A stretch of DNA of 64,000 nt from an uncultured Alphaproteobacteria bacterium (GTDB taxonomy: Bacteria; Pseudomonadota; Alphaproteobacteria; Rs-D84). Both the position numbers and the translations under genes were made by a program. The first letter of the stretch is position 1, and every line of letters begins with the position of its first letter. Shown here one piece after another: positions 1 through 64,000 of this stretch. The stretch spans positions 169,532 to 233,531 of the forward strand of contig CALXMY010000001.1 in NCBI GenBank assembly GCA_944389595.1. Direction: 5' to 3'. The notes beneath the pieces were generated by a model, which saw nothing but the letters and a program-made list of their open reading frames with translations, was not told the DNA's origin and made no database searches.

Positions 1-1832
1 TGCAACATTGTGCCGCCGGTGTATTTGCGTTGCAATTCTTCCTGGTGTTCCAGTGCAACAAACGGATCGTCCGTATAATTTACCGGCAATTGTGTCGAGT
101 TGGTGTAATACGGCGCATCATGGGTCCCGGCTGTAATAATATCCGGGAAATTTTTGACATCCGTTTTGGCAAAGCGGTATGAACAACCCTCGGCTGGGGT
201 GGCCTCCAGATTATACAGATTTCCTGTTTGTTCCTGGAATGTGGCCAGATTTTCGCGTATGAAATCCATTAAATCCAATACCAATTTTTTACCCATTGGG
301 GTTGCAATATTTTCACGGTCGTTGGTGAAATTACGCACCATTTCATTTGCACCATTTACACCAATTGTTGAAAAATGATGATCCCAATTGCCCAAATAAC
401 GGCGCGTAAATGGATACAGCCCGCGTTCCATATTTTTTGTAATTATGCGACGTTTAATTTCCAGTGAATCACGCGCCAAATCCAATAATCTTTTTAATTC
501 GCGGAACAAACCATCGCGGTCACCCTTGTGCGTATAGCCCAAACGAGCCAGGTTAATTGTTACAACGCCAATTGACCCCGTTTTTTCCGCGGAACCAAAC
601 AACCCGCCACCGCGTTTTAACAATTCACGCACATCCAAACGCAACCGACAACACATTGAACGAACGTCCGTCGGATTTAAATCTGAATTCAGGAAATTTT
701 GGAAATTTGGTGTTCCGTATTTTGCCGCCAAATCAAACAATGGTTTTACATTGGGGTGTTCCCATGGAAAATCCTTGGTAATATTATATGTTGGAATTGG
801 GAAAGTAAATGGCCGCCCCATGGCATCCCCTTCGGTCATGACCTCTAAAAATGCCTTGTTAACCATATCCATTTCAGCCTGCAGGTCACCATATGTAAAA
901 TCAACCTGCTTTTTACCGATAAAAGGATGCTGGGATTTTAAATCATCCGGGCATGTCCAATCGAATGTAAAGTTAATAAATGGTGTTTGTGTACCCCAGC
1001 GGCATGGCACCGCACAGTTAAATACCAATGTCTGCATAGCATTTTTTACATCGGCATATGACATGTTATCAATTCTGACATATGGTGCCAAATATGTATC
1101 GACCGATGAAAAAGCCTGGGCCCCGGCGAATTCATTTTGCAGCGTTCCCAGAAAATTCACCATGTGCGAAATTGCCGTTGCCATATGTTTTGCCGGTGCA
1201 CATTGCAAATAACCCGGAACACCGTTGAATCCCTCGTACAATAATTCGCGCAGTGACCAACCGGCGCAATACCCCGTCAGCCATCCCAAATCATGAATAT
1301 GTATAGATGCGTTTTTGTGGGCTTCGGCTATCTCGCGCGGGTACAAATTCAGCCAATATTCGGCCGTTACACGTTCGGATGTGCGCAAAATTAAACCACC
1401 AATTGAATAACCGATGTTTGCGTTTTCCTTGATACGCCAATTCGAACCGCCGACATAGCCTTCGATAACTTCGACTGCATCGACATATGAATCACGAATC
1501 TCGGTTCGTTTTTGACGATATATAATGTATGCTTCGGCTGTTTTATATGCATGCGCATCCATCAGTGATTCGATAACAGATTCCTGGACATCTTCGACTG
1601 TGGGGGTGGCGGCGGGAAATTTTGATTCCAATTTTGCCAATGCCGCGCGCGTAATATCAACAATTTGTTCATCAGAAATTTCGTGCGTTACATCAACAGC
1701 CTTTTTAACGGCATCAAAAATTTTTTTCGAATCAAATGGTACCGTTTCACCCGAACGTTTTTGCAACACTTTTAAATTAGTCGTAAGTGTTGGAATAATC
1801 TGTATTTTAACATTGTTTTCTGGTACTGACAT
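1..1832 (-). CDS. nrdD: anaerobic (class III) ribonucleoside-triphosphate reductase with N-terminal ATP cone; 3' end runs off the window
   Basis: Read manually on the minus strand from ATG at 1832: MSVPENNVKI...VLQKRSGETVPFDSKKIFDAVKKA (ATP cone), then IHDLGWLTGYCAGWSL, QNEFAGAQAFSS, GTQTPFINLTFDW, GRPFTFPIPTYNI, RSMCCRLRLD, GSIGVVTIN, HFSTIGVNG, NLEATPAEG. Absent from the ORF track because it is truncated. Confidence 0.95.
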   Translation of the reverse strand, partial: MSVPENNVKIQIIPTLTTNLKVLQKRSGETVPFDSKKIFDAVKKAVDVTHEISDEQIVDITRAALAKLESKFPAATPTVEDVQESVIESLMDAHAYKTAEAYIIYRQKRTEIRDSYVDAVEVIEGYVGGSNWRIKENANIGYSIGGLILRTSERVTAEYWLNLYPREIAEAHKNASIHIHDLGWLTGYCAGWSLRELLYEGFNGVPGYLQCAPAKHMATAISHMVNFLGTLQNEFAGAQAFSSVDTYLAPYVRIDNMSYADVKNAMQTLVFNCAVPCRWGTQTPFINFTFDWTCPDDLKSQHPFIGKKQVDFTYGDLQAEMDMVNKAFLEVMTEGDAMGRPFTFPIPTYNITKDFPWEHPNVKPLFDLAAKYGTPNFQNFLNSDLNPTDVRSMCCRLRLDVRELLKRGGGLFGSAEKTGSIGVVTINLARLGYTHKGDRDGLFRELKRLLDLARDSLEIKRRIITKNMERGLYPFTRRYLGNWDHHFSTIGVNGANEMVRNFTNDRENIATPMGKKLVLDLMDFIRENLATFQEQTGNLYNLEATPAEGCSYRFAKTDVKNFPDIITAGTHDAPYYTNSTQLPVNYTDDPFVALEHQEELQRKYTGGTML

Positions 1833-1856
1833 TTTTTGCACCTTAATATATAATAA

Positions 1857-1906
1857 ACTCAATATATAGTGGTTGTTTTTGTTATTTGGTAACAATATAT
1901 AGTATA
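1857..1906. promoter_or_regulatory. tandem NrdR boxes upstream of nrdD
   Basis: CAATATATAGT occurs at 1860 and 1893 (33 bp apart), matching the NrdR-box consensus and the usual tandem spacing. Confidence 0.8.
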
Positions 1907-2087
1907 ACGAGTTTTGGGGCAACATATAAAAATGAAAAAAAATTTTATTTTTTGCTTTACTTTTTAAAATGTGGATTTTCCGGGGTGTTGGTGCCGATGC
2001 GATTCATGCGAATCGCATACTAAACATAATTTTGTATGCAAAAAATATGATTTTTTTCGTGGGAAATGATTCGTTTTTTTAATAAAT

Positions 2088-2134
2088 ACACAAAATATAG
2101 ATGTGTTTTTGCGAATCAACAACTATATATTGAC
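2088..2134. promoter_or_regulatory. second pair of NrdR-like boxes
   Basis: ACACAAAATATAGATG (~2088) and ACAACTATATATTGAC (~2119) are ~31 bp apart; the second is the reverse complement of the proximal box core. Confidence 0.55.
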
Positions 2135-2279
2135 AAAACGTAATGCTGTGCTGTGTTTTTGGCAACTGCTTTTTAATGATTTGATTATGGATTGTTTTTG
2201 CGGATTTTTTTTATTAAATATATTGACAAAAAATAAAAAAGTCTTATATTTTAAGTGTGAAAACCAAAGGGGATGCAAA

Positions 2280-2831
2280 ATGCAAAAACGTGTAAATTTT
2301 GCAATTTTTGATATTTTAAAATCTGTGGTGGATTCCCGTATGCCTGATTTGGTATATCGCAATGCACATGCCACGGCCGCCAAGGAAAAAATTTCAAGTT
2401 TGCAATCGCAGATTCGCACTTTGCAAAAATTTGCCGAAATCAACCGATATGATAGTTCCGATGTCAAAGATGCCACGGGTAAAATTGTTGATTGCGAATA
2501 CGAAATCAAGGAATTGGAAAAAAGCGCATCAAATTTGCATTTTGTACGTTCGGAATTAAATGCATCGGCCGAATTTTATCATATATATGATGCTGTTTCA
2601 AAATCTGTGCAATTACAAAAGTATTATGACGAATATGCCAGATTAAATGAAAAAGCTGATGATTTATCCGAATTAATGTTTGCATGTGATATAAATAATG
2701 ACCCAAAATCACGCAGTTCTGACATTTGTAACCAAGCAATAGCAGATTACGAGATGTACACAAAATCATATGATGAAATAATTAACAGAATAAATATTTT
2801 AAGAGGTAAAATTGCAGAGTTGCAACGTTAA
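2280..2831 (+). CDS. hypothetical coiled-coil protein, C-terminus ...KIAELQR
   Basis: ATG at 2280 is preceded by an AAAGGGG SD and a TTGACA promoter at ~2223; heptad-rich; no recognisable domain. Confidence 0.75.
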   Translation: MQKRVNFAIFDILKSVVDSRMPDLVYRNAHATAAKEKISSLQSQIRTLQKFAEINRYDSSDVKDATGKIVDCEYEIKELEKSASNLHFVRSELNASAEFYHIYDAVSKSVQLQKYYDEYARLNEKADDLSELMFACDINNDPKSRSSDICNQAIADYEMYTKSYDEIINRINILRGKIAELQR

Positions 2832-2869
2832 ATCTGTTATTTTGTTCATCCCCAGTCAAAGGAATTTTT

Positions 2870-3523
2870 ATGCCGGTATTATCTGATGATCAAATGAAAC
2901 AAATTTTGGAATATAATATAGACAGGATTTATTTTGGTCAGTTAAACACTAAAAGTTTATATAATGCATTGGATAGGGTTAAACATAATGCAAATGAAAA
3001 CTTTACATATATAAATATCGGCCGAATAACCAACAAAACGATATGTACGATATTGTGGCGCGAAATGTCATATAACCCTATGCGTTTTGGGGACGAATCG
3101 CCGTTCAAGCATAATGGAAAAAACAATCTGTTTCATTTTTGTAAAACACCCGGTAAATATAAATCCATAGATACCGAAAAAATTATGAATGATATTCGGT
3201 GGCATATAAAGGAATTTTTAAAACTGAATTCTGTAAATAATTCGTGGAGTAATTCCATATCGGCACCTGATGGATTGGTACGCATTGGGGTTGATGAATT
3301 TGGAAATCCTGATAAAACATATTCTATGTTAATGCATTTATGCACATGCATACAAATAATAGCGCGCCAAAATATCGCAGATTTTAAAAATAAAAAAAAT
3401 GTATGGCGCAATTGCATTATTGCAAATGCCGCCAAACGTCATCCCACGGGATTTCGCAGTTTCAGATATGCCAATATTGACCCCAGATACGCGCATTTAA
3501 TAGCGAATCAACGGCAACGATAA
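2870..3523 (+). CDS. hypothetical protein, C-terminus ...IANQRQR
   Basis: 217-aa ORF with AAAGGA SD; no recognisable family. Confidence 0.75.
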   Translation: MPVLSDDQMKQILEYNIDRIYFGQLNTKSLYNALDRVKHNANENFTYINIGRITNKTICTILWREMSYNPMRFGDESPFKHNGKNNLFHFCKTPGKYKSIDTEKIMNDIRWHIKEFLKLNSVNNSWSNSISAPDGLVRIGVDEFGNPDKTYSMLMHLCTCIQIIARQNIADFKNKKNVWRNCIIANAAKRHPTGFRSFRYANIDPRYAHLIANQRQR

Positions 3524-3529
3524 AATATA

Positions 3530-4771
3530 TTACTTACATATTGCAATATATGGTGGTAACGATTTTTCTGAATCTATTTCACCATCACCGCAATCCATGC
3601 AATTAAATTTTCTGTTTTGTGAATGCGCAGCATCCAATGGTATTGTGTGGCCGCGAATATCTTCGATATTATTTGCATATGAATATGTCGGAAAACCGAA
3701 ATAAAATCCACGATTTGGCCCATTACATTCATCCGGATTACCCGGGTAACATGCCGGATTGTTGATTTTTGATGGATCGGGCACACATGTTGTTTCGCAT
3801 GTGTCATAATTTGTAACCATTTTTTCACAATCTGTGCATGACGAAGACGGCACACGTATACTGGTTCCCACGGGGCCCAATATGACACCCTGGGTTAATG
3901 TTTCGCACTTTTTTAATTTTTCTGTTGTTGTTGGGTCGGCCACACATTCCCATTCCAGCGTGGTGTAATTTAATCGTGCGGTCATGCCATCGGGACAAAC
4001 CTTTTCCGGAAAAGGATTTACGCATTCCCACACACTGTCAACCAAAACGGCGGTTTGTTGTTCCGCGCATAACGGTTTTTTTGATTCGTCCGCGACACAC
4101 GCCATTAATTCGGAATCCCAAATCATATCACCACCACAATCAGTTTTGGTATTATACCCAATACATTGCCAACGGCCAAAACGATATGTTTTTATTGTTC
4201 CAATCGGACAAATTACATCGGTTTGTACCGGGGCAGAAAATACCGTTTCCGTGTCTGGGATTTCATATTGTGTCATATATACCAATTGGCCATTTGATAA
4301 ATTCATTTTGGATATTATTGTATCAGGAACAATACGTGCGCCGGCCGTTCCGCCGACCATGATTTTACCGTCCATAAATATTCCAAATGTGCCCGCATCG
4401 GGGAAATATTCTTCTAAAATTTCCAGCATATTATTATAATCGCCGGTATCAATTGGGGCGGTCGCAGTGATAATATAACTGTATTCAGGGCGACGGTTAC
4501 GAACAATTTCACAACTGGTTTCGCGCATGCTGGCATTCAGGCATATAAATTGACTTTGTATATTATTTTGTTCGATGCATACATCCTGGAAATTGGTGCC
4601 GGTTATTTGTGCGTTTTGCATTGCCACGGCACATTCGGCAATTCCGCGCAGGTCAGATTTATTCACCGCATATTCAGTTTCCTGTTCAACAACACGTTGA
4701 CTGGGGCTGCTGATCATATAAAAGCCGACCATAAATACCGCCACCAAAATCATCATAAAAATATTCATCAT
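3530..4771 (-). CDS. membrane-anchored cysteine-rich surface protein (pilin/adhesin-like)
   Basis: N-terminal hydrophobic helix, then an amphipathic helix and a C-terminal half with repeated W-x-C/CxxC motifs; AAGGGGG SD. Confidence 0.7.
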   Translation of the reverse strand: MMNIFMMILVAVFMVGFYMISSPSQRVVEQETEYAVNKSDLRGIAECAVAMQNAQITGTNFQDVCIEQNNIQSQFICLNASMRETSCEIVRNRRPEYSYIITATAPIDTGDYNNMLEILEEYFPDAGTFGIFMDGKIMVGGTAGARIVPDTIISKMNLSNGQLVYMTQYEIPDTETVFSAPVQTDVICPIGTIKTYRFGRWQCIGYNTKTDCGGDMIWDSELMACVADESKKPLCAEQQTAVLVDSVWECVNPFPEKVCPDGMTARLNYTTLEWECVADPTTTEKLKKCETLTQGVILGPVGTSIRVPSSSCTDCEKMVTNYDTCETTCVPDPSKINNPACYPGNPDECNGPNRGFYFGFPTYSYANNIEDIRGHTIPLDAAHSQNRKFNCMDCGDGEIDSEKSLPPYIAICK

Positions 4772-4847
4772 TCCCCCTTGCGATTTATTAAAACTCTAGG
4801 TAATATATGCATGAAATGCAACAGGAAAAACAATATTCATAAATAAA

Positions 4848-5333
4848 ATGAAAAAATATATATTGCTTTTGTTATTAACATCATGTGGTTTTCAACCAAT
4901 GTATACCGAACGCGATACAGATATTTATGTCGCACCAATCAGTGGCATAAATGGGATTGAATTGCGAAACAGTTTAAATACAAAATTTGGTGGTGTGCAT
5001 GATGCTGATGCAAAATATACATTAACGGTAAATTTGCGCAATCCTGTTACGCGGTACAAGGGACTGGAGGTCACCGGTGATGCCACATGGCAGGAAATCG
5101 TCCTGACGGCCAGTTATAATTTAACCGCAAACGGTAAACGAATTGCGCGTGGCACGGAAAGTGCATCCGAATCGTATACTTTTGTGCGATATTTGGTTGC
5201 GGCAAATGCATCGTATAATAACGCAGTGCAAAATACTATCCAGGTTTTGGCCGATAAAATCGGAACACGTGTTATTGCGGAAACGTATAAACATGAAAAC
5301 AACAGTTCAAAAACCGATACGGCAAAAAAATAA
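4848..5333 (+). CDS. lptE: LPS assembly lipoprotein LptE-like
   Basis: Lipobox LTSC followed by GFQPMY; conserved position directly upstream of holA. Confidence 0.8.
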   Translation: MKKYILLLLLTSCGFQPMYTERDTDIYVAPISGINGIELRNSLNTKFGGVHDADAKYTLTVNLRNPVTRYKGLEVTGDATWQEIVLTASYNLTANGKRIARGTESASESYTFVRYLVAANASYNNAVQNTIQVLADKIGTRVIAETYKHENNSSKTDTAKK

Positions 5334-6322
5334 TGAAATGGAAAGAATCTGATTTTAAAGACGGAATTTCAAAAATTCGTGCCGTACTGATTTATGGGCC
5401 TGATGCCGGCCAGGCGGATGAATTTTGTGACCGTGCAATTGAAATTTTGGAAATTGAAAAAGATAATCTGTTTTCATTGGATGCGGACGAATTACGTGAT
5501 AAACAGGATGCTTTGTTCGCCGAAAGTTGCAGCCCATCTATGTTTGGTGGGCGTAAAATGGTAATAATATCAAATGCCGGGGACAGTGATGCGCAATTAA
5601 TCAATGATTTGGTATCGCATAATGGATTGTGTGCAACTGTAATTATTACGGCGGGTGATTTACGTGCGGGCGGCGGATTGCGCAGTTTGTTTGAAACGGG
5701 CGATAATATTGCGGCATTACCGTGCTATACGGATGATGCACGTACGTTGGCAACGTTGATTCGACGCGAATTATCGGCGGAATCGGGTATTCAGCAAATC
5801 ACCCCGGATGCAATGGCGTATATGACATCGCACCTGGGTGGGGATCGCGGCATTACACGCGGATTTTTGGCAAAAATTGCATTATATGTCAGTGATAAAA
5901 AAATTGTCGAATTGGATGATGTGGAAAAATGTTTGCCTGATACCGGCGCGGCGAATACAGACGATTATTTATATTCATTAACGGCGGGCCATGTTTATCA
6001 GACAATGGTTGCGCTGGATAGATTATTGTATGATAATTCTGATGCCAATATGTTGGTGCGCATGCTGAATGTGCATTTTAAACGTTTGTTAAGTGCCGTT
6101 GTCGATGGGCAATTGCCGCGATTATTTTGGAAGGTCGCAGAAAAGTTTAACCAGGCTGTAAAAATATGGCCGGAAAAGGAAATCGTCGCGGTATTACAGC
6201 GTTTAAACGAATTGGAAAAACAAATACGAACGACAGGAATGCCGGGCGAGATATTGCTGCGTGATTTTTCGTTGAAATTGGCAATGCGTGCGGCAAAATT
6301 GGCCATAAAACGAAGGAAATAA
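5333..6322 (+). CDS. holA: DNA polymerase III subunit delta
   Basis: AVLIYGPDAG, SMFGGRK and CYTDD motifs; lptE-holA synteny. Confidence 0.92.
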   Translation: MKWKESDFKDGISKIRAVLIYGPDAGQADEFCDRAIEILEIEKDNLFSLDADELRDKQDALFAESCSPSMFGGRKMVIISNAGDSDAQLINDLVSHNGLCATVIITAGDLRAGGGLRSLFETGDNIAALPCYTDDARTLATLIRRELSAESGIQQITPDAMAYMTSHLGGDRGITRGFLAKIALYVSDKKIVELDDVEKCLPDTGAANTDDYLYSLTAGHVYQTMVALDRLLYDNSDANMLVRMLNVHFKRLLSAVVDGQLPRLFWKVAEKFNQAVKIWPEKEIVAVLQRLNELEKQIRTTGMPGEILLRDFSLKLAMRAAKLAIKRRK

Positions 6323-6324
6323 AA

Positions 6325-7086
6325 ATGTTATCATCTGTTTACGCGCCCAAAGATTTCAAACGTTTGCGCGTTGTTGGCGATTTGGTTGCGCGTTGTTTTG
6401 ATTATATAACACCATTTGTACGCGCCGGAATATCAACCGGTGAAATTGACCGCATTGTCGCAGAATTTTTGCGCGCAAATGGCGCACGTTCATCTGATTT
6501 GGGGTACCAGGGTTATCCAAAAAGCATATGTACATCTGTTAATGATGTCATTGTTCACGGAATCCCCAGTGATGATGTAATATTAAAAGATGGCGATATT
6601 GTTAATGTTGATTTAACCGCCGAATACAAGGGTTTCCATGGTGATTCGTCGCGTATGTTTATGATTGGCAACGTTTCGCCGCGTGCGCGTGAATTGGTTC
6701 AAACGTGCCAGGATGCATTGAATGCGGCAATATCTGTTTGTGCACCGGGTGTGCCATTATCTGAAATTGGGAAAACAATTGAATCGGTGGTTAATCCACA
6801 TGGCTTTTCAATATCACGTGATTTTGTCGGTCATGGTATTGGCAAGGTCATGCATGATGACCCCCAGATTTATCATTTTTATGACAAGCATTGGGATAAA
6901 GTAAAAATGGTCCCAGGATTGGTTTTTACAATTGAACCAATGATAAATACCGGGCGACCCGAATGTAAAATTGATGCCGATGGATGGACCGCACGTACGG
7001 TTGATGGTGGACTGTCGGCACAATGGGAACACACATTGGGCATTACCGAAGATGGGGTTATAATTTTTACAGAAAAAATGGTATAA
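6325..7086 (+). CDS. map: methionine aminopeptidase type I
   Basis: CTSVNDVIVHGIP, GHGIG, FTIEPMIN and SAQWEHT motifs. Confidence 0.97.
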   Translation: MLSSVYAPKDFKRLRVVGDLVARCFDYITPFVRAGISTGEIDRIVAEFLRANGARSSDLGYQGYPKSICTSVNDVIVHGIPSDDVILKDGDIVNVDLTAEYKGFHGDSSRMFMIGNVSPRARELVQTCQDALNAAISVCAPGVPLSEIGKTIESVVNPHGFSISRDFVGHGIGKVMHDDPQIYHFYDKHWDKVKMVPGLVFTIEPMINTGRPECKIDADGWTARTVDGGLSAQWEHTLGITEDGVIIFTEKMV

Positions 7087-7092
7087 ATTGTC

Positions 7093-7779
7093 GTGAAACC
7101 AAATGACAACGATTTAGATTTTCACAATGGTCACCGCGAACGTTTGCGTCGTAAATTTTTGGATGACAAATTGGCGGATTACGAATTATTGGAATTATTG
7201 TTAAGTTTTGTCATCCCGCGTCGCGATGTTCGGCCATTGGCACGCGGATTAATTGAAAAATTTGGTGGTGTGTATCCTGTTATTACCGCGCCGATTAATA
7301 AATTGATGGAATTCAAGGGTATCGGGCGCAATACGGCAATTTTTATAAAGGCAATTCATAAAATTATGATTGCCGGATATAAATCCACATTGGACCGTGA
7401 AACAATATTTCATAATGATAAAATTTTGCGCAATTATTGTTTACTGTCCATGGCCGGCAAGGATAAAGAAGAAGTTCGCGTATTATACCTGGATGATGAC
7501 AGACGTTTATTGGCGGATGATTTGCATACGATTGGTACTGTGGATTGGGCAACCACATACCCGCGCGAGATATTAAAGCGTGCATTGGAATTAAACGCAA
7601 ATTCAATATTAATGGTTCATAATCATCCAAAACCTAATACATCGTTTTCAAGTGATGATATAAAATTAACCAAACAGGTTATGGCCATATTGGCAACTGT
7701 TGATATTGCGTTAATTGATCATTATGTTGTATCGGGTGGCGTTGTTTATTCTGCGCGTAATTTATTTTTGTTAAAATAA
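7093..7779 (+). CDS. radC: RadC / UPF0758 JAB-domain protein
   Basis: GHRERLR, ELLELLL, YPREI, VHNHP and DH motifs. Confidence 0.93.
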   Translation: MKPNDNDLDFHNGHRERLRRKFLDDKLADYELLELLLSFVIPRRDVRPLARGLIEKFGGVYPVITAPINKLMEFKGIGRNTAIFIKAIHKIMIAGYKSTLDRETIFHNDKILRNYCLLSMAGKDKEEVRVLYLDDDRRLLADDLHTIGTVDWATTYPREILKRALELNANSILMVHNHPKPNTSFSSDDIKLTKQVMAILATVDIALIDHYVVSGGVVYSARNLFLLK

Positions 7780-8391
7780 ATCTGAAACATCACATACGAT
7801 TTTCATTTGCTGGGGCGTGTGCGATATCATTTTCCCATTATTAAATGTATACATGGTGCGTGTCGCCATTGTTGGGGTATCCCATGATGTGTCCCAATTA
7901 CGTGATATTTTAATAACCTGAAAATCAGGATTGAAAATAAATTGTAATTTTTGTAATGCGCATTCGGCACCTTCGGTTGTGCGAAATCCATCAGGTGTAA
8001 TATCAACAAATTTGCCATTTTCATTTAATTCTATTTTATATTGATAATAAAAATGACTGGTGCCGTTTTCATTGCGTGTACGGGTTATTCGGTCCATGCG
8101 ACCATCGCCATTTATATCGCGATTAAATATATCGCGTTCCGATATACCGGCACCATATTCGTCCAGTTGATATTTTTCTGCGGAATCTGGATTTATCAAC
8201 CCATCAGAAAATTCACCGGTATTGTTGGTATTAATAGGCATCTGAATATTTGGTGATTGAACACCGCCCGAACGTATAATTTTTGGCACCGGCCCCCCGG
8301 CCAAGATATAAATTAATACCGCGATTATCGCAAACATAATAATCAGCAAAATATTAAATAATATATTCCCAGATTGTTGGTTGGTTTTCAT
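7771..8391 (-). CDS. membrane-anchored protein with prepilin-like N-terminus
   Basis: MKTNQQSG/NILFNILLIIMFAII resembles a class III signal; DINGDG Ca-binding-like loop; start overlaps the upstream stop (ATGA). Confidence 0.7.
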   Translation of the reverse strand: MKTNQQSGNILFNILLIIMFAIIAVLIYILAGGPVPKIIRSGGVQSPNIQMPINTNNTGEFSDGLINPDSAEKYQLDEYGAGISERDIFNRDINGDGRMDRITRTRNENGTSHFYYQYKIELNENGKFVDITPDGFRTTEGAECALQKLQFIFNPDFQVIKISRNWDTSWDTPTMATRTMYTFNNGKMISHTPQQMKIVCDVSDLF

Positions 8392-9437
8392 GATAATTTC
8401 CTTTGTATTTTGATAATACGTCCGGTTTCCCATCCTTCGATTTGACGTATTGCATCAACGACACGCGATAATTCGGCATCGGTTAAATCACTTATTCTTC
8501 GATTAATGGACAGTCCGGTCAATTCTTGGATTCTTCTGCGATATGCCGCTGTATCATTTTCAACAGGCGGTGCATATCTGCTGATTGCGGCGGCAATGGT
8601 TAATTGATTATAACTGTCCCCGCGCAGCAACATTTCTATGGCACGGATACCGGTTTCTTCGTCTGGGAAAACCGCAAACCCGCCGGCCTGTCCAATTGCG
8701 CCGGCTTTTCGGGTAAATTCCGAATAACGAATATTTCCGGGATTATTATTTCGCCATGCACGTGTGCCCCCGGTACGGCGATATTGTGTGCCATCGGGAT
8801 ATGTGTATATAACATCCGATGACATTTCGTGGGCCCGATTTGGCCGACCGTGATTTTCATACTCTGTGTTTGTGTCATTAATTGAAAAAAATGCATTTTC
8901 GTCTGATGAAACAGTTACTGTTTCCAAATTTGGTGGATTGTCCGGTGTTGTTAATGGTGCATCAGAATACGGTGTTTCACTTAATGATACATCATATATT
9001 GCCCCAGAATCAGAAATTTCCAAATTTTCATACAAATTAAATTCATCATATTCGGACAGTTCTAAATTTCGTGCATCCAATATTTCATTTAATTCCGCAA
9101 TTGAAACGCGTATTGTACGACAACCGCGCGCAAATAAATCATCGCCCCATATCAGATTTACAATTGGTATTACCGCGGACAGTGTTCCAAACATTATAAT
9201 TAAATTACGCAAATTAGTAAAATAATCAGTCTTTGCCCCGCGTATCATTGATATTGCCCACCCAAATAAAAACATGGCGGTAATACAAACGATGATAATC
9301 CATGCGTATTCAATAAATGTTTCAAAACTGCGCAAAATGCATGATGGATCTTCCAGATATAAATATGTTTCATCCGTTCCCAAAATATGGAAACCGGAAT
9401 TTTGCAACATTCTAAGAATTATATCCGTATTCATCAC
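8388..9437 (-). CDS. membrane protein with C-terminal RNNNPGN (phage 'P5'/lysozyme-like) domain
   Basis: Two N-terminal TM helices, an acidic linker, then GGTRAWRNNNPGNIR...GFAVF...ISRYAPPVENDT...IEGW. Confidence 0.75.
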   Translation of the reverse strand: MMNTDIILRMLQNSGFHILGTDETYLYLEDPSCILRSFETFIEYAWIIIVCITAMFLFGWAISMIRGAKTDYFTNLRNLIIMFGTLSAVIPIVNLIWGDDLFARGCRTIRVSIAELNEILDARNLELSEYDEFNLYENLEISDSGAIYDVSLSETPYSDAPLTTPDNPPNLETVTVSSDENAFFSINDTNTEYENHGRPNRAHEMSSDVIYTYPDGTQYRRTGGTRAWRNNNPGNIRYSEFTRKAGAIGQAGGFAVFPDEETGIRAIEMLLRGDSYNQLTIAAAISRYAPPVENDTAAYRRRIQELTGLSINRRISDLTDAELSRVVDAIRQIEGWETGRIIKIQRKLS

Positions 9438-9452
9438 AAATCATTATTAAAC

Positions 9453-10490
9453 CTATTTTTTGGATGCGGCATTTGTAAAAAATCCAGGAATTGAAAAATC
9501 GTCGTCATTTGCCGCAATTCCGGCCCATCCAAATAAATCGCCCATTAATCCAGAATCGTCGCGTTTTGCCTTTTTAAACGGTAAAATATTTTTTAGTTTA
9601 CCGATTTTGCTGTGTGTTTCGTTTTTTTGTGGGGTTGGAATTTTATCCTGGGTCGCGGCGAATTCGGTGGCCAATTGTTCCAATGTTGCATCGGTATCAT
9701 CGGCCACGGTATCGGTAATTTCATCCAATGAAATATCTGTATCGGTAATATCGCTGTCATCCATGCCGGTTTCATCGGTGACATCTTCGCGCAGGGGGGT
9801 CATACTTTCCAACAATTGTTCCAATGTTTTTTCAACCGGCGCATCGGGCGCGTCATCTGTTATCATATCGGCAATTTCGGCACTGGATTTTTGTACCACT
9901 GCATCATCAGTTTCGTCATTGTCATCATCATTATCAATCACAGTTTTTTCATCGGTCACTGTAACATCAGTATCAGTAATTGTATCGGCATCATCCATGT
10001 TATCGGGCTGATTTATGCCGTCATCCGATTTGGCGGCCAAAATTGACAATATTGGAATAATTTTTTCATTGTCCTGGGCCACTGGGGCATCGGGGACAAT
10101 TGTTGTATCAATATCGGTATTTTTTGTTTCTTTATCTGATTTTGGGGTATCAGTGTCAGATTCGTCCGTCTTTGCACGTGCCCGTGATTTACGTGTATTT
10201 GCCTTTTTATGGGCGGGTGGTGTTACAACATCGTCATTTTGTGCACTGATTGGTGGTTGTGCCGTGACAACATCAATTTGTTCGGAATCCGCGCATACCG
10301 GATTATCAGATGCCATTTTTATATCACCGTCATTTACATTATTAAATGCGTCATCGCTGTCAACCGGTACCCCAAACAAGATTGTGTCACGCGCCAATCC
10401 CAATGTGCTGCGAACCTCTTCAAAAGCGGCGCGAATATCGGCCATATCAAACACTTCATTACCAGAAATATAAATGATTTTAGTTTTCAT
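9453..10490 (-). CDS. acidic, largely disordered hypothetical protein
   Basis: 345 aa; Asp/Thr-rich low-complexity centre between ordered-looking N- and C-termini. Confidence 0.75.
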   Translation of the reverse strand: MKTKIIYISGNEVFDMADIRAAFEEVRSTLGLARDTILFGVPVDSDDAFNNVNDGDIKMASDNPVCADSEQIDVVTAQPPISAQNDDVVTPPAHKKANTRKSRARAKTDESDTDTPKSDKETKNTDIDTTIVPDAPVAQDNEKIIPILSILAAKSDDGINQPDNMDDADTITDTDVTVTDEKTVIDNDDDNDETDDAVVQKSSAEIADMITDDAPDAPVEKTLEQLLESMTPLREDVTDETGMDDSDITDTDISLDEITDTVADDTDATLEQLATEFAATQDKIPTPQKNETHSKIGKLKNILPFKKAKRDDSGLMGDLFGWAGIAANDDDFSIPGFFTNAASKK

Positions 10491-10573
10491 TGAAATAATT
10501 CCCCCAACTAGATGTGAATACTATATCACATTTTGCTGTTGAACGCATCCAAAAAATATCTTACACTGGGATT

Positions 10574-10783
10574 ATGTCTGATATAAAACAACAAATTTTT
10601 CATGAATTGGCCGCAATCGAAGATGCCGCCGCAAAATTACAGTCTGTTGCCGTAAATGCGGGGCGACAAACGGATCTGGAGGTGGCAATTTTAACCGAAC
10701 AGGTAAAAAATCTGCGTGATAAAAACGCGCGCGCAACAAATATGATAAACAAAACTATATCAATATTAAAGAATTTGAAATGA
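10574..10783 (+). CDS. small coiled-coil protein upstream of zapA (ZapB/DUF4164-like)
   Basis: ATG at 10574; heptad pattern; overlaps the zapA start. Confidence 0.65.
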   Translation: MSDIKQQIFHELAAIEDAAAKLQSVAVNAGRQTDLEVAILTEQVKNLRDKNARATNMINKTISILKNLK

Positions 10784-11055
10784 GTGTCGTATCAATACCA
10801 ATTGTTAATAAAAATTACCCCATGGGGTGCGAGGACGGACAAGAGGGCCGATTAATAGAATTGGGAAAAATGGTGGATGCGCGCGCCCGGGAAATTCTGG
10901 ATAAAATTGGGCCATTGCCGGAAAATGCATTGTTGGCGACATTGTGTATCGTTCTGGCGGACGAGGTTCATAATCGTCCCGCCCCGTCTGTTACGGATGC
11001 CGATTTGCGTGAAATATTGGCACGAATTCGTGAAATAAAAAATAAAATAAGTTAA
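10780..11055 (+). CDS. zapA: cell division protein ZapA
   Basis: Y.MGCEDGQEGRL...LCIVLADE motif typical of alphaproteobacterial ZapA. Confidence 0.9.
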   Translation: MSVVSIPIVNKNYPMGCEDGQEGRLIELGKMVDARAREILDKIGPLPENALLATLCIVLADEVHNRPAPSVTDADLREILARIREIKNKIS

Positions 11056-11078
11056 AAAAATGCGCATAATGCGCATTT

Positions 11079-11823
11079 TTATATTGTTCGTTCCATTTGT
11101 CGACGTATGGCATTATCATAAATTCCCGTGTAAAACATTATTGTATCTGCCAAAGTTTTTTGTGGAACTGGTGTGCGTGTATGGGTTTCGGTGCCACGGG
11201 TCCATCCTTCGACCCGGCGAATGGCGCGGGCCACATGTTGGATTTGTGCGTTTGATAATTCTGACAGTTTGGTTGTGGGATGCATCCCGGTTAATTTTTG
11301 TAAATTCATATTATAACTGGCGGTGTCATTTTCGTGTGGCGGTGCGTATTTTGATATGGCTTGGCTGATTGTCAGATTTTTGTACGAGTCAGATTTCAGC
11401 AATGTGCATATTGCGCGCATTCCGGTTTCGGCATCGGGAAAAACGGCAAAACCACCGGCGTATCCGATTGCACCCTGGGCCACGGTGAATTCAGAATATC
11501 GCAAACATCCCGGGTTATTGTTGCGCCATGCGCGCGTTCCGCCACTGCGACGCGTTTCGTCGCCATTTGCGCGTGTATATACAACATCGTATTTATGCGC
11601 GGTTGCACTGATTATTGATGTGTCAATATCAGCATGACTTTCCATTGCATAATGAACCATCAATGGTGGCATATCATTTTCTGTAAATATTTCATTGCTG
11701 GTGGTTGTTTTGTCAGTGGCGGAATTTGTTTCATTAATGGCCGTATTTCGTGGTGTAGCGGCCAACCCAAAAACCATCGCGGCACTGGACAAGACGTATG
11801 GAAATACGCGTTTGAACTTCATG
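11079..11823 (-). CDS. exported RNNNPG-domain protein, paralogue of 8388-9437
   Basis: Likely start MKFKRVFPY with a signal peptide; GGTRAWRNNNPGCLRYSEF...YAPPHENDT...VEGW is near-identical in motifs to the neighbouring paralogue. Confidence 0.75.
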
Positions 11824-12006
11824 GTCAATAATCCCGTTGTTAATTTATGTGTTAAATATGTCCCAGCACAATTTTTATTTATGTTTATATGCTGTGGAAT
11901 GTAAATTTTGTATATACATATATACCGAAAAAAGTAAAAATCAAGTAAAAAGTTCAATATTTTTTCTGTTGTTATTTTTTTATAAATGTTTTAATTTTGT
12001 CGTGTT

Positions 12007-14241
12007 ATGAGCAAGGAAGTTATCGAAAGAATTGATTCACAGCAACTGGCGGATGCATTATCCGAACGGTATTTATCATACGCGGTCAGCACGATTGTGT
12101 CGCGCGCGTTGCCTGATGTGCGCGATGGCTTAAAACCGGTGCATCGTCGCATTTTATATTCCATGTTGCGGCAAAAATTGTCGCCAAATGCGGCGTTTCG
12201 CAAATGTGCAACCGTTGTTGGGGACGTTTTGGGGCATTATCACCCGCATGGCGATTCATCGGTGTATGATGCCATGGTGCGTCTGGCCCAGGATTTTTCC
12301 GTGCGGTATCCATTAATTGATGGCCAGGGTAATTTTGGAAACATTGATGGTGACCCCCAGGCGGCATATCGTTACACTGAATCCAAAATGACTGATGCCG
12401 CGATGCTGATTATGGATGGCATTGACGAAGACAGCGTTGATATGATGCCAAATTTTGATGGCACAACAACGGAACCGGTTGTTATGCCGGGGGCGTTCCC
12501 GAATTTGTTGGCAAATGGCGGAATGGGAATCGCGGTTGGTATGGCGACGAACATCCCAACCCATAACGTGGCCGAGGTTTGCGATGCATTAACATTGGTG
12601 GTTGATAATCCGGATGCCACAACAACCCAAATTATGAAAAAGTTAATTGGGCCTGATTTTCCAACGGGCGGGGTGCTGGTTGATTCATTTGATACGATTG
12701 TAAAAAATTATGATACAGGGCGGGGCGCATTTCGTATTCGTGCAAAATGGGAAATTGAAAAATTGGATCGTGGCGCGGAACAGGTTGTAATTACTGAAAT
12801 TCCATATGGAATCATAAAATCCAAATTGGTGGAACAAATTGCAAACCTGATTGATGCGAAAAAATTGCCGTTGGTTGATGATATATCGGATGAATCGACA
12901 ACATCTGTGCGCATTGTTATTACACCCAAAAGTCGTAACGTGCCCGCCGATAAAATGATGGCGCATTTATTCGCAATGACGGATTTGGAATATAAATTCA
13001 ATATGAATTTTAACGTCATTGATTCACGCGGTGTTCCACGTGTGATGGGTATTGGTGATGTTTTGCGCGAATTTATTGCGCACCAGAAAAATGTTTTAAT
13101 ACGTCGCACTAATTGGCGTTTGGGTAATATTGCACGGCGTTTGGAAATTTTGGGTGGATTATTAATTGTATACCTGAATCTGGACAGGGTTATTGAAATC
13201 ATCCGAAACGAAGATGACCCAAAATCCGTATTAATGTCCGAATTTAAATTAACCGAAATTCAGGTAGAGGCAATATTAAACACGCGTCTGCGTTCTTTGC
13301 GTAAATTAGAGGAAATGGAAATCCGTCGCGAAGATGCTGCATTATTGGCCGAACAAAAACAGTTAAATGAATTATTGGCCAGTCCAGACATGCAGAATGA
13401 GCAATTAAAGGCATGGTTTGCGGACATAAAAAAACAGTATGATAAAAAAACGGCACTGGGGCGGCGGCGTACGCAATGGGTGCCACAAACCGCGGAAATC
13501 GTTGTTAATACCGACGAATTTATTGAAAAAGAACCACTGACAATAATTTTATCCACGGCGGGTTGGATTCGTGCGGCCAAAGGCAATCTGGATTTAAATA
13601 ATTTGGATTTGAAATTCAAAGAGGGCGACGAATTACAATTTGCATTTCATGCAATGTCCACGGATAAAATCAATTTGTTCGCCAGTGGGGGTAAAATGTT
13701 TACTTTGGCGGCGAACGATTTGCCGTCTGCGCGTGGGTTTGGCGAATCTGTGCGAATGATGGCCGATATTGGGGCCGATGAAAATATCGTTGCGGCATTT
13801 GTTTTGGATGTGAATGCAAAATATTTATTGGTTGGTCGCCATGGAACCGGGTTTATTGTTGCGGGCGAAAATTGTTTGGCACAAACGCGCACCGGTAAAC
13901 AGGTTATGAATACTGATGATAAAAATCCGGCAATAATGTGCGTGCGTGTTACCGGTGATACTGTTGCCATGTCGGGGTCAAATGATAAATTGTTGATATT
14001 CCCGGCATCTGAAATACCGGAAATGACCCGGGGCAAGGGCGTGATTTTGCAAAAATATAACGCTGAACGCACGTATGTTTTGGATGTGATGTTTTTCAAT
14101 GCGGCCGATGGTTTTGGGTGGACGACCGGGCGTGGCACGACAAAATTGGATGATTGGTCACCGTGGACCGGCCGCCGCGCATCCCAGGGGCGTACAATTC
14201 CGGTTGGGTTCCCACGCAGCGGAAAATTCGGCAAACAGTAA
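12007..14241 (+). CDS. parC: DNA topoisomerase IV subunit A
   Basis: [24 protein letters not shown] and AAYRYTE motifs; 744 aa; C-terminal GKGVILQ as in ParC. Confidence 0.93.
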
Positions 14242-14316
14242 AATAAATATGATTAAAATTCCCCTTGTATCGTATTGGTAAAATTTCTACAATGGAAATA
14301 AAGAAAGGGGTAATCC

Positions 14317-15444
14317 ATGGGGAAAATTCCATATATTTTGGCATTTGTCGGATTGTTGGCGGCGTGTAATGATGGTGGTTCGCCATCGTCGGGGTATCAA
14401 CGGCCCGGAAATTTTCAGCCCGGAAATCGCCCGTATGAAAATCGCGCGAAAACAGATAATAAAAAAATCACCAATATGACCATTACAAACGAAACCCAGG
14501 CTGTGGCCAATATTGCCAGCCTGTTGCGCGGTTATCCCGGGACGGATAAAAATACCGATAATTTGAAAATTGCGGACATGGCAATTCAAATTGCCACCGG
14601 GCGTGATGATTTTGATGATGTCAGTGCGGATGTTTTTAAACCGGCATTATACGTAATTTCCCAGGATTTATATTCCACATGTGCCGATGGTGCAAATGTT
14701 TCGACGTGTGTTGCAAATTGGCGGGCAAAAAATTCGTCGGAAATGAAAAAACGTTTGTCATATTTGCGCGAATGGTCCGAACCAATCGATATATCAACGG
14801 CCACATTTTTATCAACCGCCGATACTGAATTAAAATTTACGGTTGATGATGCCGGGAATATTACCGACATTACCGTAAACGATGACAGTTTTAAACGCGA
14901 TGGTACAACAAATCGATTTGTGTCGGGAAATCGTACATTGACATACGATTCCGGGTCCAGCAGCAGTTTTAAATTATCATACGCTGATTTCGGAATGTAT
15001 AATATCGCAACAGATGATGTGCCCGGTGAAAAAATTGCCTTTGCCGGCGGGTATAAAACCAAAATGGCCGATATCACAAAAATCAAAAATTCCAAAATGT
15101 TCAGTGGAATCGCGGTTGGCAATGTTACAAATGGCGACAAAGAATTTGCATTAAATGGAACCGCACAATTAAATGTTGAAAATATTGAATCAACATTGCA
15201 TACAACATTACAGGTTGGTTTTGATAATTGGTACGGATTTACAGTAAATCAAACCGGCACAGAAAACCCAACAATCAAGTTTACTGATACCGCAAATACC
15301 GGATTTGATCCAACGGGTAATGGCAATGTATCAATGAATGTCGGGTATTATGGGCCTGATGGCACCCCGACCGAGGCTGTTGGTACCGTTCATTATACCG
15401 AAACAGACGGCATAAATATGGATGTTGCATTCGGTGTGCATTAA
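14317..15444 (+). CDS. surface lipoprotein with C-terminal TbpB/HupA-like beta-barrel
   Basis: Lipobox LAAC; LSYADFG, FAGGY, YYGPDGTPTEAVG and final strand MDVAFG. Confidence 0.7.
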   Translation: MGKIPYILAFVGLLAACNDGGSPSSGYQRPGNFQPGNRPYENRAKTDNKKITNMTITNETQAVANIASLLRGYPGTDKNTDNLKIADMAIQIATGRDDFDDVSADVFKPALYVISQDLYSTCADGANVSTCVANWRAKNSSEMKKRLSYLREWSEPIDISTATFLSTADTELKFTVDDAGNITDITVNDDSFKRDGTTNRFVSGNRTLTYDSGSSSSFKLSYADFGMYNIATDDVPGEKIAFAGGYKTKMADITKIKNSKMFSGIAVGNVTNGDKEFALNGTAQLNVENIESTLHTTLQVGFDNWYGFTVNQTGTENPTIKFTDTANTGFDPTGNGNVSMNVGYYGPDGTPTEAVGTVHYTETDGINMDVAFGVH

Positions 15445-15468
15445 CCAATTTTAATTATGGGGGCAAAC

Positions 15469-16758
15469 ATGAAAAAAATATTTTGTGCGCTGGTAATAAT
15501 GGCTGGATTGGCGGGATGTACAAATGGCAACGATTCACCAACGTATCCCCGTGGCAGCGATTCTTATGAACCGCACCCAACAAACCCAACATATACATTT
15601 GAAGAATCGGATGAATACAAACAAATTGCCCAAAATAAATCTATCACTGGTATGTATATTCGTAATGCGGACCAGGTCGCGGACTATATTGATTACCGTT
15701 TAAATGAATGGGATACTTTTAATCCGGGGGTGGGTAAGAATATTAGTAAAATCGATATTGCAAATGCCGCATTATATTTAACAAATGATGAATTGGATGC
15801 ATCCGCGATAAAATCATATTTTGATGGAAAAACAACATTGTTTCACATGGCGGTTTATGTTGTGAATAATTTGTTAAACCGTTGTTTTGATACCGGTGTG
15901 GATTCGGCAAAATGTTTTGTTGAATGGCGTGACAAAAATCAATCTGCTTTTGATACGATTGCAAATGAAATAAATAATAATACCAGTATTTTGACGGCTG
16001 ATGACATTATATTAAATACCGCTGATAACGATAAGCTGACATTTTTAATGGATGATGATGGCGTGATTATTGGTGTAAAAATGACTGATTCCAATGACGA
16101 AAATCCGGTTAAATTCGACAATTGGGTTGCTCACAATGCAAATCCGAATTTTGCCACGTTGCAACAGTTTACATATTCATCATATGGTCGTAATTTGGGC
16201 TTAAAGTATTCTGATTTTGGTGACTATGTGATTGAAACAACGAAATATGATGAATTGAATGATAAATTAACCAAAACCAATGAAAAGGGGGTATTTGCCG
16301 GTGGCCACACATCAAAAATGATTGATGAAAAAAATATAGAATTGCCCACAAACAGTGTACAATTTGAAGGCCAATCAACTATGTTGGTCACATCTGATCG
16401 TGGTGATACACCAGAACAGAAGTTGTTCCACGGTGGTACTACATTAGATGTCTATAAGGATGGTACGGTTAATTTCAATGCGAACTTTAATGGATGGTAT
16501 GATGTACATGCCCAAAAGAAACTGGGTGAAAATAACGTAAAATTTAAATTTGATAATTATACGGGTGATGTATACAGCCAAAATTTCCAATTTGAATCAG
16601 AACAGGATAGAACCGCTTATGCGGACGGAACGTTGGATATAAAATATTATGGCCCGAATCCGGAAAACGGCATTCCAACAGAGGCCGCCGGTTTCGCCAA
16701 TGTCGACCAGGGTGCCGGTGGTATAAAAATGGATATGGCATTTGGGGTTAAACGATAA
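15469..16758 (+). CDS. surface lipoprotein, tandem paralogue of 14317-15444
   Basis: Lipobox LAGC; LKYSDFG, FAGG, YYGPN..PTEAAG and MDMAFG. Confidence 0.7.
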   Translation: MKKIFCALVIMAGLAGCTNGNDSPTYPRGSDSYEPHPTNPTYTFEESDEYKQIAQNKSITGMYIRNADQVADYIDYRLNEWDTFNPGVGKNISKIDIANAALYLTNDELDASAIKSYFDGKTTLFHMAVYVVNNLLNRCFDTGVDSAKCFVEWRDKNQSAFDTIANEINNNTSILTADDIILNTADNDKLTFLMDDDGVIIGVKMTDSNDENPVKFDNWVAHNANPNFATLQQFTYSSYGRNLGLKYSDFGDYVIETTKYDELNDKLTKTNEKGVFAGGHTSKMIDEKNIELPTNSVQFEGQSTMLVTSDRGDTPEQKLFHGGTTLDVYKDGTVNFNANFNGWYDVHAQKKLGENNVKFKFDNYTGDVYSQNFQFESEQDRTAYADGTLDIKYYGPNPENGIPTEAAGFANVDQGAGGIKMDMAFGVKR

Positions 16759-16773
16759 CGGGGTGTAACATAT

Positions 16774-16804
16774 AAAAATCGGCATCATTTGATGCCGATT
16801 TTTT
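16774..16804. terminator. bidirectional intrinsic terminator
   Basis: AAAAATCGGCATCA-TT-TGATGCCGATTTTT between convergent genes. Confidence 0.8.
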
Positions 16805-16830
16805 ATAAAACCTGAAAATTATGCCACAAA

Positions 16831-17010
16831 TTAATGGGGCATTTTGGCTTCGGTCATGACGACATGCTTGCGCAGTTTCGGGTCATATTTACGAAACTTC
16901 ATTTTGCCGGCCGTATTTTCCGAACGTGTATTTTTTGTTGTTGTATAGAAATAGCCGGTTTCCTTGTTTTCCAGCTTTACAACTTCTTTGCTGCCTTTCT
17001 TGGATGCCAT
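16831..17010 (-). CDS. rpmG: 50S ribosomal protein L33
   Basis: Manual translation: [59 protein letters not shown] (59 aa, below the ORF-track cutoff). Confidence 0.95.
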
Positions 17011-17099
17011 TTTATAAACCTTTTATTTATTGTGCGTGGTATTGTAGGTTAAAAATTACTGGAAATCAAGTACTTTTTATTATAGTATCACAAACAATC

Positions 17100-17184
<85 letters not shown>

Positions 17185-17445
17185 TTTTCCACATTTTAAT
17201 GAACCGGATAATTACGCGGAAACGATGGATCGGGCCGGGCCAAATCCGATTTTACGCCACATGCGGCCACGATTAATGTCGAAATTAATAAAAATCCCAA
17301 AAAAATTTTTTTCATGCGTTAAATTATACCCTGAAAAATCCCATAATGTCAAATTTTACCGTGATTGTGTGAAATCAGTCCTGTTTATTCGCATGGCGTG
17401 CGCGTATTACAATTGTCGTGTATCAAAAACCAAAGGAGAGAGATT

Positions 17446-19218
17446 ATGTATTACAGTAACGGCAATTACGAAGCGTTTGCCCAACCTTTGCCACCGGCGG
17501 ACGCAGCAAAAAAATCGGCATATATTGTTGGGGGTGGTTTGGCCGGGTTGGCGGCCGCCGTATTTATGATTCGCGACGGCAAAATGCGCGGCAATAAAAT
17601 TCATATATTCGAAGAATTGTCAATCGCCGGCGGCAGTATGGACGGTATTAAAAATCCACAACGTGGTTTTATTATTCGTGGCGGCCGTGAAATGGAGGCG
17701 CACTTTGAAACATTATGGGATTTATTTCGTTCCATTCCGTCATTGGAAAATCCGGATATATCGGTGCTGGATGAATTTTATTGGCTGAATAAATCAGACC
17801 CCAGTTTTTCGCATTGTCGCGCAATTGAACGCCGTGGGCATCGCATGCGTGACGATGGTAAATTAACTTTATCACCAAATGCAATTCGCGAAATGATAGA
17901 TTTGGCCTTGACACCCGAAGAAAAATTACAAGATGTTCAAATCGACCAAGTATTTGGCAATGAATTTTTTGAATCAAATTTCTGGTTATATTGGGCAACA
18001 ATGTTTGCATTTGAAAAATGGTCCAGTGCAATGGAAATGCGGCGGTATTTGTTGCGCTTTATTCATCATGTTGGAAAATTGGCCGACATGTCTGCATTAA
18101 AATTTACAAAGTATAATCAATACGAATCTTTAATAACCCCACTAGTGCGGTGGTTGGAATCCCATGGGGTAAAATTCCATTTTGATACAATTATCACGAA
18201 CATAGATGTTAATTGTAAACAAAATAAAAAAGTTGCACAAAAAATAGAAATGATAAAATCCGGCCGCAAACGCGAAATAAAACTGACCCCGAATGATTTG
18301 GTGTTTGTTACTAATGGATCTATTACCGAAAGCACCACATACGGCGACAACGATACACCGGCGGAACAACGGCATGAAATTGGTGCGTCATGGCAGTTAT
18401 GGAAAAATCTGGCCGCACAATGCGACGAATTTGGCCGTCCTGAAAAGTTTTGTGAAAATATTCCTGGTGCAAATTGGGTCATATCGGCCACAATTACGCT
18501 GTTTGACGATACTGTTGTGCCGTATATAGAAAAAATTTGCAAAAAAAATCCGCACAGTGGTTCAATTGTCAGCAGCGGGCCTGTTACAATCAAGGATTCT
18601 AATTGGTTGTATGGGTTCAGTATTTCGCGCCAACCGCATTTCCGCGCGCAAAAGCCAAATGAAATAGTTGTGTGGACATATGGATTATTGTCTGATACAG
18701 ACGGAAATTATATCAAAAAGAAAATCGCGGATTGTACCGGGGCAGAATTATGCGCAGAATGGCTGTACCATATTGGGGTGCCAACATCACAAATTGATGA
18801 TATTGCGCATAATCGGTCCAGCACAGTCCCGGCCCATATGCCATATATAACGACGTATTTTATGCCACGTGCAATTGGCGACAGACCATTGGTTGTTCCG
18901 CATGGTTCGGTAAATTTGGCATTTATTGGCAATTATGCGGAAACAGAACGCGATACAGTGTTTACCACTGAATATTCGGTGCGCACCGCGATGCAGGCCG
19001 TATACACATTGTTAAATATTGATCGTGGCGTTCCCGAAGTATTTGATTCGTGTTTTGATATACGCATGTTGTTACAGAGCATATACTATCTGAACGATCA
19101 TAAAAAATTACGTGAAATTGATGTTCCGTGGGTTATGAAATTGTTGGAAAAACAGGGAATGAAACATGTTCATGGCACATATTTGGAACAATTGTTGCGT
19201 GATGCAAAATTAATATAA
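17446..19218 (+). CDS. ohyA: oleate hydratase (myosin-cross-reactive antigen family)
   Basis: MYYSNGNYEAFA start with AAGGAG SD; GGGLAGL FAD motif; RGGREM; YNQYES; FTTEYSVRTA. Confidence 0.95.
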   Translation: MYYSNGNYEAFAQPLPPADAAKKSAYIVGGGLAGLAAAVFMIRDGKMRGNKIHIFEELSIAGGSMDGIKNPQRGFIIRGGREMEAHFETLWDLFRSIPSLENPDISVLDEFYWLNKSDPSFSHCRAIERRGHRMRDDGKLTLSPNAIREMIDLALTPEEKLQDVQIDQVFGNEFFESNFWLYWATMFAFEKWSSAMEMRRYLLRFIHHVGKLADMSALKFTKYNQYESLITPLVRWLESHGVKFHFDTIITNIDVNCKQNKKVAQKIEMIKSGRKREIKLTPNDLVFVTNGSITESTTYGDNDTPAEQRHEIGASWQLWKNLAAQCDEFGRPEKFCENIPGANWVISATITLFDDTVVPYIEKICKKNPHSGSIVSSGPVTIKDSNWLYGFSISRQPHFRAQKPNEIVVWTYGLLSDTDGNYIKKKIADCTGAELCAEWLYHIGVPTSQIDDIAHNRSSTVPAHMPYITTYFMPRAIGDRPLVVPHGSVNLAFIGNYAETERDTVFTTEYSVRTAMQAVYTLLNIDRGVPEVFDSCFDIRMLLQSIYYLNDHKKLREIDVPWVMKLLEKQGMKHVHGTYLEQLLRDAKLI

Positions 19219-19223
19219 AATAC

Positions 19224-19455
19224 TTGCCCCCGCACGGGGGCAAATTTATTTACTGGATTGCCACGCTTCGTTTGCGATAACAAATGGGAATGCGCACTCC
19301 CTTACCACCCCGGCACATCGGGCCCCGCGCAAACAAAGTTTGCGTGGGTGGAACCTGGGCGGGGGGGGTGTCGCGCAAAGCGCGACGGGGGTGGTTTATC
19401 ACGAATAACGAGTTACGAGTAACGAGTAACTAAAACGGGGCATCCGCCCCGTTTT
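19224..19455. repeat. terminator plus a mosaic of REP-like palindromes and a 7-bp tandem repeat
   Basis: TTGCCCCCG-CA-CGGGGGCAA hairpin; GGATTGCCACGC; CGCGCAAAC-AAA-GTTTGCGTG; GTCGCGC-AAA-GCGCGAC; (ACGAGTA)-type repeat x4 near 19401-19430; AAAACGGGGC-ATCC-GCCCCGTTTT. Confidence 0.55.
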
Positions 19456-20454
19456 TTATATCAGTTTCCCAATCGCAATGGCCGTATCACACATCCGGTT
19501 TGAAAAGCCCCATTCGTTATCATACCATGCGGTTACATGTACCAAACGATTGCCCAATATCTTTGTTTGCGACGCATCAAAAATTGAACTGTGCGTGTTA
19601 CCTTTGAAATCAACGGATACCAATGGTAATTCATTATATCCGAATGTTTCAGATTGGGCCGCGCGCATCGCGTTATTAATTTCATCAACTGTTGCATCGC
19701 GCGTTAAATTCACAACCAATTCAACCACGGAAACATCGGGTGTCGGTACGCGTATTGCCATGCCATCCAATTTCCCCGCCAAATTTGGTAATACTAAACC
19801 GATTGCCTTGGCGGCACCGGTACTGGTTGGAATCATTGACAGCCCGGCCGCACGTGCACGACGGAAATCTTTGTGATTTTTGTCCAATAATTGTTGATCG
19901 CCGGTATATGCGTGTACAGTTGTCATCCATCCGGATTCAATACCAAATTTTTCATCCAATACCTGGGCCACCGGTGCCAGGCAATTTGTTGTGCATGACG
20001 CATTGGAAACAATCAAATCATCGGATGTCAATGTGTTTTGATTTACACCAAATACGATTGTTTTGTCCGCCCCCGCCGATGGTGCGGAAACCAATACACG
20101 CCGCGCCCCGCAATCCAGATGCACGCGCGCCTTGTCTGCGGCGGTGAAAATACCGGTGCATTCCATAACAACATCGATATTCATATCGCCCCACGGTAAT
20201 TTAGATGGGTCGCGTTCCGACAGACATTTTATTTTCTGATTCCCCGCGATTATATATTCGCCGTCCAATTTAACATCAATTGGTAATTTCCCATGTACAG
20301 AATCATACTGTAACAAATATGCATTTTGTTCGGCCGGTGCCAAATCGTTTACTGCGACAAATTCAATATCGTCACGACCCGATACCAATGCAGCACGTAA
20401 AACCAAACGACCAATACGGCCAAAACCATTAATAGCAACTCTTAATTTTGACAT
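19456..20454 (-). CDS. gap: glyceraldehyde-3-phosphate dehydrogenase type I
   Basis: INGFGRIGR, SNASCTTNCLAP and WYDNEWG motifs. Confidence 0.98.
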   Translation of the reverse strand: MSKLRVAINGFGRIGRLVLRAALVSGRDDIEFVAVNDLAPAEQNAYLLQYDSVHGKLPIDVKLDGEYIIAGNQKIKCLSERDPSKLPWGDMNIDVVMECTGIFTAADKARVHLDCGARRVLVSAPSAGADKTIVFGVNQNTLTSDDLIVSNASCTTNCLAPVAQVLDEKFGIESGWMTTVHAYTGDQQLLDKNHKDFRRARAAGLSMIPTSTGAAKAIGLVLPNLAGKLDGMAIRVPTPDVSVVELVVNLTRDATVDEINNAMRAAQSETFGYNELPLVSVDFKGNTHSSIFDASQTKILGNRLVHVTAWYDNEWGFSNRMCDTAIAIGKLI

Positions 20455-20563
20455 TTATACTTCCTTTCTTTATTTACATGGGAATTATTTTATCATGCTG
20501 GGCGGAATGTGCAATCTGAAAATTGGTTATGCTTGAATTTCATTATATGCGCGATATAATCCA

Positions 20564-21433
20564 ATGGAAATGGATAAACAGTATACATCATATATAATAA
20601 CCGGGCCAACCGCATCGGGAAAATCGGAATACGCGCATAATTTGGCGCGTAAAATTGGCGGGGTTATAATAAATTGCGACAGTGTTCAAATTTATCGTGG
20701 TATCGAAAATATATCGGCCAGTCCGTTCGCCGGCCGCACCGTTTCTGATGAAATCGATGGTGTGCCATATCGGTTGTTTTCCATATTACCGTTATCCGCA
20801 CAAATCAGTGTGGCGGATTATCTGAATTTGGCGCGTCGTGAATATGACGCGGCCATTGCGTCGGGGCGCACACCGATATTTGTTGGCGGAACGGGCTATT
20901 ATGTCAATGCGATAACGGACGGGATTTCGCCCATGCCGGAAATAACGGATGAAAATCGCGCGCGTGCGCGCGAAATGGTGGCGACCGATTTGGAGGGGGC
21001 GCGCAAAATGTTGCCGACCGAATTTACCGCAACCGACCCGCAACGTGTTGCCCGCGCAGTCGAAGTTTTTTTGCAAACTGGCCGTCATATAACCGAATGG
21101 CAAAAATTGCCACGCAGTGGCGCGATTACCCCAACCCCGTACAAAATTTTAATTAACCCAGATATGTCTGAATTGCGTCCGCGCATTGCGGCGCGTATTC
21201 CAAAAATGGTGGCGGGCGGCGCATTGGACGAAGCGCGCGCCATAATTTCCGCAAAATGGGACGCGTCGCGTGCGATTGGTGCGGCGCAATTGTGTGCATA
21301 TCTGCGCGGGGAAATTTCGCGTGATGAATGTATTAATGATTGGATAACAAAAACAAATCAATATGCAAAACGGCAGCGAACATGGTTTCGTACCCAGTTC
21401 GCCGCCGATGAAATTATAAATCACGCAATATAA
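20564..21433 (+). CDS. miaA: tRNA dimethylallyltransferase
   Basis: GPTASGKS, DSVQIYR, VGGTGYY and YAKRQRTWF motifs. Confidence 0.95.
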   Translation: MEMDKQYTSYIITGPTASGKSEYAHNLARKIGGVIINCDSVQIYRGIENISASPFAGRTVSDEIDGVPYRLFSILPLSAQISVADYLNLARREYDAAIASGRTPIFVGGTGYYVNAITDGISPMPEITDENRARAREMVATDLEGARKMLPTEFTATDPQRVARAVEVFLQTGRHITEWQKLPRSGAITPTPYKILINPDMSELRPRIAARIPKMVAGGALDEARAIISAKWDASRAIGAAQLCAYLRGEISRDECINDWITKTNQYAKRQRTWFRTQFAADEIINHAI

Positions 21434-21436
21434 AAA

Positions 21437-21994
21437 TTATCGTTTACGTGCGTTTTGTACGGCAACAATTATTACAGATTGTGCATTTTTTGCCGTGTTA
21501 AAATCATTTGCTTTATTCGTTTGAACGATTTGTATGCGCGGACGTTTCTTTTTAGGCTTTGGTGCTAAAACTGCATTTTCTGGTTCATAATTTTTATGTG
21601 TATATTTGTACTTTTCACATATGTATTTTATATGATTGGAATTATAAAATAATTTATTTGTTAATTCATCCGCCGCATCCGAACGGGTCGCAAATTTGCC
21701 GCTTTTAAATGAATAACATGCGATATAATCCGCCATTCCATTTATTAATTTTTTCAAAAATTTTAAACTTTTTGAATTTACCGCGAATTTAATAAATTCT
21801 TCGGTTTTTTTGATAACCAAAGCCTCCACCGCAGGGTTATAAGGTAATATATTACGCCATTCGTCACCAATATCGGTATTAATAGAATGCATATATCCGT
21901 AATTTTTCTTTATATCATTTATAATACCCAAACGCCATGCACGAAATAAACGTGTTCCTTTGGCGCGCATTTCTTCTTTGCTCTTTTTGCCCAT
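21437..21994 (-). CDS. basic hypothetical protein, C-terminus ...VQNARKR
   Basis: AAAGGGG SD; own TTGACA promoter; AT-rich; contains KPKKKRPR (NLS-like). Confidence 0.7.
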   Translation of the reverse strand: MGKKSKEEMRAKGTRLFRAWRLGIINDIKKNYGYMHSINTDIGDEWRNILPYNPAVEALVIKKTEEFIKFAVNSKSLKFLKKLINGMADYIACYSFKSGKFATRSDAADELTNKLFYNSNHIKYICEKYKYTHKNYEPENAVLAPKPKKKRPRIQIVQTNKANDFNTAKNAQSVIIVAVQNARKR

Positions 21995-22065
21995 ATTGAC
22001 CCCTTTGTATGTTCATTTTGGAATAAATCTGACCCTATATTATGTAATACAAATATGGTGTTTTG

Positions 22066-22809
22066 TCAATATTTGTTTTTTGAATCGCGCAATTTATAAT
22101 ATTCCCACATTGCGATTGGCGCAATATCTGTCAGGCGCATTTTTCTGCGCACCCAAAATATTCCAAAAAATTCGCGTCGCAGTGACCCAAACCCAGAATA
22201 TTCCCAATCAATAATGCCTGTGATTTTCATAGTATCCGGGTCAACCAAAATATTACTGCACATATCACCGTGCACCATACCGGTATCATTCGGGTCGCCA
22301 TCAATGGGACGCATGTCGTCCAATTCAGGCAACCGCGCATTAAACAGGGTATATATAATTTGCCCCAATGATTGTCCGATTTCGTCCCTGTGGGCCAGAA
22401 TTTTTTTCATTGGCAAATCCAATAAAATACGTCCCGGGATAAATTCAGTCGAATACACTGTGTATTCATCAATTTGAAAAATATCAATATGCGGCACCAT
22501 TATCGGCAAAATGGGCGCAATGGCATCAGTAATTCTTTTTTCGCGATTAAAACGTTGCACAGAATCATCGCGCTGGTGAAATTTGCGAATTTTAAACACG
22601 CGCCCACCTACGATGAACGCCAAACTGCCACCACCCTTGGCCAGGCGAAAATGTTTCCAATCTAAATCCGGGAAAGTTCTGCGTAATGCGTTCAGTTTAT
22701 CGCCGTATCCGAACAATTTTTCATCGCGCACCCATTGCCGCCATTTGTGCACAGGTATGCAAAACGACAAAGCCCACAATGTGCCAAAAAATTGTTTCCA
22801 CGGTGCCAT
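22066..22809 (-). CDS. aminoglycoside phosphotransferase (APH)/choline kinase family protein
   Basis: GGGS loop, VHGD and GIIDWE motifs. Confidence 0.85.
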   Translation of the reverse strand: MAPWKQFFGTLWALSFCIPVHKWRQWVRDEKLFGYGDKLNALRRTFPDLDWKHFRLAKGGGSLAFIVGGRVFKIRKFHQRDDSVQRFNREKRITDAIAPILPIMVPHIDIFQIDEYTVYSTEFIPGRILLDLPMKKILAHRDEIGQSLGQIIYTLFNARLPELDDMRPIDGDPNDTGMVHGDMCSNILVDPDTMKITGIIDWEYSGFGSLRREFFGIFWVRRKMRLTDIAPIAMWEYYKLRDSKNKY

Positions 22810-22859
22810 GATGTACAAATGGTATTGAAAAAAACAAAAAAAACAAGTATTTTATAACC

Positions 22860-25067
22860 ATGTTCAAAACGGGTGACGTTGTCAAAATTTTAATTCCAAA
22901 CGTTGTGAATGCGGGCTATGACTACCGATTAACCGCACCGGCCGATTTGGGAACGTTTGTCCGTGTCAGTGTAATGAACCGCCCGTATATTGGGGTTGTA
23001 TATGGGGTGGGGGACAGTAATCTGCCGCCCGAAAAAATCAAAAATACGATTGATGTTTTTCCCGAACATTTATCAGTTGCGGATTTACAGTGGATTCAAA
23101 AAATGTCCGCGTGGACATTGATGACCCCCGGCGCAGTACTGCGGTTAATCGTAAATGTGCCGGATGCTTTTTCGCCCCCGCGTATGGAACAATTATATAC
23201 TTATAACCCGGACACAAAAATTCGTATGACGGACGCGCGGCAATCTGTGGCGGACGCGTTTGCATCAAATGATAATGACGCAATGGGTGTATCTGATATT
23301 CAAAACATTGCACATGTCAGTGGCGCGGTTGTGCGTGGCATGGTTTCGCGTGGAATTTTGGTGCCAACTGGGACCCGTCGGTGTACACATGATTTTTCAA
23401 CGTATAAATATCATGATTTGGGCAATGTGCAATTAAATGCGGAACAGTCCGCCGCCGCATCGGAAATACGCAACTCGATTGATATGGGCGGCTTTTCGGC
23501 CTATTTATTGGACGGCATAACCGGCAGTGGCAAAACCCAGGTATATTTTGATGCTGCATGGCACGCATACAGCCGCGGGGAATCTGTGTTGCTGATGATG
23601 CCCGAAATCGCATTAACGGCGCAATTTATGTCGCGGTATGAAAAACGTTTTGGCGCGCCCCCTGTTGTATGGCACAGTAATTTAACCGCCGCACGCCGGC
23701 GCGAAATCTGGCGCGGTATTTTGCGTGGCGAAATTCGCATGGTTGTGGGAACGCGCAGCGCGCTGTTTTTGCCGTGGCAAAATTTGGGATTAATAGTTGT
23801 CGACGAAGAACATGACTCGTCATATAAACAGGAAGATATGGGAAATTACCACGCGCGTGATATGGCGGTGCTGCGTGCGAAAATTGCTGGTTTTCCCATT
23901 GTTTTGGCCAGTGCCACCCCATCGGCCGAAACATTGCAAAATGTGGCGGACGGAAAATATAAATGCCTGAAATTAACATCGCGTTTTGGTGGGGCATCGT
24001 TACCAAAAATCGAAACAATTGATATGCGCGAAAATCGCCCTGTGCAATATGAATTGTCAACGGATACCGATGATACACCACCGCACACGGGATTTTTATC
24101 GCCGGTGTTGTGTGATGCAATGCGTGAAACGTTGGATGCGGGACATCAAATAATGTTATTCATAAATCGTCGTGGTTTCGCCCCAATCGTTCAATGCAAA
24201 AAATGCGGATGGGTCGCCACATGTCCTGATTGCAGTGTGGGCATGACATACCATAAACATTTGGAAAAATTATTATGTCACATGTGTGGGCGAACAATGC
24301 CGATGCCGAATAAATGCCCAACATGCGGCGATGCTATTTCATATCGTGGTGCGGGCCTGGAAAAAATCCAAGAGGAAGTTACCGCCAAATTCCCATCTGC
24401 GCGCACGGCGTTGGTTTCCAGCGACACAATCATGTCGCGCCAGGCATTGGAACGCATTGTTCACAAAATGGAAAGTGGCGAAACAGACATTGTTATTGGC
24501 ACACAAATTTTGGCCAAAGGACACCATTTCCCAAACCTGACATTGGTTGGCGTGATTGATGCCGATATGGGATTGTTTGGCACCGATTTTCGTGCGGCCG
24601 AACACACGTTTCAACAATTATTCCAGGTCGCCGGTCGTGCGGGGCGCGGTGATTCGCCTGGGCGGGTGTTATTACAGACGTATCAACCGGACAATCCGGT
24701 ATTGAAATCGATATGTAATGGCAATCGCGATGCGTTTATGGCGGCCGACATGGCGGCACGGCGCGCGGCAAAAATGCCACCATATGGGCAATTGATCGCG
24801 CTGGTCATAGAGGCAAACAAAGAATCCGTATTGAAAAAATTTTGTGCCGAATTGGCCGCGCAATCACCGACGGCCGGGGGGGTAAAGATATTGGGCCCAA
24901 TTGCGGCACAAATTTATCAGGTTCGCAATTGGTATCGTATGCGATTTTTGGTTGCGGGCGATGCGCGCGCGATGCTGCAGCCATTTGTTGCGCATTGGAT
25001 TGGTAAAATTCGTATTCCGGCAAATGTTCGGGTAAAAATTGATGTAAATCCCCAAAATTTTATGTAG
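22860..25067 (+). CDS. priA: primosomal protein N'
   Basis: GITGSGKT, DEEH, Cys-rich zinc region and QVAGRAGR. Confidence 0.98.
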   Translation: MFKTGDVVKILIPNVVNAGYDYRLTAPADLGTFVRVSVMNRPYIGVVYGVGDSNLPPEKIKNTIDVFPEHLSVADLQWIQKMSAWTLMTPGAVLRLIVNVPDAFSPPRMEQLYTYNPDTKIRMTDARQSVADAFASNDNDAMGVSDIQNIAHVSGAVVRGMVSRGILVPTGTRRCTHDFSTYKYHDLGNVQLNAEQSAAASEIRNSIDMGGFSAYLLDGITGSGKTQVYFDAAWHAYSRGESVLLMMPEIALTAQFMSRYEKRFGAPPVVWHSNLTAARRREIWRGILRGEIRMVVGTRSALFLPWQNLGLIVVDEEHDSSYKQEDMGNYHARDMAVLRAKIAGFPIVLASATPSAETLQNVADGKYKCLKLTSRFGGASLPKIETIDMRENRPVQYELSTDTDDTPPHTGFLSPVLCDAMRETLDAGHQIMLFINRRGFAPIVQCKKCGWVATCPDCSVGMTYHKHLEKLLCHMCGRTMPMPNKCPTCGDAISYRGAGLEKIQEEVTAKFPSARTALVSSDTIMSRQALERIVHKMESGETDIVIGTQILAKGHHFPNLTLVGVIDADMGLFGTDFRAAEHTFQQLFQVAGRAGRGDSPGRVLLQTYQPDNPVLKSICNGNRDAFMAADMAARRAAKMPPYGQLIALVIEANKESVLKKFCAELAAQSPTAGGVKILGPIAAQIYQVRNWYRMRFLVAGDARAMLQPFVAHWIGKIRIPANVRVKIDVNPQNFM

Positions 25068-25140
25068 GCTGATTGGCTTGAATATCAAAATATTTTGTAA
25101 TATAATTACAGTAATAACATAAAACAACAGGGGGGAAATT

Positions 25141-25467
25141 ATGGAAATAATGGAAATAATTTTGGCATTTTTAATGATATTTTGCATAGTTACCATATGC
25201 GTCGCATTTTTATCAATTCCAATTATGATTGCGAATGCGCGCGGAATATGTGGTAATGAAAAAACAATAATAACGGTTTTATCGATATTGGGAATTTTCT
25301 TTGGCCTGACATGGGTGATTGCATTGATATTGTCATTAATTTGGACCGGTGATAATACAGATGGCGATAATTTGGATAAATTGGAAAAATTGGCCCGCCT
25401 GTACAAGGACAAGGTTATAACCAAAACCGAATATGAACGTATGAAGGCTAAATTACTGCGTGAATAA
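25141..25467 (+). CDS. superinfection-immunity-like membrane protein with C-terminal SHOCT domain
   Basis: FLSIPIMIA..R...GIFFGLTWVIALI (Imm-like) followed by LEKLARLYKDKVITKTEYERMKAKLL (SHOCT). Confidence 0.75.
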   Translation: MEIMEIILAFLMIFCIVTICVAFLSIPIMIANARGICGNEKTIITVLSILGIFFGLTWVIALILSLIWTGDNTDGDNLDKLEKLARLYKDKVITKTEYERMKAKLLRE

Positions 25468-25493
25468 AAAACGTCCCATTTGGGGCGTTTTAT

Positions 25494-25706
25494 TTATCTG
25501 GATTTTTGTTTTCGATGTTTGGTAACTAACATAAATAAACTGATAATATCATCCAACAGAGTTTTTTTGTTTAGCAATTCTATTTCGCGCTGTTCGGCCA
25601 ATCGAATTTTATATTGTTCATAGGTCTTTAATTCTTTGTCAATATTATTATTTCTGATACGAGTGCTTGGATTAGTAATGCATAACGGTTCTTCTTTCAT
25701 AAGCAT
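25494..25706 (-). CDS. small hypothetical protein, C-terminus ...KHRKQKSR
   Basis: AAAGGGGG SD; lies directly downstream of the VirB11-like gene. Confidence 0.55.
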   Translation of the reverse strand: MLMKEEPLCITNPSTRIRNNNIDKELKTYEQYKIRLAEQREIELLNKKTLLDDIISLFMLVTKHRKQKSR

Positions 25707-25725
25707 ACCCCCTTTGTGATAAGCA

Positions 25726-26685
25726 TTATACCACTTCTGTTACCGCGCGCAAGGCCCCATCACGTGATAATTGCACGACCCGGATTTTTTTCTTCATTTC
25801 TGCGATTAAATCGGTGCGGTCATATGCGGGCTGGGTATGTAAAATACGGTCGGCAAAGGCGGCGTATGCGGCCTCTGCACTTTCGGCGTGAATTGTTGTA
25901 TAAAAATGGTCGTGTCCGGTCCCCAACATTTCCCACAAAACCGCGGCATTATCGGTTGAAATTTCGCCGCCAATAATAACATCAGGGGTCATGCGGACAA
26001 CCAAATCCAATAAACGTGCGTAATTAAAATCATTTGTTTGTTCGGTTCGTGACAAAATAAAATGTATCCGATTTGGTTGTGGCACGCGAATTTCACGCGC
26101 GTCTTCGACGGTTATCACGCGACTGTTTTGATCAATTAATGTTAACATATGATTTAAAAATGTTGTTTTACCAGTCGCCGTGGCACCACTGATTAATATG
26201 GGACTGCCATCGTTTATGGCACTCATTAATCGGTCATATGGATCATCAGGACGTACAGATTCACGTGGTTTAACCTTTAACAATTTTTGACCACGTTTTA
26301 AATGATAATTTTCAAATGATGTATCCGGCGCGGATGTACCGCGAATATTTAACGCCACGCCGCCGGTTATATCGCGGTCGTCATATTGCACATTGGGCCC
26401 CGCAATCGCGGTAAAACGATGATTCCCGGGCAATGTTGCATATACCACAGGCATCCCATGTATTGGGTCAAATGGTCGTTCATAAATATTTGCAACCGTG
26501 TGAATTAAATCAACCAGGTATTGTTTGGTTAAAATATCGGCATTATACGCAACCCATGGCACACGCGCCCCGTGCAGCCGCATCCATACTTCGCCCGCAT
26601 GGTTTATGGCGATTTCTTCTACAAACGATGGTTTATAGAATTCCTCTAGTGGTTTTAACAAAGATTCCAAAACAACATTTGACAT
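25726..26685 (-). CDS. virB11: VirB11-like type IV secretion ATPase
   Basis: EEIAINHAGEVW, ISGATATGKTT, TVEDAREI, RMTPDVIIGGEI, GH and TTIHA motifs. Confidence 0.8.
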   Translation of the reverse strand: MSNVVLESLLKPLEEFYKPSFVEEIAINHAGEVWMRLHGARVPWVAYNADILTKQYLVDLIHTVANIYERPFDPIHGMPVVYATLPGNHRFTAIAGPNVQYDDRDITGGVALNIRGTSAPDTSFENYHLKRGQKLLKVKPRESVRPDDPYDRLMSAINDGSPILISGATATGKTTFLNHMLTLIDQNSRVITVEDAREIRVPQPNRIHFILSRTEQTNDFNYARLLDLVVRMTPDVIIGGEISTDNAAVLWEMLGTGHDHFYTTIHAESAEAAYAAFADRILHTQPAYDRTDLIAEMKKKIRVVQLSRDGALRAVTEVV

Positions 26686-26761
26686 CAAAATAATTTTATC
26701 ACAAATCGTGACTTGAATCAAAATGCTTTATTTGATAAAATTACAAAAAAGAGAGATAAAA

Positions 26762-27325
26762 ATGAAAAAAACTTTGCTGTTTATGCTGTGTTCTGTATTT
26801 ATGTTGGGGGCGTGTGCCACCGATACGGATATGCCATACAATGCGGACGATTTTGCCCAGGGTGGTGCCGATGCGCCATTGTATAACGAACGAACCAGTA
26901 CATTTATGCAATCGGAAAACCAATATTCCAATATTGATTCGTACAAGCCAAAAACTGATGCAGAAAAAGAGGCCAGTAACAACCGTTGGAACACATCGCG
27001 TATGGAAACCCGTTGGCAGGAATATCGTGGCACCATGGTGCGCGTACAAATTCTGTTGGGGAATACCGATTTGCGTGAAATGCGGTTGCGTTTGATACAA
27101 AACGCCGATGGCATGGATATTGATGGCGATGCCCGCACCGTATTGGCCAAGGTTGCAGATTATGAAATGAAACGCATATGTGGTCGTAACGCGGACAGTA
27201 TTGTAATGGTATACGATCGTCCATCATTTGATGTCATGCGGCCAACACCATATTTTGATTACCGGGTAGAGGCCGAGGGATCAACCATGCGTGAATATGG
27301 GTTCAGATGCGTGTATAATAATTAA
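26762..27325 (+). CDS. lipoprotein of unknown function
   Basis: MKKTLL...LGAC lipobox. Confidence 0.75.
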   Translation: MKKTLLFMLCSVFMLGACATDTDMPYNADDFAQGGADAPLYNERTSTFMQSENQYSNIDSYKPKTDAEKEASNNRWNTSRMETRWQEYRGTMVRVQILLGNTDLREMRLRLIQNADGMDIDGDARTVLAKVADYEMKRICGRNADSIVMVYDRPSFDVMRPTPYFDYRVEAEGSTMREYGFRCVYNN

Positions 27326-27360
27326 CAATAAACAAATATTAAAATACGGAGGATGAAGTA

Positions 27361-27690
27361 ATGAAAAAATTATTTTCTGCATTTGCGATTTGTGGTGCAA
27401 TGTTTTTGACCGCGTGTGACAGCAATGCCGGCGCACAAAATGGTGATACGGTTGTGATTGATTTCGCCGGGTACAAGGATGGTGTCGCATTTGATGGTGG
27501 CACCGCGACAAATTTCCCACTGGTTTTGGGCAGCGGTCAATTCGTCCCCGGGTTCGAAGAACAATTGATTGGTATGGAGCAGGGCGAAACACGTGATATT
27601 AATATCACATTCCCGGAAAATTATTATCCCGAATTGGCGGGCCAGGATGTCGTGTTTACGGTTACTGTTAATGAAATTGTAAAAAAATAA
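27361..27690 (+). CDS. FKBP-type peptidyl-prolyl isomerase lipoprotein (trigger-factor FKBP-like)
   Basis: Lipobox LTAC; GDTVVIDF.G...AFDGG...LGSGQFVPGFEEQLIG...FPENY. Confidence 0.9.
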   Translation: MKKLFSAFAICGAMFLTACDSNAGAQNGDTVVIDFAGYKDGVAFDGGTATNFPLVLGSGQFVPGFEEQLIGMEQGETRDINITFPENYYPELAGQDVVFTVTVNEIVKK

Positions 27691-27695
27691 AATTT

Positions 27696-27727
27696 AATCC
27701 CCCGCGTTATGCGGGGGATTTTTTTTT
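27696..27727. terminator. intrinsic terminator at the left edge of the phage-like cluster
   Basis: AATCCCCCGC-GTTAT-GCGGGGGATT followed by a T run. Confidence 0.8.
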
Positions 27728-27992
27728 AATTTGTTTTTATAACTGCACTTTTTATTAATGCAATATCTTCGCGTATAGTATCTATTTTAATTTGTATTTG
27801 GCCCAATCCGGTTTCCAATATTGTTGTACGGTTTTCCAATGACGTTATACGATTATTTGCGCGCGCCAAATCATCCAGTGACGAATCCTGGCGGGCGGCC
27901 CAATATATTACCCCCGCAATAAACGCAATCAGAAACCAACTGTTACGCAAAAAATCCAAAAAATTCATTGGGCCATATGGTCGAGTTGTCAT
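27726..27992 (-). CDS. small single-TM/coiled-coil protein (holin/XhlA-like accessory)
   Basis: One TM helix then a coiled coil; last gene of the portal operon. Confidence 0.55.
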   Translation of the reverse strand: MTTRPYGPMNFLDFLRNSWFLIAFIAGVIYWAARQDSSLDDLARANNRITSLENRTTILETGLGQIQIKIDTIREDIALIKSAVIKTN

Positions 27993-28183
27993 TATTTACC
28001 CCGTTCAATCAGGCTTTCTATTTGGTGAACCAATGCGCGTTGGGCCTCGATTCCGCGCAGTTCAGCATCTGTTGCGTTCGGGCCAACTGTGCGTTCAATG
28101 GTTATTTTGCGCAAATGGCGCATAACCGCCGCGCCGGATGCACTTAAAAAAGTACGTGCATAATTTTGTTCTAATTCCTTCAT
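27992..28183 (-). CDS. Bbp19-like phage protein
   Basis: YARTF....GAAVMRHLR......ELRGIEAQRALV pattern; located directly after the portal, as in podovirus head modules. Confidence 0.75.
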   Translation of the reverse strand: MKELEQNYARTFLSASGAAVMRHLRKITIERTVGPNATDAELRGIEAQRALVHQIESLIERGK

Positions 28184-28200
28184 TTGTTTTTCCCCCTGGG

Positions 28201-29424
28201 TTATAATATTGTTTCCGCCACCGCCATTTTTGTGATTGGTGCGATATATTTTAATTCCGCATCACTGTGCAATGATATTTTGTCGATAATTCCACGTCGT
28301 GATAAAATTTGTAACCCACGTTCCACCAACGGATGTATAAATTCATGCAGTAATCGTCCATATGTTGCGCCCAAAATTCGCATCATATCCGCATTACGTG
28401 CCAATATTTCCGTGGCGGTCATTTCTTTTTCACTTAACAGTCCCAATCTGTCGGCCAGTAATGTATGCCGAATGCGTTCGCGTAAATCTTTTAATACAAT
28501 TTGTGATACGTCAAAATTTGCGCCCGACGACAGCGGTGTCAATCCCGATGACCCAACGGCCTTTGGTATAATTGCACCCGGCGTTAAATTGATGTTTGAC
28601 AGATTAATAACCCCGTCATCATCGGCCTGCCATATGCCCGATACCGCAATAGTTGCATTTTTCAGCACCAATTCCACGACTTTGTTCGCGGTTTTTATAT
28701 CAGGCAATGCGCGCAACACCGGTCCGCGTCCGTATTGTTCGCCACTGGCCACGGACCACCGGAATATAATGTACGGATTTGTTTCAAACTTTCCCGTGGA
28801 CACGATATTATTTTCAATGTCGCCACCAACATCCAACCATGCCGTGAAGTCAGTCCCAATCAACGATTGCACCAATCGCAATGGTGTATCTGGGTTGTTT
28901 TTTATTGTGTCGCGCATATCAGACGGTGGTGTCCATGATGGGTATTTTTCCATTACTTCGTATGCGGGCATTGTTGCCGTATGAAACACTGCGCCCGGCA
29001 ATACGGCAATATCATGCATTGGAATCGCAGTAAACGAAAACGCAGATGCTGCGCCAATTGGATTTTCTGCCATAAACAGACATGCTGTACCCAATACGAT
29101 TAAATCCATATAGCATTGATGAATTGTTGTATAAAAATTAGAATCGTTCAAATTTGCGCGTAATGCCGCTGTTGCGGCAATCGCATCGGGTGATTTTTCA
29201 CTTTCGGGCACCAATGATAACCATAATGATTCCGGTGGTGTTAACAGTGTATAAATTGATGCGGCCAAATTGTCCGCGGCATCCGATGCGGTTGCATCAA
29301 ACAGTGTTGCAACATCGTTGTCTGATGTGGGAACAGTATATCGCAGTGCACTGTCCCAGCGTGCAATCCATGGTGCGCGCATGTCCAACGCACGGCGATA
29401 CATTTGTTGCAAATTATATTTCAT
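28201..29424 (-). CDS. portal protein (T7-like head-to-tail connector family)
   Basis: LFDATA..AA..LAA, LGTACL, RW....GE.YGRGP...ALPDIKTAN and MTATEI..R motifs. Confidence 0.92.
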   Translation of the reverse strand: MKYNLQQMYRRALDMRAPWIARWDSALRYTVPTSDNDVATLFDATASDAADNLAASIYTLLTPPESLWLSLVPESEKSPDAIAATAALRANLNDSNFYTTIHQCYMDLIVLGTACLFMAENPIGAASAFSFTAIPMHDIAVLPGAVFHTATMPAYEVMEKYPSWTPPSDMRDTIKNNPDTPLRLVQSLIGTDFTAWLDVGGDIENNIVSTGKFETNPYIIFRWSVASGEQYGRGPVLRALPDIKTANKVVELVLKNATIAVSGIWQADDDGVINLSNINLTPGAIIPKAVGSSGLTPLSSGANFDVSQIVLKDLRERIRHTLLADRLGLLSEKEMTATEILARNADMMRILGATYGRLLHEFIHPLVERGLQILSRRGIIDKISLHSDAELKYIAPITKMAVAETIL

Positions 29425-29447
29425 GATTTTAATCTCCCTTGGTTTTC

Positions 29448-30296
29448 TTATATTTTGAAATCGGTATTTGCTGAAAATAACTTCTGGTTAAAACCTGTTG
29501 GATGTACGGGTATCGGCATGGCGCATATTGCGCCCGCCAACGCATCCAATCCGTCATCGTGCATGCCACCACCAATCGGGGCCCAGCCCAACATTTCTGA
29601 AATCAGTGGGGTTGATTGTATTCGCACATGCGCATACATACGCCCAGATGTCAGAATCGGTTCAATGGCATCCAAAATCCTGGTTTCTTTGTTTTTTGTG
29701 TTTGTAATTCTGTTTATGGTTATTGTCATATTGCGGTGTGTTGATACATCGCGCATAATTTCTGGCAGTGCGTTTCCGATACCATTTGTTTCAATACTTA
29801 TTCGACGTATACCGTGATGGGCCATAAAATTTAATACTGTATCACATTGTCGTGCCAATGGATGTAATTCGTCGTCCGAAACCAATAAATACAGCACATC
29901 ATGAATAAATACGCATCTGTTTTTATCATCGCGGTACAATAATACGCATACGCTGCCATCAGAATTTTTATGTCCTGTGGATGGGTCCCAATAAATTGTG
30001 GCACCTGTAATCTTTGTGTTGCCAATTCGTGCAGTTCGTGCATCAAATTCCCCATTATACAGATGCAATGCGTCTGGATCCAAACGCGCCCTGTCAGGGG
30101 CGATAAAATCCAACATCATTTGTGCCGAAAAATATCGTGTGCCAACCATATCGCGAATTTCATTAATGCGCGTAATTGGAAACATTTCTGGCCACACGGG
30201 TTCGCCATCTGCGGAAATTATGGGAATTTTTAATTCACGATATCCGCGTAAAAAAGGCGTTGAAAAACTAAAATTTTTATATACCATATCTGACAT
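29448..30296 (-). CDS. terminase large subunit, C-terminal nuclease half
   Basis: PFL...WPEMF, FSAQMML, YWDPS, IETNGIG, KETRI and HDDGLDALAGA; GGGG SD on the minus strand inside dnaB codons. Confidence 0.85.
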   Translation of the reverse strand: MSDMVYKNFSFSTPFLRGYRELKIPIISADGEPVWPEMFPITRINEIRDMVGTRYFSAQMMLDFIAPDRARLDPDALHLYNGEFDARTARIGNTKITGATIYWDPSTGHKNSDGSVCVLLYRDDKNRCVFIHDVLYLLVSDDELHPLARQCDTVLNFMAHHGIRRISIETNGIGNALPEIMRDVSTHRNMTITINRITNTKNKETRILDAIEPILTSGRMYAHVRIQSTPLISEMLGWAPIGGGMHDDGLDALAGAICAMPIPVHPTGFNQKLFSANTDFKI

Positions 30297-31851
30297 GGAC
30301 TTTACCCCAAAGACTTTGCCAACAAATTTAGAGGCCGAACAGGCCGTTTTGGCCGCGGTGTTAATGAATAACCGTGCGCTGGAACGTGTGTCCGAATTTT
30401 TGCGGGCGGAACATTTTTCGCATCCTGCACACCAGGAAATTTACAAATTGGCCGAACGGCAATTTGCCGCCGGAATACCGTTTGATATCATCACCGCCAA
30501 AAATTATTTGGATCAACAGGGCGTATTGGAATCCGTGGGCGGTGTGGAATATTTAACCCAATTGGCATCTGCGGGCGCGACGGTTGTTAATGTTGAACAA
30601 TACGGTCGTATTGTTTATGAAAACGCGATGCGGCGCGAATTGATAAATTTGGGTCAATCCATAACCGATGCCGCATTTGTCGAGGATTTGGATAATCCTG
30701 TTTCCGCGCAAATCGAAACTGCCGAACAAAAATTGTTTGAAATGGCATCGGCCGGTGTTTCTGAACGTGATGTTGCATCAATTGGCACCGCGTTACAGGA
30801 TGCATTAAAAGAGGCCGAAATCGCATACAAGGCAGATGGCCGATTATCTGGTTTAACAACCGGATTAAACGCGTTGGATAAATCAATCAGTGGTTTGCAT
30901 CACAGTGATTTAATTATTATTGCCGGCCGTCCTGCAATGGGAAAAACAACATTGGCAATGAATATTGCGTTTAATGCGGCAAACGCGATTCAATTCGGGC
31001 GTGCAAATGAACGCTATCGCGGGGCGGTGGTATTTTTCAGTTTGGAAATGTCAAAATCTCAATTGGCGGCGCGCGTATTGTCATCGCAATCTAAAATACC
31101 TGCATCCGCCATGCGCGAGGGTTCATTAACCGACGAAGATTTTTTGAAAATGTCCCAATATGCGGACGCAATTGGCAAAGTTCCATTATTTATTGATGAT
31201 ACACCCGGGATGTCAGTGCCAATGATTCGCACCCGTGCGCGCCGTTTGGCGCGAAAATGCGGCGGTATCGCATTAATTGTGATTGATTATTTGCAATTAA
31301 TGACATCGCCCGGTGGCCGGAACAAGGATAACCGTGTCCAGGAAATATCTGAAATCACACGTGGGTTAAAAATGTTGGCCAAGGAATTGGATGTTCCTGT
31401 TATTGCATTGTCGCAATTGTCGCGCAGTGTCGAATCACGTGATGATAAACGGCCCCAGTTATCGGATTTGCGTGAATCGGGTTCAATTGAACAGGATGCT
31501 GATATTGTCATGTTCACCTATCGCGAGGAATATTATCTGGAAAACCGTGATCCGTCACAGCGTATTTCCGGTAACGCAAATGAAAAAATAATCGAAAGTT
31601 TTCAAAAGCGGTTGGAGCGCGCACGTGGCAAGGCCGACGTTATAATCGGTAAAAACCGTCATGGTCGCCCGGAAACTGTTCATTTGGCATTCTTTGGCGA
31701 TTACAGTTTGTTTGATAATCTGGATGAAATGAATGCGCGTGGTGAAAATGATTTTGGTAATGTGCCGCCCGCACAATCAATTCCGGATGATGGCGAAATG
31801 GAACCAACACCAATTGATGTTGATGCGATTCCGGACGATATGCCACTGTAA
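30295..31851 (+). CDS. dnaB: replicative DNA helicase
   Basis: Start MDFTPKTLPTNLEAEQAVL; AGRPAMGKT, FSLEMS, IDYLQL, LSQLSR and DLRESGSIEQDAD. Confidence 0.96.
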   Translation: MDFTPKTLPTNLEAEQAVLAAVLMNNRALERVSEFLRAEHFSHPAHQEIYKLAERQFAAGIPFDIITAKNYLDQQGVLESVGGVEYLTQLASAGATVVNVEQYGRIVYENAMRRELINLGQSITDAAFVEDLDNPVSAQIETAEQKLFEMASAGVSERDVASIGTALQDALKEAEIAYKADGRLSGLTTGLNALDKSISGLHHSDLIIIAGRPAMGKTTLAMNIAFNAANAIQFGRANERYRGAVVFFSLEMSKSQLAARVLSSQSKIPASAMREGSLTDEDFLKMSQYADAIGKVPLFIDDTPGMSVPMIRTRARRLARKCGGIALIVIDYLQLMTSPGGRNKDNRVQEISEITRGLKMLAKELDVPVIALSQLSRSVESRDDKRPQLSDLRESGSIEQDADIVMFTYREEYYLENRDPSQRISGNANEKIIESFQKRLERARGKADVIIGKNRHGRPETVHLAFFGDYSLFDNLDEMNARGENDFGNVPPAQSIPDDGEMEPTPIDVDAIPDDMPL

Positions 31852-31918
31852 TTATTTTCTGCTTGCCAATTCTGTTTATTTTGACTAAAATTTTGTCAAG
31901 AAATTCAAGGAGATTGCG

Positions 31919-32923
31919 ATGGCCCAAGAAGAAATAATTTTCCCAAATAATATCAGAAACATTCGTTTGGCCAACGGCATGAAAATGACCGAATTGGCGC
32001 GCCAGGCAAATTTATCTTTGTCGGCGGTTTCAAAAATAGAAAAGGGCGTACGCCGTCTGAATCAAAAACAGTTATTAAATATATGTAATATATTGGGCTG
32101 TAAATTATCAGATATTTTTATCAAGGAATCTGATGATGTTGCCGCACAATGGCAAAATGAAATCAAACGTCGTTTGACCGATAACGAAGATAACGGTCTG
32201 AAAATATTTGGCAGTGGTCTGCGCAAAATTCGCCAACAAACCGGTAAAACCATCGCCCAGGCGGCATCTGATGCGGGTATGACATTGTCCGTTTATCACA
32301 AGATAGAGGTTGGCCAACGCGAGATATATGAAAATGAAATTGAACCATTGGCAAAATCATTTGGTTATACCACAAATACATTGTTGGATAAAATTGCCGC
32401 ATTGTACAAGGCCGGCGAATTAACCAAACAAATAAATAAAATCCAGGAACGTGTAAAATCTGTATTGGTTCCGGGTAATCCAATGTCTGGTATTGACCAC
32501 AGCAGTTTATTCGGTGCCAAATTATATGACAGTGCACGTAAAAAATTGGTGCCTGTGTTTGGTGTACCATCTGGAAAAACAATCGCGTTTAAAAAATCTG
32601 ATAAAACAATGGTTGTCGCGCCGATTCCACTAGAAGGCCGCCAGGGCATTTACGCAGTTCGTCCAAATTCAAAACGTTTGGGTGGTTATATTCCTGAAAA
32701 ATCCTATGTTTTTGCGGATTCAGAAACCCCCGCATCGGTTGGTGATTTGGCGGTGTGTATCGATGCTGATTTCAATGCGCTGGATTCGAACGAGGTTGTT
32801 AATGCACAAATTGTCAGTGTTCGTTCCGATTCCAAGGGGCGTATTTATGGGCAAATTTCTTCGCCCGAAGAAAAAGTTACCGGCAAAACAATGCATCGTG
32901 TTATAATGATTGTTATGGAATAA
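31919..32923 (+). CDS. XRE-family regulator with two HTH domains
   Basis: NNIRNIR...ELARQANLSLSAVSKIEKG and GLRKIR...AGMTLSVYHKIEVG; C-terminal domain starts with VPVFG (CI-like). Confidence 0.85.
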   Translation: MAQEEIIFPNNIRNIRLANGMKMTELARQANLSLSAVSKIEKGVRRLNQKQLLNICNILGCKLSDIFIKESDDVAAQWQNEIKRRLTDNEDNGLKIFGSGLRKIRQQTGKTIAQAASDAGMTLSVYHKIEVGQREIYENEIEPLAKSFGYTTNTLLDKIAALYKAGELTKQINKIQERVKSVLVPGNPMSGIDHSSLFGAKLYDSARKKLVPVFGVPSGKTIAFKKSDKTMVVAPIPLEGRQGIYAVRPNSKRLGGYIPEKSYVFADSETPASVGDLAVCIDADFNALDSNEVVNAQIVSVRSDSKGRIYGQISSPEEKVTGKTMHRVIMIVME

Positions 32924-32946
32924 TCCGCCACCGCAGGAGGGGGAAA

Positions 32947-33621
32947 ATGAAAGCAAAAGCCAGTACCATTGCGCAAAAACTGTTAAATCTGTATCGCCAG
33001 GAACATGTAATTTTTGGTGGATGGGCCGCCGTAAATCAGGTGTTCGTGGACGAGGCAGATGATGATGTTTTGCGTGCGTTGCGTGATTTACCAACCGGGA
33101 AAAATCTGGTTCGGCACATAGAAAACCTGCGTTCTGGTAAAACCCCAATGGATTCCATAAATCATGAATTGTTGCCATATGGTGGCATGATGGATAAAAC
33201 AATCGCGACCGTGCCATTGACAGACGATGAATGGCGGCAATTGGAATCCGGAATTGATGAATTCACCACTGACCAGGATGGTTTGAACCGAATTCAACAA
33301 TTGCCCGTTATAAAAAAATTTGGTGATCAATGGTTGGTTGCAATTCGTGCGGCATTATCAAAACGTCCTGAATTATTGGAAAAATGGTCAATTGTTAATA
33401 AAACATATCGGGCGTATTATTTATGGAAGGTCGCCAGTGATATGTTAAATCAGCCACTAACCGAACGTGCACGTGCACAATTACAGGTCGATATGCCAGA
33501 ATATGAAACGTATTTACCAATGTTCGGCGATGCCGGAACGGAATTATTGGAAAAATTGCGTTCTTTTATTTCGACAATAAAGCCTGTGGATGAAAACAAC
33601 GGTGATAATTCCGCATATTAA
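32947..33621 (+). CDS. hypothetical protein
   Basis: 224-aa ORF with strong GGAGGGG SD; its stop codon abuts the terL-N stop. Confidence 0.8.
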   Translation: MKAKASTIAQKLLNLYRQEHVIFGGWAAVNQVFVDEADDDVLRALRDLPTGKNLVRHIENLRSGKTPMDSINHELLPYGGMMDKTIATVPLTDDEWRQLESGIDEFTTDQDGLNRIQQLPVIKKFGDQWLVAIRAALSKRPELLEKWSIVNKTYRAYYLWKVASDMLNQPLTERARAQLQVDMPEYETYLPMFGDAGTELLEKLRSFISTIKPVDENNGDNSAY

Positions 33622-34221
33622 TCATTCATGGGTACGATATATTGTATCCATTGTATGCGGGGTGCCAATGTAAATCATTGTACCATTGGGCGATAAAATA
33701 AAATCTAATTCGCGCAATCGTTCACGCAGATTTTCACGTTTTTGTGCGGTATTACTGGTGTTTGGTACCTCTATGTCATCGCATATAATTAAATCAGACC
33801 GCATACCTGTAATATTACCATGGATACCCTGGCATATAACGGATGGTTCGCGTATTCCAATTGGGCGATTTACTGTTATACGATCGTGCGCCCATTCTTT
33901 TTTAGTTGCCGGAATCAAATCTTTGCACATTGGATGATTTTCCAGTATATGTCGAATATGTGTGACCATTCGTGCCGCCAGATTATTTTCGGCCGATAAA
34001 ATTAAAATTCTGGTTGATGGATTCATGCGTAACACACACGCGGCAAATATTCCAACAACAGTCGATTTACCCGAATGCCGAAATGCCATTAATAATCCAC
34101 GATGTGGCGGTGTGGTCCATATTGATACCAAAAATTCCATAATAGTACGGTGATGTGCCGGTGTCCCCAGCCCCAGCACATCATTCCATGCATCCAAAAA
34201 CGCATAAAAATCATTTACCAT
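33622..34221 (-). CDS. terminase large subunit, N-terminal ATPase half
   Basis: P.HH, Walker A LLMAFRHSGKST, ITG.RSDLIICDDIE (Walker B) and YIGTP coupling motif, then a stop. Confidence 0.88.
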   Translation of the reverse strand: MVNDFYAFLDAWNDVLGLGTPAHHRTIMEFLVSIWTTPPHRGLLMAFRHSGKSTVVGIFAACVLRMNPSTRILILSAENNLAARMVTHIRHILENHPMCKDLIPATKKEWAHDRITVNRPIGIREPSVICQGIHGNITGMRSDLIICDDIEVPNTSNTAQKRENLRERLRELDFILSPNGTMIYIGTPHTMDTIYRTHE

Positions 34222-34229
34222 TGTTAATA

Positions 34230-34577
34230 CTAACCAACCAAATCATCAAATTTATCTAATATTGTTTGTAATAAATTTGGCCGTTTAGCCCGTGTATTAC
34301 GCAGTTTTTCAATGTTTGATTTACGTTTTTCGTTGTATGGTTCCGCTGTTTCCGATGCCAAACGTTTTAATACCGCGCCTGTGGACATGCTGCGCCCGGA
34401 AACCCCGGATGCACCATATTTTGCGCGCTGTGTGGCCAATGTTTTTTTTACCAAATTTGTTTTTTCACGTTCGTCATTTGCCATATCGGCCAATATTTTT
34501 TGGCGTTCGTTTGCGGCCTCTTTTTTTGAATCACGATAATTTAATATTGATGTAACATCAGATACTAATTGTCCCAT
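34230..34577 (-). CDS. putative internal virion/ejection-like protein
   Basis: Helical; QRAKYGASGV motif typical of podovirus internal proteins; follows the tail nozzle gene. Confidence 0.55.
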   Translation of the reverse strand: MGQLVSDVTSILNYRDSKKEAANERQKILADMANDEREKTNLVKKTLATQRAKYGASGVSGRSMSTGAVLKRLASETAEPYNEKRKSNIEKLRNTRAKRPNLLQTILDKFDDLVG

Positions 34578-34595
34578 TTGTTTTTCCTTTGTTTT

Positions 34596-36311
34596 TTATA
34601 CAATATAATAGCCATATGTCGTAATTGATAACACAGTTGCACGGAATTGTTCGGTGCTGGAAATTGTCCATGGTGCATTTGTACATGTACGTTGGCATCC
34701 CATAAAGTTTATGCATACATCGCCGGTATACCCGTTTGATTCAGAATCGTATATATCATTTGGCAGCGATGCACGTTCGCCATTTATAAAAATAGTTTTT
34801 GTATCCGAAATTCTGGCAACAATTTTTCGTATGCGCAGCATGTGTGCATTATGGCCCGATGCACGCATCGGTAATGCCGCCGCGGTATATGAAAAATCAT
34901 ATTGTTCGGCATCGCGTATGGCATCGTCTGAAAATCTTTCCAAATAATATTCGTTGCCACGCGCGACAACGACATATGTTTCATCGCCGGTTGTGGCCAC
35001 TGATTTGAATTGTCCATTTGTCGTATATCGTGCCCATGCAGAAATGCCCAATGCAGAATTTTGATTTAATACCGCCATATCGCCATTTGACATAACAACA
35101 AACAGTTGTCGGATTGCGGGGTTATATGATAAATCCACCGGATTATGCATCAAATGTTTGGCCTGGGTACACAAATCGCGCGCATTATAATTTTCGCCCA
35201 ATGCATCCAACGATAATTCGCGAATGTCCTTTTGTGTGTTTGATATAAATACAGTTGCGCCCTCTATTTTTTGTGGTGGCAGATATCGTGTCGTCACACT
35301 GCCCACGGATGTATGTTGTTTTATGTCAACATTTGACGGTGTTAACGGTTTGCTGGAAATTGCCCATTCACCGGCATTAGTTAATATTTGCAGATTATCA
35401 CTGCTGACAACTGTACATATTTCCTGGCGTTGTTGGGATAACAGTGTTAAAAATATTGCTTCGTCGTCCAATCCGGTGCCGGTATCAAAGTTATTATGAT
35501 GCCCAACACGGGACATCCAAATTCCGCCGGGCCATTCGCGCGAACCGCCAAACACTAATCTGTCCTGGTGAAATGTGATGCTGCATGGCCATCCACGACG
35601 TGCACTGAATGCGGATTCATACCAATCTGTAACAGGCGAGGGCGGAATGTTATATTGTTTGTTCGTATATGCATATATGACGGTCGGGCTGATATATTTT
35701 ACAATTTGCCATTGATTGTTCAGCAACATCAACTGGCCGCCAACACAATTTTGCGTCCAAAAATCTTGGTTAGTGGTAAATGTGGCATAGTTATTACCGT
35801 AACTGTTTGGTGTGACTGTAATTTTAATATCTTTTGAATCGTCAAAGCGCATAAATGGGATATTGATGGTCATATCGGCATCGTTGCGTTCAAATTCAAA
35901 TGGAATTAAACTAAATATATCATCAGATTTTTGCAATATTTGTGGTTGATAATCTGGGTGTACAAAAATCATAGTACCAAAACGTTGGGCATATTGTAAT
36001 TTTGGTAAATCATCAACATCCCATGGCGACATCATATCGCGTATGCGCGTGGTGCCATCATATATCATAAAGTGCCCATCGGTCAGAACAATTAAATAAT
36101 TTTCCGTATTCCCCATAGAGAAAGGAATTAATCGCGCCACAGAATTCAGTTCCGCGACCGATTCCAATCCGCGTCGCCGTTTTAATCCACCGCCGGCCAT
36201 AACATCCATATTTTCCAATTTTGATAATCCATTTAAATTATCGTGCGCAAAAAATTCTGGGGACACTTCGCCATCAGCAAAAGAATTTTGAGTCTTTATA
36301 AAATCGGCCAT
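34596..36311 (-). CDS. tail tubular protein B (nozzle, T7 gp12-like)
   Basis: QNSF..GEVSP, GG..RR.G, F.QDRL.FGG and AW.RY motifs. Confidence 0.85.
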   Translation of the reverse strand: MADFIKTQNSFADGEVSPEFFAHDNLNGLSKLENMDVMAGGGLKRRRGLESVAELNSVARLIPFSMGNTENYLIVLTDGHFMIYDGTTRIRDMMSPWDVDDLPKLQYAQRFGTMIFVHPDYQPQILQKSDDIFSLIPFEFERNDADMTINIPFMRFDDSKDIKITVTPNSYGNNYATFTTNQDFWTQNCVGGQLMLLNNQWQIVKYISPTVIYAYTNKQYNIPPSPVTDWYESAFSARRGWPCSITFHQDRLVFGGSREWPGGIWMSRVGHHNNFDTGTGLDDEAIFLTLLSQQRQEICTVVSSDNLQILTNAGEWAISSKPLTPSNVDIKQHTSVGSVTTRYLPPQKIEGATVFISNTQKDIRELSLDALGENYNARDLCTQAKHLMHNPVDLSYNPAIRQLFVVMSNGDMAVLNQNSALGISAWARYTTNGQFKSVATTGDETYVVVARGNEYYLERFSDDAIRDAEQYDFSYTAAALPMRASGHNAHMLRIRKIVARISDTKTIFINGERASLPNDIYDSESNGYTGDVCINFMGCQRTCTNAPWTISSTEQFRATVLSITTYGYYIV

Positions 36312-36326
36312 AATAATCCCCCTGTG

Positions 36327-36848
36327 TTAAAATCGTGCATTTATTAATGAAAAGTTATTTATACGGTTGTCTGGGTTTGATGCAGTGCTGTCAATAAATT
36401 TTGCAGATTGTAATTCGCTTTCATACAATGCGGCCAACATGCGGAATACAGATTGATCGCCGGTCAATGGTATACAAAATTCCATCGCCAATTTTGTTGC
36501 AACCAATGATGAAAAATACGCCGGAAACTGTTGTGCATCAATACGTATAATCGCAGTTATGGAAATTGTATCATTGTCTGATATAATTCTGTTGCCAACT
36601 ATATTTCCGCCACATCGTAACACGCGCAGGCATTCACCCGGAATTATAAAATTGCCGTCGGTGCTTTTTGCCAAATCAAAATGTTTGCATGCAAATCGCC
36701 ACGGATGTGATGCCAATAATGTATCAACAACTGGATTAAACAGTGTTCGCGACAATTGCGATGCAGGATTATCATCGTTCAATGATTGTATTGGCTTTTC
36801 ACCCAATTTTAATAACGCCATTGAACATAAATCGATTTTTGTTTGCAT
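36327..36848 (-). CDS. tail tubular protein A (adaptor, T7 gp11-like)
   Basis: IDLCSMAL..LG..PI.S...LL..HPWRFA, FP.YF...LA and A..IDS motifs. Confidence 0.85.
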   Translation of the reverse strand: MQTKIDLCSMALLKLGEKPIQSLNDDNPASQLSRTLFNPVVDTLLASHPWRFACKHFDLAKSTDGNFIIPGECLRVLRCGGNIVGNRIISDNDTISITAIIRIDAQQFPAYFSSLVATKLAMEFCIPLTGDQSVFRMLAALYESELQSAKFIDSTASNPDNRINNFSLINARF

Positions 36849-36870
36849 ATCTTAATACCCTGGGTTAGAA

Positions 36871-36902
36871 AAAATCGGGACAGTTAAAAACCGTCCCGAT
36901 AA
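36871..36902 (-). terminator. terminator after the capsid and decoration genes
   Basis: ATCGGGAC...GTCCCGAT hairpin with a T run on the minus strand. Confidence 0.7.
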
Positions 36903-36906
36903 ATTG

Positions 36907-37137
36907 TTATGATAAGGCAGCAACAGAAACATTCGTTGAATCAACAGAAATTTTTTTAATTGATGTGTTGTCAGAACCGTTGATTATTATAATGTCCCCG
37001 GTGTTCATCAATGTTTTTACACTGTTAAAATATCCCGATGTACTGATTGTCGCCAATGTTTCCGATGCAGCATAATGCCACAATGTAAATCCATTTGCGT
37101 ATGCAATCACAGATAAATTTTTATTTTGAAACGCCAT
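36907..37137 (-). CDS. small capsid-associated (decoration-like) protein
   Basis: MAFQNKNLSVIAYANGFTLWHY...GYFN...GD.I; sits between the capsid gene and its terminator. Confidence 0.7.
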   Translation of the reverse strand: MAFQNKNLSVIAYANGFTLWHYAASETLATISTSGYFNSVKTLMNTGDIIIINGSDNTSIKKISVDSTNVSVAALS

Positions 37138-37183
37138 TTGATTTGTTCCTTTGGTTGTTTTGGTTGAACTTGATGTCAATCGA

Positions 37184-38014
37184 CTATTCCGTTTCATCTG
37201 AATCCTTGCATTTAATTCTTACGATACCATCGGCATCAATCATAACTGCGCCCTGGGACATGCTGTTGCTGATAAAGTGCGCCGCACGTTCACCATGCCA
37301 CGAGATATCTGTTTTTACCTCTTGGCCACATGCGTGCCCGATACTGGTTGCGTGATACATAAAACAATCGCGATTAGTTCCGGTCAACGGCAAATCGTTA
37401 TACAACACCCATGTAATCCCCAGCCATTTTTTTGATGCGCCACCGGAAATCATCGGCAAATTATCGCCAACATAATCCGCAGAAACAAATTCGTCCATTG
37501 ACAATAATTCGTTCCATTGATGTACGCCAACAACCGCAAATCTGCGGCCGTCATCCGGCACATCATTTTGATTCAACACTTCCAATGCAGATAAAATTAA
37601 ATCTTTGCTAAGTCCGGTTGAATAATCGCCGATTGATTTGGTTGCGCCGTTCATTGCGGATACAATCAATTCATCGGTTTTGCGGCCCAGTGCATATGCG
37701 CCGGCCGATGCAACCACACGACGTTCATCAACGTTTGTTTTTAATTCATCCAATGCATCAACCCAATCACCTGCATAATAATCTTGTAATACACATTCAA
37801 CAGGTTCATGATTTAAATTCATAACTGGTACAATACCATGACGCGATTTTGTGCTGGCGGTGCCACGTCCAACTTTTTGAAACGTAGTGGATGCCCCAAC
37901 AACGCCGGATTTACTGCGCACGGTGGCGCGTAATTTTGTGCCCATTTGTTGATATGCCAAATGAACGTCGGCCTCGAATTGTTTTATAAAGACCTGGTCA
38001 ACTGAAACAGACAT
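37184..38014 (-). CDS. major capsid protein
   Basis: FIKQFEADVHLAYQQMGTKLR, WVD.LD.LK, AYALGRKTD and S.GA..ID..G, characteristic of podovirus-type capsids in alphaproteobacterial clusters. Confidence 0.88.
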   Translation of the reverse strand: MSVSVDQVFIKQFEADVHLAYQQMGTKLRATVRSKSGVVGASTTFQKVGRGTASTKSRHGIVPVMNLNHEPVECVLQDYYAGDWVDALDELKTNVDERRVVASAGAYALGRKTDELIVSAMNGATKSIGDYSTGLSKDLILSALEVLNQNDVPDDGRRFAVVGVHQWNELLSMDEFVSADYVGDNLPMISGGASKKWLGITWVLYNDLPLTGTNRDCFMYHATSIGHACGQEVKTDISWHGERAAHFISNSMSQGAVMIDADGIVRIKCKDSDETE

Positions 38015-38136
38015 TTTTAATTTTCCTTTGTTTATAAAAAATGAAACAGCAATAAAAATTGCGATTATATTTTTAAATGGTTATGCATAACACTATGCGC
38101 CATATATAAACTGGGTCCCGGTTGGGATTATCCAAA

Positions 38137-38179
38137 AAAATATTCAGTCAGACGCGCGTACATTCTGACTGAATATTTT
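38137..38179. repeat. 16-bp inverted repeat upstream of the capsid gene
   Basis: AAAATATTCAGTCAGA-(11 nt)-TCTGACTGAATATTTT. Confidence 0.7.
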
Positions 38180-38225
38180 AAAAAAATTATTCAAATAAAA
38201 ATCCCCGTTTTACCGGGGATTCAAA

Positions 38226-38579
38226 TTATTTTCTTTTTGCACATGCTTTTTTAGCAACCGGCTTTTTCGCGGCCACTTTTTTCGCAGGTGCTTTTTTAGC
38301 AACTGGTTTTTTAGCTGCGACTTTTTTTACAACTGCTTTTTTAGCAACTGGTTTTTTTGCAGCAACTTTTTTCGCAGGTGCTTTTTTAGCAACTGGTTTT
38401 TTTGCAGCAACTTTTTTCACAGGTGCTTTTTTAGCAACTGGTTTTTTTGCAACGACTTTTTTCGCAGCAGGTTTCTTCGCAGCAGGTTTTTTCACTGCCG
38501 GTTTTTTTGCAGCCGGTTTCGCCGCTGGCTTTTTCGCAGCAGGTTTCTTTGCAGCTGGTTTCAAGAATGTGAATGCCAT
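38226..38579 (-). CDS. histone H1-like Lys/Ala/Pro-repeat protein (HctB/AlgP-like)
   Basis: [17 protein letters not shown]...([14 protein letters not shown])n; AAGGAG SD; own terminator at ~38197-38222. Confidence 0.88.
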
Positions 38580-38683
38580 TCTTCTCTCCTTTTTATTTTT
38601 TGGATAGAACAAACTTTTTTGTTCTTACTTACATTTTATACGAAAGAAAAAAAATAGTAAAGGAGAAAGTGCATTTTTTTTTA

Positions 38684-39340
38684 TTACGAATATAATTTTT
38701 TAAAACCATTTTCAATTTTGCGAACGTATTCTGGATCATGATCACGCCAATATTTTGGATCACGCATCATGCGTCGCAATTCATCATCAGTTAAATTTTT
38801 TGATGCCACATCATCTGTTTGAACATGTGGTTCCATTGATTGCATCATTGCATATACGCTGCGGATTCCCTGGGGTGTGGCGCACAGTGCATCAAACGCA
38901 TCACGTGGTAAATATTTTTCGCCGAATGCATTTATTGCAATTAATGCTTCGCGCATTTTATCACTGTCCCCGAAAAAATTTTTTAATTCATTTGTTGCAT
39001 TTGTTTCATCTTGGGCATCAAACAATTCTGATAAAACAGGTTTCAAATATTCTTCGGCAATTTGATAAATTTTTTCAACCTGTGTTTTTGTCAGTCCCAT
39101 TTCAAAAAATTTTTCACGAACCGAATCGTCATCAAATAATTTATTTTCCGGATATTCCGATGCAGACATTGGTACGCCAATTGCATGATTAAACTTTGCG
39201 CGCGCATCTGCGTCCGCGTTTTCATCAGGCACAGAAATCATCGTTCCGATTTTCTTTTCCAATGCAGCATACGATTTCAATAATGCGTCAGTATTTAATG
39301 TTCCGTCTTTATTCAGAAATTTTTCTGGAATTTTCTCCAT
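38684..39340 (-). CDS. capsid assembly/scaffold protein
   Basis: MEKIPEKF...DALLKSY.ALEKK, GLT..Q and M.DPKYW..DP motifs; upstream of the capsid gene. Confidence 0.8.
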   Translation of the reverse strand: MEKIPEKFLNKDGTLNTDALLKSYAALEKKIGTMISVPDENADADARAKFNHAIGVPMSASEYPENKLFDDDSVREKFFEMGLTKTQVEKIYQIAEEYLKPVLSELFDAQDETNATNELKNFFGDSDKMREALIAINAFGEKYLPRDAFDALCATPQGIRSVYAMMQSMEPHVQTDDVASKNLTDDELRRMMRDPKYWRDHDPEYVRKIENGFKKLYS

Positions 39341-39530
39341 TTGTTTTTCCTTTGGTTTCGCTGGATTTGCGCAGAAAATAAATTCCGCCAAATGTAAATA
39401 TTGATTGCAGCATTGTAAATACATCTGTGTCACCAACCAGATACGCACCGATTGATGATAATATTCCAATGCCTGATATAATGTATGTTCTGTGTCCGGC
39501 CAGAAAACCGCCACTGATAATTTTTTGCAT
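39309..39530 (-). CDS. holin-like small membrane protein
   Basis: G.RTYI motif, two hydrophobic segments, FLR and a basic tail; coupled to the cell wall hydrolase gene. Confidence 0.6.
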   Translation of the reverse strand: MQKIISGGFLAGHRTYIISGIGILSSIGAYLVGDTDVFTMLQSIFTFGGIYFLRKSSETKGKTNGENSRKISE

Positions 39531-39548
39531 TTTGTAATCCGTTTTGTT

Positions 39549-39959
39549 TTACAGATAAAACAATAATCCATCTATGTCGGCAATATAACCACGCGATATT
39601 GCCCATGCGGGTATTTTACAATCGCGATGAAAACGTGTGGCCCCATAACAACAATCGGGCAGGCCGCCGTGTAACATACGTGTCGCAACGCGAACACACA
39701 TTTGCATTTCGCGATTATTTATTTCCACATTATTTAAATGATGATTGCGTGACGCGGGATTTATTGATTCGAATAATTCTGTATCAGACACAACATCATC
39801 AATTGTGCGGCCGGTTGCGATTGCATTATTTTTTATCATTGATGTCAGTGCTTCGACCACACGCAGTGATGCCGCACATGTTTCCGCATATACAACGCGT
39901 GCAATTTTATATGCAATCCGTTGTGAACTGTCCGGATTTTTTATCAATATTAATTTCAT
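39549..39959 (-). CDS. SleB-like cell wall hydrolase (Hydrolase_2), divergent
   Basis: IARVVYAE (catalytic Glu position), LPD...GAT.FH, P.WA and I....FY. Confidence 0.75.
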   Translation of the reverse strand: MKLILIKNPDSSQRIAYKIARVVYAETCAASLRVVEALTSMIKNNAIATGRTIDDVVSDTELFESINPASRNHHLNNVEINNREMQMCVRVATRMLHGGLPDCCYGATRFHRDCKIPAWAISRGYIADIDGLLFYL

Positions 39960-40114
39960 GCAAATGATTCCCTTGGATTATTTATGAAATAAAAAAGGGC
40001 CGCACATTTTATGCGACCCAAAATAAAAATCCGCCGGTTTCCCGCGGACATACTTTTAACTGTTTATGTGCATAATAATATCATATTTTGAAACGAAAGT
40101 CAAGAGAATATTTT

Positions 40115-40795
40115 CTACATACTGATTTCATCGCCATATGCCAGCATATATCGTGAACCATTGCGCAATACCAACGCGCCATTTTCGTTGATTCCGATTA
40201 ATTCAACATTATCACCACGGTATTTAACAATTTTGTTTAATCCGGTTGCTAAATCCATCCATCGTGCACGTATCAATGGAAAATCAATTTGCCGCCATTT
40301 GTCCAAATTTTTCATCAATTTATTTAACAGTTCTGATTTTTCAACGCGCGCATAGTTGTCCAGTTTTGTTGTTTTATAACCGGGCACGGTTGGATTGGAT
40401 TTAATATTTATTCCAATTCCAATAATTACAAAGCGTCCCGCGTATTCAATCAATATCCCACAAACTTTTTTATCATCAATTAAAATATCATTTGGCCATT
40501 TTATTTTTGGATTTATACCAAAGGATATTAACGTTTCTGTAACCGCCACCGCAACAACATATGCCAGGCGCGGGTCGCGTTCTTCGGCAGAAAATATAAA
40601 ACTGGCGTATAAATTGCCATGGTGTGAAACCCATGTGCGGTGATATCGTCCGCGACCATCAGATTGGGCCTCGGCCATTATGACGGTATGGTCGCGCGCA
40701 TCACCCATTGCAACCATATTTAATGCATATGTTTGCGTGCTGGGGATTTTATCAAAAGAAATTAATTTATAGCCGGCCAATTTTATACACCCCAT
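40115..40795 (-). CDS. birA: biotin--[acetyl-CoA-carboxylase] ligase
   Basis: IPSTQ, Q..GRGR....W.S, KWPND and KK.CGIL motifs. Confidence 0.95.
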   Translation of the reverse strand: MGCIKLAGYKLISFDKIPSTQTYALNMVAMGDARDHTVIMAEAQSDGRGRYHRTWVSHHGNLYASFIFSAEERDPRLAYVVAVAVTETLISFGINPKIKWPNDILIDDKKVCGILIEYAGRFVIIGIGINIKSNPTVPGYKTTKLDNYARVEKSELLNKLMKNLDKWRQIDFPLIRARWMDLATGLNKIVKYRGDNVELIGINENGALVLRNGSRYMLAYGDEISM

Positions 40796-41189
40796 TTGAA
40801 TTTATTATAAATTCACGCCCAAATGTTTTTCGTAATTGATATATTGCAGTATCCAATGCATGTGTTGTTGCATCTGGTGAATACCCCAATGCGGCCCGTA
40901 AATCTGTGGCGGACATGCCGCCCGATTTATATAACAATATAACGATTTGTGATTGTATATGTGGTAATTGCACATTTCGGCCAAAAATTTTGCGCAACAA
41001 TTGAATGTTTCCATCAATGGAATTTAATATTGCGGCCTTGATTTCAACGGGACTGGCCGGCATGGGAATTTCCAACGAATCAAAATCCAAAAATGTTTTA
41101 TCCGGCACATCGGACACAGTTGCGCCCATCTCGGCCAGTATCTGGCACCATATTTTGTCGGCCGAATAAATTTTTATTCCATTCAACAT
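40767..41189 (-). CDS. OmpR-type winged-helix protein with degenerate receiver
   Basis: LGYSPDATTHALDTAIYQLRK...GVYKI (Trans_reg_C-like); likely start MLNGIK at 41189. Confidence 0.75.
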   Translation of the reverse strand: MLNGIKIYSADKIWCQILAEMGATVSDVPDKTFLDFDSLEIPMPASPVEIKAAILNSIDGNIQLLRKIFGRNVQLPHIQSQIVILLYKSGGMSATDLRAALGYSPDATTHALDTAIYQLRKTFGREFIINSNGVYKIGRL

Positions 41190-41278
41190 ATCAATAACAG
41201 AATAGTAAAACATACCCATGTTGTCCAATAAAATCGACCGCGGTAAAACCGCGGTCAATATTGCGCGATTATAATATA

Positions 41279-41524
41279 CTATTCGCGTTCTTTGCTTTGT
41301 GGACCAATGAACTTGGTAAAATCTTGGATACTGGCACCGGTTGATGACAGAATTTTTGAAATACTGTTCGTGGACGGCCACCGTGGTTGGCCTTCTTTGG
41401 ACCATCTTTTGCTGCGATTAAAAGTGGTGGGATCCAACCCGCTGCATTTTGCCAAACCTGAACACGACATACCGTGTTCTGTTGCAAAGCGTTCAATTGC
41501 CTGCCAAACATCTTCATGGGTCAT
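41279..41524 (-). CDS. phage-repressor-like HTH regulator lacking the S24 domain
   Basis: MTHEDVWQAIERFA...SGLAK.SGLDPTTFN.SKR....RWPST.SI.K, the N-terminal domain of a conserved alphaproteobacterial CI-like family; GAGGAG SD. Confidence 0.85.
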   Translation of the reverse strand: MTHEDVWQAIERFATEHGMSCSGLAKCSGLDPTTFNRSKRWSKEGQPRWPSTNSISKILSSTGASIQDFTKFIGPQSKERE

Positions 41525-41730
41525 TTTTTCTCTCCTCTGGTTACTATTCGGAAAAATCCGAATTTTTTGACATATGGGACATATGTCTGATATTGATTTT
41601 ATTCCACTGCGTCCGACCAGGCAACAAGGACCATTTCCTAATTCATTGATTATAGTCCTAAAAATAATACCAAAAAATAATTTTGACAAAAATACTTGAC
41701 AAATAACATAAAATGTATTACATTTCGATT

Positions 41731-41921
41731 CGTCAAAGGGGGTAACCCCGGCGATGGGGCGCAAGCCCCCATGGGGTCCAGGGATTCAGACTCCCTCCTA
41801 CATTCTCTCTCCTCTGGACTCTGGGCCCCAATTTTATGGTTTAGAATGCCCATTTCTTTTTCTCCTTTCCTTCCTTTCGGGGCATTCGGAAACACCGGCG
41901 GGAAACCGCCGGCGTTTTTTT
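41731..41921 (+). ncRNA. candidate sRNA with CU-rich (anti-SD) loops
   Basis: TTGACA-17-TACATT promoter (41696-41724); four GC-rich hairpins, two with pyrimidine-rich loops; strong terminator CCGGCGG-GAAA-CCGCCGG + T run. Confidence 0.7.
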
Positions 41922-41944
41922 ATTAACAGTAAATTTATTGATAA

Positions 41945-42871
41945 TTACTTTTCAAATACTGAAAACAGTTCCCAATGTGCACTGCCAACGAATTGATCAA
42001 TCGGTATCAATGTTTTTAATTTATACCCACCATGCAGCAAAATGTTTGAATCGCGTCGCCATGTTATCGGATTGCATGAAACATAAATTATACGCGGAAC
42101 ATTACTGGGACTTAATTGCGTGCATTGCGCAAATGCGCCCGCACGTGGCGGATCCAATACCACGCAATCATATGCATTCAACATATTTGTTGTTAATGGG
42201 TGGGTGAATAAATCACGTTTTGTACCAATACCGTTTATATCAAATCCGTCCGCATTTAATGTAAATGTAAAATTACCCAATCCACAAAATAAATCTGCGA
42301 TATGATGTGCGCCGGTGGCCGCATCTGTAACCAGATTTCGTATTATGGTTTCGCTGGGTTCGGTTGGTTGTAAAAATGCGCCAGATGGGTATTCAACGAT
42401 ATTTCCATCAAATTTTATTATCGGATTAATGCGATTAATCACAATGCGATTATTCCATGTTATCCGAATAATCCCCGGTATTTTTTCTGCGCTTGATTTA
42501 AATTCCGAACTGAAATAGGGCACCGTTGATGTCACCGCAACATCAATTCCATTGTCACAAATCGTAACCAAACACGCCCCCATACCGCCCCATGGCAATT
42601 CCGCCAGTTTTGGCAACACATCATTTATTTCCGGGCACATTAATGGGCAACAGCGCACCGGAACAATTGTTTTTGAACGGTGCATATAAAGGCCAAAATT
42701 ACCACCAGCAAATGCAAAATCCGCGCGTCGCCGTGTCCCGGGATTGGTCCATATTGGGGCATTTGTTACGGGCAATTTTTGAATTTCTGATAATTTTTGT
42801 TCACGATAACTTGGTGATGCAAAATCATATTTGCATCCACCACAAACGCCAAAAAACGGACATCTTTTCAT
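41945..42871 (-). CDS. rlmD: RlmD/TrmA-family RNA m5U methyltransferase
   Basis: CPFFGVCGGC, AFLQ, DLFCGLG, LDPPRAG and YVSCNP. Confidence 0.88.
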   Translation of the reverse strand: MKRCPFFGVCGGCKYDFASPSYREQKLSEIQKLPVTNAPIWTNPGTRRRADFAFAGGNFGLYMHRSKTIVPVRCCPLMCPEINDVLPKLAELPWGGMGACLVTICDNGIDVAVTSTVPYFSSEFKSSAEKIPGIIRITWNNRIVINRINPIIKFDGNIVEYPSGAFLQPTEPSETIIRNLVTDAATGAHHIADLFCGLGNFTFTLNADGFDINGIGTKRDLFTHPLTTNMLNAYDCVVLDPPRAGAFAQCTQLSPSNVPRIIYVSCNPITWRRDSNILLHGGYKLKTLIPIDQFVGSAHWELFSVFEK

Positions 42872-42876
42872 ATCAG

Positions 42877-43524
42877 TTAAAAATGTATACGTGCGCCAAC
42901 GCGGAATTGATGTGCTGCGGGGGCAAAATCGGATATGGCATCAAATTTTGGTGAAAACATATAAATATATTTATACCCCAAATCCAACGCGAAATATTGC
43001 CCCATTTCCACCGACAGACCCGCCATGGCGGCCAATACAGGACTAATCTTATCATCTATATGTACATTTTCCGGTGAATTCCATGAAATACCGGCACCAA
43101 TGCCAACATATGGCACCATGCGTTGTTTATAAAATAAACGGTACAAATTTCCAATGCGCGCGTCAAATATTGCATTTAACATTGCGACATCGCCGGTCAT
43201 TTCAAATTCGTTCCATTTTGCAGACATACGCATATAATTTGCCTCTATGCGAAAAATGTCAAACGCGCGAAATCCAACAACTGCATCGAACGAAGATGTG
43301 TTTTTTCCACTGATGCTGACCGTATCATCGGCACCATTATTCCACATTGAAAAGTCATATGCCCCGCCGACATAAAACCTGCGCATACGGGCCAACGCCT
43401 GGTCATCAGTTCCCGTCACACTGGGGATAACCGGCATATTGATTTGTTCCGTACGATATGGAATGGCCGCATTTGCCACACATGGAAATATTGCCAATAA
43501 AACCAATAATATTTTTGCTTTCAT
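42877..43524 (-). CDS. outer-membrane 8-stranded beta-barrel protein
   Basis: Signal peptide; PYVGIGAG; LDLGYKY; terminal Phe. Confidence 0.85.
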   Translation of the reverse strand: MKAKILLVLLAIFPCVANAAIPYRTEQINMPVIPSVTGTDDQALARMRRFYVGGAYDFSMWNNGADDTVSISGKNTSSFDAVVGFRAFDIFRIEANYMRMSAKWNEFEMTGDVAMLNAIFDARIGNLYRLFYKQRMVPYVGIGAGISWNSPENVHIDDKISPVLAAMAGLSVEMGQYFALDLGYKYIYMFSPKFDAISDFAPAAHQFRVGARIHF

Positions 43525-43552
43525 TTATATTTTCCCCATTGCTGTGTATACA

Positions 43553-44326
43553 TCAGAAATTCACCCGGAATGATGCGATAATATTGCTGATATTATCAAC
43601 GCCACCCGCGCGTACATTCCAACCGAACCCGTTTCCTATCATCATTTGATATTGATACATAATATCAATGCCGATTAAATCATTCAGCATAACATTAAAT
43701 CCCAATGTTGCACGCGGTGCCGCAATCACAAAACCATCCGCGCCACCCGGCCCGTCAAATTTATATACACCCGCCGCCGCGCCAATGCCGATGAATGGCA
43801 CAAAACTGCGCCGGTATGTAATATCGCCACTTTGTACATAGCGGCGTGCAAAATCGAAATACAGCATGCCGCCCAGTGTTTGATATGATGCGCCCATGTC
43901 ATCCAGTTCAGAAAATTTAAACGTTGATTCCTGGAAATCTATTTCGGTACGAACATATGACGATAAATTCCACCCCAAACCGATTTGAGTTGTCCAACTG
44001 CCCGCGGAATCGTATTCCACGCCATTTAATTTTGCGGAATCCGTTGCAAACGGCAAATTCAATCCGCCGCCACCGCGCATATACATTGGTGTTGGAGTAA
44101 ACATTTGAATATCTGCATCATATCCGGCATCAGCGGTTTGATACACGTCCAACCCCAATTCACCGGGGGCAACATCAGGCTTGTCAATGTTTTCGCGAAC
44201 ACCGACCAAATCGACACCTTCGGCAATTTCGTTACGAAATTGTTCGGCATCGTATGCGCCGAATGCAGGCGTTATCGCCAATATTGATAAAAATCCCAAA
44301 TACGATATATTTTTCATATTTTCCAT
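43553..44326 (-). CDS. outer-membrane beta-barrel protein (tandem paralogue)
   Basis: Signal peptide; RTEID; PFIGIGA; terminal Phe. Confidence 0.85.
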   Translation of the reverse strand: MENMKNISYLGFLSILAITPAFGAYDAEQFRNEIAEGVDLVGVRENIDKPDVAPGELGLDVYQTADAGYDADIQMFTPTPMYMRGGGGLNLPFATDSAKLNGVEYDSAGSWTTQIGLGWNLSSYVRTEIDFQESTFKFSELDDMGASYQTLGGMLYFDFARRYVQSGDITYRRSFVPFIGIGAAAGVYKFDGPGGADGFVIAAPRATLGFNVMLNDLIGIDIMYQYQMMIGNGFGWNVRAGGVDNISNIIASFRVNF

Positions 44327-44403
44327 CCAATGTAATTTATCATTTAAAGTTTAACATAATTTGAAACTTGATTCCAGCCCGATTTATTCGTAACATACAA
44401 AAT

Positions 44404-45237
44404 ATGAAGAAAAATATTAAAAAATCAGATAAAAAAATCGCATTAATTGCCGGCGCATTGGATTTACCGTTTTTTACACGTGATGCGTTGCGTCGTGCCG
44501 GATGGGACGTGTATGTCGTTGGGTTAAAGCCTTTTTATGATACGCGTCTTAATCCAGACATTGCCGTTCGTCCGGGTGGTGGGTGGCCGGCTGTGCGCCA
44601 ATTTCGTCGGCGGGGGATAAAAAAGTTAACTTTTGTTGGGGCGTTGGGGCACCCGAATTTATCTGATATTCGTCCAGATTTATGGTCGATTGGTTTGTTA
44701 TTCAGTATTTTAAAACATCAACGGGGGTATGATTCTATGGCGGTTGCATTAAACAAGGCACTGGAAAAACGTGGTTTTGAAATTGTCGCGGCCCAGGATG
44801 TAGCACCAGAATTAACATTTCAAACCGCCGGGGTTCAAACAAAAATGAAACCCACGGTTCGTGATCGGCGCGATATTGAACGTGCGATTGATGTATCGCA
44901 CACAATTGGTGCGGCCGATATTGGGGCATCGGTTGTTGTTGATAAACAGGTCATCGCAGTAGAGGCCGCCGAAGGCACCGCCAAAATGTTGGAACGCGTA
45001 ATTGAAATGCGAAAAAATCATAAACGCCCCAGTGGTGTTTTTGCAAAAATGACCAAACCAGGCCAGGATTTACGCATTGATATCCCTGCCATTGGTGTTG
45101 ATACTGTAAATGCTGTGGCGGCGGCACATTTACGCGGAATTATTGTTAATACAAAAACATGCTTTATTGTTGATAAAGATGCGGTTATCAAACGCGCAAA
45201 CGAATTAAAGATATTTATAGTCGCAATTGACGAATAA
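44404..45237 (+). CDS. lpxI: UDP-2,3-diacylglucosamine diphosphatase LpxI
   Basis: IAG..LP, DIG.SVV, AVEA.EGT and KP.QD.R.D.P.IG..T. Confidence 0.9.
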   Translation: MKKNIKKSDKKIALIAGALDLPFFTRDALRRAGWDVYVVGLKPFYDTRLNPDIAVRPGGGWPAVRQFRRRGIKKLTFVGALGHPNLSDIRPDLWSIGLLFSILKHQRGYDSMAVALNKALEKRGFEIVAAQDVAPELTFQTAGVQTKMKPTVRDRRDIERAIDVSHTIGAADIGASVVVDKQVIAVEAAEGTAKMLERVIEMRKNHKRPSGVFAKMTKPGQDLRIDIPAIGVDTVNAVAAAHLRGIIVNTKTCFIVDKDAVIKRANELKIFIVAIDE

Positions 45238-45262
45238 AAAATCCCCAATTGGGGATTTTAAA

Positions 45263-45409
45263 TTAGCAACCTGTTGCGGCACCAATCCATTTTGAAATGG
45301 AAATATCTTTGTGCAACAGGAAATCATATTCACAGTTACCCTGTTTATAATGCCCCATGCATGCGGACAAAGTCAAAACGGCAAACAAAGCCAACATAAC
45401 TTTTTTCAT
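45263..45409 (-). CDS. small lipoprotein, YhfL/DUF4223-like
   Basis: Manual translation: MKKVMLALFAVLTLSACMGHYKQGNCEYDFLLHKDISISKWIGAATGC; the C.YD.LLH..ISISK.IG pattern matches YhfL; AAGGAG SD. Confidence 0.8.
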   Translation of the reverse strand: MKKVMLALFAVLTLSACMGHYKQGNCEYDFLLHKDISISKWIGAATGC

Positions 45410-45475
45410 GTTTTCTCCTTTTTATATAAAAAAGTACATTTATTATACAATAACATCATGCCAAAGGCAAGAATT

Positions 45476-45817
45476 CTATATCACGCCACGAAACCATTGA
45501 ATTTTACGTGGGGTTACAACAATTATGTCAAAACGCGCATCGCCCATCCATTTGGTTTGCGCGATATATGTTTCCGCTGCGCGTCGCAGTCGTATTGATT
45601 GGGCCGGGGTAACCGCATCCAGCCCGGTTAAAACGTCGTGGCGATGTTTGACCTCTATAAATATCATTAAATTTTTGCGCCGTGCAATTATATCAATTTC
45701 GGCACGCCCCGTATTTCGCCCGGTGACATAGCGGCGACGCATAATATGAAACCCATGCAAACGCAAATACATGCACGCCATAAATTCAGAAAATACCCCG
45801 ATTTTATATGAATTCAT
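45476..45817 (-). CDS. YraN (UPF0102) family protein
   Basis: G..SE..A, EIDIIA, FIEVK and RFD motifs. Confidence 0.9.
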   Translation of the reverse strand: MNSYKIGVFSEFMACMYLRLHGFHIMRRRYVTGRNTGRAEIDIIARRKNLMIFIEVKHRHDVLTGLDAVTPAQSIRLRRAAETYIAQTKWMGDARFDIIVVTPRKIQWFRGVI

Positions 45818-47229
45818 TTTGCTATTTTTGTGACAACTTTCAGTAATGTACGCGAAGCGGCATCTGTTTCGGTCGGATACGTTTTATAATAATATTCGCA
45901 ATAAATTACATTTTTGGAAATACGCTTTGGTTTTGTATATATGCCCGGCCTCATATCAGGATTATGATTTATATATAAAAAGTCAATTTTTGCGTTAAAT
46001 TTGGCATTTATTTTATCAATTATTTTAATAATTTCATTTTTATCGCCCGTTTGCCCCAGTTCCGAAAACACCAACAAAACACGTTTGTCATTATTTAAAT
46101 GTTCCAACATTCGGTTTGTGCGTCGTGCATATTTTTCAGCAATTGGCGGAAAGGTTACTGCAAAATCACCAGGTTCAAAGTCATGATTGTAATAAATTCC
46201 TGTACGATTATTTTTATAAACAGCCTTGTTATTATCAGGATTTATATCAACATATTCAAAATCAGAATAATCAAAATAATGATTAAATTCATCATAAATA
46301 CATTTCAAACGCGTAATAACATCGGAACCATACATCCAATCAAATGGACCGCTGAAATCGCGCAATTTTAATACTGTTAATGTGCTTGGCACAAAACACG
46401 CCGCCCCCACAGAAATCACAGTGTCGTATTTACGAATTCTGTAAACAGGTATTTTGAATATATAAATACAGTTCTTTTTAATTCTGAAAAAGAAATGTCC
46501 AAATTTTACAAAATTCATACCAATTTTATACGGCATCAGGTACAATCGCATTGCAGAATATTTGTTATATAATTGTTTTATTAATTGTTTATGAAATAAA
46601 CAGGTTTGCATATTTCTGGATTCTGATTTTTGTTTAATTCTGTAATAAAACAGTTTTTCAGGTATGCGATAAATTTTTTTATTATGATTAAATACCATGT
46701 TTAACCATAAATCATAATCTTCTAATGCAGTATCGAATTCGTTTGAATAACCGCCACATGCGATAAAGTCTGATTTTTTAAATAATGCCGCATTTACCAA
46801 ACAATTTTTGCGCGCCATATTAAATTTTGTTGGCCGCGGCAAAGACATTTCGCCACGTTGTTCGCCGCATAATTCCACGCGACATGTTATTATATCGCCG
46901 GCACCAGACATTATGCATTTATACATTTTTTCCAATGTTGTTGGTTCGATAAAATCATCGCCGTCCAATGGAAAAATTAAATCCGATTGTGCATTTTTAA
47001 TACCATTATTTCGTGCGGTCACCACACCGGAATTTTTCTGGTTTATTATATGTATGCGTTTATCACGTGCGGCATATTGTTCCAAAATTTTGGCACTGTT
47101 ATCCGAACTGCCGTCATTTACGCATATGACTTCGATATCGGTAAAAGTTTGTTTTAATACGGAATCCAAACATTCCGATAAATATTTTTCTGTATTATAT
47201 ACCGGTATTATCACACTTATTTTTGGCAT
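45814..47229 (-). CDS. GT2 glycosyltransferase fused to a DUF1796 (papain-like) domain
   Basis: SVIIPVYN...NDGS...ARN..LDGDD, then ISVGAAC...GPFDW...HDF...KY.RR. Confidence 0.85.
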   Translation of the reverse strand: MPKISVIIPVYNTEKYLSECLDSVLKQTFTDIEVICVNDGSSDNSAKILEQYAARDKRIHIINQKNSGVVTARNNGIKNAQSDLIFPLDGDDFIEPTTLEKMYKCIMSGAGDIITCRVELCGEQRGEMSLPRPTKFNMARKNCLVNAALFKKSDFIACGGYSNEFDTALEDYDLWLNMVFNHNKKIYRIPEKLFYYRIKQKSESRNMQTCLFHKQLIKQLYNKYSAMRLYLMPYKIGMNFVKFGHFFFRIKKNCIYIFKIPVYRIRKYDTVISVGAACFVPSTLTVLKLRDFSGPFDWMYGSDVITRLKCIYDEFNHYFDYSDFEYVDINPDNNKAVYKNNRTGIYYNHDFEPGDFAVTFPPIAEKYARRTNRMLEHLNNDKRVLLVFSELGQTGDKNEIIKIIDKINAKFNAKIDFLYINHNPDMRPGIYTKPKRISKNVIYCEYYYKTYPTETDAASRTLLKVVTKIAK

Positions 47230-47235
47230 GATATA

Positions 47236-48078
47236 TTATCTCCATTTCAATTTAAATATCGGTATTAAATCGAACAGTAATACCCAATTATTTTCAATTT
47301 TTAATATTGGAATAATTCCAAACAAACGCAGTCTGAAAAACGTAACATTTGCATGTGGGCATTTTTTTAATGCGTTATAATATGCGGGGTATTGATTGCG
47401 CAATTGGGTTGATATTGCGCGCCATGCCAGGTTCATTTTTTGTTCCTGTTGCAGGGTTGTCATGTTGTTATGCGTGCGATATTTAACCAATACCTGTTGA
47501 ATATTATAAAAATGCGTTACATCCATTAACCGTGCCCATAAACGATAATCCTCCGCAGGACTGAAAAATTCTTCGTATTTTATATCATTATCAACCAATA
47601 CGGATTTTCTGATCATTGCCGCAGTGTGTGCAATACTGCAATTGTTGGTTAAAAACATTCGTATATCGATGTCGTTTTCCGGGGCTGACCATACATAATT
47701 TTTTTCACCAAAAGATTCCAATAAACCGGAAACGACCCCAACATCTGGGTGCACATCCAGATATGCAACCTGTTGTTCCAAACGTGTTGGGACGGAAATA
47801 TCATCATGATCAAAAATGGCCAAATATTCGCCACTCGCCAAATCCAATAATTTATTACGTGCCGCAGAAATACCAATATTTGTTTTGTTTTTAATATATT
47901 TTATTCGTTTGTCATTATATGATTTTACAACCTCGTCCAATTTTGTATTTTGTGGGCTGTCATTCAAAATCAGAAATTCAAAATCTGTAAAAGTTTGATT
48001 TAATATGGATTCAATACATTCACGTAAATGTGCCGGATTAGTATTGTAAATAGGTGTTAAAACTGATACACGTGGCAT
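47236..48078 (-). CDS. GT2 glycosyltransferase
   Basis: VSVLTPIYN, DHDD and AEDYRLW motifs. Confidence 0.9.
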   Translation of the reverse strand: MPRVSVLTPIYNTNPAHLRECIESILNQTFTDFEFLILNDSPQNTKLDEVVKSYNDKRIKYIKNKTNIGISAARNKLLDLASGEYLAIFDHDDISVPTRLEQQVAYLDVHPDVGVVSGLLESFGEKNYVWSAPENDIDIRMFLTNNCSIAHTAAMIRKSVLVDNDIKYEEFFSPAEDYRLWARLMDVTHFYNIQQVLVKYRTHNNMTTLQQEQKMNLAWRAISTQLRNQYPAYYNALKKCPHANVTFFRLRLFGIIPILKIENNWVLLFDLIPIFKLKWR

Positions 48079-48147
48079 GATGACCCCTTGAAAATATAGG
48101 TGTATTTTATATTCTATGTATCTGTAAGTAAAGCGAATTTTAAGGAA

Positions 48148-48930
48148 TTAAAACGCATACGGTTTTGCCCGGAAATTTTCACGTGCAGATTGAATGTTTT
48201 CGGCAATATCAGATGTATATCGCCCCATATCAACCAAATCCAGCGACCCATAATATGCCGTCATCATTGGATCGTATGAATTACTGGTTGAAATCCATTT
48301 ATCCGTACCCGAATTTGGGGGGCCATATTTGTCCAAAACGCCCTGCCAAAATGCCAAAATTTTCTTTTCCCGTTGGTCTGCAAATTTTTCATGTGCACCT
48401 TCGATTTCATTAACATCGTTATTATATACAACACGCCATACAACGTTATCATCGGCATTGCTGGTGAAATAAACAACAACGGTTTCACCGGTATTTTCCC
48501 GTACCAAATGTAATTCCGCCGCATATAACAGCCCGCGATTTTTTGCCAATGTGTTTATGCATTGTTCCAATTCGGCCGGTGCAAATATTCCCTGTTGGCG
48601 ACATTCGTAATCCAAATTGTATTTCCACTCTTTTTGTATGGAATAAATTATGGCATCTTTTTCGCGTGGTGCATATAATCCACGGGATTTTAAAAACATT
48701 ACATCAACATCATCAAATGACATTCCCAACATTATTCCGGCAATATCAAAATTATTTACTGTCACAGGTTCCGCTCCGGGATTTAATGCAACATCGCTGG
48801 TTGTCAGGTCTGCATCACCACTTTCTGTTATGGCGAAATTACTGAAATCAAAATCATCGGTTGCGGCAAATGCCCCGGTTGTGAATACAACCGTTAATAC
48901 AGTAATAAAAAATCCAAACACCGTGCGCAT
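48148..48930 (-). CDS. exported hypothetical protein
   Basis: Signal peptide ending AFA; FDIAG..LGMS motif; directly downstream of the VirB8-like pair. Confidence 0.75.
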   Translation of the reverse strand: MRTVFGFFITVLTVVFTTGAFAATDDFDFSNFAITESGDADLTTSDVALNPGAEPVTVNNFDIAGIMLGMSFDDVDVMFLKSRGLYAPREKDAIIYSIQKEWKYNLDYECRQQGIFAPAELEQCINTLAKNRGLLYAAELHLVRENTGETVVVYFTSNADDNVVWRVVYNNDVNEIEGAHEKFADQREKKILAFWQGVLDKYGPPNSGTDKWISTSNSYDPMMTAYYGSLDLVDMGRYTSDIAENIQSARENFRAKPYAF

Positions 48931-48935
48931 TTATT

Positions 48936-49580
48936 TTACCCCTGAATAATTTGAACTATACTAAAATTAAAAATAGCCGCCGGATCCCCGCCATCTTCCA
49001 AATATTCATGCAGTGTTTCAATATCAACATCCGTACGCATCCCCATTTCATAATGTATATCCATATACATTGTACCACGTGTTATGGTTGGCGTAACATT
49101 AAAATCATTTGGTCTTTCCCATGTTTTTAATTCATAATTCACCACCCAATATTGACTGCCGTTTGGTTTGAATATGCTGTCAATTACGTGTGCCGTGCGC
49201 ATAGCCTTGTTTTGGGCCAATTCCAGAATATTTTTTGCCTCGTTTACGACCCACTCATCAAATACGGGTGTTGATGACATGCGGTATAAAATACTGCCCG
49301 GTTTGGTACGCTGTGCAATATTTTCCACATCAGGTGCGGCATAGAAATATTCGGTTATAAATTTGCGCACCAATAAATCCATAAATTGCGCATCGCCCAT
49401 GTATTCCGGTGTTTGTGGCACCCCGGGTCGTTGTGTGGATAAACTGTTCGGTTGAAAAAAGAATGGAAATACATTGTTATTTCGCCCGGCATCAAAAATT
49501 CCACCGGCAAAATAAATACCCATGCCGGTCATCCCCAGCAATAATAATCCCGCCAAAAATGCCACCAGTTTTTTCATCAA
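48936..49580 (-). CDS. VirB8-like protein
   Basis: One N-terminal TM helix; PFF; VRKFITEY; MSS..VF; NTF2-like C-terminus. Confidence 0.55.
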   Translation of the reverse strand: MMKKLVAFLAGLLLLGMTGMGIYFAGGIFDAGRNNNVFPFFFQPNSLSTQRPGVPQTPEYMGDAQFMDLLVRKFITEYFYAAPDVENIAQRTKPGSILYRMSSTPVFDEWVVNEAKNILELAQNKAMRTAHVIDSIFKPNGSQYWVVNYELKTWERPNDFNVTPTITRGTMYMDIHYEMGMRTDVDIETLHEYLEDGGDPAAIFNFSIVQIIQG

Positions 49581-50278
49581 TTTATCTTGTACGCATTAAA
49601 ATCCGCGACATAAAAACCAAATGTCTGTGGATAATTTTCTAAATTTCTGGCCACTTTTGCAAATGCAACAATATCAATGTTTCCGGAAATATTTGATTGT
49701 ATTGTTGCCGTAATGCGCCATGTGCCACCATCATTTGATATTTGCCCCGCGGGTTCAAATTGAAAATCCATTTTATCAACCACCCATTCTTCGCCCGCCA
49801 ACACGCGTGTTTGATAATCAGGAACAATATTGTATATAAAACGTGTAAACAAATCCTCGCCAGATGCACAGTATAATACACATGTTTTATCACTGTATGC
49901 AAAATTGTTTTCTATACTGCATTCGCTGCTGCGATTACATGTTTGCCATCTGGCATCGTTTTCGGCAGAATCATCCGATATAGTAAACCAATTTTCCATG
50001 AAATTTCCCACCACAGATTGCTGTAATGATTCAATCGCGGAAATTTCAACGGGACCATTCCCGTGCGAATGCCCAACGATAATCCATTCACCGGTTAATT
50101 CGTCAACGGATACAACAAACGGGTCAACGCGTTGCGATTTGGCCGCCCACAATACAACAATACATGCGAATATAATAATTACAAATAAAACACATGATGC
50201 AATGGCCATAAATCTGGATATGGCAATGCGTGGTCCCGCCGGGAAAGCGGGTGTGTCAAAATCGCTTGGATAATCCAA
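49577..50278 (-). CDS. VirB8-like protein
   Basis: TM helix then VDPFVVSVDELTG; C-terminal FGFYVADF; TTG start with a G-rich SD. Confidence 0.65.
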   Translation of the reverse strand: MDYPSDFDTPAFPAGPRIAISRFMAIASCVLFVIIIFACIVVLWAAKSQRVDPFVVSVDELTGEWIIVGHSHGNGPVEISAIESLQQSVVGNFMENWFTISDDSAENDARWQTCNRSSECSIENNFAYSDKTCVLYCASGEDLFTRFIYNIVPDYQTRVLAGEEWVVDKMDFQFEPAGQISNDGGTWRITATIQSNISGNIDIVAFAKVARNLENYPQTFGFYVADFNAYKIN

Positions 50279-50314
50279 TGGCGTTTCCCCCCGTTTTTTA
50301 AATTCAGTGGTGTA

Positions 50315-50461
50315 TTATGCCTGGAAAACCATGATGCACGCGCATGGGCTTAATTTTAATTCGTTATTATCATAACCAACACCCACCGGTTCGCGGTCGT
50401 AAATCTGGCCACAGCCCGCCAACATCAATGCAACGAATAATCCCAATACAACCTTTTTCAT
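50315..50461 (-). CDS. small lipoprotein, VirB7-like
   Basis: Manual translation: MKKVVLGLFVALMLAGCGQIYDREPVGVGYDNNELKLSPCACIMVFQA; lipobox LAGC; K-L-SPC motif; upstream of the VirB8-like pair. Confidence 0.65.
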   Translation of the reverse strand: MKKVVLGLFVALMLAGCGQIYDREPVGVGYDNNELKLSPCACIMVFQA

Positions 50462-50529
50462 TTCTTTCCCCTTTGACTAATCAAATTATAAGAAAAATTC
50501 ATCCCCCTGGTCAAGATATAAAACCAATA

Positions 50530-52818
50530 TCAGAATTGCGTTTCAAACGATAACAGAAAACGTTGTTCGCGATCATATTTATTCATCTTTAACGGCCAAC
50601 CCCAACTGAAGTTCATTGGCCCCATTGGCGTATTCCAATAAATTCCAACACCAATTGATGTGCGCAATCCGCTGTCGATATAATTATCTCGGCATTCTGT
50701 TGACCCCGGAATACAATAAGTATATTCCTCTTTGGGCGGTTTGCCCAAAATACCATAATCAAAGAATACAAAGCCCTTTACCTGGTATTCATCAGGAATA
50801 AATATAGGGAAGTTTAACTGTGTTGAACCGTTTAGTTTCCACAATCCGCCCAACGAGTATGTTGTATACAGCCAATTACGTGAACCAACGCCCGCAATAT
50901 CAAACCCGCGCAACGATTCCCCACCCAGGAAATACCGATACACACGCGATACATACGAATCTTCCAATGGTTGTATTAACCCAAATTCCAACGATGAACG
51001 CAATTGCCACCGATCGTCCCAGAATTTAACCATGCCAATAATATCGGCATTATATCGCATATATGTTTCGGTGCCGCCGAAACCGGTATATGCAATACCT
51101 AAATTTCCAACAATACCGGTATGCGTATTTTGTGCAAAATTTGTATCTAAATTATAGTATCGTAAATATGTTCCCAGTGTAAATAAACTGGCATCGCGCC
51201 AACCATCGGCGGAATTCAAATCATAATTCTGGTCAAACGATGCAGATAAACGTACATTTTGCGACCAGTGGTCTGTTAATTTCCAACCCATACGCCCCGC
51301 CACGGTCAAAGAATCGCGGTCGTATCCAAAACCGCCCAACGACGTGTAATCATACATAGTATATGAAACATCAAATCCCGCGGATAATGGCCGGCCAAAT
51401 AAATAAGGTTCCGTGAAACTAAACAACGCCTGCTTTTGATATTGGGCGATTGACCCGCGCAGTTGTACTATTTGACCGCGTCCCATAAAATTGGATTCGG
51501 AAATACCGGCATCAATCATAAATCCGTTAATATTTGACCAACCAAAACCGCCCGATAATTCGCCGGTGGGCTGTTCTTCGACCTGAATATCCAGATTAAT
51601 CATATTTGCGTCGGCAATGCGATTAGGCACCATCTGTACATTTTTGAAATACCGTGTACGCATCAGATTTTGACGGCCTTCCTCGATTGTCTGTAACGAA
51701 AACGGATCGCCCGAGCGCATTGGAATCAATTGTTCAATAACCGAATCAAACGTACGAACATTGCCCAAAATATTTATGTTGTTTAAATAAATTCGATTTG
51801 TTTTTTCAATTTGAAATTCCATGTCTATGGTTTTTGTATCGTCGTTCTTTTTTGGAACAGGCGTAACATTTATGAACGCATAACCATGGTCTGCCACCGC
51901 CCCGCGCAGATTTGATATTGTTTCATCAACCAAATCGATATTGTAAACATCGCCCGAATCCATTGCGATTACATCATATAGTTCATCGTTTGGAACATCC
52001 GGAAATGGGTTTTTAATAGTTATTTTTCCAAAATCGTATTTATCGCCTTCGTCAACGGTAAATGTTACCGAATAATATTGCCGATCGGGGGTGAATACAC
52101 CATTTGCATCAGTTACCTGAATATCAACATAACCATTGCGCATATAAAATTGGCGTATCATTTGCTGGTCATATAATATTCTGTCTTCGTCGAATACATC
52201 AAATTGCGTCATAAAACGCCACCACGCATGCTCGCGCGATAAAATTTGGTCACGCAGTTCGGAATCGCGAAAAACCTTATTCCCATCAAAATCAATGCGC
52301 CGAATATATGTTGGATGACCTTCGTCAATTTCGTAAACCACATTTACACGGTTATCGTCCAATTCAATTTTTTGTGGTTCAATTGTTGTACCAAAAAAAC
52401 CCTTGCGCTGGTACAGTGTTAACATGCGTTGAACATCCGCCCCAATGACAGATTCATCGTATGAATCGCGCGATTTTAACCGTAATTCATTTTTTAAATC
52501 ATCGGTGGAAATTTCATCATTTCCCTCGATAGTTACCATGTTTACTGTTGGGGCCTCGGCAATATCGATTTTTAAAATATTTCCGGACATTTGAACACTG
52601 ACACGTGAAAAATACCCGCTTTCCTGCAATTTTTTTGCGATTTTATTTGTGTCTTCGGCGGAAATATTGTCACCAACCTTAACATCGGACAATATACGAA
52701 CAGATTCCGCATCCATACGTTGATTGCCACTGACATCAATACGTGAAACTGTTGCCGCAAACGCCGTTGGGGCAATTAATACCGCCGTGGTTGCAAATAA
52801 TAATTTTTTTGTATTCAT
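50530..52818 (-). CDS. bamA: outer membrane protein assembly factor BamA
   Basis: POTRA repeats, LRGF motif, TPMGPMNFS and terminal Phe. Confidence 0.97.
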   Translation of the reverse strand: MNTKKLLFATTAVLIAPTAFAATVSRIDVSGNQRMDAESVRILSDVKVGDNISAEDTNKIAKKLQESGYFSRVSVQMSGNILKIDIAEAPTVNMVTIEGNDEISTDDLKNELRLKSRDSYDESVIGADVQRMLTLYQRKGFFGTTIEPQKIELDDNRVNVVYEIDEGHPTYIRRIDFDGNKVFRDSELRDQILSREHAWWRFMTQFDVFDEDRILYDQQMIRQFYMRNGYVDIQVTDANGVFTPDRQYYSVTFTVDEGDKYDFGKITIKNPFPDVPNDELYDVIAMDSGDVYNIDLVDETISNLRGAVADHGYAFINVTPVPKKNDDTKTIDMEFQIEKTNRIYLNNINILGNVRTFDSVIEQLIPMRSGDPFSLQTIEEGRQNLMRTRYFKNVQMVPNRIADANMINLDIQVEEQPTGELSGGFGWSNINGFMIDAGISESNFMGRGQIVQLRGSIAQYQKQALFSFTEPYLFGRPLSAGFDVSYTMYDYTSLGGFGYDRDSLTVAGRMGWKLTDHWSQNVRLSASFDQNYDLNSADGWRDASLFTLGTYLRYYNLDTNFAQNTHTGIVGNLGIAYTGFGGTETYMRYNADIIGMVKFWDDRWQLRSSLEFGLIQPLEDSYVSRVYRYFLGGESLRGFDIAGVGSRNWLYTTYSLGGLWKLNGSTQLNFPIFIPDEYQVKGFVFFDYGILGKPPKEEYTYCIPGSTECRDNYIDSGLRTSIGVGIYWNTPMGPMNFSWGWPLKMNKYDREQRFLLSFETQF

Positions 52819-53877
52819 TTAATTTATTCCAAATACACGTGCCAAATCATTCCACATGGTTAACGCGAACAGTCCAATTATAAACAGCCATCCGACCAGA
52901 ATCGCGATTTCCATTCCGCGCCCCTCTAATTTGCGTCGGGTGATACCTTTGATAATTAAAATCAACAGATATCCACCATCCAACACGGGCAGGGGCAACA
53001 AATTTATAACACCCAAATTCACAGACAGCAACGCAATAATTGATAATAATGCGATAATTCCCATTGACAACGCCTGGCCGGAAACTTCGGCAATTGTGAT
53101 AAAAGAGCCTAATTGCTTTGACGAACGTTCGCCTGTGACAATTTGTTTTAACACCACCAATAATGTTTTTGATTGATAATATGTTTCGCGTGCGCCCGCA
53201 TATAACCCATCAAAAAATCCCTTTTTGCGCAATTCTGTTTTACTGCCGTCCGCGACCAGTCCCCACCGTTCCGCAGGCGATAATTGTACGCGCACCAAAT
53301 TTTCATCGCGCAACAGTAATACATCTGCATCATGCGTCGATGCCAATTCTTTGGCAATAATCAATTCGCCCCAATTTGTAATGGCTTCGTTATCGATTTG
53401 CATGATAATATCGCCGGGCTTAACGCCCGCATTAAACGCGACGCTTTCCTGAATAACCTGGCCAACAACGGGCAATTGTACTTCTTTGGCATGAAACATA
53501 AAAATCCCGGAATAAATCAGCCATGCCAAAATAAAATTCATGGTAACCCCGGCCGCAACAATAATAAATTGTTTCCATGCCGGTGCGGACAGATAATGTC
53601 CCTTTTTCTTTTCGGCGGGTAATTCGGCATATTTTTTTCGGTCAAACATGTCCTCTTGGCCATAAATGGAAACGTAGCCACCCAATGGAAAACATGCAAT
53701 TTTCCAAACTGTTCCACGTTTGTCATGCCATTTAATAATTGCTGGTCCAAACCCGATGGAAAAAGTGTCCACCCGAACACCCGCCCATCGTGCGGCCAAA
53801 AAATGTCCCAGTTCGTGAATAAACACCACGACACCCAAAACAATTAATAATGCGACAATGGCCAAAACAATCTGCAT
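52819..53877 (-). CDS. rseP: RIP metalloprotease RseP
   Basis: HELGH, PDZ domain and NLLPLPVLDGG. Confidence 0.95.
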   Translation of the reverse strand: MQIVLAIVALLIVLGVVVFIHELGHFLAARWAGVRVDTFSIGFGPAIIKWHDKRGTVWKIACFPLGGYVSIYGQEDMFDRKKYAELPAEKKKGHYLSAPAWKQFIIVAAGVTMNFILAWLIYSGIFMFHAKEVQLPVVGQVIQESVAFNAGVKPGDIIMQIDNEAITNWGELIIAKELASTHDADVLLLRDENLVRVQLSPAERWGLVADGSKTELRKKGFFDGLYAGARETYYQSKTLLVVLKQIVTGERSSKQLGSFITIAEVSGQALSMGIIALLSIIALLSVNLGVINLLPLPVLDGGYLLILIIKGITRRKLEGRGMEIAILVGWLFIIGLFALTMWNDLARVFGIN

Positions 53878-53907
53878 GATACCCTTCCTTGTCTTTTTAC
53901 TGATACC

Positions 53908-54552
53908 TTATAATATTACAAACCATATTAGTGGCAACGCATAAATCCACCCGTCAAATCTGTCCAACAATCCGCCATGCCCCGGCAATATGCGACCAAA
54001 ATCTTTCAGGCCCATTTTGCGTTTAATCCAACTGGCGGTTAAATCGCCGTATTGTGATAATAATGCAACGCTGATACCAATCCACATCAGTTGTGGCATA
54101 AATGTATCGGTTCCCAACAGCCCGTACATCAGTGATGCAAACGTTCCACATAATATTCCGGCAATTTGTCCGGCCCATGTTTTATTTGCGGACAAACGTT
54201 CCCACATTTTGTCACCGCCCAGTAACCGTCCAAAAAACCATGCCCCGATATCGGCACAGCATATAATTAATAACAACAACAACATAATCCATGGCCGTGT
54301 TCCGACCTGGTTTGCGGCAATTAACACAACAAACAGCCATAATAAAAATCCACCGAATGACAGCCAGTTTTTTTTCAAAACATCGCGTGGCGTACGCAAC
54401 AGGCAAATTATCATTTCAACAATCATTCCAATCGCAACAATTGTGCCCAGATATCGAACCGCCGGAATTCCGAAATATTCACCAACTGCGGCCAGAATAA
54501 CAATTAATGCCATAATTGCGCCAACAATAATGCGTTTTGTTGTATTTGACAT
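53908..54552 (-). CDS. cdsA: phosphatidate cytidylyltransferase
   Basis: S.NKTW.G, GDL..S..KR..G.KD.G..LPGHGG.LDRFD. Confidence 0.95.
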   Translation of the reverse strand: MSNTTKRIIVGAIMALIVILAAVGEYFGIPAVRYLGTIVAIGMIVEMIICLLRTPRDVLKKNWLSFGGFLLWLFVVLIAANQVGTRPWIMLLLLLIICCADIGAWFFGRLLGGDKMWERLSANKTWAGQIAGILCGTFASLMYGLLGTDTFMPQLMWIGISVALLSQYGDLTASWIKRKMGLKDFGRILPGHGGLLDRFDGWIYALPLIWFVIL

Positions 54553-54564
54553 ACTTTCACCTTT

Positions 54565-55326
54565 TTATTTTTTTCGTCCGGAATAGTTTGCCTTTTTACC
54601 GCCACCAAATCGCCGGTTACGTTTGGCATATTCATCCAATGTGTATTGCCATAATTTTTCACTGCGAACTAAATCAGGCCAATGTTCGGGCAAAAATAAC
54701 AATTCCGCATATGCCAATTTCCATAACAGGAAATTAGAAATCCGAAATTCATTACTGGTGCGTACCATTAAATCAATTGGTAATAATTCGCCCGTGTCCA
54801 GGAATGTTTCAAATGTTTCCTTGTCAACCGGTTCACCCGCGGCAACAGCCGCATTTACCGCGGAAACAATTTCGTCCTGGCCGCCGTAATTCAACGCAAA
54901 TACAACCGTTCCAGCGGTGCCTTCGGCGGATGCGGTCTCTAACTCGTCACATTTTTTTGCCAAACGCGCGGGTAATCTGTCACGTGAACCAACCACGCGA
55001 TAGCGCAGATTTTTTTCCAGTGCATGTTTCATATTCTTGTCCAATTCGGTATAAAACAAGTTCATCAGGAAATCGACTTCTTCCTGGGAACGGTTCCAAT
55101 TTTCCGTTGAAAACAAGAAAAAAGTAATTGTTGTTACACCGCGATTGATAAACCAATCGACCAAATTTTCGAAATTTGAAATTCCGGCCTGGTGTCCGGC
55201 CAACGGGGGCAGGCCACGCGCCTCGGCCCAACGGCGATTGCCGTCGCAAATAAATGCGATATGTTTTGGAATTTTGGGTGCCACCGCCGGTTGAACGCTT
55301 TCTTTCTTTTTGAATAATTTAAACAT
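54565..55326 (-). CDS. uppS: undecaprenyl diphosphate synthase
   Basis: HIAFICDGNRRWA, FSTENW.R and RTS.E.RISNFLLW. Confidence 0.97.
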   Translation of the reverse strand: MFKLFKKKESVQPAVAPKIPKHIAFICDGNRRWAEARGLPPLAGHQAGISNFENLVDWFINRGVTTITFFLFSTENWNRSQEEVDFLMNLFYTELDKNMKHALEKNLRYRVVGSRDRLPARLAKKCDELETASAEGTAGTVVFALNYGGQDEIVSAVNAAVAAGEPVDKETFETFLDTGELLPIDLMVRTSNEFRISNFLLWKLAYAELLFLPEHWPDLVRSEKLWQYTLDEYAKRNRRFGGGKKANYSGRKK

Positions 55327-55364
55327 TTTAAATCCGATAGAGTTACAGTATTGATTGCGTGGTT

Positions 55365-55925
55365 TTAAACAGACATAATGTCGGCTTCTTTTTGTTTGGC
55401 CAATGCGTCAACATCAGCGGCACGTTTGTCGAAAACCTTTTGCAAATCATCTTCGAATTTATGTTGATCGTCCTCGGAAATTTCCTTGTCTGTAACGGCG
55501 CGTTTAATTTTACCCATTGCATCCTGGCGAATATTGCGCATGGAAATTTTTGCTTCTTCGGCGTATTTGCCCGCAACCTTGGTCAGTTCTTTGCGGCGTT
55601 CTTCGGTTAATGGTGGCATGTTCAAACGAATAACCCCACCGGCCGTCATCGGATTTAGCCCCAATCCAGAATCGCGAATTGCTTTTTCAACCGGACCCGC
55701 ATTATTAATATCCCACACAGTAACGGTTAATGTTTGATTGTCGGGCGTTGCCACGGTTGCAACCTGGTTCAACGGCATATCAGAACCGTACACCGGCACG
55801 CGTACGCCATCCAACAGGTGTACAGATGCGCGACCCGTACGTAACCCCGCATATTCATTTTGTAAAACTTCCAGTGTTTGTTGTGTTTTTTGTTCAACTT
55901 CGGCTTTCAGTGATTGATAGTCCAT
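55365..55925 (-). CDS. frr: ribosome recycling factor
   Basis: LRTGRAS, YGS..PLNQVA and PPLTEERRKEL. Confidence 0.97.
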   Translation of the reverse strand: MDYQSLKAEVEQKTQQTLEVLQNEYAGLRTGRASVHLLDGVRVPVYGSDMPLNQVATVATPDNQTLTVTVWDINNAGPVEKAIRDSGLGLNPMTAGGVIRLNMPPLTEERRKELTKVAGKYAEEAKISMRNIRQDAMGKIKRAVTDKEISEDDQHKFEDDLQKVFDKRAADVDALAKQKEADIMSV

Positions 55926-56006
55926 GATAAAATCTCCTTGTGCTTAAAAATGTTAGCAAATTGATTTGACTTTTTGCAAGAAGAAATATAAAATAGCGCA
56001 ATGCAT

Positions 56007-56082
56007 GGGGTTGTAGCTCAGTTGGTAGAGCACTTGCATGGCATGCAAGGGGTCGTCGGTTCGAGTCCGATCAGCTCCACCA
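56007..56082 (+). tRNA. tRNA-Ala(GGC)
   Basis: GGGGTTG...CAGCTCC-A-CCA acceptor; anticodon arm CTTGC-ATGGCAT-GCAAG. Confidence 0.95.
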
Positions 56083-56093
56083 GATTTCAGTAT

Positions 56094-56171
56094 GGCGGAT
56101 GTAGCTCAGCTGGTTAGAGCGTTGGTTTGTGGTACCAAATGTCGCCGGTTCGAATCCGGTCATCCGCCCCA
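56094..56171 (+). tRNA. tRNA-His(GTG) with encoded G-1 and C73
   Basis: G-GCGGATG...CATCCGC-C-CCA; anticodon arm TTGGT-TTGTGGT-ACCAA. Confidence 0.95.
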
Positions 56172-56211
56172 GAAATAAAAATCGCCCGTTGGGCGATTTT
56201 TATTTCTGTGT

Positions 56212-56346
56212 AAGGATGCGGATTTGAACCGGCGAAAAAGCCGTTCGAACCGCCGCAAAAAGGCGGACGGCAGTACGCCGGTTGTGCGTATGCACAATTT
56301 TGCAAGGTGATGAAGCGCAGCGGAATAATCCGGTCATCCGTCTCAA
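56212..56346. repeat. tRNA-His-derived repeat element
   Basis: Begins with an imperfect inverted copy of the tRNA T-arm (GGATGCGGATTTGAACCGGCGA) and ends with a direct copy of the tRNA 3' end (AATCCGGTCATCCG). Confidence 0.65.
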
Positions 56347-56428
56347 CAGAGCGGACAGAAAATACATTGACATTTATATTTTTTGTACTATATTATTGCG
56401 TAGTAATGTAAACAACAGGAGTCCGCCA

Positions 56429-56731
56429 ATGATAGACATCAAGATATTATTGGAACAAAATGAAATTTTGAAAGAAAAAAATGCTCGTTTATATGACGAG
56501 ATTGGAAAACAAAAATTCCAAGTTAACGAATTAGTCGTTAAAAACGCGGAATTATTGAAAAAAATTGCACAATTAGAATCCGAAAAACAGCAATTAAACG
56601 AACTTATTGCTGCAAAAGATGCCGAAATTCGTAAATTGCATCAGGACAAAGAAGTAATTACCGAATACAATAAACGTTTGTATGACCAGGTAAAAATTCA
56701 ACGTCAAAAACAGACACAAAACGTACGTTAA
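56429..56731 (+). CDS. coiled-coil hypothetical protein, C-terminus ...QKQTQNVR
   Basis: TTGACA promoter at ~56367; AGGAG SD; ATG at 56429; followed by a terminator. Confidence 0.75.
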   Translation: MIDIKILLEQNEILKEKNARLYDEIGKQKFQVNELVVKNAELLKKIAQLESEKQQLNELIAAKDAEIRKLHQDKEVITEYNKRLYDQVKIQRQKQTQNVR

Positions 56732-56870
56732 AAAAACGTCCCATTGGGGCGTTTTTTATGATATATAATGTCATCCTGGGGTAACGCCCCCAGTGTAATT
56801 TTTTTCACTGGATACACACACGGGGCGCAATATTTATTCTTAAAAACAAACGGGGCAAACGCCCCGTTTG

Positions 56871-58667
56871 TTATCCAACCAACTTGTGCCAAATGCTTTG
56901 CTTTTTGGCGGGCTGTTTTTTCCGTTTGCGACGCGGCGCGTTCATAGTTGTCTTTTTTGCGTCCGTGTGTCGCGCATTTTTACGTTTGGCATCCGTCGAC
57001 GGTGCGTATGCGTTCAGCAATTCTTCGGTTTTATTTTGCTCTGGTGCCACACGTTGTATAGAATATTGATCAATATTCATCAGACTGTCATCGCCAACAA
57101 TTACGATTTCGGTTTCAAATTCCGATTCCATTGCGGCCAATTCGGCACGTTTATTGTTCAACAGATAAATTGCCACATCCGTCGGCACAGTCATAATGAT
57201 TTTTTGTGCACTTTTGGCCAGCAACTTTTCCTGTAAATGGCGGAACAAAATAATCGCGGCGGTTTGAATCGATGGCACGACACCCGCGCCCATACAGTGC
57301 GGACACTGTACATACGATGATTCCATAAAACTGCTGCGCAAACGTTGGCGTGACAGCATCAACACGCCGAAATTATTGATTTTTGCAACCTGGGTCCGGG
57401 CACGGTCACGTTTCATAACCTCGCGCATTTTGGATTCCAGTTTGCGGTTGTTTTTTTCTTCCTCCATATCAATAAAATCAATTGCGACAATTCCCGCCAA
57501 ATCACGCAGGCGCAATTGCAGGGCGATTTCCTCGGCCGCCTCCAGATTGGTATTCAGGGCGGTTTGTTCAATATCTTTTTCCTTTATCGCACGTGACGAA
57601 TTAACGTCAATTGTAACCATGGCTTCGGTTTGATTAATAACCAGTGACCCGCCTGATGGCAATTGTACGTATGGGCCATGCATGCCCTCTAGTTGTTTTT
57701 CAACGCCGGCCTTGACCATTAATGGAACGGCCGGATCACGATATTGAACCAATTGTTTGCGTGGCACACGACCGTACATTTGTTGAAAATACTGTTTGGC
57801 GGCATCATACGCTTCTTCGCCCTGGATAATTAAAACATCGTCTTTGTCCGACAGAAAATCACGCACAACGCGGCGTAACAGCGAATCTTCGGTATGAATG
57901 GTGACGGGTGCAACCGATTCCAATGTTGTTTTACGAATTTCGTTCCATAAATTTACCAAATAATCATAATCTTTGGCAATATCAACGGCATTTGCGCCCA
58001 ATGCCGCCGTGCGCAGAACCACAGTCATACCCTTTGGTATTTTTAATTCGTGTAATATCTCGCGCAGACGTGCACGTTCGGCCTTGTCGGAAATCTTTTT
58101 TGAAATTCCATAGCTGTTGCGTTTGCGTGAATTTGGCATCAAAACGGCAAAACGACCCGCCAACGACAGATATGTTGTCATTGATGCGCCTTTTTGGCCG
58201 CGTTCCTCTTTGACACCCTGGATTAACAATATTTGTTTTGGTTTTATAACGTCCTGAATTTTAAATTCGTGTGACCGTTTAATTAATTCCTTGTTATCTT
58301 CGCCGGCACTGTGGTCGTCGTATTCGGCAACCTCGTCATTTTCGTCATCTGGATCATCATCGTCATCGATGATGTTCGCATGCGCCAATTCCAACAGTTT
58401 CTTTTTTTGTTCGGGTGTTACCTGGTAATAATCCGGATGTATTTCCGAAAACGGTAAAAATCCATTTTTCCCCGAACCATAATCAACAAATGCCGCCTGC
58501 AAGGAAGGTTCGACGCGAATAACCTTGGCCAGATAAATATTTCCCTTTATCTGGGGTTTTGTGGTTGTTTCAACGTCAAAATCAGAAACACGATTTGTTG
58601 CGGCATCCACAACGACTACACGCGTTTCCTCCGGGTGGACTGCGTCCACATAAATCTTCTTTGACAT
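56871..58667 (-). CDS. rne: ribonuclease E/G
   Basis: KGNIYLAKV.RVEPSLQAAFV, IDVNS, LRLRDL.G...IDFIDM and CPHC.G.G. Confidence 0.96.
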   Translation of the reverse strand: MSKKIYVDAVHPEETRVVVVDAATNRVSDFDVETTTKPQIKGNIYLAKVIRVEPSLQAAFVDYGSGKNGFLPFSEIHPDYYQVTPEQKKKLLELAHANIIDDDDDPDDENDEVAEYDDHSAGEDNKELIKRSHEFKIQDVIKPKQILLIQGVKEERGQKGASMTTYLSLAGRFAVLMPNSRKRNSYGISKKISDKAERARLREILHELKIPKGMTVVLRTAALGANAVDIAKDYDYLVNLWNEIRKTTLESVAPVTIHTEDSLLRRVVRDFLSDKDDVLIIQGEEAYDAAKQYFQQMYGRVPRKQLVQYRDPAVPLMVKAGVEKQLEGMHGPYVQLPSGGSLVINQTEAMVTIDVNSSRAIKEKDIEQTALNTNLEAAEEIALQLRLRDLAGIVAIDFIDMEEEKNNRKLESKMREVMKRDRARTQVAKINNFGVLMLSRQRLRSSFMESSYVQCPHCMGAGVVPSIQTAAIILFRHLQEKLLAKSAQKIIMTVPTDVAIYLLNNKRAELAAMESEFETEIVIVGDDSLMNIDQYSIQRVAPEQNKTEELLNAYAPSTDAKRKNARHTDAKKTTMNAPRRKRKKQPAKKQSIWHKLVG

Positions 58668-58875
58668 TTAGTAATCCTTTTGTTTTATATGCGTATGCAA
58701 TGGCAATAATCCGTCCCTGTGGGGTGTCCGTACCCATGCCAAGGGAATGCGCCACGATAACAAACAGCGCGTATCGAATTAGCGAAAATATTGATAGTAT
58801 AAACACTGTTATATCAACCCCATGCAATACGTCCAGCCCCCAGCATAACATGTTGTGACCGTGCAAGCAAGGTAT

Positions 58876-59898
58876 TTATTTTTTTCTGTGTCTGATATTT
58901 TTTAATTTGGCGGGAATTTGCGGAATTTTTTCTTTGGCTTCGCGCATCCATTTTTTCATGCGTGTCCGCAACCAATTTTCATATATGAAAAATAATCCAC
59001 CGGCACCAATTAATGGCAGCACGTAATATATTATTCTGTATGCCAACAGTGCGCCAAAAATATCGGCCTTGTCCACGGTATCGGGCAATGCCAGCAAAAA
59101 TATGCTTTCAAATACGCCAATTCCACCGGGTACCTGGCTGAACACACCGGTGGCCTGGGCAATTACAAATAATCCGATATATGTTCCGAATGGAATATGT
59201 ACAAACGGTAACAGGCAAAAATATAAAACCATTCCGGCCAAAACACTGTCCGCGGCACCCAAAAATATTTGCAACAGTGCGGTTTTTGTTGTGGGAATAT
59301 CAAATTTTATTTTTCCAACCTTGATATTTTTGCGTTTCAAGAATAATGTAGCCGTCAAATACGCAATTACCGCCGCCATACAGATAAAAAACAGGGTGTT
59401 TATACCAACGCTGGCCCCCACAGAACGTTCCAATATTTCAGATGGAACCAAAAAATATCCAACTATGACAATTGCTGAAAACCCCAGGAAAAATGTAATC
59501 CCCGAAAAAGTCAGCATTTTTACAATATCACCACCACTGATGCGCCATCTGGTATATAATCTGTATCGTATTGCGCCGCCACTGACCACGGCATGTCCGG
59601 CGTTATTGCTGATTGCAAACCCCAGCATTCCCGCCAACATCCATTTCCACCATGATACGCGTGCGCCAATATATCGCAGTGCCAAGAAATCATATAATGA
59701 TAATGCCAAATATCCCGCCAGACATGCCACACATGCCGCCAATAAGTTTACAACAGGTATCGCCATCAGCGCATGTATGATGTCATAAAAATTGTATTCG
59801 CGCAGTTGCCACCATAACATTACGGCGGCCAGTGCAAAGAAAAAAAAGCCCGAATAACTAACTATTTTTTTAAACAGTCGTTTTGCTTTGGCTGACAT
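58876..59898 (-). CDS. lysylphosphatidylglycerol synthase TM-domain (UPF0104/MprF N-terminal) protein
   Basis: YD.LAL, SGGAIRYRLY, VPGGIGVFE and LLAYRIIYY. Confidence 0.88.
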   Translation of the reverse strand: MSAKAKRLFKKIVSYSGFFFFALAAVMLWWQLREYNFYDIIHALMAIPVVNLLAACVACLAGYLALSLYDFLALRYIGARVSWWKWMLAGMLGFAISNNAGHAVVSGGAIRYRLYTRWRISGGDIVKMLTFSGITFFLGFSAIVIVGYFLVPSEILERSVGASVGINTLFFICMAAVIAYLTATLFLKRKNIKVGKIKFDIPTTKTALLQIFLGAADSVLAGMVLYFCLLPFVHIPFGTYIGLFVIAQATGVFSQVPGGIGVFESIFLLALPDTVDKADIFGALLAYRIIYYVLPLIGAGGLFFIYENWLRTRMKKWMREAKEKIPQIPAKLKNIRHRKK

Positions 59899-60021
59899 TA
59901 AATTTCCTTTATTCCTGCGCAGGGTACAATTATACAATAAAAAAATCAAATATAAAAAAATTGCAATCCTGCAACTTTATTATATAGTAATACGAAACAA
60001 AAAATAAAAAAAGGATTAATT

Positions 60022-60738
60022 ATGATGCGTCCATCAATGCGCAAAGCCGATCAAATGCGTCCTGTATCAATGGAAACAGGCATTAATAAATGGGCCGAGG
60101 GGTCGTGTTTGATAAAAATGGGCGGAACCCAGGTATTATGCACTGCATCGGTTGAAATGAATCAACCACTGTGGAAACGGTTGCAAAATAAAACCGGGGG
60201 ATGGGTAACGGCGGAATATTCAATGTTGCCACGCGCAAACAGTGCACGCAAAGGACGCGACACATTGGCCAAGGATCATCGCAGCGCGGAAATATCGCGT
60301 CTGATTGGTCGCGCATTACGCAGCGTGGTTGATATGGAAAAATTGGGTCGGCATACAATAACAATTGATTGTGACGTAATCCAGGGCGACGGCGGAACAC
60401 GTTGCGCATCTGTGACCGGTGGATATGTGGCAATGGTGTTGGCCGTGCGCTGGTTAATGAACGCGGGGCGGATACACGAAAATCCAATACGGGATTATGT
60501 TGCCGCAATTTCTGCGGGACTGTGGGATGGCGAATTGGTTCTGGATTTGGATTACGACGAAGATTGTGTTGCGGAATTAGATTCTAATTTTGTTATATCG
60601 GGGGACGGTAATTTCATTGAAATTCAGGCGACCGGTGAACAGCACCCGTTCAATCGTGAACAAATTGAAAAATTGATGGATTTGGCATCTGAGGGATGCA
60701 AAAAATTAATCGATTTACAAAAACAAGTATTGAATTAA
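60022..60738 (+). CDS. rph: ribonuclease PH
   Basis: GWVTAEYSMLPRA, EISRLIGR.LR and DGGTR motifs. Confidence 0.96.
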   Translation: MMRPSMRKADQMRPVSMETGINKWAEGSCLIKMGGTQVLCTASVEMNQPLWKRLQNKTGGWVTAEYSMLPRANSARKGRDTLAKDHRSAEISRLIGRALRSVVDMEKLGRHTITIDCDVIQGDGGTRCASVTGGYVAMVLAVRWLMNAGRIHENPIRDYVAAISAGLWDGELVLDLDYDEDCVAELDSNFVISGDGNFIEIQATGEQHPFNREQIEKLMDLASEGCKKLIDLQKQVLN

Positions 60739-60791
60739 AAAACAATTTTAGTGTTGCTAAATTATACGGTTTCGATTACATTTTATAATGT

Positions 60792-62849
60792 ATGAAACGC
60801 GAATTATTTGAATTTTTAAATACCGATTTACAGTTTATCAAAGGTGTCGGTCCTGTTTTGGCCGCACGATTTGATGATGTTTTGCCGGGCCGGCGCGTTT
60901 TGGATTTTATGTTGCATACGCCGGCATATATTCGTGCGCGTGGAATTACCGAAAATATCACAGATGTTGAACCTGGGGCTTCGGTCACAATACCATTGTT
61001 GGTAAAATCGCATCGGGCGGGCGGGGTATTTCGGGGGCATCGTCGCCCAACCCAGATTATTTGCAGCGATAAAATGGGAAACAATGTCACAATTCAATTT
61101 TTTAATGTAAACTTTTTGGATTATTGGCTAAAAAAATTGCCAATTGGTGAATGGCGCATGGTCAGTGGAAAATTAGAGCGTGGCGGCACGCGCCCAACGA
61201 TAAATCATCCTGATTTTATCGAAGAAATGCAAAACGCAGATAAAATTCCATCGATTCAGGCAATTTATCCATCGGGCGAGGGTCTAACCCAAAAAACATT
61301 TTCAAACGTTCGTGACCAGATTTTTAATTTATTGCCCGATAAAATTGCGGATGAAACGGATGGCAATGTTGTTGAGTTTTTTGATGCATTGCGTCATGTA
61401 CATTATCCGGAAACTGCGGATGATTTATATCCGAATTCGACATATATGGTTAAATTGGCATATTGGGAATTATTGGCGCATCAATCGGCAATTGTTATCA
61501 GTCGTCGTAATCGTGCCGATGTTCGTAATCGTCGCATTGTACGTCCCAAAAAATACGATTTAATGGGCAAATTTTATTCAATATTGCCATTTGATATGAC
61601 TGGGGCGCAAACGCGCACATTGCGTGAAATATTTGATGATATGGCGCGCGATGTTCCAATGATGCGCCTGGTTCAGGGCGATGTGGGCAGTGGTAAAACA
61701 ATTGTTGCATTGGCGGTGGCGATTAAAATGGCGGAATCTGGTGCACAAACGGCATTGTTGGCACCAACCGATACATTGGCCCAGCAACATTATGCAAAAA
61801 TTAAACCTATGTGCGATAAATTGGGGCTGGTTTGTGACATTTTAACCGGCCGGGACAAGGGCGCACCGCGTCGTGAGAAATTAATATCATTACGTTCGGG
61901 GCGCACAAAAATTGTTGTTGGCACCCATGCATTATTTTCGGACGATGTTGAATATCGTGATTTGGGTTTGGTAATTGTTGATGAACAGCATCGCTTTGGT
62001 GTGTCCCAGCGCGAGGCTTTACGTGCCAAGGGCGCAAATCCAGATTTATTGGCGTTGTCGGCAACACCAATTCCGCGAACTTTATCAATGACAATATATG
62101 GCGATATGGATGTGTCAATTATAAATGAAAAGCCCGCGGGTCGATTGCCCATTATAACGACCAAGTTGCCAATCGCGCGTGTGAATGAATTGGTTTCGCG
62201 ATTAAAGTTACAAATTGATTCCGGTGCCAAAGTGTTTTGGGTATGTCCATTGGTGGACGATTCTGAATTATCAGATTTAACCGCGGTAAATGCGCGCTAT
62301 GATGAATTGAAAAAAATTTTTCCACATGCGGGTTTAGTGCACGGCCAAATGGACAAAAAACATCGTGATGCCGTTATGGCAAAATTTGCCGACGATAATT
62401 CAGATATGAAAATATTGGTTGCGACCACTGTCATAGAGGTTGGTATTGATGTCCCACGTGCAACGATAATTGTTATTGAAAACGCCGAACGTTTCGGGTT
62501 GGCGGCACTGCATCAGTTGCGCGGACGTGTGGGGCGCGGGAACTTGCAATCTTATTGCATATTACTGTACGGCCGCAATATTACCGCCGAAGGCATGCGG
62601 CGTTTGGATGTATTAACGGAAACAGACGACGGTTTTGCCATTGCCGAACAGGATTTAATTATGCGCGGCACCGGGGAATTATTGGGCACCCGCCAAAGCG
62701 GTTGGATAAATTATCATTTTGTTGATTATGTACGTCACAGGGATTTATTCAAATTGGCGGCATCTGCGGCACGTGATATGGTCGGTGTTGATGCGTGGAC
62801 GCGTGATTTAATGTTTATATTTGACCGTGGGGTGACAATCAGTGCGTAA
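60792..62849 (+). CDS. recG: ATP-dependent DNA helicase RecG
   Basis: QGDVGSGKT, DEQHRFG, SATPIPR and HQLRGRVGRG. Confidence 0.97.
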   Translation: MKRELFEFLNTDLQFIKGVGPVLAARFDDVLPGRRVLDFMLHTPAYIRARGITENITDVEPGASVTIPLLVKSHRAGGVFRGHRRPTQIICSDKMGNNVTIQFFNVNFLDYWLKKLPIGEWRMVSGKLERGGTRPTINHPDFIEEMQNADKIPSIQAIYPSGEGLTQKTFSNVRDQIFNLLPDKIADETDGNVVEFFDALRHVHYPETADDLYPNSTYMVKLAYWELLAHQSAIVISRRNRADVRNRRIVRPKKYDLMGKFYSILPFDMTGAQTRTLREIFDDMARDVPMMRLVQGDVGSGKTIVALAVAIKMAESGAQTALLAPTDTLAQQHYAKIKPMCDKLGLVCDILTGRDKGAPRREKLISLRSGRTKIVVGTHALFSDDVEYRDLGLVIVDEQHRFGVSQREALRAKGANPDLLALSATPIPRTLSMTIYGDMDVSIINEKPAGRLPIITTKLPIARVNELVSRLKLQIDSGAKVFWVCPLVDDSELSDLTAVNARYDELKKIFPHAGLVHGQMDKKHRDAVMAKFADDNSDMKILVATTVIEVGIDVPRATIIVIENAERFGLAALHQLRGRVGRGNLQSYCILLYGRNITAEGMRRLDVLTETDDGFAIAEQDLIMRGTGELLGTRQSGWINYHFVDYVRHRDLFKLAASAARDMVGVDAWTRDLMFIFDRGVTISA

Positions 62850-64000
62850 AATATTTATATTTTTATTTTGTGCCGTTTTTGCAATGCCTGTATGGGCGGC
62901 ATCGCTGATTAACGATACAGAAACCGAACGTGTCATAACGGAATTAATCGAACCATTGGCGGCGGCGGCAAATATCCCAGATGGACGTTTACGTGTACAC
63001 ATAATAAATGACAATGAATTTAATGCGTTTGTTATGGGGGGCGAAGATGTTTATGTTTATACCGGTCTGTTGACACAAATAAAATCCCCCGATGCGCTGC
63101 AGGCGGTAATTGCGCATGAACTGGGGCACACATTGGGCGGTCATATGGCACAAATGGCCGATCGAATGAATGCAGAAATGACACGAACCATGCTGATTCA
63201 GGCACTGGGGATTGGATTGATGGCGGTTGGTGGCGACCCATCGTTGGGGGCGGGTGTATTGGCGGGGTCCAGTGGCATTGCCCAACAATCTATGTTGGCA
63301 TTTACCCGGGACGAGGAACGCATTGCCGATGACATGGGTTTAAAATTGATGATACGCGCGAAACTGGACCCAAATGGATTTATTCAGGTGTTTGAACAAA
63401 TGGGGCATATGACCGGTGCGTTGGAATCGCGTATTAATCCAAATCGAATAAATCACCCATTAACAGCGGAACGATTAAGTAACGTTCGGGCCCAAATGGA
63501 AAAAATGGAACGCGGTTATCAGCCACAAAATGCCCCCACGAATAATCAACGTGCCGAATATGAATTGGTGCGCGCAAAATTAATTGGTTATTTGGACAGT
63601 GCGGAAAATGTCGCCACGGCATATCCAAATTCGGACACATCAGATGCGGCATTGTATGCGCGCGCAATTGCACGAATGCGCGTCGGTAATTTGGATGATG
63701 CGCGTATTGGTACACTGACATTAATATCACACAATCCACAAAATCCGTATTTTTATGAACTGTTGGGCGATATAGAATACCAATTGGGGCATTATGACGA
63801 CAGTGTTGATGCATATGAAAAATCATTGGAATTAACAGAAAATGCGCCACAAATTGAAACAGCATTGGCATTGGTGTTAACCGAACGGAACAAGCCGGGC
63901 GATCGCGCCCGCGCAATTGAAATGTGCAAACGTGCATTGTTGGCAGAACCGATGCCGCTGACATATTGGGTTTTGGCCCGTGCATATGATGATGGGCGTG
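62842..64000 (+). CDS. M48 metalloprotease with TPR repeats (BepA/YfgC-like); 3' end runs off the window
   Basis: GTG start overlapping the recG end; signal peptide; FNAFV.GG; AHELGH zinc motif; HP.T..R. Confidence 0.9.
   Translation, partial: MRKIFIFLFCAVFAMPVWAASLINDTETERVITELIEPLAAAANIPDGRLRVHIINDNEFNAFVMGGEDVYVYTGLLTQIKSPDALQAVIAHELGHTLGGHMAQMADRMNAEMTRTMLIQALGIGLMAVGGDPSLGAGVLAGSSGIAQQSMLAFTRDEERIADDMGLKLMIRAKLDPNGFIQVFEQMGHMTGALESRINPNRINHPLTAERLSNVRAQMEKMERGYQPQNAPTNNQRAEYELVRAKLIGYLDSAENVATAYPNSDTSDAALYARAIARMRVGNLDDARIGTLTLISHNPQNPYFYELLGDIEYQLGHYDDSVDAYEKSLELTENAPQIETALALVLTERNKPGDRARAIEMCKRALLAEPMPLTYWVLARAYDDGR

Follow-up and report, generated by a model that had tools for sequence, protein, structure and literature searches.

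Is the set of short-tailed virion genes that encloses dnaB in the 0.94-Mb (935-kb) genome of Candidatus Enterousia (order Rs-D84), a gut bacterium, a prophage, a relic or a particle system kept by its host? Profile and structure searches placed a gene set of T7/BPP-1 type at positions 27726-39959 of the stretch of DNA analysed here (the window, 64,000 nucleotides), the Bbp19 family presumably owing its name to Bordetella phage BPP-1. Our best explanation, to which sequence comparison leads us to give a probability of roughly 0.6, is that the cluster represents a podovirus-type particle system that has been domesticated and is inherited vertically, a GTA-like 'viriform' whose family is not that of RcGTA.

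The virion gene set and its surroundings

A preliminary description, made from the letters of the window, had named portal, capsid, scaffold, tubular A and B and Bbp19-like genes, and profile or structure matches bear out these identities (Table 1). The capsid protein matched PDB 9eg4_A (1.9e-26, structure-database search), the portal 9efk_A, 7y1c and the T7 portals 6r21 and 3j4a, and tubular B 8ck1_A, a 'Tail Nozzle' (1.1e-28). The nearest solved capsid entry has seven chains; if the particle is like it, the head would be T=7 and could hold the whole 12-kb cluster, which affects the GTA criterion 'cannot carry itself' and was weighed against our best explanation. Several cluster genes share an SD-type motif upstream of their starts and terminator-like hairpins lie on the - strand (40019-39997, 38222-38199, 36900-36874 and 27720-27696), as had been described. 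The true scaffold start is likely the ATG at 39339-39337 (218 aa), an internal ATG preceded by the shared RBS motif and close to where relatives begin to align (from about residue 79 only).

Table 1. Features in and around the virion gene cluster, by position in the window
Feature	Position	Strand	Length (aa)	Match or remark
Small Cro/CI-type HTH protein	41279-41524	-		PF13443 weak; then terminator 41259-41233
Invariant promoter	40075-40104	-		CTTGACTTT, 12 nt, TGATATTAT; -35 TTGACT at 40103-40098, -10 TATTAT at 40080-40075
Leader with two tandem hairpin + T-run terminators	39991-40049	-		t1 ~40049-40025; t2 40019-39991
SleB-like cell-wall hydrolase	39549-39959	-	136	first gene of late unit
Scaffold protein	38684-39339 (long ORF up to 39571)	-		PF05396 2e-10
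K/A/P-rich histone-H1-like ORF	38226-38579	-		PF07382 HC2 1.4e-18 (low-complexity match)
Intrinsic terminator-like hairpin	38222-38199	-
Major capsid protein	37184-38014	-	276	PF19821 1.4e-72; phrog_3437
Small conserved protein	36907-37137	-	76 (from conserved ATG)	phrog_18004 1e-12
Intrinsic terminator-like hairpin	36900-36874	-		follows gene of the 76-aa protein
Tail tubular protein A (adaptor)	36327-36848	-	173	phrog_394 4e-33; PF17212 weak
Tail tubular protein B (nozzle)	34596-36311	-	571	phrog_376 3e-84
orf115, gp14-like internal virion protein candidate	34230-34577	-	115	directly after nozzle gene
terN, large terminase N piece	33622-34221	-	199	phrog_38 positions 270-459, 6.5e-42
orf224	32947-33621	+		between terminase pieces
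2xHTH protein gene	31919-32923	+		between terminase pieces
dnaB	30295-31851	+		between terminase pieces; sole dnaB of genome
terC, large terminase C piece	29448-30296	-	282	phrog_38 positions 468-703, 1.7e-38; PF22530
Portal / head-to-tail connector	28201-29424	-	407	PF12236 2.2e-77
Bbp19-like small protein	27992-28183	-	63	PF25181 3.1e-9
orf88, candidate lysis/membrane protein	27726-27992	-		one N-terminal hydrophobic segment + coiled coil
Intrinsic terminator-like hairpin, bidirectional	27720-27696	-		closes unit after orf88

Some smaller genes are recognisable by position. In relatives and in Pelagibacter phage Hodr the neighbour of the Bbp19-like gene is the portal or the scaffold gene, and the capsid gene is followed by that of the 76-aa protein in Hodr as well as in nearly all loci. 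The gp14-like candidate matched PF24072 T7_gp14 below the cut-off (E 0.014) and has homologues at the same position in class-level clusters. The H1-like ORF is built on a 15-nt periodic repeat (repeat family D1), and ORFs of similar composition stand at its position in 9/9 genus loci and in four loci of family f3. The decoration protein named earlier found no support, the ORFs concerned being this one and that of the 76-aa protein. As for lysis, the proposed SleB-like hydrolase matched endolysin family phrog_938 (3.5e-7) but PF07486 only weakly (E 4.6e-4, below cut-off), and its homologue comes after TerL in class-level clusters; the proposed holin corresponds to orf88, which has one hydrophobic segment and a coiled coil, and whose matches to XhlA (E 0.028) and phrog_736 (7.6e-4) are weak.

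The FKBP-like lipoprotein gene and birA flank the cluster and dnaB lies inside it, where the preliminary description had located them; its genes are not all on one strand, however, since dnaB, the 2xHTH gene and orf224 are on the + strand. The absence of a tail fibre holds for the window, but the genome carries a fibre gene about 40 kb from the cluster, which in most relatives lies inside it. A small terminase was not detected in the host genome, which was weighed against our best explanation, and large ejection proteins of T7 gp15/gp16 type are missing. On the whole, the cluster as described is real, with the strand, terminase, decoration, holin and genome-wide fibre points corrected.

Retention and co-divergence with the host

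The cluster contains no integrase or replication gene, neither att-like repeats nor a tRNA were found in its vicinity, and the only two tyrosine recombinases of the genome are both on other contigs, in agreement with the earlier claim that integrase and att-like repeats are lacking. All cluster genes, like dnaB, are single-copy. The capsid gene occurs in 38 of 41 relatives (24/24 in the genus, 14/17 in the rest of the order), and in three Rs-D84 genomes among the 17 outside the genus, which are 80, 92 and 63% complete, the cluster was not found, a point against our best explanation. In the synteny check proposed in the preliminary description, gene order, dnaB insert included, proved identical in 10/10 same-genus loci. 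The insert (dnaB, 2xHTH gene and orf224) is present in all ten of these and in 0/10 loci of other Rs-D84 genera; between families the cluster genes are arranged differently, yet are intact. Among the best 80 of 174 confirmed genome-contig stretches, portal relatives have 80-91% identity, the named sources being Candidatus Enterousia and the rest Alphaproteobacteria or proteobacteria MAGs.

Cluster genes had low dN/dS (NG86; rough values, with dS near saturation at medians of 1.2-1.4): 0.075 for the capsid, 0.081 portal, 0.114 terN, 0.136 orf88, 0.170 terC, 0.182 tubB, 0.197 tubA, 0.213 orf115 and 0.223 Bbp19, compared with 0.057 for dnaB and 0.185 for birA among host genes. The terN and terC values cover 81-87 species; that of the hydrolase (0.34) comes from only seven pairs. 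The per-gene check proposed earlier thus gave 0.08-0.22, apart from the hydrolase, versus 0.06 for dnaB. Capsid identity to the host genome at three depths (81-93, 64-72 and 50-67%) exceeded that of DnaB (63-93, 41-55 and 38-53%), so that the capsid is the more conserved at every depth compared. Maximum-likelihood trees of capsid and DnaB (48 genomes, 26 families) have 23 of 45 splits in common, as against a mean of 0.23 and a maximum of 3 in 1000 label shuffles, and the Mantel Spearman coefficient of 0.65 was reached in 0/999 permutations. Because of these shared splits, we infer vertical descent across many alphaproteobacterial families, in keeping with the inheritance and host retention put forward in the preliminary description, and the comparisons indicate that the cluster genes have co-diverged with their hosts.

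These data bear on whether the cluster could be an ordinary prophage, defective or still inducible, from a temperate BPP-1- or pelagiphage-like podovirus, that merely persists and perhaps transduces occasionally. Regions of this type are indeed entered as viral contigs in IMG/VR, where capsid relatives are encoded on 170 stretches; a capsid 62% identical, accompanied by portal, scaffold and tubular genes, is filed as 'Bacteriophage sp.' (MT838907, a 5-kb human faeces scaffold); and class-level clusters include a lysozyme, a holin and a CI-like S24 repressor, the last a prophage-like trait that was weighed against our best explanation. However, the best 80 of the 170 IMG/VR contigs are of 3.7-21 kb with provirus-type calls and include no full-size phage genome of 35-40 kb, and in the best isolated phage capsid identity is only 43%. 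Order-wide retention in genomes smaller than 1 Mb, a single-copy fixed locus with essential dnaB inside and without integrase, replication gene or att site, fixed gene order within the genus and intact if differently scattered genes between families, selection, and a capsid slower than DnaB with an agreeing tree all contradict an ordinary prophage, which we regard as highly improbable.

A large terminase in two pieces

The terminase of the preliminary description matched phrog_38 with its motifs kept, but consists of two ORFs 3.3 kb apart. In the alignment both Walker motifs (A, and B with its catalytic Glu) and GTPH fall in TerN, and TerC supplies the final strand and the lid of the ATPase fold together with the RNase-H-like nuclease (WDPS, ETNGIG, DDGLDA). 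In every Rs-D84 locus compared the split lies in the same homologous loop, with all catalytic motifs intact. Phage terL genes interrupted by group I introns also have a broken coding sequence, and in Jug phages, according to the accessible part of PMC12880540, the pieces are rejoined by splicing. The Enterousia pieces differ in having opposite-strand host genes between them, without spare bases, and no detected intron: Rfam yielded none between adjacent terL pieces in five loci and none in the window. Since each has its own start and stop, two polypeptides are expected. In models of the TerN-TerC complex ipSAE was 0.86 in 3/3 runs (0.00 for the best of three controls), a value reached by 58/80 solved complexes and 2/110 mismatched pairs, with contact agreement between runs of at least 92% and partner pLDDT of at least 76; the prediction may be mere recall of intact TerL structures.

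Could the split instead be pseudogenisation, the cluster being a decaying relic in which some genes, the capsid for example, are retained because they serve the cell in an unrelated way? Besides the divided terminase itself, this would account for genus g6, where terN is kept and terC was not found (G029, 99% complete; G036, 72%), for one locus (L032) with tubB in two ORFs, which, together with the N-truncated terN of that locus, was also weighed against our best explanation, and for a fibre gene that has left the cluster in the host genome, by relocation or loss. The state of g6 speaks against a need for both halves in every lineage. Decay is nevertheless at odds with a split at one loop in all lineages compared, with motif-complete, intact ORFs at dN/dS of 0.11 and 0.17, with the remaining virion genes being likewise intact and constrained, and with a conserved regulatory leader carrying compensatory changes (see below), and we judge it decidedly improbable.

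The same assembly might also serve something other than gene transfer, cargo or target alone differing: a competitor-killing device, delivery of DNA or protein to the partner of a presumed obligate symbiont, or a capsid-like compartment. The evidence for domestication (retention, order, selection, co-divergence) applies equally to such a particle, and the missing ejection proteins, terC not being found in g6, the polycationic H1-like ORF within the head module and the fibre distal part and tubular proteins as the fastest-evolving parts, as expected at a variable surface, are all compatible with it. So is the dependence of Rs-D84 on other cells proposed in the available portion of PMC12306168. 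Against it stand the retained portal, scaffold and nozzle, and two terminase pieces with complete ATPase and nuclease motifs under dN/dS of 0.11-0.17, which argues for DNA packaging. Moreover, we know of no tailocin of podovirus type, nor of a protein-filled HK97 capsid that comes with a terminase, and consider a function of this kind unlikely.

Proposed transcriptional control and relation to known elements

The promoter core is identical in 10/10 same-genus loci, its motif has one match in the window versus 0 expected, and the cluster of a locus in another family (L133) is headed by the same motif. Both leader terminators are situated between promoter and first gene; t2 shows compensatory changes at 7/7 predicted pairs (10 species), and t1 is absent in 1/10 loci (L017). 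The contigs of RNA library X18 are of low depth and cover cluster and flanks alike, and hence give no evidence of cluster transcription. An unlinked small protein is encoded in 37/41 relatives and is missing in both genus g10 genomes, which are also without capsid, portal and fibre; it occurs in 57 of 401 genomes of the class, 51 of them capsid-positive and none GTA_TIM-positive. It weakly resembles Q antiterminators: its best structural neighbour is Q (6jnx_P; Z 5.7, rmsd 3.9, 89 aligned), followed by AlpA (7xyb_G; Z 5.3, rmsd 3.9, 85 aligned), weak matches with Z below 8, and Foldseek returned no hit with E of 0.001 or lower. Class-level clusters are flanked by an S24 (CI/LexA-like) repressor, and the small Cro/CI-type HTH protein upstream is a homologue of the N-terminal domain of this repressor, with 49% identity over 77 aa to that of L132, which carries PF00717. 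The link of the HTH protein to the cluster is uncertain, because the genome has two paralogues of it at other places.

As had been surmised, many other families of Alphaproteobacteria have homologous clusters. Among 401 sampled Alphaproteobacteria genomes 86 carry the capsid, 33 the RcGTA marker GTA_TIM and none both. One such cluster (L132, ~14 kb, with host genes on both sides) contains fibre, lysozyme and a PF11351 'GTA_holin_3TM' holin, without integrase or replication gene. RcGTA-type elements (Rhodobacter capsulatus; Caulobacter CcGTA) are likewise phage-derived head, tail and packaging genes of Alphaproteobacteria, vertical over class depth, without integrase or replication genes, with some genes unlinked in a multi-locus 'genome', with terminators inside the cluster and with the same holin type as class-level clusters of the podovirus-type set; antitermination control of CcGTA is reported in the part of PMC11150451 available. 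RcGTA differs in its HK97-type capsid and long tail, as opposed to the PF19821 capsid, T7-type portal and short tubular A/B tail of Enterousia, and neither a PF05065 capsid nor a GTA_TIM domain was found in the host genome, which upholds the earlier view of a type unlike RcGTA.

BaGTA of Bartonella is also a module for capsid, packaging and lysis that a reduced-genome alphaproteobacterium has domesticated. Its capsid operon, from what is accessible of bioRxiv 10.1101/2024.11.20.624540, is terminator-blocked and released by the Q21-like antiterminator BrrG, which matches the promoter-terminator leader and weakly Q-like protein of Enterousia. It differs in gene sizes and order, as judged from the available portion of the listing of Guy et al. 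(2013) (a terminase of 1344 nt and a portal of 1863 nt, followed by 840 nt and 1119 nt), sizes that give no support to the relation suggested in the preliminary description, and in its coupling to a run-off replication origin, none being seen at the Enterousia cluster. FpGTA of Faecalibacterium prausnitzii, called the first GTA-like element of podovirus-like morphology in the accessible text of PMC12946183, is likewise an element of a gut bacterium, thought podovirus-like and in more than one locus; it differs in having a Firmicutes host and experimental evidence of packaging. Among phages, T7 shares the portal and nozzle type and Pelagibacter phage EXVC031P 'Hodr' (OQ414635) the order portal ... 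Bbp19, scaffold, x, capsid, small protein, tubular A, tubular B; Hodr differs in capsid (only 43% identity) and has, in its 34 kb of genome, early genes and ORFs of 783 and 1247 aa for large internal proteins, all of which the Enterousia cluster lacks.

If the cluster is a domesticated, GTA-like particle system, transcription would start from the single strong and invariant promoter that precedes the hydrolase gene and by default stop at the two leader terminators and at those after the scaffold and capsid units, until the unlinked, weakly Q-like protein allowed RNA polymerase to read through in a subset of cells. Procapsids would assemble on the portal, and TerN and TerC, joined by strand complementation into a single ATPase-nuclease, would package host DNA into the heads, the undetected small terminase suggesting packaging without sequence specificity. 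Tails and fibres would be added, the hydrolase and orf88 would lyse the producer cell, and particles would adsorb to other Enterousia cells; as the large ejection proteins are missing, DNA entry would probably be through ComEC/DprA, both retained in the host genome. Altogether, our analyses indicate that the host keeps short-tailed virion parts and a two-polypeptide terminase as single-copy genes under purifying selection, and these probably serve to make particles that would carry DNA between cells.

Gene content, retention and selection

The minus strand of window positions 27726-39959 encodes a podovirus-type virion gene set, as judged from the ORF listing and family scans (see the table). 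T7-like structural traits of the system are the type of portal, the tubular proteins A and B, and the gp17-type N-terminal anchor of a fibre encoded elsewhere in the genome. Of the T7 internal ejection proteins gp14, gp15 and gp16, the sole match was the weak one of orf115 to gp14. Terminator-like hairpins lie 3′ of the K/A/P-rich ORF, of the capsid unit and of orf88. ORFs of H1-like composition occupy the same position as the K/A/P-rich ORF in 9/9 Enterousia loci and four loci of family f3, and are missing from class-level clusters. The 3.3-kb gap between the two terminase pieces, terN and terC, holds three genes on the plus strand: dnaB (single in the genome), a gene for a protein with two HTH motifs (2xHTH) and orf224. 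The start codons of dnaB and terC overlap divergently in a CATG at 30294-30297, with zero intergenic DNA, and the stop of terN abuts that of orf224 at 33621/33622. Genes for PriA and a VirB11-type ATPase adjoin the cluster; with priA beside it and dnaB inside, the virion genes have replication genes as neighbours.

No tRNA, att-like repeat or integrase was found near the cluster, nor any replication, integration or excision gene of its own, and the only tyrosine recombinases in the genome are two Xer-sized genes on other contigs. In 24000-44000, examined for att sites, every direct repeat was either the codon repeat of the K/A/P ORF or a shared RBS motif. The large ORFs of Pelagibacter phage EXVC031P (Hodr) and the accessory genes of class-level clusters had no homologue in the genome by tblastn. 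The preliminary description, of a virion gene set without integrase or att repeats, was largely right. Three features are new: the terminase is conserved as two pieces, the fibre is unlinked, and a promoter-terminator leader goes with a small protein that co-occurs with the cluster.

Features of the virion cluster (in transcription order) and of associated genes. Positions are in the window unless a contig is named (G000, the window's own genome; C1 and C4, its contigs); dN/dS values are rough because dS is near saturation.
Feature	Position	Strand	Remarks	dN/dS
SleB-like hydrolase	39959-39549	-	First in transcription order	0.335 (7 pairs only)
Scaffold	Start probably 39339 (long ORF opens at 39571)	-	Second in transcription order	
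K/A/P-rich, histone-H1/Hc2-like ORF	38226-38579	-	15-nt repeats; between scaffold and capsid genes	
Capsid	38014-37184	-	PF19821, 1e-72; nearest PDB relative by sequence, 9eg4	0.075 (1444 pairs)
phrog_18004 protein		-	76 aa; after capsid gene	
Tubular A		-	phrog_394; after phrog_18004 gene	0.197
Tubular B/nozzle		-	phrog_376; nearest PDB relative by sequence, 8ck1 (tail nozzle)	0.182
orf115		-	115 aa; weak T7 gp14 match, E 0.014	0.213
terN	34221-33622	-	Terminase N piece	0.114
terC	30296-29448	-	Terminase C piece; 3.3 kb past terN	0.170
Portal		-	PF12236, 2e-77; nearest PDB relatives 9efk, 7y1c, T7 portals	0.081
Bbp19-like protein		-	After portal	0.223
orf88		-	Hydrophobic N-terminus and coiled coil; last gene	0.136
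dnaB		+	Host gene	0.057
2xHTH		+	Host gene	0.084
birA			Host gene	0.185
priA	22860-25067			
VirB11-type ATPase	25726-26721			
orf140	40770-41189	-	140 aa; just upstream of birA	
HTH paralogue 1	41279-41524	-	Three paralogues of ~76-81 aa	
HTH paralogue 2	G000:C1:163575-163799			
HTH paralogue 3	C4:45467-45658			
Fibre-related ORF	G000:C1:249748-250647		299 aa; 16 kb past window end	
~105-aa protein homologue	C1:70780-71094		Unlinked to the cluster	

The window's genome (935 kb, 97% complete) belongs to Candidatus Enterousia in the GTDB order Rs-D84, gut bacteria with genomes below 1 Mb which PMC12306168 proposes to depend on other cells. The species is present in chicken-gut sequencing runs (20 rows from 11 studies contain the stretch), and portal relatives were 80-91% identical among the best 80 of 174 confirmed matches in genome_contigs. 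We found the capsid gene, nearly always single-copy, in 38 of 41 relatives (24/24 within Enterousia and 14/17 in other Rs-D84 genera); the other three genomes (80, 92 and 63% complete) gave no portal match either. Gene order was identical in 10/10 Enterousia loci, with dnaB, the HTH gene and orf224 inserted between terN and terC in each, and 10 loci of other Rs-D84 genera had the same genes in a different layout, with host genes interleaved and with the portal moved, or the hydrolase and tubular B displaced. At one of these loci (L032, 7578-9518, in genome G030) tubular B is split into two ORFs (265 and 371 aa) and terN is shorter by its first ~26 residues, which could be decay or an assembly error.

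Nei-Gojobori estimates of dN/dS were obtained for orthologues from up to 91 Enterousia loci, using pairs with dS of 0.1-1.5. The values, rough as they are with dS near saturation, lay at 0.075-0.22 for nine cluster genes, each represented by at least 77 sequences, and none of those estimated neared 1. The cluster genes are maintained by purifying selection. Contigs of chicken-gut runs were also compared with window positions 24500-44400, one run being RNA (X18), two filed as RNA-Seq but probably DNA (X16 and X17) and one DNA (X1). X18 covered 29 of 30 bins at a depth of 0-7.7, much the same in the cluster as in its flanks, and so shows neither transcription nor silence.

A two-piece terminase and an unlinked fibre

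The large terminase (TerL) is a single ORF of 486-616 aa, containing both pieces, in 15/20 class-level loci. Within Rs-D84, terN is a separate ORF in 10/10 loci outside Enterousia and terC in the nine that hold it, while in 10 Enterousia loci the two are separate matches flanking the opposite-strand insert. On aligning the window and six other split loci with seven one-piece relatives (MAFFT), the break fell at one loop in all seven split loci, after the GTPH...TIY motif and ~10 residues before PFLxGF. TerN retains Walker A, Walker B with its catalytic Glu, and GTPH, and TerC retains WDP, ETNGIG and DDGLDA, and hence the break lies inside the ATPase fold. The modelled TerN-TerC complex, with each piece supplied as an alignment, gave an ipSAE of 0.86 in three runs (best of three controls, 0.00), a mark reached by 58/80 solved complexes and 2/110 mismatched pairs; as solved one-piece terminases may drive the model, this speaks for likeness to them rather than for binding. 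Model contacts agreed to at least 92%, with partner pLDDT of at least 76, and would place TerC residues 14-26 against TerN residues 41-50, beside the P-loop.

Known split terL genes are rejoined through intron splicing, as described in PMC12880540. An intron or trans-splicing account of the present split is unsupported, since the stretch between adjacent pieces is intron-free by Rfam: a search for introns at gathering thresholds in L023, L027, L030, L031 and L032, all cluster loci, returned just 3 tRNAs, and one of window 26000-43000 with E up to 0.1 a single sub-threshold ylbH match. By profile search terC was not found anywhere in the genomes of genus g6 (G029, 99% complete; G036, 72%), which keep terN and the capsid gene, the portal being found only in G029. 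The missing terC argues against both terminase pieces being needed everywhere. In G029 (locus L029, contig C64) terN directly precedes the portal gene.

The statement in the preliminary description that there is no tail fibre holds for the window only, as a candidate lies outside it. Class-level clusters encode, after the gp14-like gene, a fibre that begins with an anchor of the T7 gp17 type and whose only relative in the window's genome is the 299-aa ORF (matching phrog_2710 at 9e-10 and phrog_1640 at 1e-8, in the fibre N-terminus). Fibre relatives occur in 33/41 genomes, with conservation confined to the N-terminal third. A fibre of 178-240 aa is encoded between the gp14-like gene and terN in 7/10 Enterousia loci and 8/10 other Rs-D84 loci; the fibre-less Enterousia loci (L013, L015 and L021) and the window have no room there. 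Each of the genomes of these three loci (G008, G003 and G004) has a fibre match elsewhere. In G004 and G003 the ORFs measure 302-326 aa, the G003 match being interrupted by a stop; in G008 the matches are on short contig ends.

Leader and candidate effector

A promoter invariant in 10/10 species lies within the 155-nt birA-hydrolase spacer, and 3′ of it the leader has an invariant CATAAAC-type stretch and then two terminators in tandem (t1 and t2), each a hairpin with a T-run. The hairpin sequences vary among species with pairing retained, t2 having compensatory changes in all 7 pairs. The promoter motif occurs once in the window (vs 0 expected) and, again followed by a terminator, precedes the first cluster gene in family f63. 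Lambdoid late operons share this design, in which terminators block a promoter that looks constitutive. A preprint on BaGTA (bioRxiv 10.1101/2024.11.20.624540) describes the same promoter-terminator arrangement with the Q21-like BrrG, and comparable control is reported for CcGTA (PMC11150451).

Class-level clusters begin with a conserved gene for a ~105-aa protein, divergent from that of an S24 repressor, and the homologue in the window's genome is unlinked. The ~105-aa protein occurs in 37/41 Rs-D84 relatives, both genomes of genus g10 lacking it along with capsid, portal and fibre, and in 57/401 class genomes, with 51 among the 86 capsid carriers and 0 among the 33 carriers of the RcGTA marker GTA_TIM. 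By coordinates, at least 24 genomes encode it 3-16 kb from the capsid gene. It belongs to no Pfam or PHROG family and has no sequence relative in the PDB (best E 0.97), and its AlphaFold model (pLDDT 87.5) had no Foldseek match at E ≤0.001. Against 48,161 chains, VIA-align ranked a Q antiterminator first (6jnx_P; Z 5.7, rmsd 3.9, 89 aligned) and AlpA second (7xyb_G; Z 5.3, rmsd 3.9, 85 aligned), followed by sigma region 4 chains (Z ≤4.8); as such Z values may arise by chance for helical proteins, the likeness to Q is a lead only.

Two further types of protein were noted. Inspection by eye and weak Pfam matches give the product of orf140 a winged-helix C-terminus of OmpR/PhoB type, with no receiver domain; it is conserved in 9/9 Enterousia loci compared, and is not counted in the system because no locus outside the genus was seen to have it next to the cluster. 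The three paralogous HTH proteins resemble the N-terminal domain of the class-level S24 (CI/LexA-like) repressor, without the peptidase domain. RcGTA recipients use ComEC and DprA. Both are present in the genome, which, as these genes are common, weakly supports DNA uptake.

Spread in the class and relation to known elements

In a family-balanced draw of Alphaproteobacteria, 86 of 401 genomes had a capsid match (E ≤1e-10), with ~70 of the 86 being 50-67% identical, almost always single-copy and in genomes of 1-6.6 Mb. The usual order at class level is portal, Bbp19, scaffold, capsid, small protein, tubular A, tubular B, gp14-like gene, 2-4 kb of other genes, TerL and hydrolase. L132, a low-GC example, is bounded by host genes. 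Besides a fibre (phrog_1640) and a flanking S24 repressor it encodes a lysozyme and a holin (PF11351, 'GTA_holin_3TM'); integrase and replication genes were not found in it. Capsid conservation exceeded that of DnaB at every depth. Maximum-likelihood trees of capsid and DnaB from 48 genomes of 26 families had 23 of 45 splits in common (1000 label shuffles: mean 0.23, maximum 3), including those uniting all 15 Rs-D84 genomes, and Rs-D84 with four sister families. Patristic distances of the two trees gave a Mantel correlation of 0.65, reached by 0/999 permutations and given without a p-value because related genomes are not independent, and summed capsid distances were 0.71 of those of DnaB. These phage-like structural genes are host-resident and vertically inherited.

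The cluster differs from the RcGTA family (Rhodogtaviriformidae), whose HK97-type capsid (PF05065) and GTA_TIM protein (PF13547) were both looked for and not found in the window's 97%-complete genome; a Caulobacter genome, used as control, was positive for both. GTA_TIM was present in 33/401 class genomes, none of which also had the cluster capsid, and this mutual exclusion fits the finding of PMC5721377 that large clusters of the RcGTA type are confined to one clade. The gene sizes of BaGTA (Bartogtaviriformidae) listed by Guy et al. (2013) differ from those of the cluster. Among isolated phages the best match was Hodr, whose capsid is 43% identical and whose structural genes keep the same order; its genome differs, being 34 kb long and encoding large internal proteins. 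The capsid's nearest solved entry, 9eg4, comprises 7 chains, which hints at a T=7 head by analogy.

As to viral collections, 170 viral-contig stretches in IMG/VR encode a capsid relative; the best 80, contigs of 3.7-21 kb of which many start exactly at the capsid gene, represent this same cluster called as provirus. Human faeces yielded a 5-kb unverified scaffold filed as 'Bacteriophage sp.' (MT838907, 1-5084; capsid 62% identical), in which portal, scaffold, capsid, small protein, tubular A and the beginning of tubular B follow the compact class-level order; it may come from a gut alphaproteobacterium as host DNA, and not from a phage. In the openly accessible literature we found no description of this cluster or of a podovirus-type GTA in Alphaproteobacteria, and the words 'phage', 'capsid' and 'gene transfer agent' have 0 occurrences in the Rs-D84 mSphere paper (PMC12306168).

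A decaying prophage is rejected here, the gene set being host-kept, co-diverging, regulated and of a lineage unlike RcGTA. The preliminary description had proposed a vertically inherited, functional particle-forming element and candidate GTA, and this main inference is well supported. That the cluster makes a functional domesticated particle of some kind is very probable, and to a DNA-transferring, GTA-like particle we assign a probability of roughly 0.6. The reading extends far beyond Enterousia. In its widest form, which we offer tentatively and with the odds slightly against it, Alphaproteobacteria would have a second ancient GTA, derived from a podovirus, domesticated near the base of the RcGTA-less lineages and co-diverging since, found in about one-fifth of the family-balanced class sample and kept even in sub-megabase gut symbionts, with the terminase as a natural split two-protein enzyme and the late operon switched on by an unlinked Q-like antiterminator.

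The split terminase is a natural experiment, a fission inside the ATPase fold kept through the order's whole history, and bears on how packaging motors are constructed. The conserved leader and co-occurring ~105-aa protein make a testable regulatory design, resembling those reported for BaGTA and CcGTA. 'Viral contigs' of this type, ~10 kb long, in IMG/VR and gut viromes would need reading as host genes. If the particles move DNA, much of the class thought to be GTA-less has one, and GTA carriers would include deep-branching lineages outside the RcGTA clade and the uncultured, genome-reduced gut order Rs-D84, whose tiny, probably partner-dependent genomes would gain a recombination route against mutational decay.

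Follow-up and report, generated by a model that had tools for sequence, protein, structure and literature searches.

Friedrich et al. are said to have described in 2007 how NrdA of Aeromonas phage Aeh1 was split by a homing endonuclease ('genes-in-pieces'). There, as at the locus presented here, the cut falls inside a domain of an essential enzyme, whose two ORFs are thought to reassemble non-covalently; the Aeh1 split concerns one phage, whereas the split described below is fixed across a bacterial order and its reassembly is only predicted. Large terminase (terL) genes in several pieces are already known from phages. Jug phages and Twort carry terL in several coding sequences (CDS) through introns (PMC12880540, PMC13729910), splicing restores one terL ORF in the Jug phages (PMC12880540), and phiPDS1 has terL as two CDS, for which its authors suspected a codon-table or assembly issue (PMC10773633). 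The terminase studied here likewise occupies separate CDS, but without any intron signal, and its split has been conserved in relatives and is under selection.

Like the T7-type large terminases T7 gp19 (PDB 4BIJ) and PhiV-1 TerL (PDB 8DGC), this enzyme has ATPase motifs and an RNaseH-like nuclease and, as in T7-type phages, genes for portal, scaffold, capsid, and tail tube are its neighbours. Unlike these proteins, it is encoded on two polypeptides, with the cut placed within the ATPase domain; its halves are together ~100 aa shorter than T7 gp19 (586 aa), and its genes are chromosomal and vertically inherited rather than part of a phage genome. The nearest relatives are unsplit TerL proteins of ~490 aa from other Alphaproteobacteria (42-53% identity to the N-terminal half, terL-N, and 26-35% to the C-terminal half, terL-C), which have the same neighbour genes in a structural-only T7-like cluster of ~11 kb. 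These clusters follow the canonical order portal, scaffold, capsid, tube, fibre, terL, hydrolase, and holin, with a single terL ORF and, in the ten loci examined, no dnaB or ftsZ interleaved. Gene transfer agents (GTAs) such as RcGTA, BaGTA, and the podovirus-like FpGTA of Faecalibacterium are phage-derived structural and packaging clusters that lack replication and integration genes, co-diverge with their hosts, and have some parts encoded elsewhere (PMC12946183). The cluster described here resembles them in these respects, as regards replication and integration genes so far as its ORFs have family matches, and differs in having T7-like structural genes instead of the HK97-siphovirus type, in its split terminase, and in being known from genes alone.

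The locus lies in a 64,000-nucleotide stretch of DNA (the window) from the order Rs-D84 (Candidatus Enterousia), gut Alphaproteobacteria with genomes of ~0.9 Mb. A T7-like podovirus remnant of ~12 kb occupies positions 39959-27726 on the minus strand, in the order endolysin-like hydrolase, scaffold, capsid, tail tube A and B, p115, terminase, and portal. The features of the locus are:

27726..28183, minus strand: two small ORFs (63 and 88 aa), which keep their synteny with the portal gene in relatives; the 88-aa ORF matches phrog_736 (E 7.6e-4)
28201..29424, minus strand: portal protein, T7 gp8 type (Pfam Head-tail_con, E 2.2e-77; dN/dS 0.07), 23 nt downstream of terL-C
29448-30296, minus strand: terL-C, 282 aa (Pfam Terminase-T7_RNaseH-like, PF22530, E 4.2e-9)
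30260..30287, plus strand: candidate dnaB promoter by consensus match (TTGAAA, 16 nt, TACCAT), within terL-C codons 4-12
30295-31851, plus strand: dnaB, replicative helicase (Pfam DnaB, E 3.5e-31; DnaB_C, E 4.9e-101; dN/dS 0.06)
31919-32923, plus strand: xre, regulator with two HTH domains (Pfam HTH_3, two stretches, E 4.2e-19)
32947-33621, plus strand: orf224, 224 aa, all-helical in its AF2 model, no assigned function; conserved, always downstream of xre
33622-34221, minus strand: terL-N, N-terminal portion of a large terminase of T7 type, 199 aa (Pfam Terminase_6N, E 1.8e-6)
34230..34577, minus strand: p115, basic protein without assigned function, directly upstream of terL-N; syntenic in relatives (dN/dS 0.23)
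34596-36311, minus strand: tail tubular protein B (PHROG phrog_376, E 3.2e-84)
36327-36848, minus strand: tail tubular protein A (PHROG phrog_394, E 4.2e-33)
36907-37197, minus strand: 96-aa ORF
37184-38014, minus strand: major capsid protein (Pfam Phage_capsid_2, E 1.4e-72; PHROG major head protein, E 2.7e-73)
38226-38612, minus strand: 128-aa ORF, no assigned function
38684-39571, minus strand: T7-type scaffold (Pfam Phage_T7_Capsid, E 2.1e-10)
39549-39959, minus strand: cell-wall hydrolase or endolysin-like protein (PHROG endolysin, E 3.5e-7; its Hydrolase_2 match, E 4.6e-4, is under the Pfam cut-off)

An earlier note on this DNA had proposed both terminase halves and the genes between them, and all of these ORFs are present at the positions it gave. 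Pfam and PHROG searches recognised neither a small terminase nor T7-like internal core proteins, and assigned no cluster ORF to an integrase or replication family, several small ORFs having no match at all. The p115 protein, which matches no Pfam or PHROGs family, occupies the place expected for the small terminase and is a candidate by position. A CI-like xre is situated within the cluster, and a tail-fibre-like gene stands alone, ~40 kb away.

The terL-N protein contains the ATPase core through motif III and ends 11 residues past GTP. It is 36% identical to K1F gp19 residues 16-212, and its profile matches the PhiV-1 TerL chain 8dgc_E over residues 19-211 (E 1.6e-36) and, with 4bij_A included (E 2.9e-35), covers residues 18-211 of T7-type TerL. 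Invariant in 15 sequences are G51, K52, and S53, D148, D149, and E151, and G186, T187, and P188, which we take to be Walker A, Walker B with the catalytic Glu, and motif III, respectively; terL-N thus has the ASCE ATPase motifs of a TerL. Residues 1 to ~65 of terL-C are the rest of the ATPase domain (one strand and the lid helices), and residues ~66-264 form the RNaseH-like nuclease, to which solved nuclease domains align (Z 13-17). In the AF2 model of terL-C (pLDDT 82), residues 34-276 align with residues 260-539 of PhiV-1 TerL (8dgc_E, Z 17). The nuclease has the conserved acidic residues of a TerL, D104, E169, D247, D248, and D251 being invariant in 14 sequences, as are N171 and, near the N-terminus, P25, W35, and F39. 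The Walker A/B and acidic residues, described earlier as intact, are invariant in relatives (15 and 14 sequences, respectively), and the catalytic residues are so across six families. What departs from a TerL is the arrangement: ATPase and nuclease are on two ORFs, rather than one polypeptide, in every complete locus (69 of 69), and the same holds for five other families.

The break had been placed in the linker between ATPase and nuclease, with nothing lost. The second part agrees with our comparison, given that the halves sum to 481 aa (199 + 282) and align end to end with the nearest unsplit homologues (eight complete ORFs from outside the order, 468-499 aa). The first part needs correction: the break lies inside the ATPase fold, in a variable surface loop of 5-22 residues just past motif III. 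Because terL-C holds ~65 ATPase-domain residues, of which 19-26 are predicted to pair with terL-N, cutting and translocation would not be uncoupled, contrary to what the note had suggested for a GTA.

When the two halves were modelled together, as the note had advised, they were predicted to dock, with a score of 0.88 compared to 0.01 for the best control, agreement between runs in at least 92% of contacts, and a pLDDT of at least 77 for the partner. Of the solved complexes, 58 of 80 reach the tool's mark, as do two of 110 mismatched pairs; these counts are only roughly valid because we used our own alignments. The contacts of least error join terL-N 41-47 to terL-C 19-26, which is predicted to pair with the strand preceding Walker A. 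Since single-chain TerL structures have been solved, the pass may be a memory of the TerL fold; any gene cut in two would be expected to give halves that dock in this way, and the result is a model.

These data bear on the idea that the halves work apart, with terL-N as a lone ATPase and terL-C as a lone nuclease in new, separate roles. One genome (G029, 99% complete) has terL-N, portal, capsid, and tube B, yet no terL-C was found in it, profile search included; in one family (f3) the halves are unlinked; and terL-C evolves faster than terL-N (mean pairwise distance 0.40 vs 0.25). However, the ATPase fold of terL-N is incomplete without a strand and lid that are conserved on terL-C (P25, W35, and F39), and the predicted interface is built from exactly those N-terminal residues of terL-C. 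Moreover, both halves remain inside the structural cluster and they are retained or lost together: of 16 genomes outside the family, 11 have both, four have neither, and one has terL-N alone. We consider separate roles unlikely.

How old the split may be can be read from its distribution. Screening of 41 related genomes (the window's own, 24 genus-mates, and 16 from five other families) for terL-N gave 38 strong matches, all in open frames of 198-228 aa, in 37 genomes, comprising the window's genome, all 24 genus-mates, and 12 of the 16 others. Among 15 loci examined, terL-N ends 1-17 codons past a conserved TIY in every case (1-5 codons in 14), and one copy has an internal TAG. Fourteen of these loci contain terL-C (one copy is cut by the end of the stretch), which starts shortly before a PFLxG..LKIP segment or, in one locus, at its end. 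In the order as a whole, terL-C was detected in 110 of 121 genomes, with no frame exceeding 412 aa. A class-wide sample from outside the order yielded a homologue in 56 of 397 genomes (35-53% identity), and 55 of these are in frames of at least 399 aa. The single 230-aa frame outside the order is an N-run artefact.

The same break is present in all ten genomes examined from five other families, without dnaB between the halves. The halves there are separated either by a spacer of 175-550 nt, in which no ORF of at least 50 aa lies on the same strand, or by the portal gene and ftsZ, which in family f3 place them 3.5-7.5 kb apart. In the window the gap consists of dnaB, xre, and orf224, and contains no homing endonuclease. 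Single-copy cell-cycle genes are interleaved in both settings, dnaB in Enterousia and ftsZ in family f3. The phyletic pattern indicates that the terminase was already in two genes in the ancestor of the whole order and that the split is ancient. As the break occurs where no dnaB intervenes, dnaB did not split the gene, which the earlier note had assumed. Its arrival between the halves appears to be later and restricted to Enterousia and close genera; we regard it as secondary because dnaB lies elsewhere in five other families, while the xre-orf224 pair is found order-wide. Conservation in relatives therefore applies to the split across the order and not to the dnaB insertion, which is absent from those families. 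Neither does an essential dnaB seem to guard the cluster against deletion, as had been proposed: other families keep the cluster with no dnaB inside, and four family-mates (95-98% complete) without a match for terL-N, terL-C, or capsid keep block genes, namely orf224 and, in the stretches examined, the xre-orf224 pair or the whole dnaB-xre-orf224 block.

Given that the genome is a metagenome assembly, a misassembled or chimeric contig has to be considered, and Logan contigs of several runs do end near 30250-30310. Against this, 69 of 80 loci, taken from other species and other studies, show the same layout as the window. In addition, contigs from three other studies (X1 record 3, X10 record 13, and X8 record 29) span the orf224/terL-N junction at 33621/33622, and X1 record 2 spans the terL-C/dnaB junction at 30295 with 45 nt on its short side. 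An artefact, named in the note as grounds for rejection, is thus excluded for practical purposes.

A decaying prophage remnant would leave two ORFs that are functionless fragments of a dead terminase gene. Such decay is suggested by what the cluster lacks among its assignable ORFs (genes for replication and integration, internal core proteins, and a recognised terS), by the four family-mates and G029 with their missing genes, and by RNA coverage, the only true RNA run giving patchy, low-depth contigs over the locus that possibly contain DNA. On the other side, each of the 69 complete loci has an intact terL-N (197-214 aa) and an intact terL-C (275-314 aa) despite near-saturated synonymous divergence, the catalytic residues do not vary, and median dN/dS is 0.12 for terL-N and 0.18 for terL-C (portal, 0.07; dnaB, 0.06), rough values because dS is ~1.3 and saturated. 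The frameshifts or relaxed selection in relatives that the note had named as counter-evidence were not seen in these loci. The halves and dnaB have correlated pairwise distances (rho 0.76 and 0.82), a measure that is descriptive only because halves and dnaB are genetically linked. This correlation, the cluster ORFs without an integrase or replication family, the solitary tail-fibre-like gene, and the four family-mates without the cluster genes point to domestication of the phage genes. Across six families, head, tail, and packaging genes are vertically inherited and selected, as in a GTA, with dN/dS between 0.07 and 0.23. Genomes of this group are ~0.9 Mb in size and ~90% coding (PMC12306168), and genomes so compact would not retain 9 kb of junk order-wide. 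Decay is accordingly a poor explanation, about as improbable as separate roles.

The block between the halves encodes the only DnaB_C match in the window's genome (97% complete), which answers the earlier question of a second dnaB; this dnaB is 41-55% identical to the single dnaB of the five other families. Residues 160-334 of xre score 0.93 to Peptidase_S24 clusters in an Atlas features search, and a CI/LexA-like architecture with an S24-like C-terminal part is a lead only. orf224, detected in 117 of 121 genomes of the order, has no Pfam or PHROG match, and its model (pLDDT 80) has no PDB match at E <= 0.001.

At the 5' junction, the terL-C start (CAT, 30294-30296) and the dnaB ATG (30295-30297) overlap by 2 nt, and at the 3' junction the orf224 TAA (33619-33621) abuts the terL-N stop (TCA, 33622-33624). 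The antisense block thus abuts both halves, as had been noticed, but the exact fit is not general: among 69 species, the 3' offset is 0 nt in two and -4 nt in 34, and ranges from -64 to +92 nt. Because the offsets vary between species, the flush junctions reflect genome compaction and not, as first thought, a precise insertion.

Tight junctions, together with phages whose split terL is restored through group I intron splicing (PMC12880540), could speak for halves that are rejoined before use, by DNA excision, RNA cis- or trans-splicing, or a split intein. We judge this very unlikely. Rfam, at gathering threshold, found tRNAs only and no intron family in the window or in five spacer loci of relatives; flush junctions leave no space for an intron structure, and the ORFs have no intein-sized extension, the halves summing to the full-length protein. 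Direct repeats at the junctions are absent, and the sole repeat pair flanking the block (28 nt at 75% identity, of which 12 nt are exact) lies 70-200 nt within the halves and is at chance level. The block's three genes include no recombinase, and no block-skipping contig was found in four runs. Excision would take out the genome's only dnaB. In family f3 it is the portal gene and ftsZ that separate the halves.

In Enterousia, terL-C is head to head with dnaB and has 3.3 kb of antisense genes upstream. The block holding the candidate dnaB promoter is conserved at the nucleotide level in 55 genomes, and synonymous sites of terL-C codons 11-15 are almost fixed; the first 90 dnaB codons contain no comparable block, and the promoter scan as a whole is at chance (15 sites vs 16.1 expected). 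Such a promoter would yield a leaderless or nearly leaderless dnaB mRNA, and nucleotide constraint from it within the first terL-C codons is probably the better explanation for the likeness of DTIYR and DMVYK on the two sides of the block.

We therefore favour, with reasonable though not high confidence, a terminase of two chains that belongs to a GTA-like podovirus cluster with vertical inheritance. The natural two-chain enzyme of the earlier note agrees with halves that are conserved, intact, invariant in their motifs, co-retained, and predicted to dock, and its GTA-like setting is supported by the genes, from which particle formation and GTA function would follow by inference. In the order's ancestor, a large terminase gene of ~490 aa would have been cut in the variable loop past motif III, leaving Walker A, Walker B with the catalytic Glu, and motif III on terL-N, while terL-C received the beta-strand that follows, the lid helices, and the RNaseH-like nuclease in full. 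The chains would reassemble by strand complementation, terL-C 19-26 joining terL-N 41-47 as in the docking model, into what may be a TerL of the usual kind, able to translocate DNA as well as to cut it, and the cluster may give rise to DNA-filled, GTA-like particles. The cellular gene set dnaB-xre-orf224 would have come into the gap later, in Enterousia and close genera, with dnaB probably leaderless and expressed from a promoter inside the first terL-C codons.

A bolder version, which we hold to be doubtful, is a new podovirus-type GTA throughout Rs-D84, with an obligate two-chain motor, genes interleaved with the cell-cycle genes dnaB or ftsZ, and a dnaB promoter embedded in terL-C. If true, particle production could be mechanically tied to the expression of replication or division genes through head-on transcription or shared control regions, and the agent would offer a recombination route for partner-dependent bacteria with genomes of ~0.9 Mb.

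In the window, the large terminase of the T7 type is encoded by two separate genes, terL-N and terL-C, which are interrupted by an antisense block of three genes, dnaB-xre-orf224. All five open reading frames sit at the coordinates named in the earlier note and lie in a T7-like cluster on the minus strand.

Features of the split-terminase locus and its cluster
39959 to 27726, minus strand: cluster, in the order endolysin-like hydrolase, T7-type scaffold, 128-aa ORF, capsid, 96-aa ORF, tail tube A, tail tube B, p115 (the ORF just upstream of terL-N), terL-N, block (antisense), terL-C, portal, two small ORFs
33622-34221, minus strand: terL-N, 199 aa, with a match to Pfam Terminase_6N
32947-33621, plus strand: orf224, 224 aa, between the terL halves
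31919-32923, plus strand: xre, a protein with two HTH domains, between the terL halves
30295-31851, plus strand: dnaB, between terL-N and terL-C
29448-30296, minus strand: terL-C, 282 aa, with a match to the T7 terminase RNaseH-like domain

terL-C and dnaB overlap by 2 nt in their start codons, as CATG, and no base separates the TAA of orf224 from the terL-N stop codon. The single DnaB_C match in the genome (G000; 935 kb, 97% complete) is the dnaB of the block, which is thus the only dnaB detected. Misassembly does not account for this layout: the orf224/terL-N junction is bridged by contigs from three other studies, the terL-C/dnaB junction by one contig, and the arrangement recurs in 69 of 80 loci found with a terL-C profile. 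No contig joint skipping 30295-33621, as expected of an excised form, was present in four sequencing runs, which is weak evidence given that contigs drop rare variants. The only run recorded as RNA (X5) contributed 39 short, low-depth contigs, many of them 5-10% diverged, with no cover of 29255-29705 and little of 29706-30156; contigs cannot show transcription, and such holes prove nothing.

The earlier note had proposed that insertion of the dnaB block split terL. Comparison within the order Rs-D84 contradicts this order of events. The 38 strong terL-N matches in 41 related genomes all fall in open frames of 198-228 aa; they come from 37 genomes, namely G000 itself, all 24 genus-mates examined and 12 of 16 genomes from five other families. 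In 19-kb stretches fetched from 15 of these genomes, the layout of the window is found in all five genus-mates (Candidatus Enterousia), and in ten genomes of the five other families terL is again two ORFs with the break at the same position. One further genus (G077) also has the window's layout. terL-N ends 1-17 codons past the conserved GTPH...TIY in 15 of 15 loci (in all but one by 1-5 codons; the gene in G030 has an internal TAG), and terL-C starts shortly before PFLxG..LKIP in the 14 loci that hold it, in G027 at the end of the segment; the G029 stretch is without terL-C, and in G035 terL-C is cut by the end of the stretch. In five genomes of families f2, f4 and f5 (G028, G032, G025, G027 and G030), only a spacer of 175-550 nt, free of same-strand ORFs of at least 50 aa, lies between the terL-N stop and the terL-C start, and Rfam searches of the window and five spacer loci at the gathering threshold, which would reveal introns, returned tRNAs only. 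In four genomes of family f3, 3.5-7.5 kb including the portal gene and ftsZ separate the halves. dnaB is located elsewhere in the other families, in one copy per genome. Across the order, terL-C occurs in 110 of 121 genomes, with a longest frame of at most 412 aa. Given that the same break is present in other families without dnaB between the halves, the split is older than the block; it is an order-wide feature, and the dnaB story is secondary. A striking 'insertion' can be a secondary event; in this case, the order of events became visible only by comparing relatives.

A fixed chromosomal home for dnaB in the other families was considered and rejected, since its flanks differ in four of four examined loci, the exception being a 723-aa neighbour in G028 with an orthologue at 22860-25067 of the window. 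Within the window's own family, dnaB is inverted in genus g14 (L039, G087), hence on the strand of terL, and in genus g11 (L036, G050) terL-C, dnaB and xre are set apart by additional DNA of 2.5 kb and 3.3 kb.

Unsplit relatives show what the break has left of the protein. Sampling of 397 genomes from the class beyond this order yielded 56 with a terL-N homologue (35-53% identity), and 55 of the 56 sit in frames of at least 399 aa, the 399-aa frame itself (G190) being cut by a contig end. A 230-aa frame in G319, which had suggested a second, independent split in the class, proved to be an artefact of a run of Ns. The eight complete unsplit ORFs measure 468-499 aa, compared with 199 + 282 = 481 aa in the window, and the two halves align to them with full end-to-end cover. 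The earlier note's view that nothing was lost at the break is therefore borne out; an apparent absence of 50-100 residues, seen in comparison with the more distant phage TerLs of T7 and Piluca, vanished once these nearest, approximately 490-aa homologues were found. In the unsplit proteins, the site of the break is occupied by a hydrophilic loop that varies in length, from 5 to 22 residues, and connects ...TIY with PFLxG....

Large terminases, which rank with the strongest molecular motors known, are usually regarded as enzymes of one chain with two domains. The earlier note had placed the break between ATPase and nuclease, and it is this placement that needs to be revised. A profile of terL-N finds T7 gp19 and PhiV-1 TerL, with the match spanning chain residues 18-211. 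In the AlphaFold2 model of terL-C (pLDDT 82), residues 34-276 align with PhiV-1 TerL 260-539 (Z 17), and the region aligned by solved nuclease domains (P22, T4/RB49, Sf6, G20c, P74-26, HK97 and herpesvirus) spans approximately residues 66-264. As nuclease domains begin only at about residue 66, the first ~65 residues of terL-C represent what is normally part of the ATPase domain. Prediction of the terL-N/terL-C complex scored 0.88 versus 0.01 for the best control, with contact agreement of at least 92% among runs and a partner pLDDT of at least 77; the mark applied is one that 58 of 80 solved complexes pass, as do 2 of 110 mismatched pairs, counts that are only rough for our own alignments. 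The best-defined predicted contacts join terL-N 41-47, the strand just before Walker A, to terL-C 19-26, which in the ASCE strand order 5-1-4-3-2 we take to be strand 5 beside strand 1. On this model, strand 4, with motif III, would be the last strand before the cut and strand 5 the first after it. Because single-chain TerL structures have been solved, the complex model may recall that fold, and the docking is a sign that the pieces still fit the TerL fold rather than proof of binding in the cell. The two chains would probably reassemble into an active enzyme.

Both pieces have been maintained by selection. Of the 80 loci, 69 have the full layout (terL-N, antisense orf224, xre and dnaB, terL-C), and in every one of these terL-N (197-214 aa) and terL-C (275-314 aa) are both intact. 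Nine loci show a partial layout, and in two orf224 is directly preceded by scaffold or capsid genes; of all 80 loci, 11 are cut upstream by a contig end. Median pairwise dN/dS (Nei-Gojobori, pairs with dS of 0.05-1.5; rough, as the median dS is ~1.3) was 0.12 for terL-N and 0.18 for terL-C, alongside 0.07 for portal, 0.06 for dnaB, 0.08 for xre, 0.21 for orf224, 0.23 for p115 and 0.10 for tail tube B. Neither half shows any variation in its catalytic residues across the order. Pairwise distances of the halves correlate with those of dnaB (rho 0.76 and 0.82), which is descriptive only as the genes are linked. Among 16 genomes of other families, 11 have both halves, four have neither and one has terL-N alone, an all-or-none pattern that fits a single functional module. 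The one exception, G029 (family f6, L020; 99% complete), retains terL-N, portal, capsid (67% identical) and tail tube B, with no terL-C detectable even by profile search; either this lineage is in decay or the gene is unassembled.

An essential dnaB had also been thought to shield the cluster from deletion. Four family-mates (95-98% complete) lack any match to terL-C, terL-N or capsid and have kept orf224, and stretches fetched from two of them contain xre-orf224 or the whole dnaB-xre-orf224 block. Genes of the block thus remain where no match to these cluster genes is found, so that protection by the essential neighbour is not supported. The xre-orf224 pair (31919-33621; L044-L048) is kept across the order, and family f3 carries two or three tandem orf224 paralogues within a few kb of terL-C. 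Given this distribution, and the presence of orf224 in family-mates without a match to terL-N, terL-C or capsid, the pair does not serve merely to regulate the phage cluster. For orf224, Pfam and PHROG gave no family, the Atlas no usable match, and PDB folds none at E <= 0.001.

The flush fit of the block, previously read as a precise insertion, looks different across 69 species. The 2-nt start overlap of terL-C and dnaB is present in 48 of them, the others having a spacer of 19-31 nt (19 species), 54 nt or 269 nt. The stops of orf224 and terL-N overlap by 4 nt in 34 species, range from -64 to +92 nt and abut exactly, as in the window, in only two. Other intergenic gaps within the cluster measure 8-67 nt, and repeats at the block junctions match at chance level only. 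With junction offsets this variable and gaps this small, the fit reflects compaction and not the footprint of an insertion. A promoter-like match (TTGAAA, 16 nt, TACCAT) precedes dnaB, ending 7 nt ahead of the A of its ATG; a scan of promoters and terminators (15 and 9 sites versus 16.1 and 7.7 expected) was uninformative as a whole. The putative promoter block is almost invariant in nucleotides across 55 genomes, and synonymous sites in roughly the first 15 codons of terL-C (30255-30296) are nearly frozen in 55 species, with a top-codon share of 0.90-1.00 at codons 11-15 versus 0.39-0.57 at equally conserved residues further in. Codons 1-90 of dnaB hold no comparable block. Judging from this conservation, a dnaB promoter is probably embedded in the start of terL-C on the opposite strand, from which dnaB would be transcribed without a leader. 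Such a promoter would explain why the starts overlap and why the 'VYKNF' stretch, with the TATAT pointed out in the earlier note, is conserved; the likeness noted earlier between DTIYR and DMVYK is better accounted for in this way.

The cluster itself contains no detectable integrase, polymerase, primase or RNA polymerase families among its ORFs. In the phage collection, the best named relative of the capsid is a Pelagibacter podovirus (43% identity), terL-N matches T7-like phages at 38% or less, and terL-C has nine matches only, all below 30%. Two unannotated 'Bacteriophage sp.' records from human faeces, MT838907.1 and MT835812.1, match the capsid (62%) and dnaB (50%) and, by these matches, may be Rs-D84-like chromosome fragments filed as phage. 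A lone 299-aa tail-fibre-like gene lies ~16 kb past the right end of the window (G000:C1:249749-250648; L154:4749-5648), with an ABC transporter on one side and other cellular genes on the other; the N-terminal domain of its product belongs with phage tail-fibre families by its match (phrog_2710, E 8.9e-10), and it also matches the fibre gene adjoining terL in class relatives.

In those relatives (56 of 397 sampled class genomes), unsplit terL belongs to a compact, ~11-kb T7-like cluster (L064-L073, e.g. L067:7772-18639) with portal, scaffold, capsid, tail tube, fibre, terL, hydrolase and GTA-type holin (PF11351). Its order, the canonical one, is portal, small ORF, scaffold, capsid, 96-aa ORF, tube A, tube B, 2-4 kb, terL, hydrolase; in the one locus examined for flanks, the cluster ends in the holin, followed by cellular genes, and is flanked by such genes. 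IMG/VR enters such clusters, taken from isolate genomes, as 'viruses' of mostly 9-19 kb. They may represent a widespread podovirus-type GTA-like element, for which we found no paper.

Within Rs-D84, all four family-f3 loci (L019:13884-15596; L021:11639-13321; also L022 and L026) have ftsZ in the gap that separates terL-N from portal/terL-C, and in families f5 (L017:5065-6009) and f2 (L025:17129-18133) the gene is found within a few kb of the cluster; in G026, the ftsZ at the cluster is the genome's only FtsZ_C match. The phage-derived cluster thus seems to have an old chromosomal home beside ftsZ, and to have become interleaved with different single-copy cell-cycle genes in different lineages. 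FtsZ_C (PF12327) is matched in none of 19 genus genomes (G000 and 18 genus-mates), compared with 10 of 12 genomes of other families of the order and 13 of 14 controls, and tblastn of a family-f3 FtsZ against G000 gave nothing at E 1e-5. Enterousia may divide without FtsZ.

The closest loci come from Candidatus Enterousia or uncultured Alphaproteobacteria, as MAGs from chicken, ruminant, mouse and human gut. One paper places Enterousia in Rs-D84 and describes genomes below 1 Mb, a coding density of ~90% and a probably partner-dependent lifestyle (PMC12306168); it contains none of the words 'phage', 'terminase', 'capsid' or 'gene transfer agent'. Searches of open-access text turned up neither this cluster nor a conserved cellular terminase of two chains: reports of split terminases were confined to phiPDS1, Twort and Jug phages, and literature on Enterousia, Rs-D84, GTAs and T7-like prophages held nothing about the cluster, so that a T7-like cluster in uncultured gut Alphaproteobacteria with reduced genomes appears undescribed there.

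By its gene content and conservation, we regard the locus as a domesticated T7-like cluster with an order-wide, selected two-gene terminase cut in the ATPase fold. A terminase cut in this way, with both pieces under selection across an order, offers a natural system for studying communication between ATPase core, lid and nuclease, and bears on the construction of split or engineered packaging motors. The cluster may form particles; if so, it would constitute a new type of GTA among bacteria that are common in the guts of animals and humans.

Follow-up and report, generated by a model that had tools for sequence, protein, structure and literature searches.

Gene organization of the locus

The window, i.e. 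the whole 64-kb stretch of DNA analysed here, carries on its plus strand a gene of approximately 190 nt encoding a small RNA (sRNA; positions 41731-41921), which is bordered upstream by a divergent gene for an 81-aa HTH protein (41282-41524, minus strand) and downstream by a convergent gene. The HTH gene heads a same-strand run of genes in the order: HTH, a 150-aa ORF, birA, hydrolase and T7-like genes. The latter form a particle gene cluster (33625-39959, minus strand), in which major head and tail proteins, the N-part of TerL and an endolysin-like hydrolase were assigned by PHROG, and T7 capsid assembly by Pfam. The 150-aa ORF located downstream of the HTH gene (40770-41219, minus strand) possibly encodes a winged-helix protein (Trans_reg_C, 16.5 bits, E 0.0088, below the cut-off), and a homologue occupies the position after the HTH gene in L056 as well as in three IMG/VR pieces.

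By homology, the HTH protein contains the N-terminal HTH domain of a CI/LexA-like S24 repressor (COG2932). About 90% of its length aligns, at 54-61% identity, with the N-termini of proteins of about 210 aa, and Pfam HTH_26 scored 19 bits, below the cut-off of 22. The PF00717 domain is present in 20 of the 23 longer matches, several of which are named 'phage repressor protein C with HTH and peptidase S24 domain'. These PF00717-bearing relatives are 209-233 aa long, whereas the protein studied here ends after 81 aa, i.e. it is a stub, from which the C-terminal Peptidase_S24 is missing. As the entire autoprotease domain is lacking, RecA-type self-cleavage is impossible. In contrast to CI/COG2932 repressors, the stub is encoded by a conserved free-standing gene and is not a prophage repressor inside a prophage.

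A likely promoter of the HTH gene (TTGCCT-17-TAAAAT, 41596-41624, minus strand) was identified, and the intergenic alignment shows conservation of its -10 box and of the block next to it. The 5' leader of this gene contains an inverted repeat forming a hairpin just upstream of the SD (41546-41563, minus strand); hairpins of other sequence occupy the same place in several relatives, as read from the alignment without scoring. A terminator-like hairpin lies 3' of the gene.

Structure and conservation of the sRNA

A consensus scan placed the sRNA promoter at 41696-41724 (plus strand; TTGACA-17-TACATT), with the -35 box at 41696-41701 and the -10 box at 41719-41724. A second, invariant TTGACA is located 13 nt upstream of the -35 box (41683-41688), which extends the promoter region to 41683-41724. 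This tandem arrangement, TTGACAA...CTTGACAAAT, shows little or no variation among the 25 genus loci and is also kept in other genera. The 5' end of the gene was deduced from the -10 box and its 3' end corresponds to the T-run of an intrinsic terminator (41888-41921, plus strand). The terminator has a 7-bp GC stem followed by T7 (41895-41921; stem 41895-41912, extended pairing 41888-41919), and its stem (helix 6) covaries. Having its own promoter and terminator, the sRNA is separate from any mRNA.

The predicted fold (-84.6 kcal/mol, z -4.56) was not matched by any of 200 shuffled sequences, and the opposite strand gave a z of only -1.65. Independent predictions for each of the 25 sequences gave the same hairpin pattern. 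In the alignment, 85.4% of pair cells are paired, compared with 33-54% in slid controls, and 22 pairs have changed on both sides. Hairpins 1 and 2 occupy the 5' part (41730-41769, plus strand), the second being variable and absent from some species. Hairpin 3 (41772-41830, plus strand; 18 pairs, 91.6% paired, seven pairs with changes on both sides) exposes loop 1 (CUCCCUCCUACAUUCUCUCUCC, 41791-41812), i.e. CTCCCTCCTACATTCTCTCTCC, whose 22 nt are predicted to be unpaired. Hairpin 4 (41844-41887, plus strand; eight pairs, 100% paired, four of them covarying) exposes loop 2 (AUUUCUUUUUCUCCUUUCCUUCCUUUCG, 41852-41879), whose 28 predicted unpaired nucleotides include TTTCTTTTTCTCCTTTCCTTCCTT and are invariant in 25/25 genus sequences. 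Loop 2 is the antisense of an idealised SD followed by an A-rich spacer and AUG. Thus, a conserved unpaired seed is present within a structure supported by covariation.

These data establish that the segment 41731-41921 (plus strand) is a genuine and strongly conserved sRNA gene, whose existence, structure and conservation are demonstrated. The sequence-only reading of this DNA had described a unit of about 190 nt with promoter, hairpins, terminator and pyrimidine-rich loops; all of these were found, and both quoted loops lie in predicted unpaired regions.

The sRNA is overlapped by a minus-strand ORF of 81 aa (41650-41895), or of 67 aa if read from an internal ATG that a seemingly perfect RBS precedes; this ORF is an artefact and not a protein gene. 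The internal ATG is lost in relatives (CCCATTTC versus CCAATTTC, CTCTATTTC and CCCGTTTC), and the spacers vary by non-multiples of three. The ORF owes its RBS-like sequence to loop 2, which is the antisense of an RBS.

We infer that the sRNA is transcribed. Assembled contigs from RNA libraries of three studies span it, with ends, strand and level not readable from them and DNA carry-over possible. Over 2.5 kb of the locus, contigs from two runs cover little beyond the sRNA and those from one run cover the HTH coding region only. They were not accepted as proof of a transcript, as one contig contains promoter DNA and the uncovered parts are uninformative.

A search of the locus with Rfam 15, at gathering scores and with E values up to 10, yielded no family, the best sub-threshold model being ylbH (26.4 bits versus 50). 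At gathering score the 64-kb window contains three tRNAs only. The identity with a known or housekeeping RNA that could have undone the earlier proposal was therefore not found at this score, AbcR-type RNAs included. The 6S and SRP models gave no hits in the whole genome, and the four-hairpin shape fits neither of them.

Distribution of the sRNA and of the HTH gene

Using a covariance model built in this analysis from 25 genus copies, we found one sRNA copy in 106 of 107 genus genomes (it is also single-copy in the genome studied here) and detected the sRNA in 13 of the 14 genomes from further genera of the same family. At least 120 species genomes contain loop 1 as an exact 26-nt sequence; among the 80 loop-1 matches listed, most belong to Candidatus Enterousia or to uncultured (alpha)proteobacteria or Rickettsiales. 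Divergent loop-1 hairpins are present in families f3, f4 and f5. Of the 16 matches from other genera that contain hairpin 3, 14 share the same 28-nt loop-1 core, AGACTCCCTCCTACATTCTCTCTCCTCT, on unrelated stems. Taken together, this pattern makes it reasonably likely, as part of the joint explanation given below, that the sRNA family is confined to Ca. Enterousia and its relatives, gut alphaproteobacteria of the order Rs-D84 with genomes of about 0.9 Mb.

Two groups of apparent matches were discarded. Three of the four 'viral' copies in IMG/VR are pieces of Enterousia chromosome carrying the HTH, 150-aa ORF and BirA genes, and the BLAST and covariance-model 'hits' to loop 2 in other families are an RBS plus ATG read backwards.

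In all 49 genus genomes examined, an intact HTH gene is oriented divergently to the sRNA, and the same pair occurs in one sister-genus genome. In the examined flanks of 13 sRNA loci from 11 other-genus genomes no HTH gene was present, and in the five of these genomes that were searched its homologues lie elsewhere, away from cassette genes. The sRNA and the HTH gene are thus unlinked beyond the genus and one sister genus. Linkage to the particle genes holds in genera g1 and g13, in g17 the sRNA is found within the cassette, and in other genera linkage is absent.

Complementarity to the RBS of the HTH gene

The 12-mer TCTCTCCTCTGG occurs twice on the plus strand of the window, at 41529-41540 and, within the sRNA, at 41806-41817; the expected number, estimated from 100 dinucleotide-preserving shuffles of the window, was 0.00. 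The first copy is read in the HTH mRNA as CCAGAGGAGAGA (minus strand). As the ATG of this gene lies at 41524-41522 and its mRNA reads CCAGAGGAGAGAAAAAAUG, the 12-mer spans the SD region. The perfect complementarity claimed earlier between the sRNA and this RBS is therefore real, over 12 nt. Its placement within a loop holds for seven of the 12 bases (41806-41812), while the last five (UCUGG, 41813-41817) belong to the 3' arm of the hairpin stem, so that the 12-mer straddles the loop/stem border.

Candidate targets were ranked against 878 crude gene starts of this genome, chosen partly by SD strength, and the ranks in other genomes were computed against this same background. The anti-SD motif used for the choice of starts is what we take to be the motif of this organism, since the assembly contains no 16S gene or rRNA operon from which it could be read. 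The duplex between the HTH RBS and loop 1 (-25.2 kcal/mol) ranks about third, only two background starts being as good, and an exact match of at least 12 nt to loop 1 is found for the HTH gene and one other gene only. An oleate-hydratase-like gene was rejected as a target of loop 1, as it is accessory and keeps the match in just two of seven cases.

Genus-wide, a match of at least 10 nt to the HTH start site occurs in five of 25 evenly drawn genomes, all of which belong to one clade. Within this well-supported clade, 18 of the 22 members keep a 10-15-nt match in one of two registers, CCAGAGGAGAGA(GAA) or AGGAGAGAGAAU. The sequence-only reading had made its case depend on conservation of the complementarity, and this is only half borne out. 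Covariation between the 12-mer and the RBS is not possible, because the sRNA side is invariant within the genus while the RBS side drifts. A lone G-to-A change in the sRNA of L006 is compensated inside the hairpin and is not matched by the RBS of L006.

It is conceivable, if on the whole unlikely, that the complementarity to the HTH RBS arose by chance or is of the generic anti-SD type, without regulatory significance, and that the two genes are adjacent through inherited synteny or the HTH protein controls the sRNA in one direction only. The HTH RBS is strong (SD energy median -8.5 versus -5.7 over all genes) and purine-only, so that (GA)n faces (UC)n in a low-complexity match, and, as the loops are antisense to purine-rich RBSs, many strong RBSs match them by composition. 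The median rank of the HTH start site over the genus (74-86/878) is similar to, and no better than, that of the enolase control (56); in four of 25 genomes it is worse than 300, and four homologues outside the genus with a clear start codon rank 126, 37, 17 and 647. Co-folding of the HTH leader with the sRNA yielded a gain of -13.0 kcal/mol (-6.0±3.3 for shuffled leaders), and its MFE structure pairs the leader with loop 2 and not with loop 1. Against a chance hit stand the scarcity of equally good loop-1 partners and the conservation in the clade, whose members keep at least 10 nt of the match despite a diverged surrounding intergenic sequence, including complementary flanking CCAG or GAAU, which are non-SD bases. 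Complementarity exceeding that of the control gene is found for the HTH gene only inside this clade, where its RBS is probably a further, lineage-specific target of loop 1, through a 12-15-nt match.

dnaA as the main predicted target

The best of the 878 starts is that of dnaA, with 16 nt matching loop 2 perfectly. Perfect complementarity of 8-22 nt between the dnaA start region and loop 2 is present in all 24 genus genomes in which dnaA was found (at least 13 nt in 16 of them). The rank of dnaA is 3 or better in 22/24, thus exceeding the enolase control, which is never among the best three (0/25) and reaches the top 5% in 9/25. The cofold gain is -19.4 kcal/mol, compared with -8.3±3.8 for shuffled leaders. 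In a genome of family f5 (G028), 19 nt of the dnaA start region are perfectly complementary to the loop-1 variant of that same genome, variant-specific bases included. In five genomes of other genera, the match is 7-9 nt in four and does not fall within the loops in the fifth. Loop 2 also matches nine further genes over at least 12 nt, and the start region of an ABC ATPase gene matches the non-SD centre of loop 1 (UACAUUCUCU) over at least 9 nt in 8/25 genomes.

The explanation that we favour, and to which we give somewhat better than even chances, is that of a trans-acting, Hfq-independent anti-RBS RNA with multiple targets, among which dnaA, paired through loop 2, is the best-supported predicted one in the genus and the HTH RBS a clade-specific addition. 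The sRNA would be made from its own sigma-70-type promoter and end at the intrinsic terminator. Its two stable hairpins would present long pyrimidine-rich loops, unchanged in evolution and antisense to the purine-rich regions at which translation starts, that could base-pair directly with the RBSs of several mRNAs and thereby block 30S binding. We infer that such pairing occurs in vivo and results in repression; it might also trigger mRNA decay. Hfq and ProQ, neither of which was found in this 97% complete genome, would not be needed.

Neither dnaA nor the HTH gene explains the invariance of the loops, because they are invariant also in genera where neither pairs well. The loops could instead be binding sites of a protein (e.g. 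ribosomal protein S1, a cold-shock or KH-domain protein or another pyrimidine-binding factor), the RNA acting as a sponge or scaffold and the RBS match being a by-product of composition. The 22-28-nt loops remain unchanged across genera with differing predicted mRNA partners, which exceeds the usual need of a 7-10-nt seed, and single or separated hairpin modules are found in some genomes (G101, G050 and G151) and once on a phage-like contig. We nevertheless regard this explanation as improbable, since a dnaA match conserved in all 24 genus genomes and the variant-following match in G028 are hard to explain without RNA-RNA pairing.

The repressor and the T7-like cluster

The sequence-only reading had gone further and proposed a two-component bistable switch, in which the sRNA blocks translation of the repressor, the repressor silences the sRNA promoter and the pair governs the T7-like (GTA-like) genes. 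Of this, the independent sRNA, its CU-rich anti-SD-like loops and the 12-nt match to the RBS of a CI/COG2932-type HTH gene hold, but mutual inhibition is not supported: inspection of the intergenic alignment between the two genes revealed no conserved palindromic operator. The switch has in its favour the strong RBS match retained in one clade, the constant divergent arrangement within the genus, the position of the HTH gene at the head of the run into the T7-like genes and, in genus g17, that of the sRNA within the cassette between the two TerL halves, but we consider it very improbable, as the sRNA greatly exceeds both the pairing and the adjacency in age and in spread, the tandem TTGACAA is kept also where linkage to the HTH gene is missing, and a terminator-like hairpin lies downstream of the HTH gene. 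No backing was found, in particular, for control over the T7-like ('GTA') cluster: none of its start sites pairs notably with the loops, and in other genera the HTH gene is not beside the cluster. The reading of the locus as a switch is thus only partly supported and should be downgraded, and any feedback by the HTH protein would be conjectural.

A bolder version of the multi-target anti-RBS RNA can also be considered, which we put forward tentatively and hold to be rather unlikely. The sRNA might be the master post-transcriptional brake of a reduced, chaperone-less genome, throttling the initiation of replication via the dnaA RBS, with pairing kept or re-made by means of different loops (loop 2 for Ca. 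Enterousia, a variant of loop 1 for another family). In the present clade, the CI-type stub repressor at the head of the run into a domesticated T7-like cassette might have come under control of the sRNA as well. If so, particle production would be coupled to replication or to growth state.

With genomes of less than 1 Mb, Ca. Enterousia and its relatives represent a widespread and uncultured group of gut bacteria. We found no literature on their RNA regulators (searches at title level for 'Enterousia', and for 'Rs-D84' with 'small RNA'), and the terms sRNA, non-coding, phage and Hfq are all absent from the searched text of one genome paper. If confirmed, a single conserved sRNA acting on dnaA without Hfq or ProQ would be a compact case of riboregulated replication control, which the accounts drawn on here document so far for EcpR1 in rhizobia, and it would provide a handle on how these organisms set their growth rate. 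The recruitment, in one clade, of the RBS of a neighbouring repressor would be a natural example of an old sRNA gaining new targets.

Comparison with known sRNAs

In Firmicutes, RsaE is an anti-RBS sRNA with C/U-rich loops and several mRNA targets. RNAIII, also of Firmicutes, pairs with the SD regions of several mRNAs through C-rich motifs (UCCC) in its hairpin loops, as described in PMC4615179. The sRNA described here is unrelated to both in lineage and sequence, and, in contrast to their short motifs (UCCC), its loops are long and invariant.

Closer in lineage are the Cuckoo RNAs (RF02791), i.e. CcsR1-4 or RSs0680a-d of Rhodobacter and alpha-r14 of Rhizobiales. According to the description in PMC4615179, they are composed of 2-4 adjacent hairpins with variable stems and pyrimidine-rich, anti-SD-like loops, each containing CCUCCUCCC. 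Our sRNA resembles them as an alphaproteobacterial RNA with adjacent hairpins, variable stems and conserved pyrimidine-rich, anti-SD-like loops. However, the motif CCUCCUCCC that defines them in that account is absent here, and our two loops, of 22 and 28 nt, far exceed theirs in length and are not alike. The Cuckoo RNAs form tandem clusters co-transcribed with an upstream small ORF, whereas the present RNA is single-copy, has its own promoter and a divergent upstream gene, and belongs to a genome in which no Hfq gene was found. The CcsR1 model (RF02791) reached 13.1 bits in the whole genome, versus a gathering score of 65.3.

In function, the nearest counterpart is EcpR1 of Sinorhizobium meliloti, presented in PMC4414408 as a trans-acting, Hfq-independent sRNA with stem-loop domains, in which a conserved loop pairs with dnaA and gcrA mRNAs and represses them. 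EcpR1 has two stem-loops with a GC-rich loop 1, is confined to Rhizobiales and is induced by the stringent response. The loops of our sRNA are, by contrast, CU-rich and anti-SD-like; EcpR1 was compared through its published description, and no Rfam family reached its threshold. The resemblance is functional only: both are alphaproteobacterial sRNAs with a loop that pairs, in our case by prediction, with dnaA (PMC4414408).

The sRNA gene and its conservation

The plus-strand unit at 41731-41921 is a real RNA gene. It lies between the divergent minus-strand HTH gene (41282-41524), which encodes a repressor-like protein, and a convergent rlmD-like methyltransferase gene (41948-42871, minus strand), and it comprises a promoter (TTGACA-17-TACATT, 41696-41724, plus strand), approximately 190 nt of GC-richer sequence and a terminator made of a GC stem and T7 (41895-41921, plus strand). 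Folded as RNA, the plus strand forms four hairpins and the terminator with a free energy of -84.6 kcal/mol (z -4.56; 0/200 shuffles equally stable), while the minus strand gives a z of -1.65. Hairpin 3 (41772-41830, plus strand) carries the 22-nt loop 1, CUCCCUCCUACAUUCUCUCUCC, and hairpin 4 (41844-41887, plus strand) the 28-nt loop 2, AUUUCUUUUUCUCCUUUCCUUCCUUUCG.

A single copy was found by blastn in each of the 24 genomes drawn from the genus Ca. Enterousia (76-94% identity). In the 25-sequence alignment both loops are invariant and the stems vary: all sequences keep the 8 pairs of hairpin 4, with both-side changes in 4 of them, and the 18 pairs of hairpin 3 are 91.6% paired, with such changes in 7. 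Over the whole sRNA 85.4% of cells are paired, versus 33-54% when the 3' partners are slid, and 22 pairs show both-side changes versus 7-10 in the slid controls; the covariation score was matched by 0/500 column shuffles. Individual folds of each sequence reproduce the same pattern of hairpin 3, hairpin 4 and terminator. Assembled contigs from the RNA libraries of three studies cover the sRNA (X10, 41710-41921; X11, 41767-41922; X6, the whole region) and, in X8, the HTH coding region, though such contigs give neither ends, strand nor level, and one extends into promoter DNA.

A covariance model built from this alignment was run with stricter filters on 151 genomes of the order Rs-D84, including that of the window (G000). 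Leaving G000 aside, it matched 106/107 genus genomes, 13/14 from the family's other genera and 1/29 from other families. Laxer filters, applied to five other-family genomes, gave weak matches in two, which on inspection were hairpins with the loop-1 variant UCCCUCCUUAUUUUCUCUCUCCUC, preceded in one genome (G026) by a TTGACA/TATAAT promoter. Full-length copies were found in a single family, and beyond it the matches found were divergent loop-1 hairpins. Among the matches in other genera, 16/17 contain hairpin 3, and in 14 of these 16 a 28-nt loop-1 core is identical on completely different stems, the loop being closed by U-A instead of C-G; single hairpin modules were also found alone. At locus L069 (G050:C35:2323-6668) the loop-1 and loop-2 hairpins gave two separate matches with about 100 nt between them, suggesting a modular sRNA. 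The exact 26-nt loop-1 core is present in at least 120 species genomes; among the 80 record titles listed, most are Ca. Enterousia or uncultured alphaproteobacterial, proteobacterial or 'Rickettsiales' gut MAGs, and six are Muribaculaceae bins.

Pairing with the HTH ribosome binding site

The 12-nt complementarity between the sRNA and the HTH ribosome binding site (RBS), on which the sequence-only reading was built, is real. The 12-mer TCTCTCCTCTGG occurs at 41806-41817 and at 41529-41540 (2 matches, 0.00 expected); the latter is antisense to CCAGAGGAGAGA, which lies 4 nt upstream of the HTH start codon, and in the sRNA seven of the bases lie in loop 1 and five in the stem. The background consisted of 878 crude G000 gene starts, i.e. 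non-overlapping ORFs of at least 80 aa with the HTH start added manually, picked partly by Shine-Dalgarno (SD) strength with an assumed anti-SD motif, as the assembly has no 16S gene. Against it, the HTH start pairs with loop 1 at -25.2 kcal/mol, a value reached by 2/878 starts, and one other gene has a 12-nt exact loop-1 match. Cofolding of the full structures gave the HTH leader a gain of -13.0 kcal/mol versus -6.0±3.3 for shuffled leaders (2/100 as good), although in the minimum free energy structure the leader pairs with loop 2, which is fully open, instead of loop 1. A hairpin stands directly before the SD in the HTH 5' leader (41546-41563 and orthologous sites); as read from alignments, it is kept across species with differing sequences (ATTCGGA.../CCGGG.../ATAGG.../ATTGG...).

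Across the genus the HTH site behaves as a generic strong RBS, since its ranks are comparable to those of the control gene enolase, which has a canonical strong RBS and an 11-nt loop-2 match in G000. In 25 evenly drawn genomes the HTH match reaches at least 12 nt in 3 and at least 10 nt in 5; its median rank among 878 starts is 74 for loop 1 and 86 for loop 2, with 8-9 genomes in the top 5% and four ranking worse than 300. The enolase start has a median rank of 56, with 9/25 in the top 5% and 0/25 at rank 3 or better. A second sample of 25 loci, the top scorers of the covariance model and so biased toward close kin, gave at least 12 nt in 9, at least 10 nt in 13 and the 15-mer CCAGAGGAGAGAGAA in 7.

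In a 50-row tree of the HTH gene and the sRNA, all matches of at least 10 nt fall inside one 22-row clade (support 99/95), where 18 rows have them in two registers, CCAGAGGAGAGA(GAA) and AGGAGAGAGAAU, within diverged intergenic sequence; the 16 rows of the sister clade match over 6-8 nt. We read the putative pairing as a lineage-specific extension retained in this clade, where the RBS match is probably meaningful. Since the match may have a single origin, the 18 rows represent one event or a few.

dnaA and other predicted targets

The better-conserved predicted target is dnaA, not the HTH gene. In G000 the top loop-2 match is a 16-nt perfect one, AAAGGAAGGAAAGGAG, immediately upstream of the start of dnaA, a gene identified by the Pfam domains Bac_DnaA, DnaA_N and Bac_DnaA_C. 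The gene was located in 24/25 genus genomes, the missing one being a 70%-complete assembly, and in all 24 its start region has 8-22 nt of perfect complementarity to loop 2 (at least 13 nt in 16), with duplex energies of -17.8 to -36.6 kcal/mol and a rank of 3 or better among 878 in 22. Of five genomes from four other genera of the family, four have 7-9 nt in or beside their own loop 2; in the fifth, no match falls within the loops. The match spans 8-9 nt in g3, a genus of family f3.

G028, a genome of family f5, has a dnaA start region, TTAAGAGGAGAGAGAAAAT(G), that complements the genome's own loop-1 variant perfectly over 19 nt, including the bases that set this variant apart from the Enterousia loop. 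Different loops of one RNA family are thus predicted to pair with dnaA in two lineages, which is the strongest argument in this analysis that the loops act by base pairing. The dnaA leader has a stretch of about 35 nt (GGCAGGAAACTCTTTT and a purine tract; G000:C2, about 199060-199126, locus L201; orthologues L203-L225) that is conserved in much of the genus. Its CUCUUUU could pair with AAAGGAG and sequester the SD, so that the leader may have a regulatory hairpin of its own.

A third candidate target is an ABC-transporter ATPase, whose start region is complementary, over at least 9 nt in 8/25 genomes, to the non-SD centre of loop 1 (AGAGAAUGUA or GAGAGAGAAU). Other high-scoring starts belong to several outer-membrane or secreted proteins, one of them an OMP beta-barrel according to Pfam, and to candidate NusA, LpxC and HU genes, as read from N-terminal sequence.

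The HTH gene, the particle genes and the proposed switch

The 81-aa HTH product is a CI-type stub that has the DNA-binding domain but lacks the autoprotease domain, because it aligns (54-61% identity) to the N-terminal domain of proteins of about 210 aa; among the longer hits 20/23 carry Peptidase_S24 and several are annotated in their sources as 'phage repressor protein C with HTH and peptidase S24 domain'; its direct Pfam match is under threshold. A 161-aa TTG-started ORF (41279-41764) prolongs the HTH frame through the intergenic region into the sRNA; database entries with lengths of 177 and 218 aa (89% identity, Pfam domain absent) perhaps reflect the same kind of over-long prediction in relatives. 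The HTH gene, divergent from the sRNA, is intact in 25/25 and another 24/24 genus genomes and in the sister-genus locus L056. It was not found in the flanks (up to 2 kb, several ending at contig ends) of 13 sRNA loci from 11 other-genus genomes. Homologues with 56-71% identity occur elsewhere in 5/5 other-genus genomes whose sRNA flanks lack it, with no 150-aa ORF, birA or particle genes downstream.

The minus-strand run after the HTH gene consists of a terminator-like hairpin, a 150-aa ORF (weak Trans_reg_C), birA, a hydrolase gene and T7-like scaffold, capsid, tail and TerL genes, the particle genes spanning 33625-39959. The C-terminal stretch of the 150-aa ORF (40770-41219) is weakly OmpR/PhoB winged-helix-like (Trans_reg_C 16.5 bits, below the cut-off), and this ORF is found together with birA and the HTH gene both in Ca. 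Enterousia and in genus g13.

A mutual-inhibition switch between sRNA and repressor, acting on a 'GTA' cluster, had been proposed. It is left unsupported: none of the particle-gene start sites shows notable pairing with either loop (the capsid ranks 688 and 623 of 878), and the tandem TTGACAA upstream of the sRNA persists where the HTH gene is unlinked, so it gives no evidence for HTH control of the sRNA promoter. Spaced by 12-13 nt, these two TTGACA(A) boxes (41683-41701) show little or no variation in 25/25 genus loci and are retained in most of the other genera; either a tandem promoter or a binding site in direct repeat could account for them.

The T7-like TerL gene is split into an N-terminal ATPase part (33625-34221, minus strand) and a C-terminal nuclease part (29451-30296, minus strand), separated by about 3.3 kb with a plus-strand DnaB helicase, a double-HTH_3 XRE regulator and an unknown 224-aa ORF. 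In G134 (genus g17; locus L065, G134:C8:5715-9934) the sRNA itself sits in the gap of about 430 nt between the TerL halves, on the same strand. In a phage-like IMG/VR contig that encodes an Erf-like annealing protein close by, an isolated hairpin bearing the exact loop-1 sequence on an unrelated stem directly follows the stop codon of an ORF (L073:1427-1618); in G151 (L070) another lone loop-1 hairpin has an HNH endonuclease gene at a distance of about 650 nt. Such placements by TerL halves and on a phage-like contig hint at an association with phage-derived DNA and are no evidence for the switch.

Comparison with known RNAs

No Rfam family matches the sRNA. Its identification as 6S or SRP RNA was rejected, as neither model has a match anywhere in G000. 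This 13-contig assembly contains no 16S rRNA gene either, and its SRP RNA is probably divergent or unassembled. Neither Hfq nor ProQ was found in G000 (97%-complete genome). Literature searches, and a term search of the genome paper PMC12306168, yielded nothing on sRNAs of this lineage.

In its predicted mode of action the sRNA is like the cuckoo/CcsR class (PMC4615179) and like EcpR1, which represses dnaA (PMC4414408). From the cuckoo family the sRNA nevertheless differs in each of its defining tests, namely loop motif, model score and copy pattern; it is a new RNA family of a known kind.
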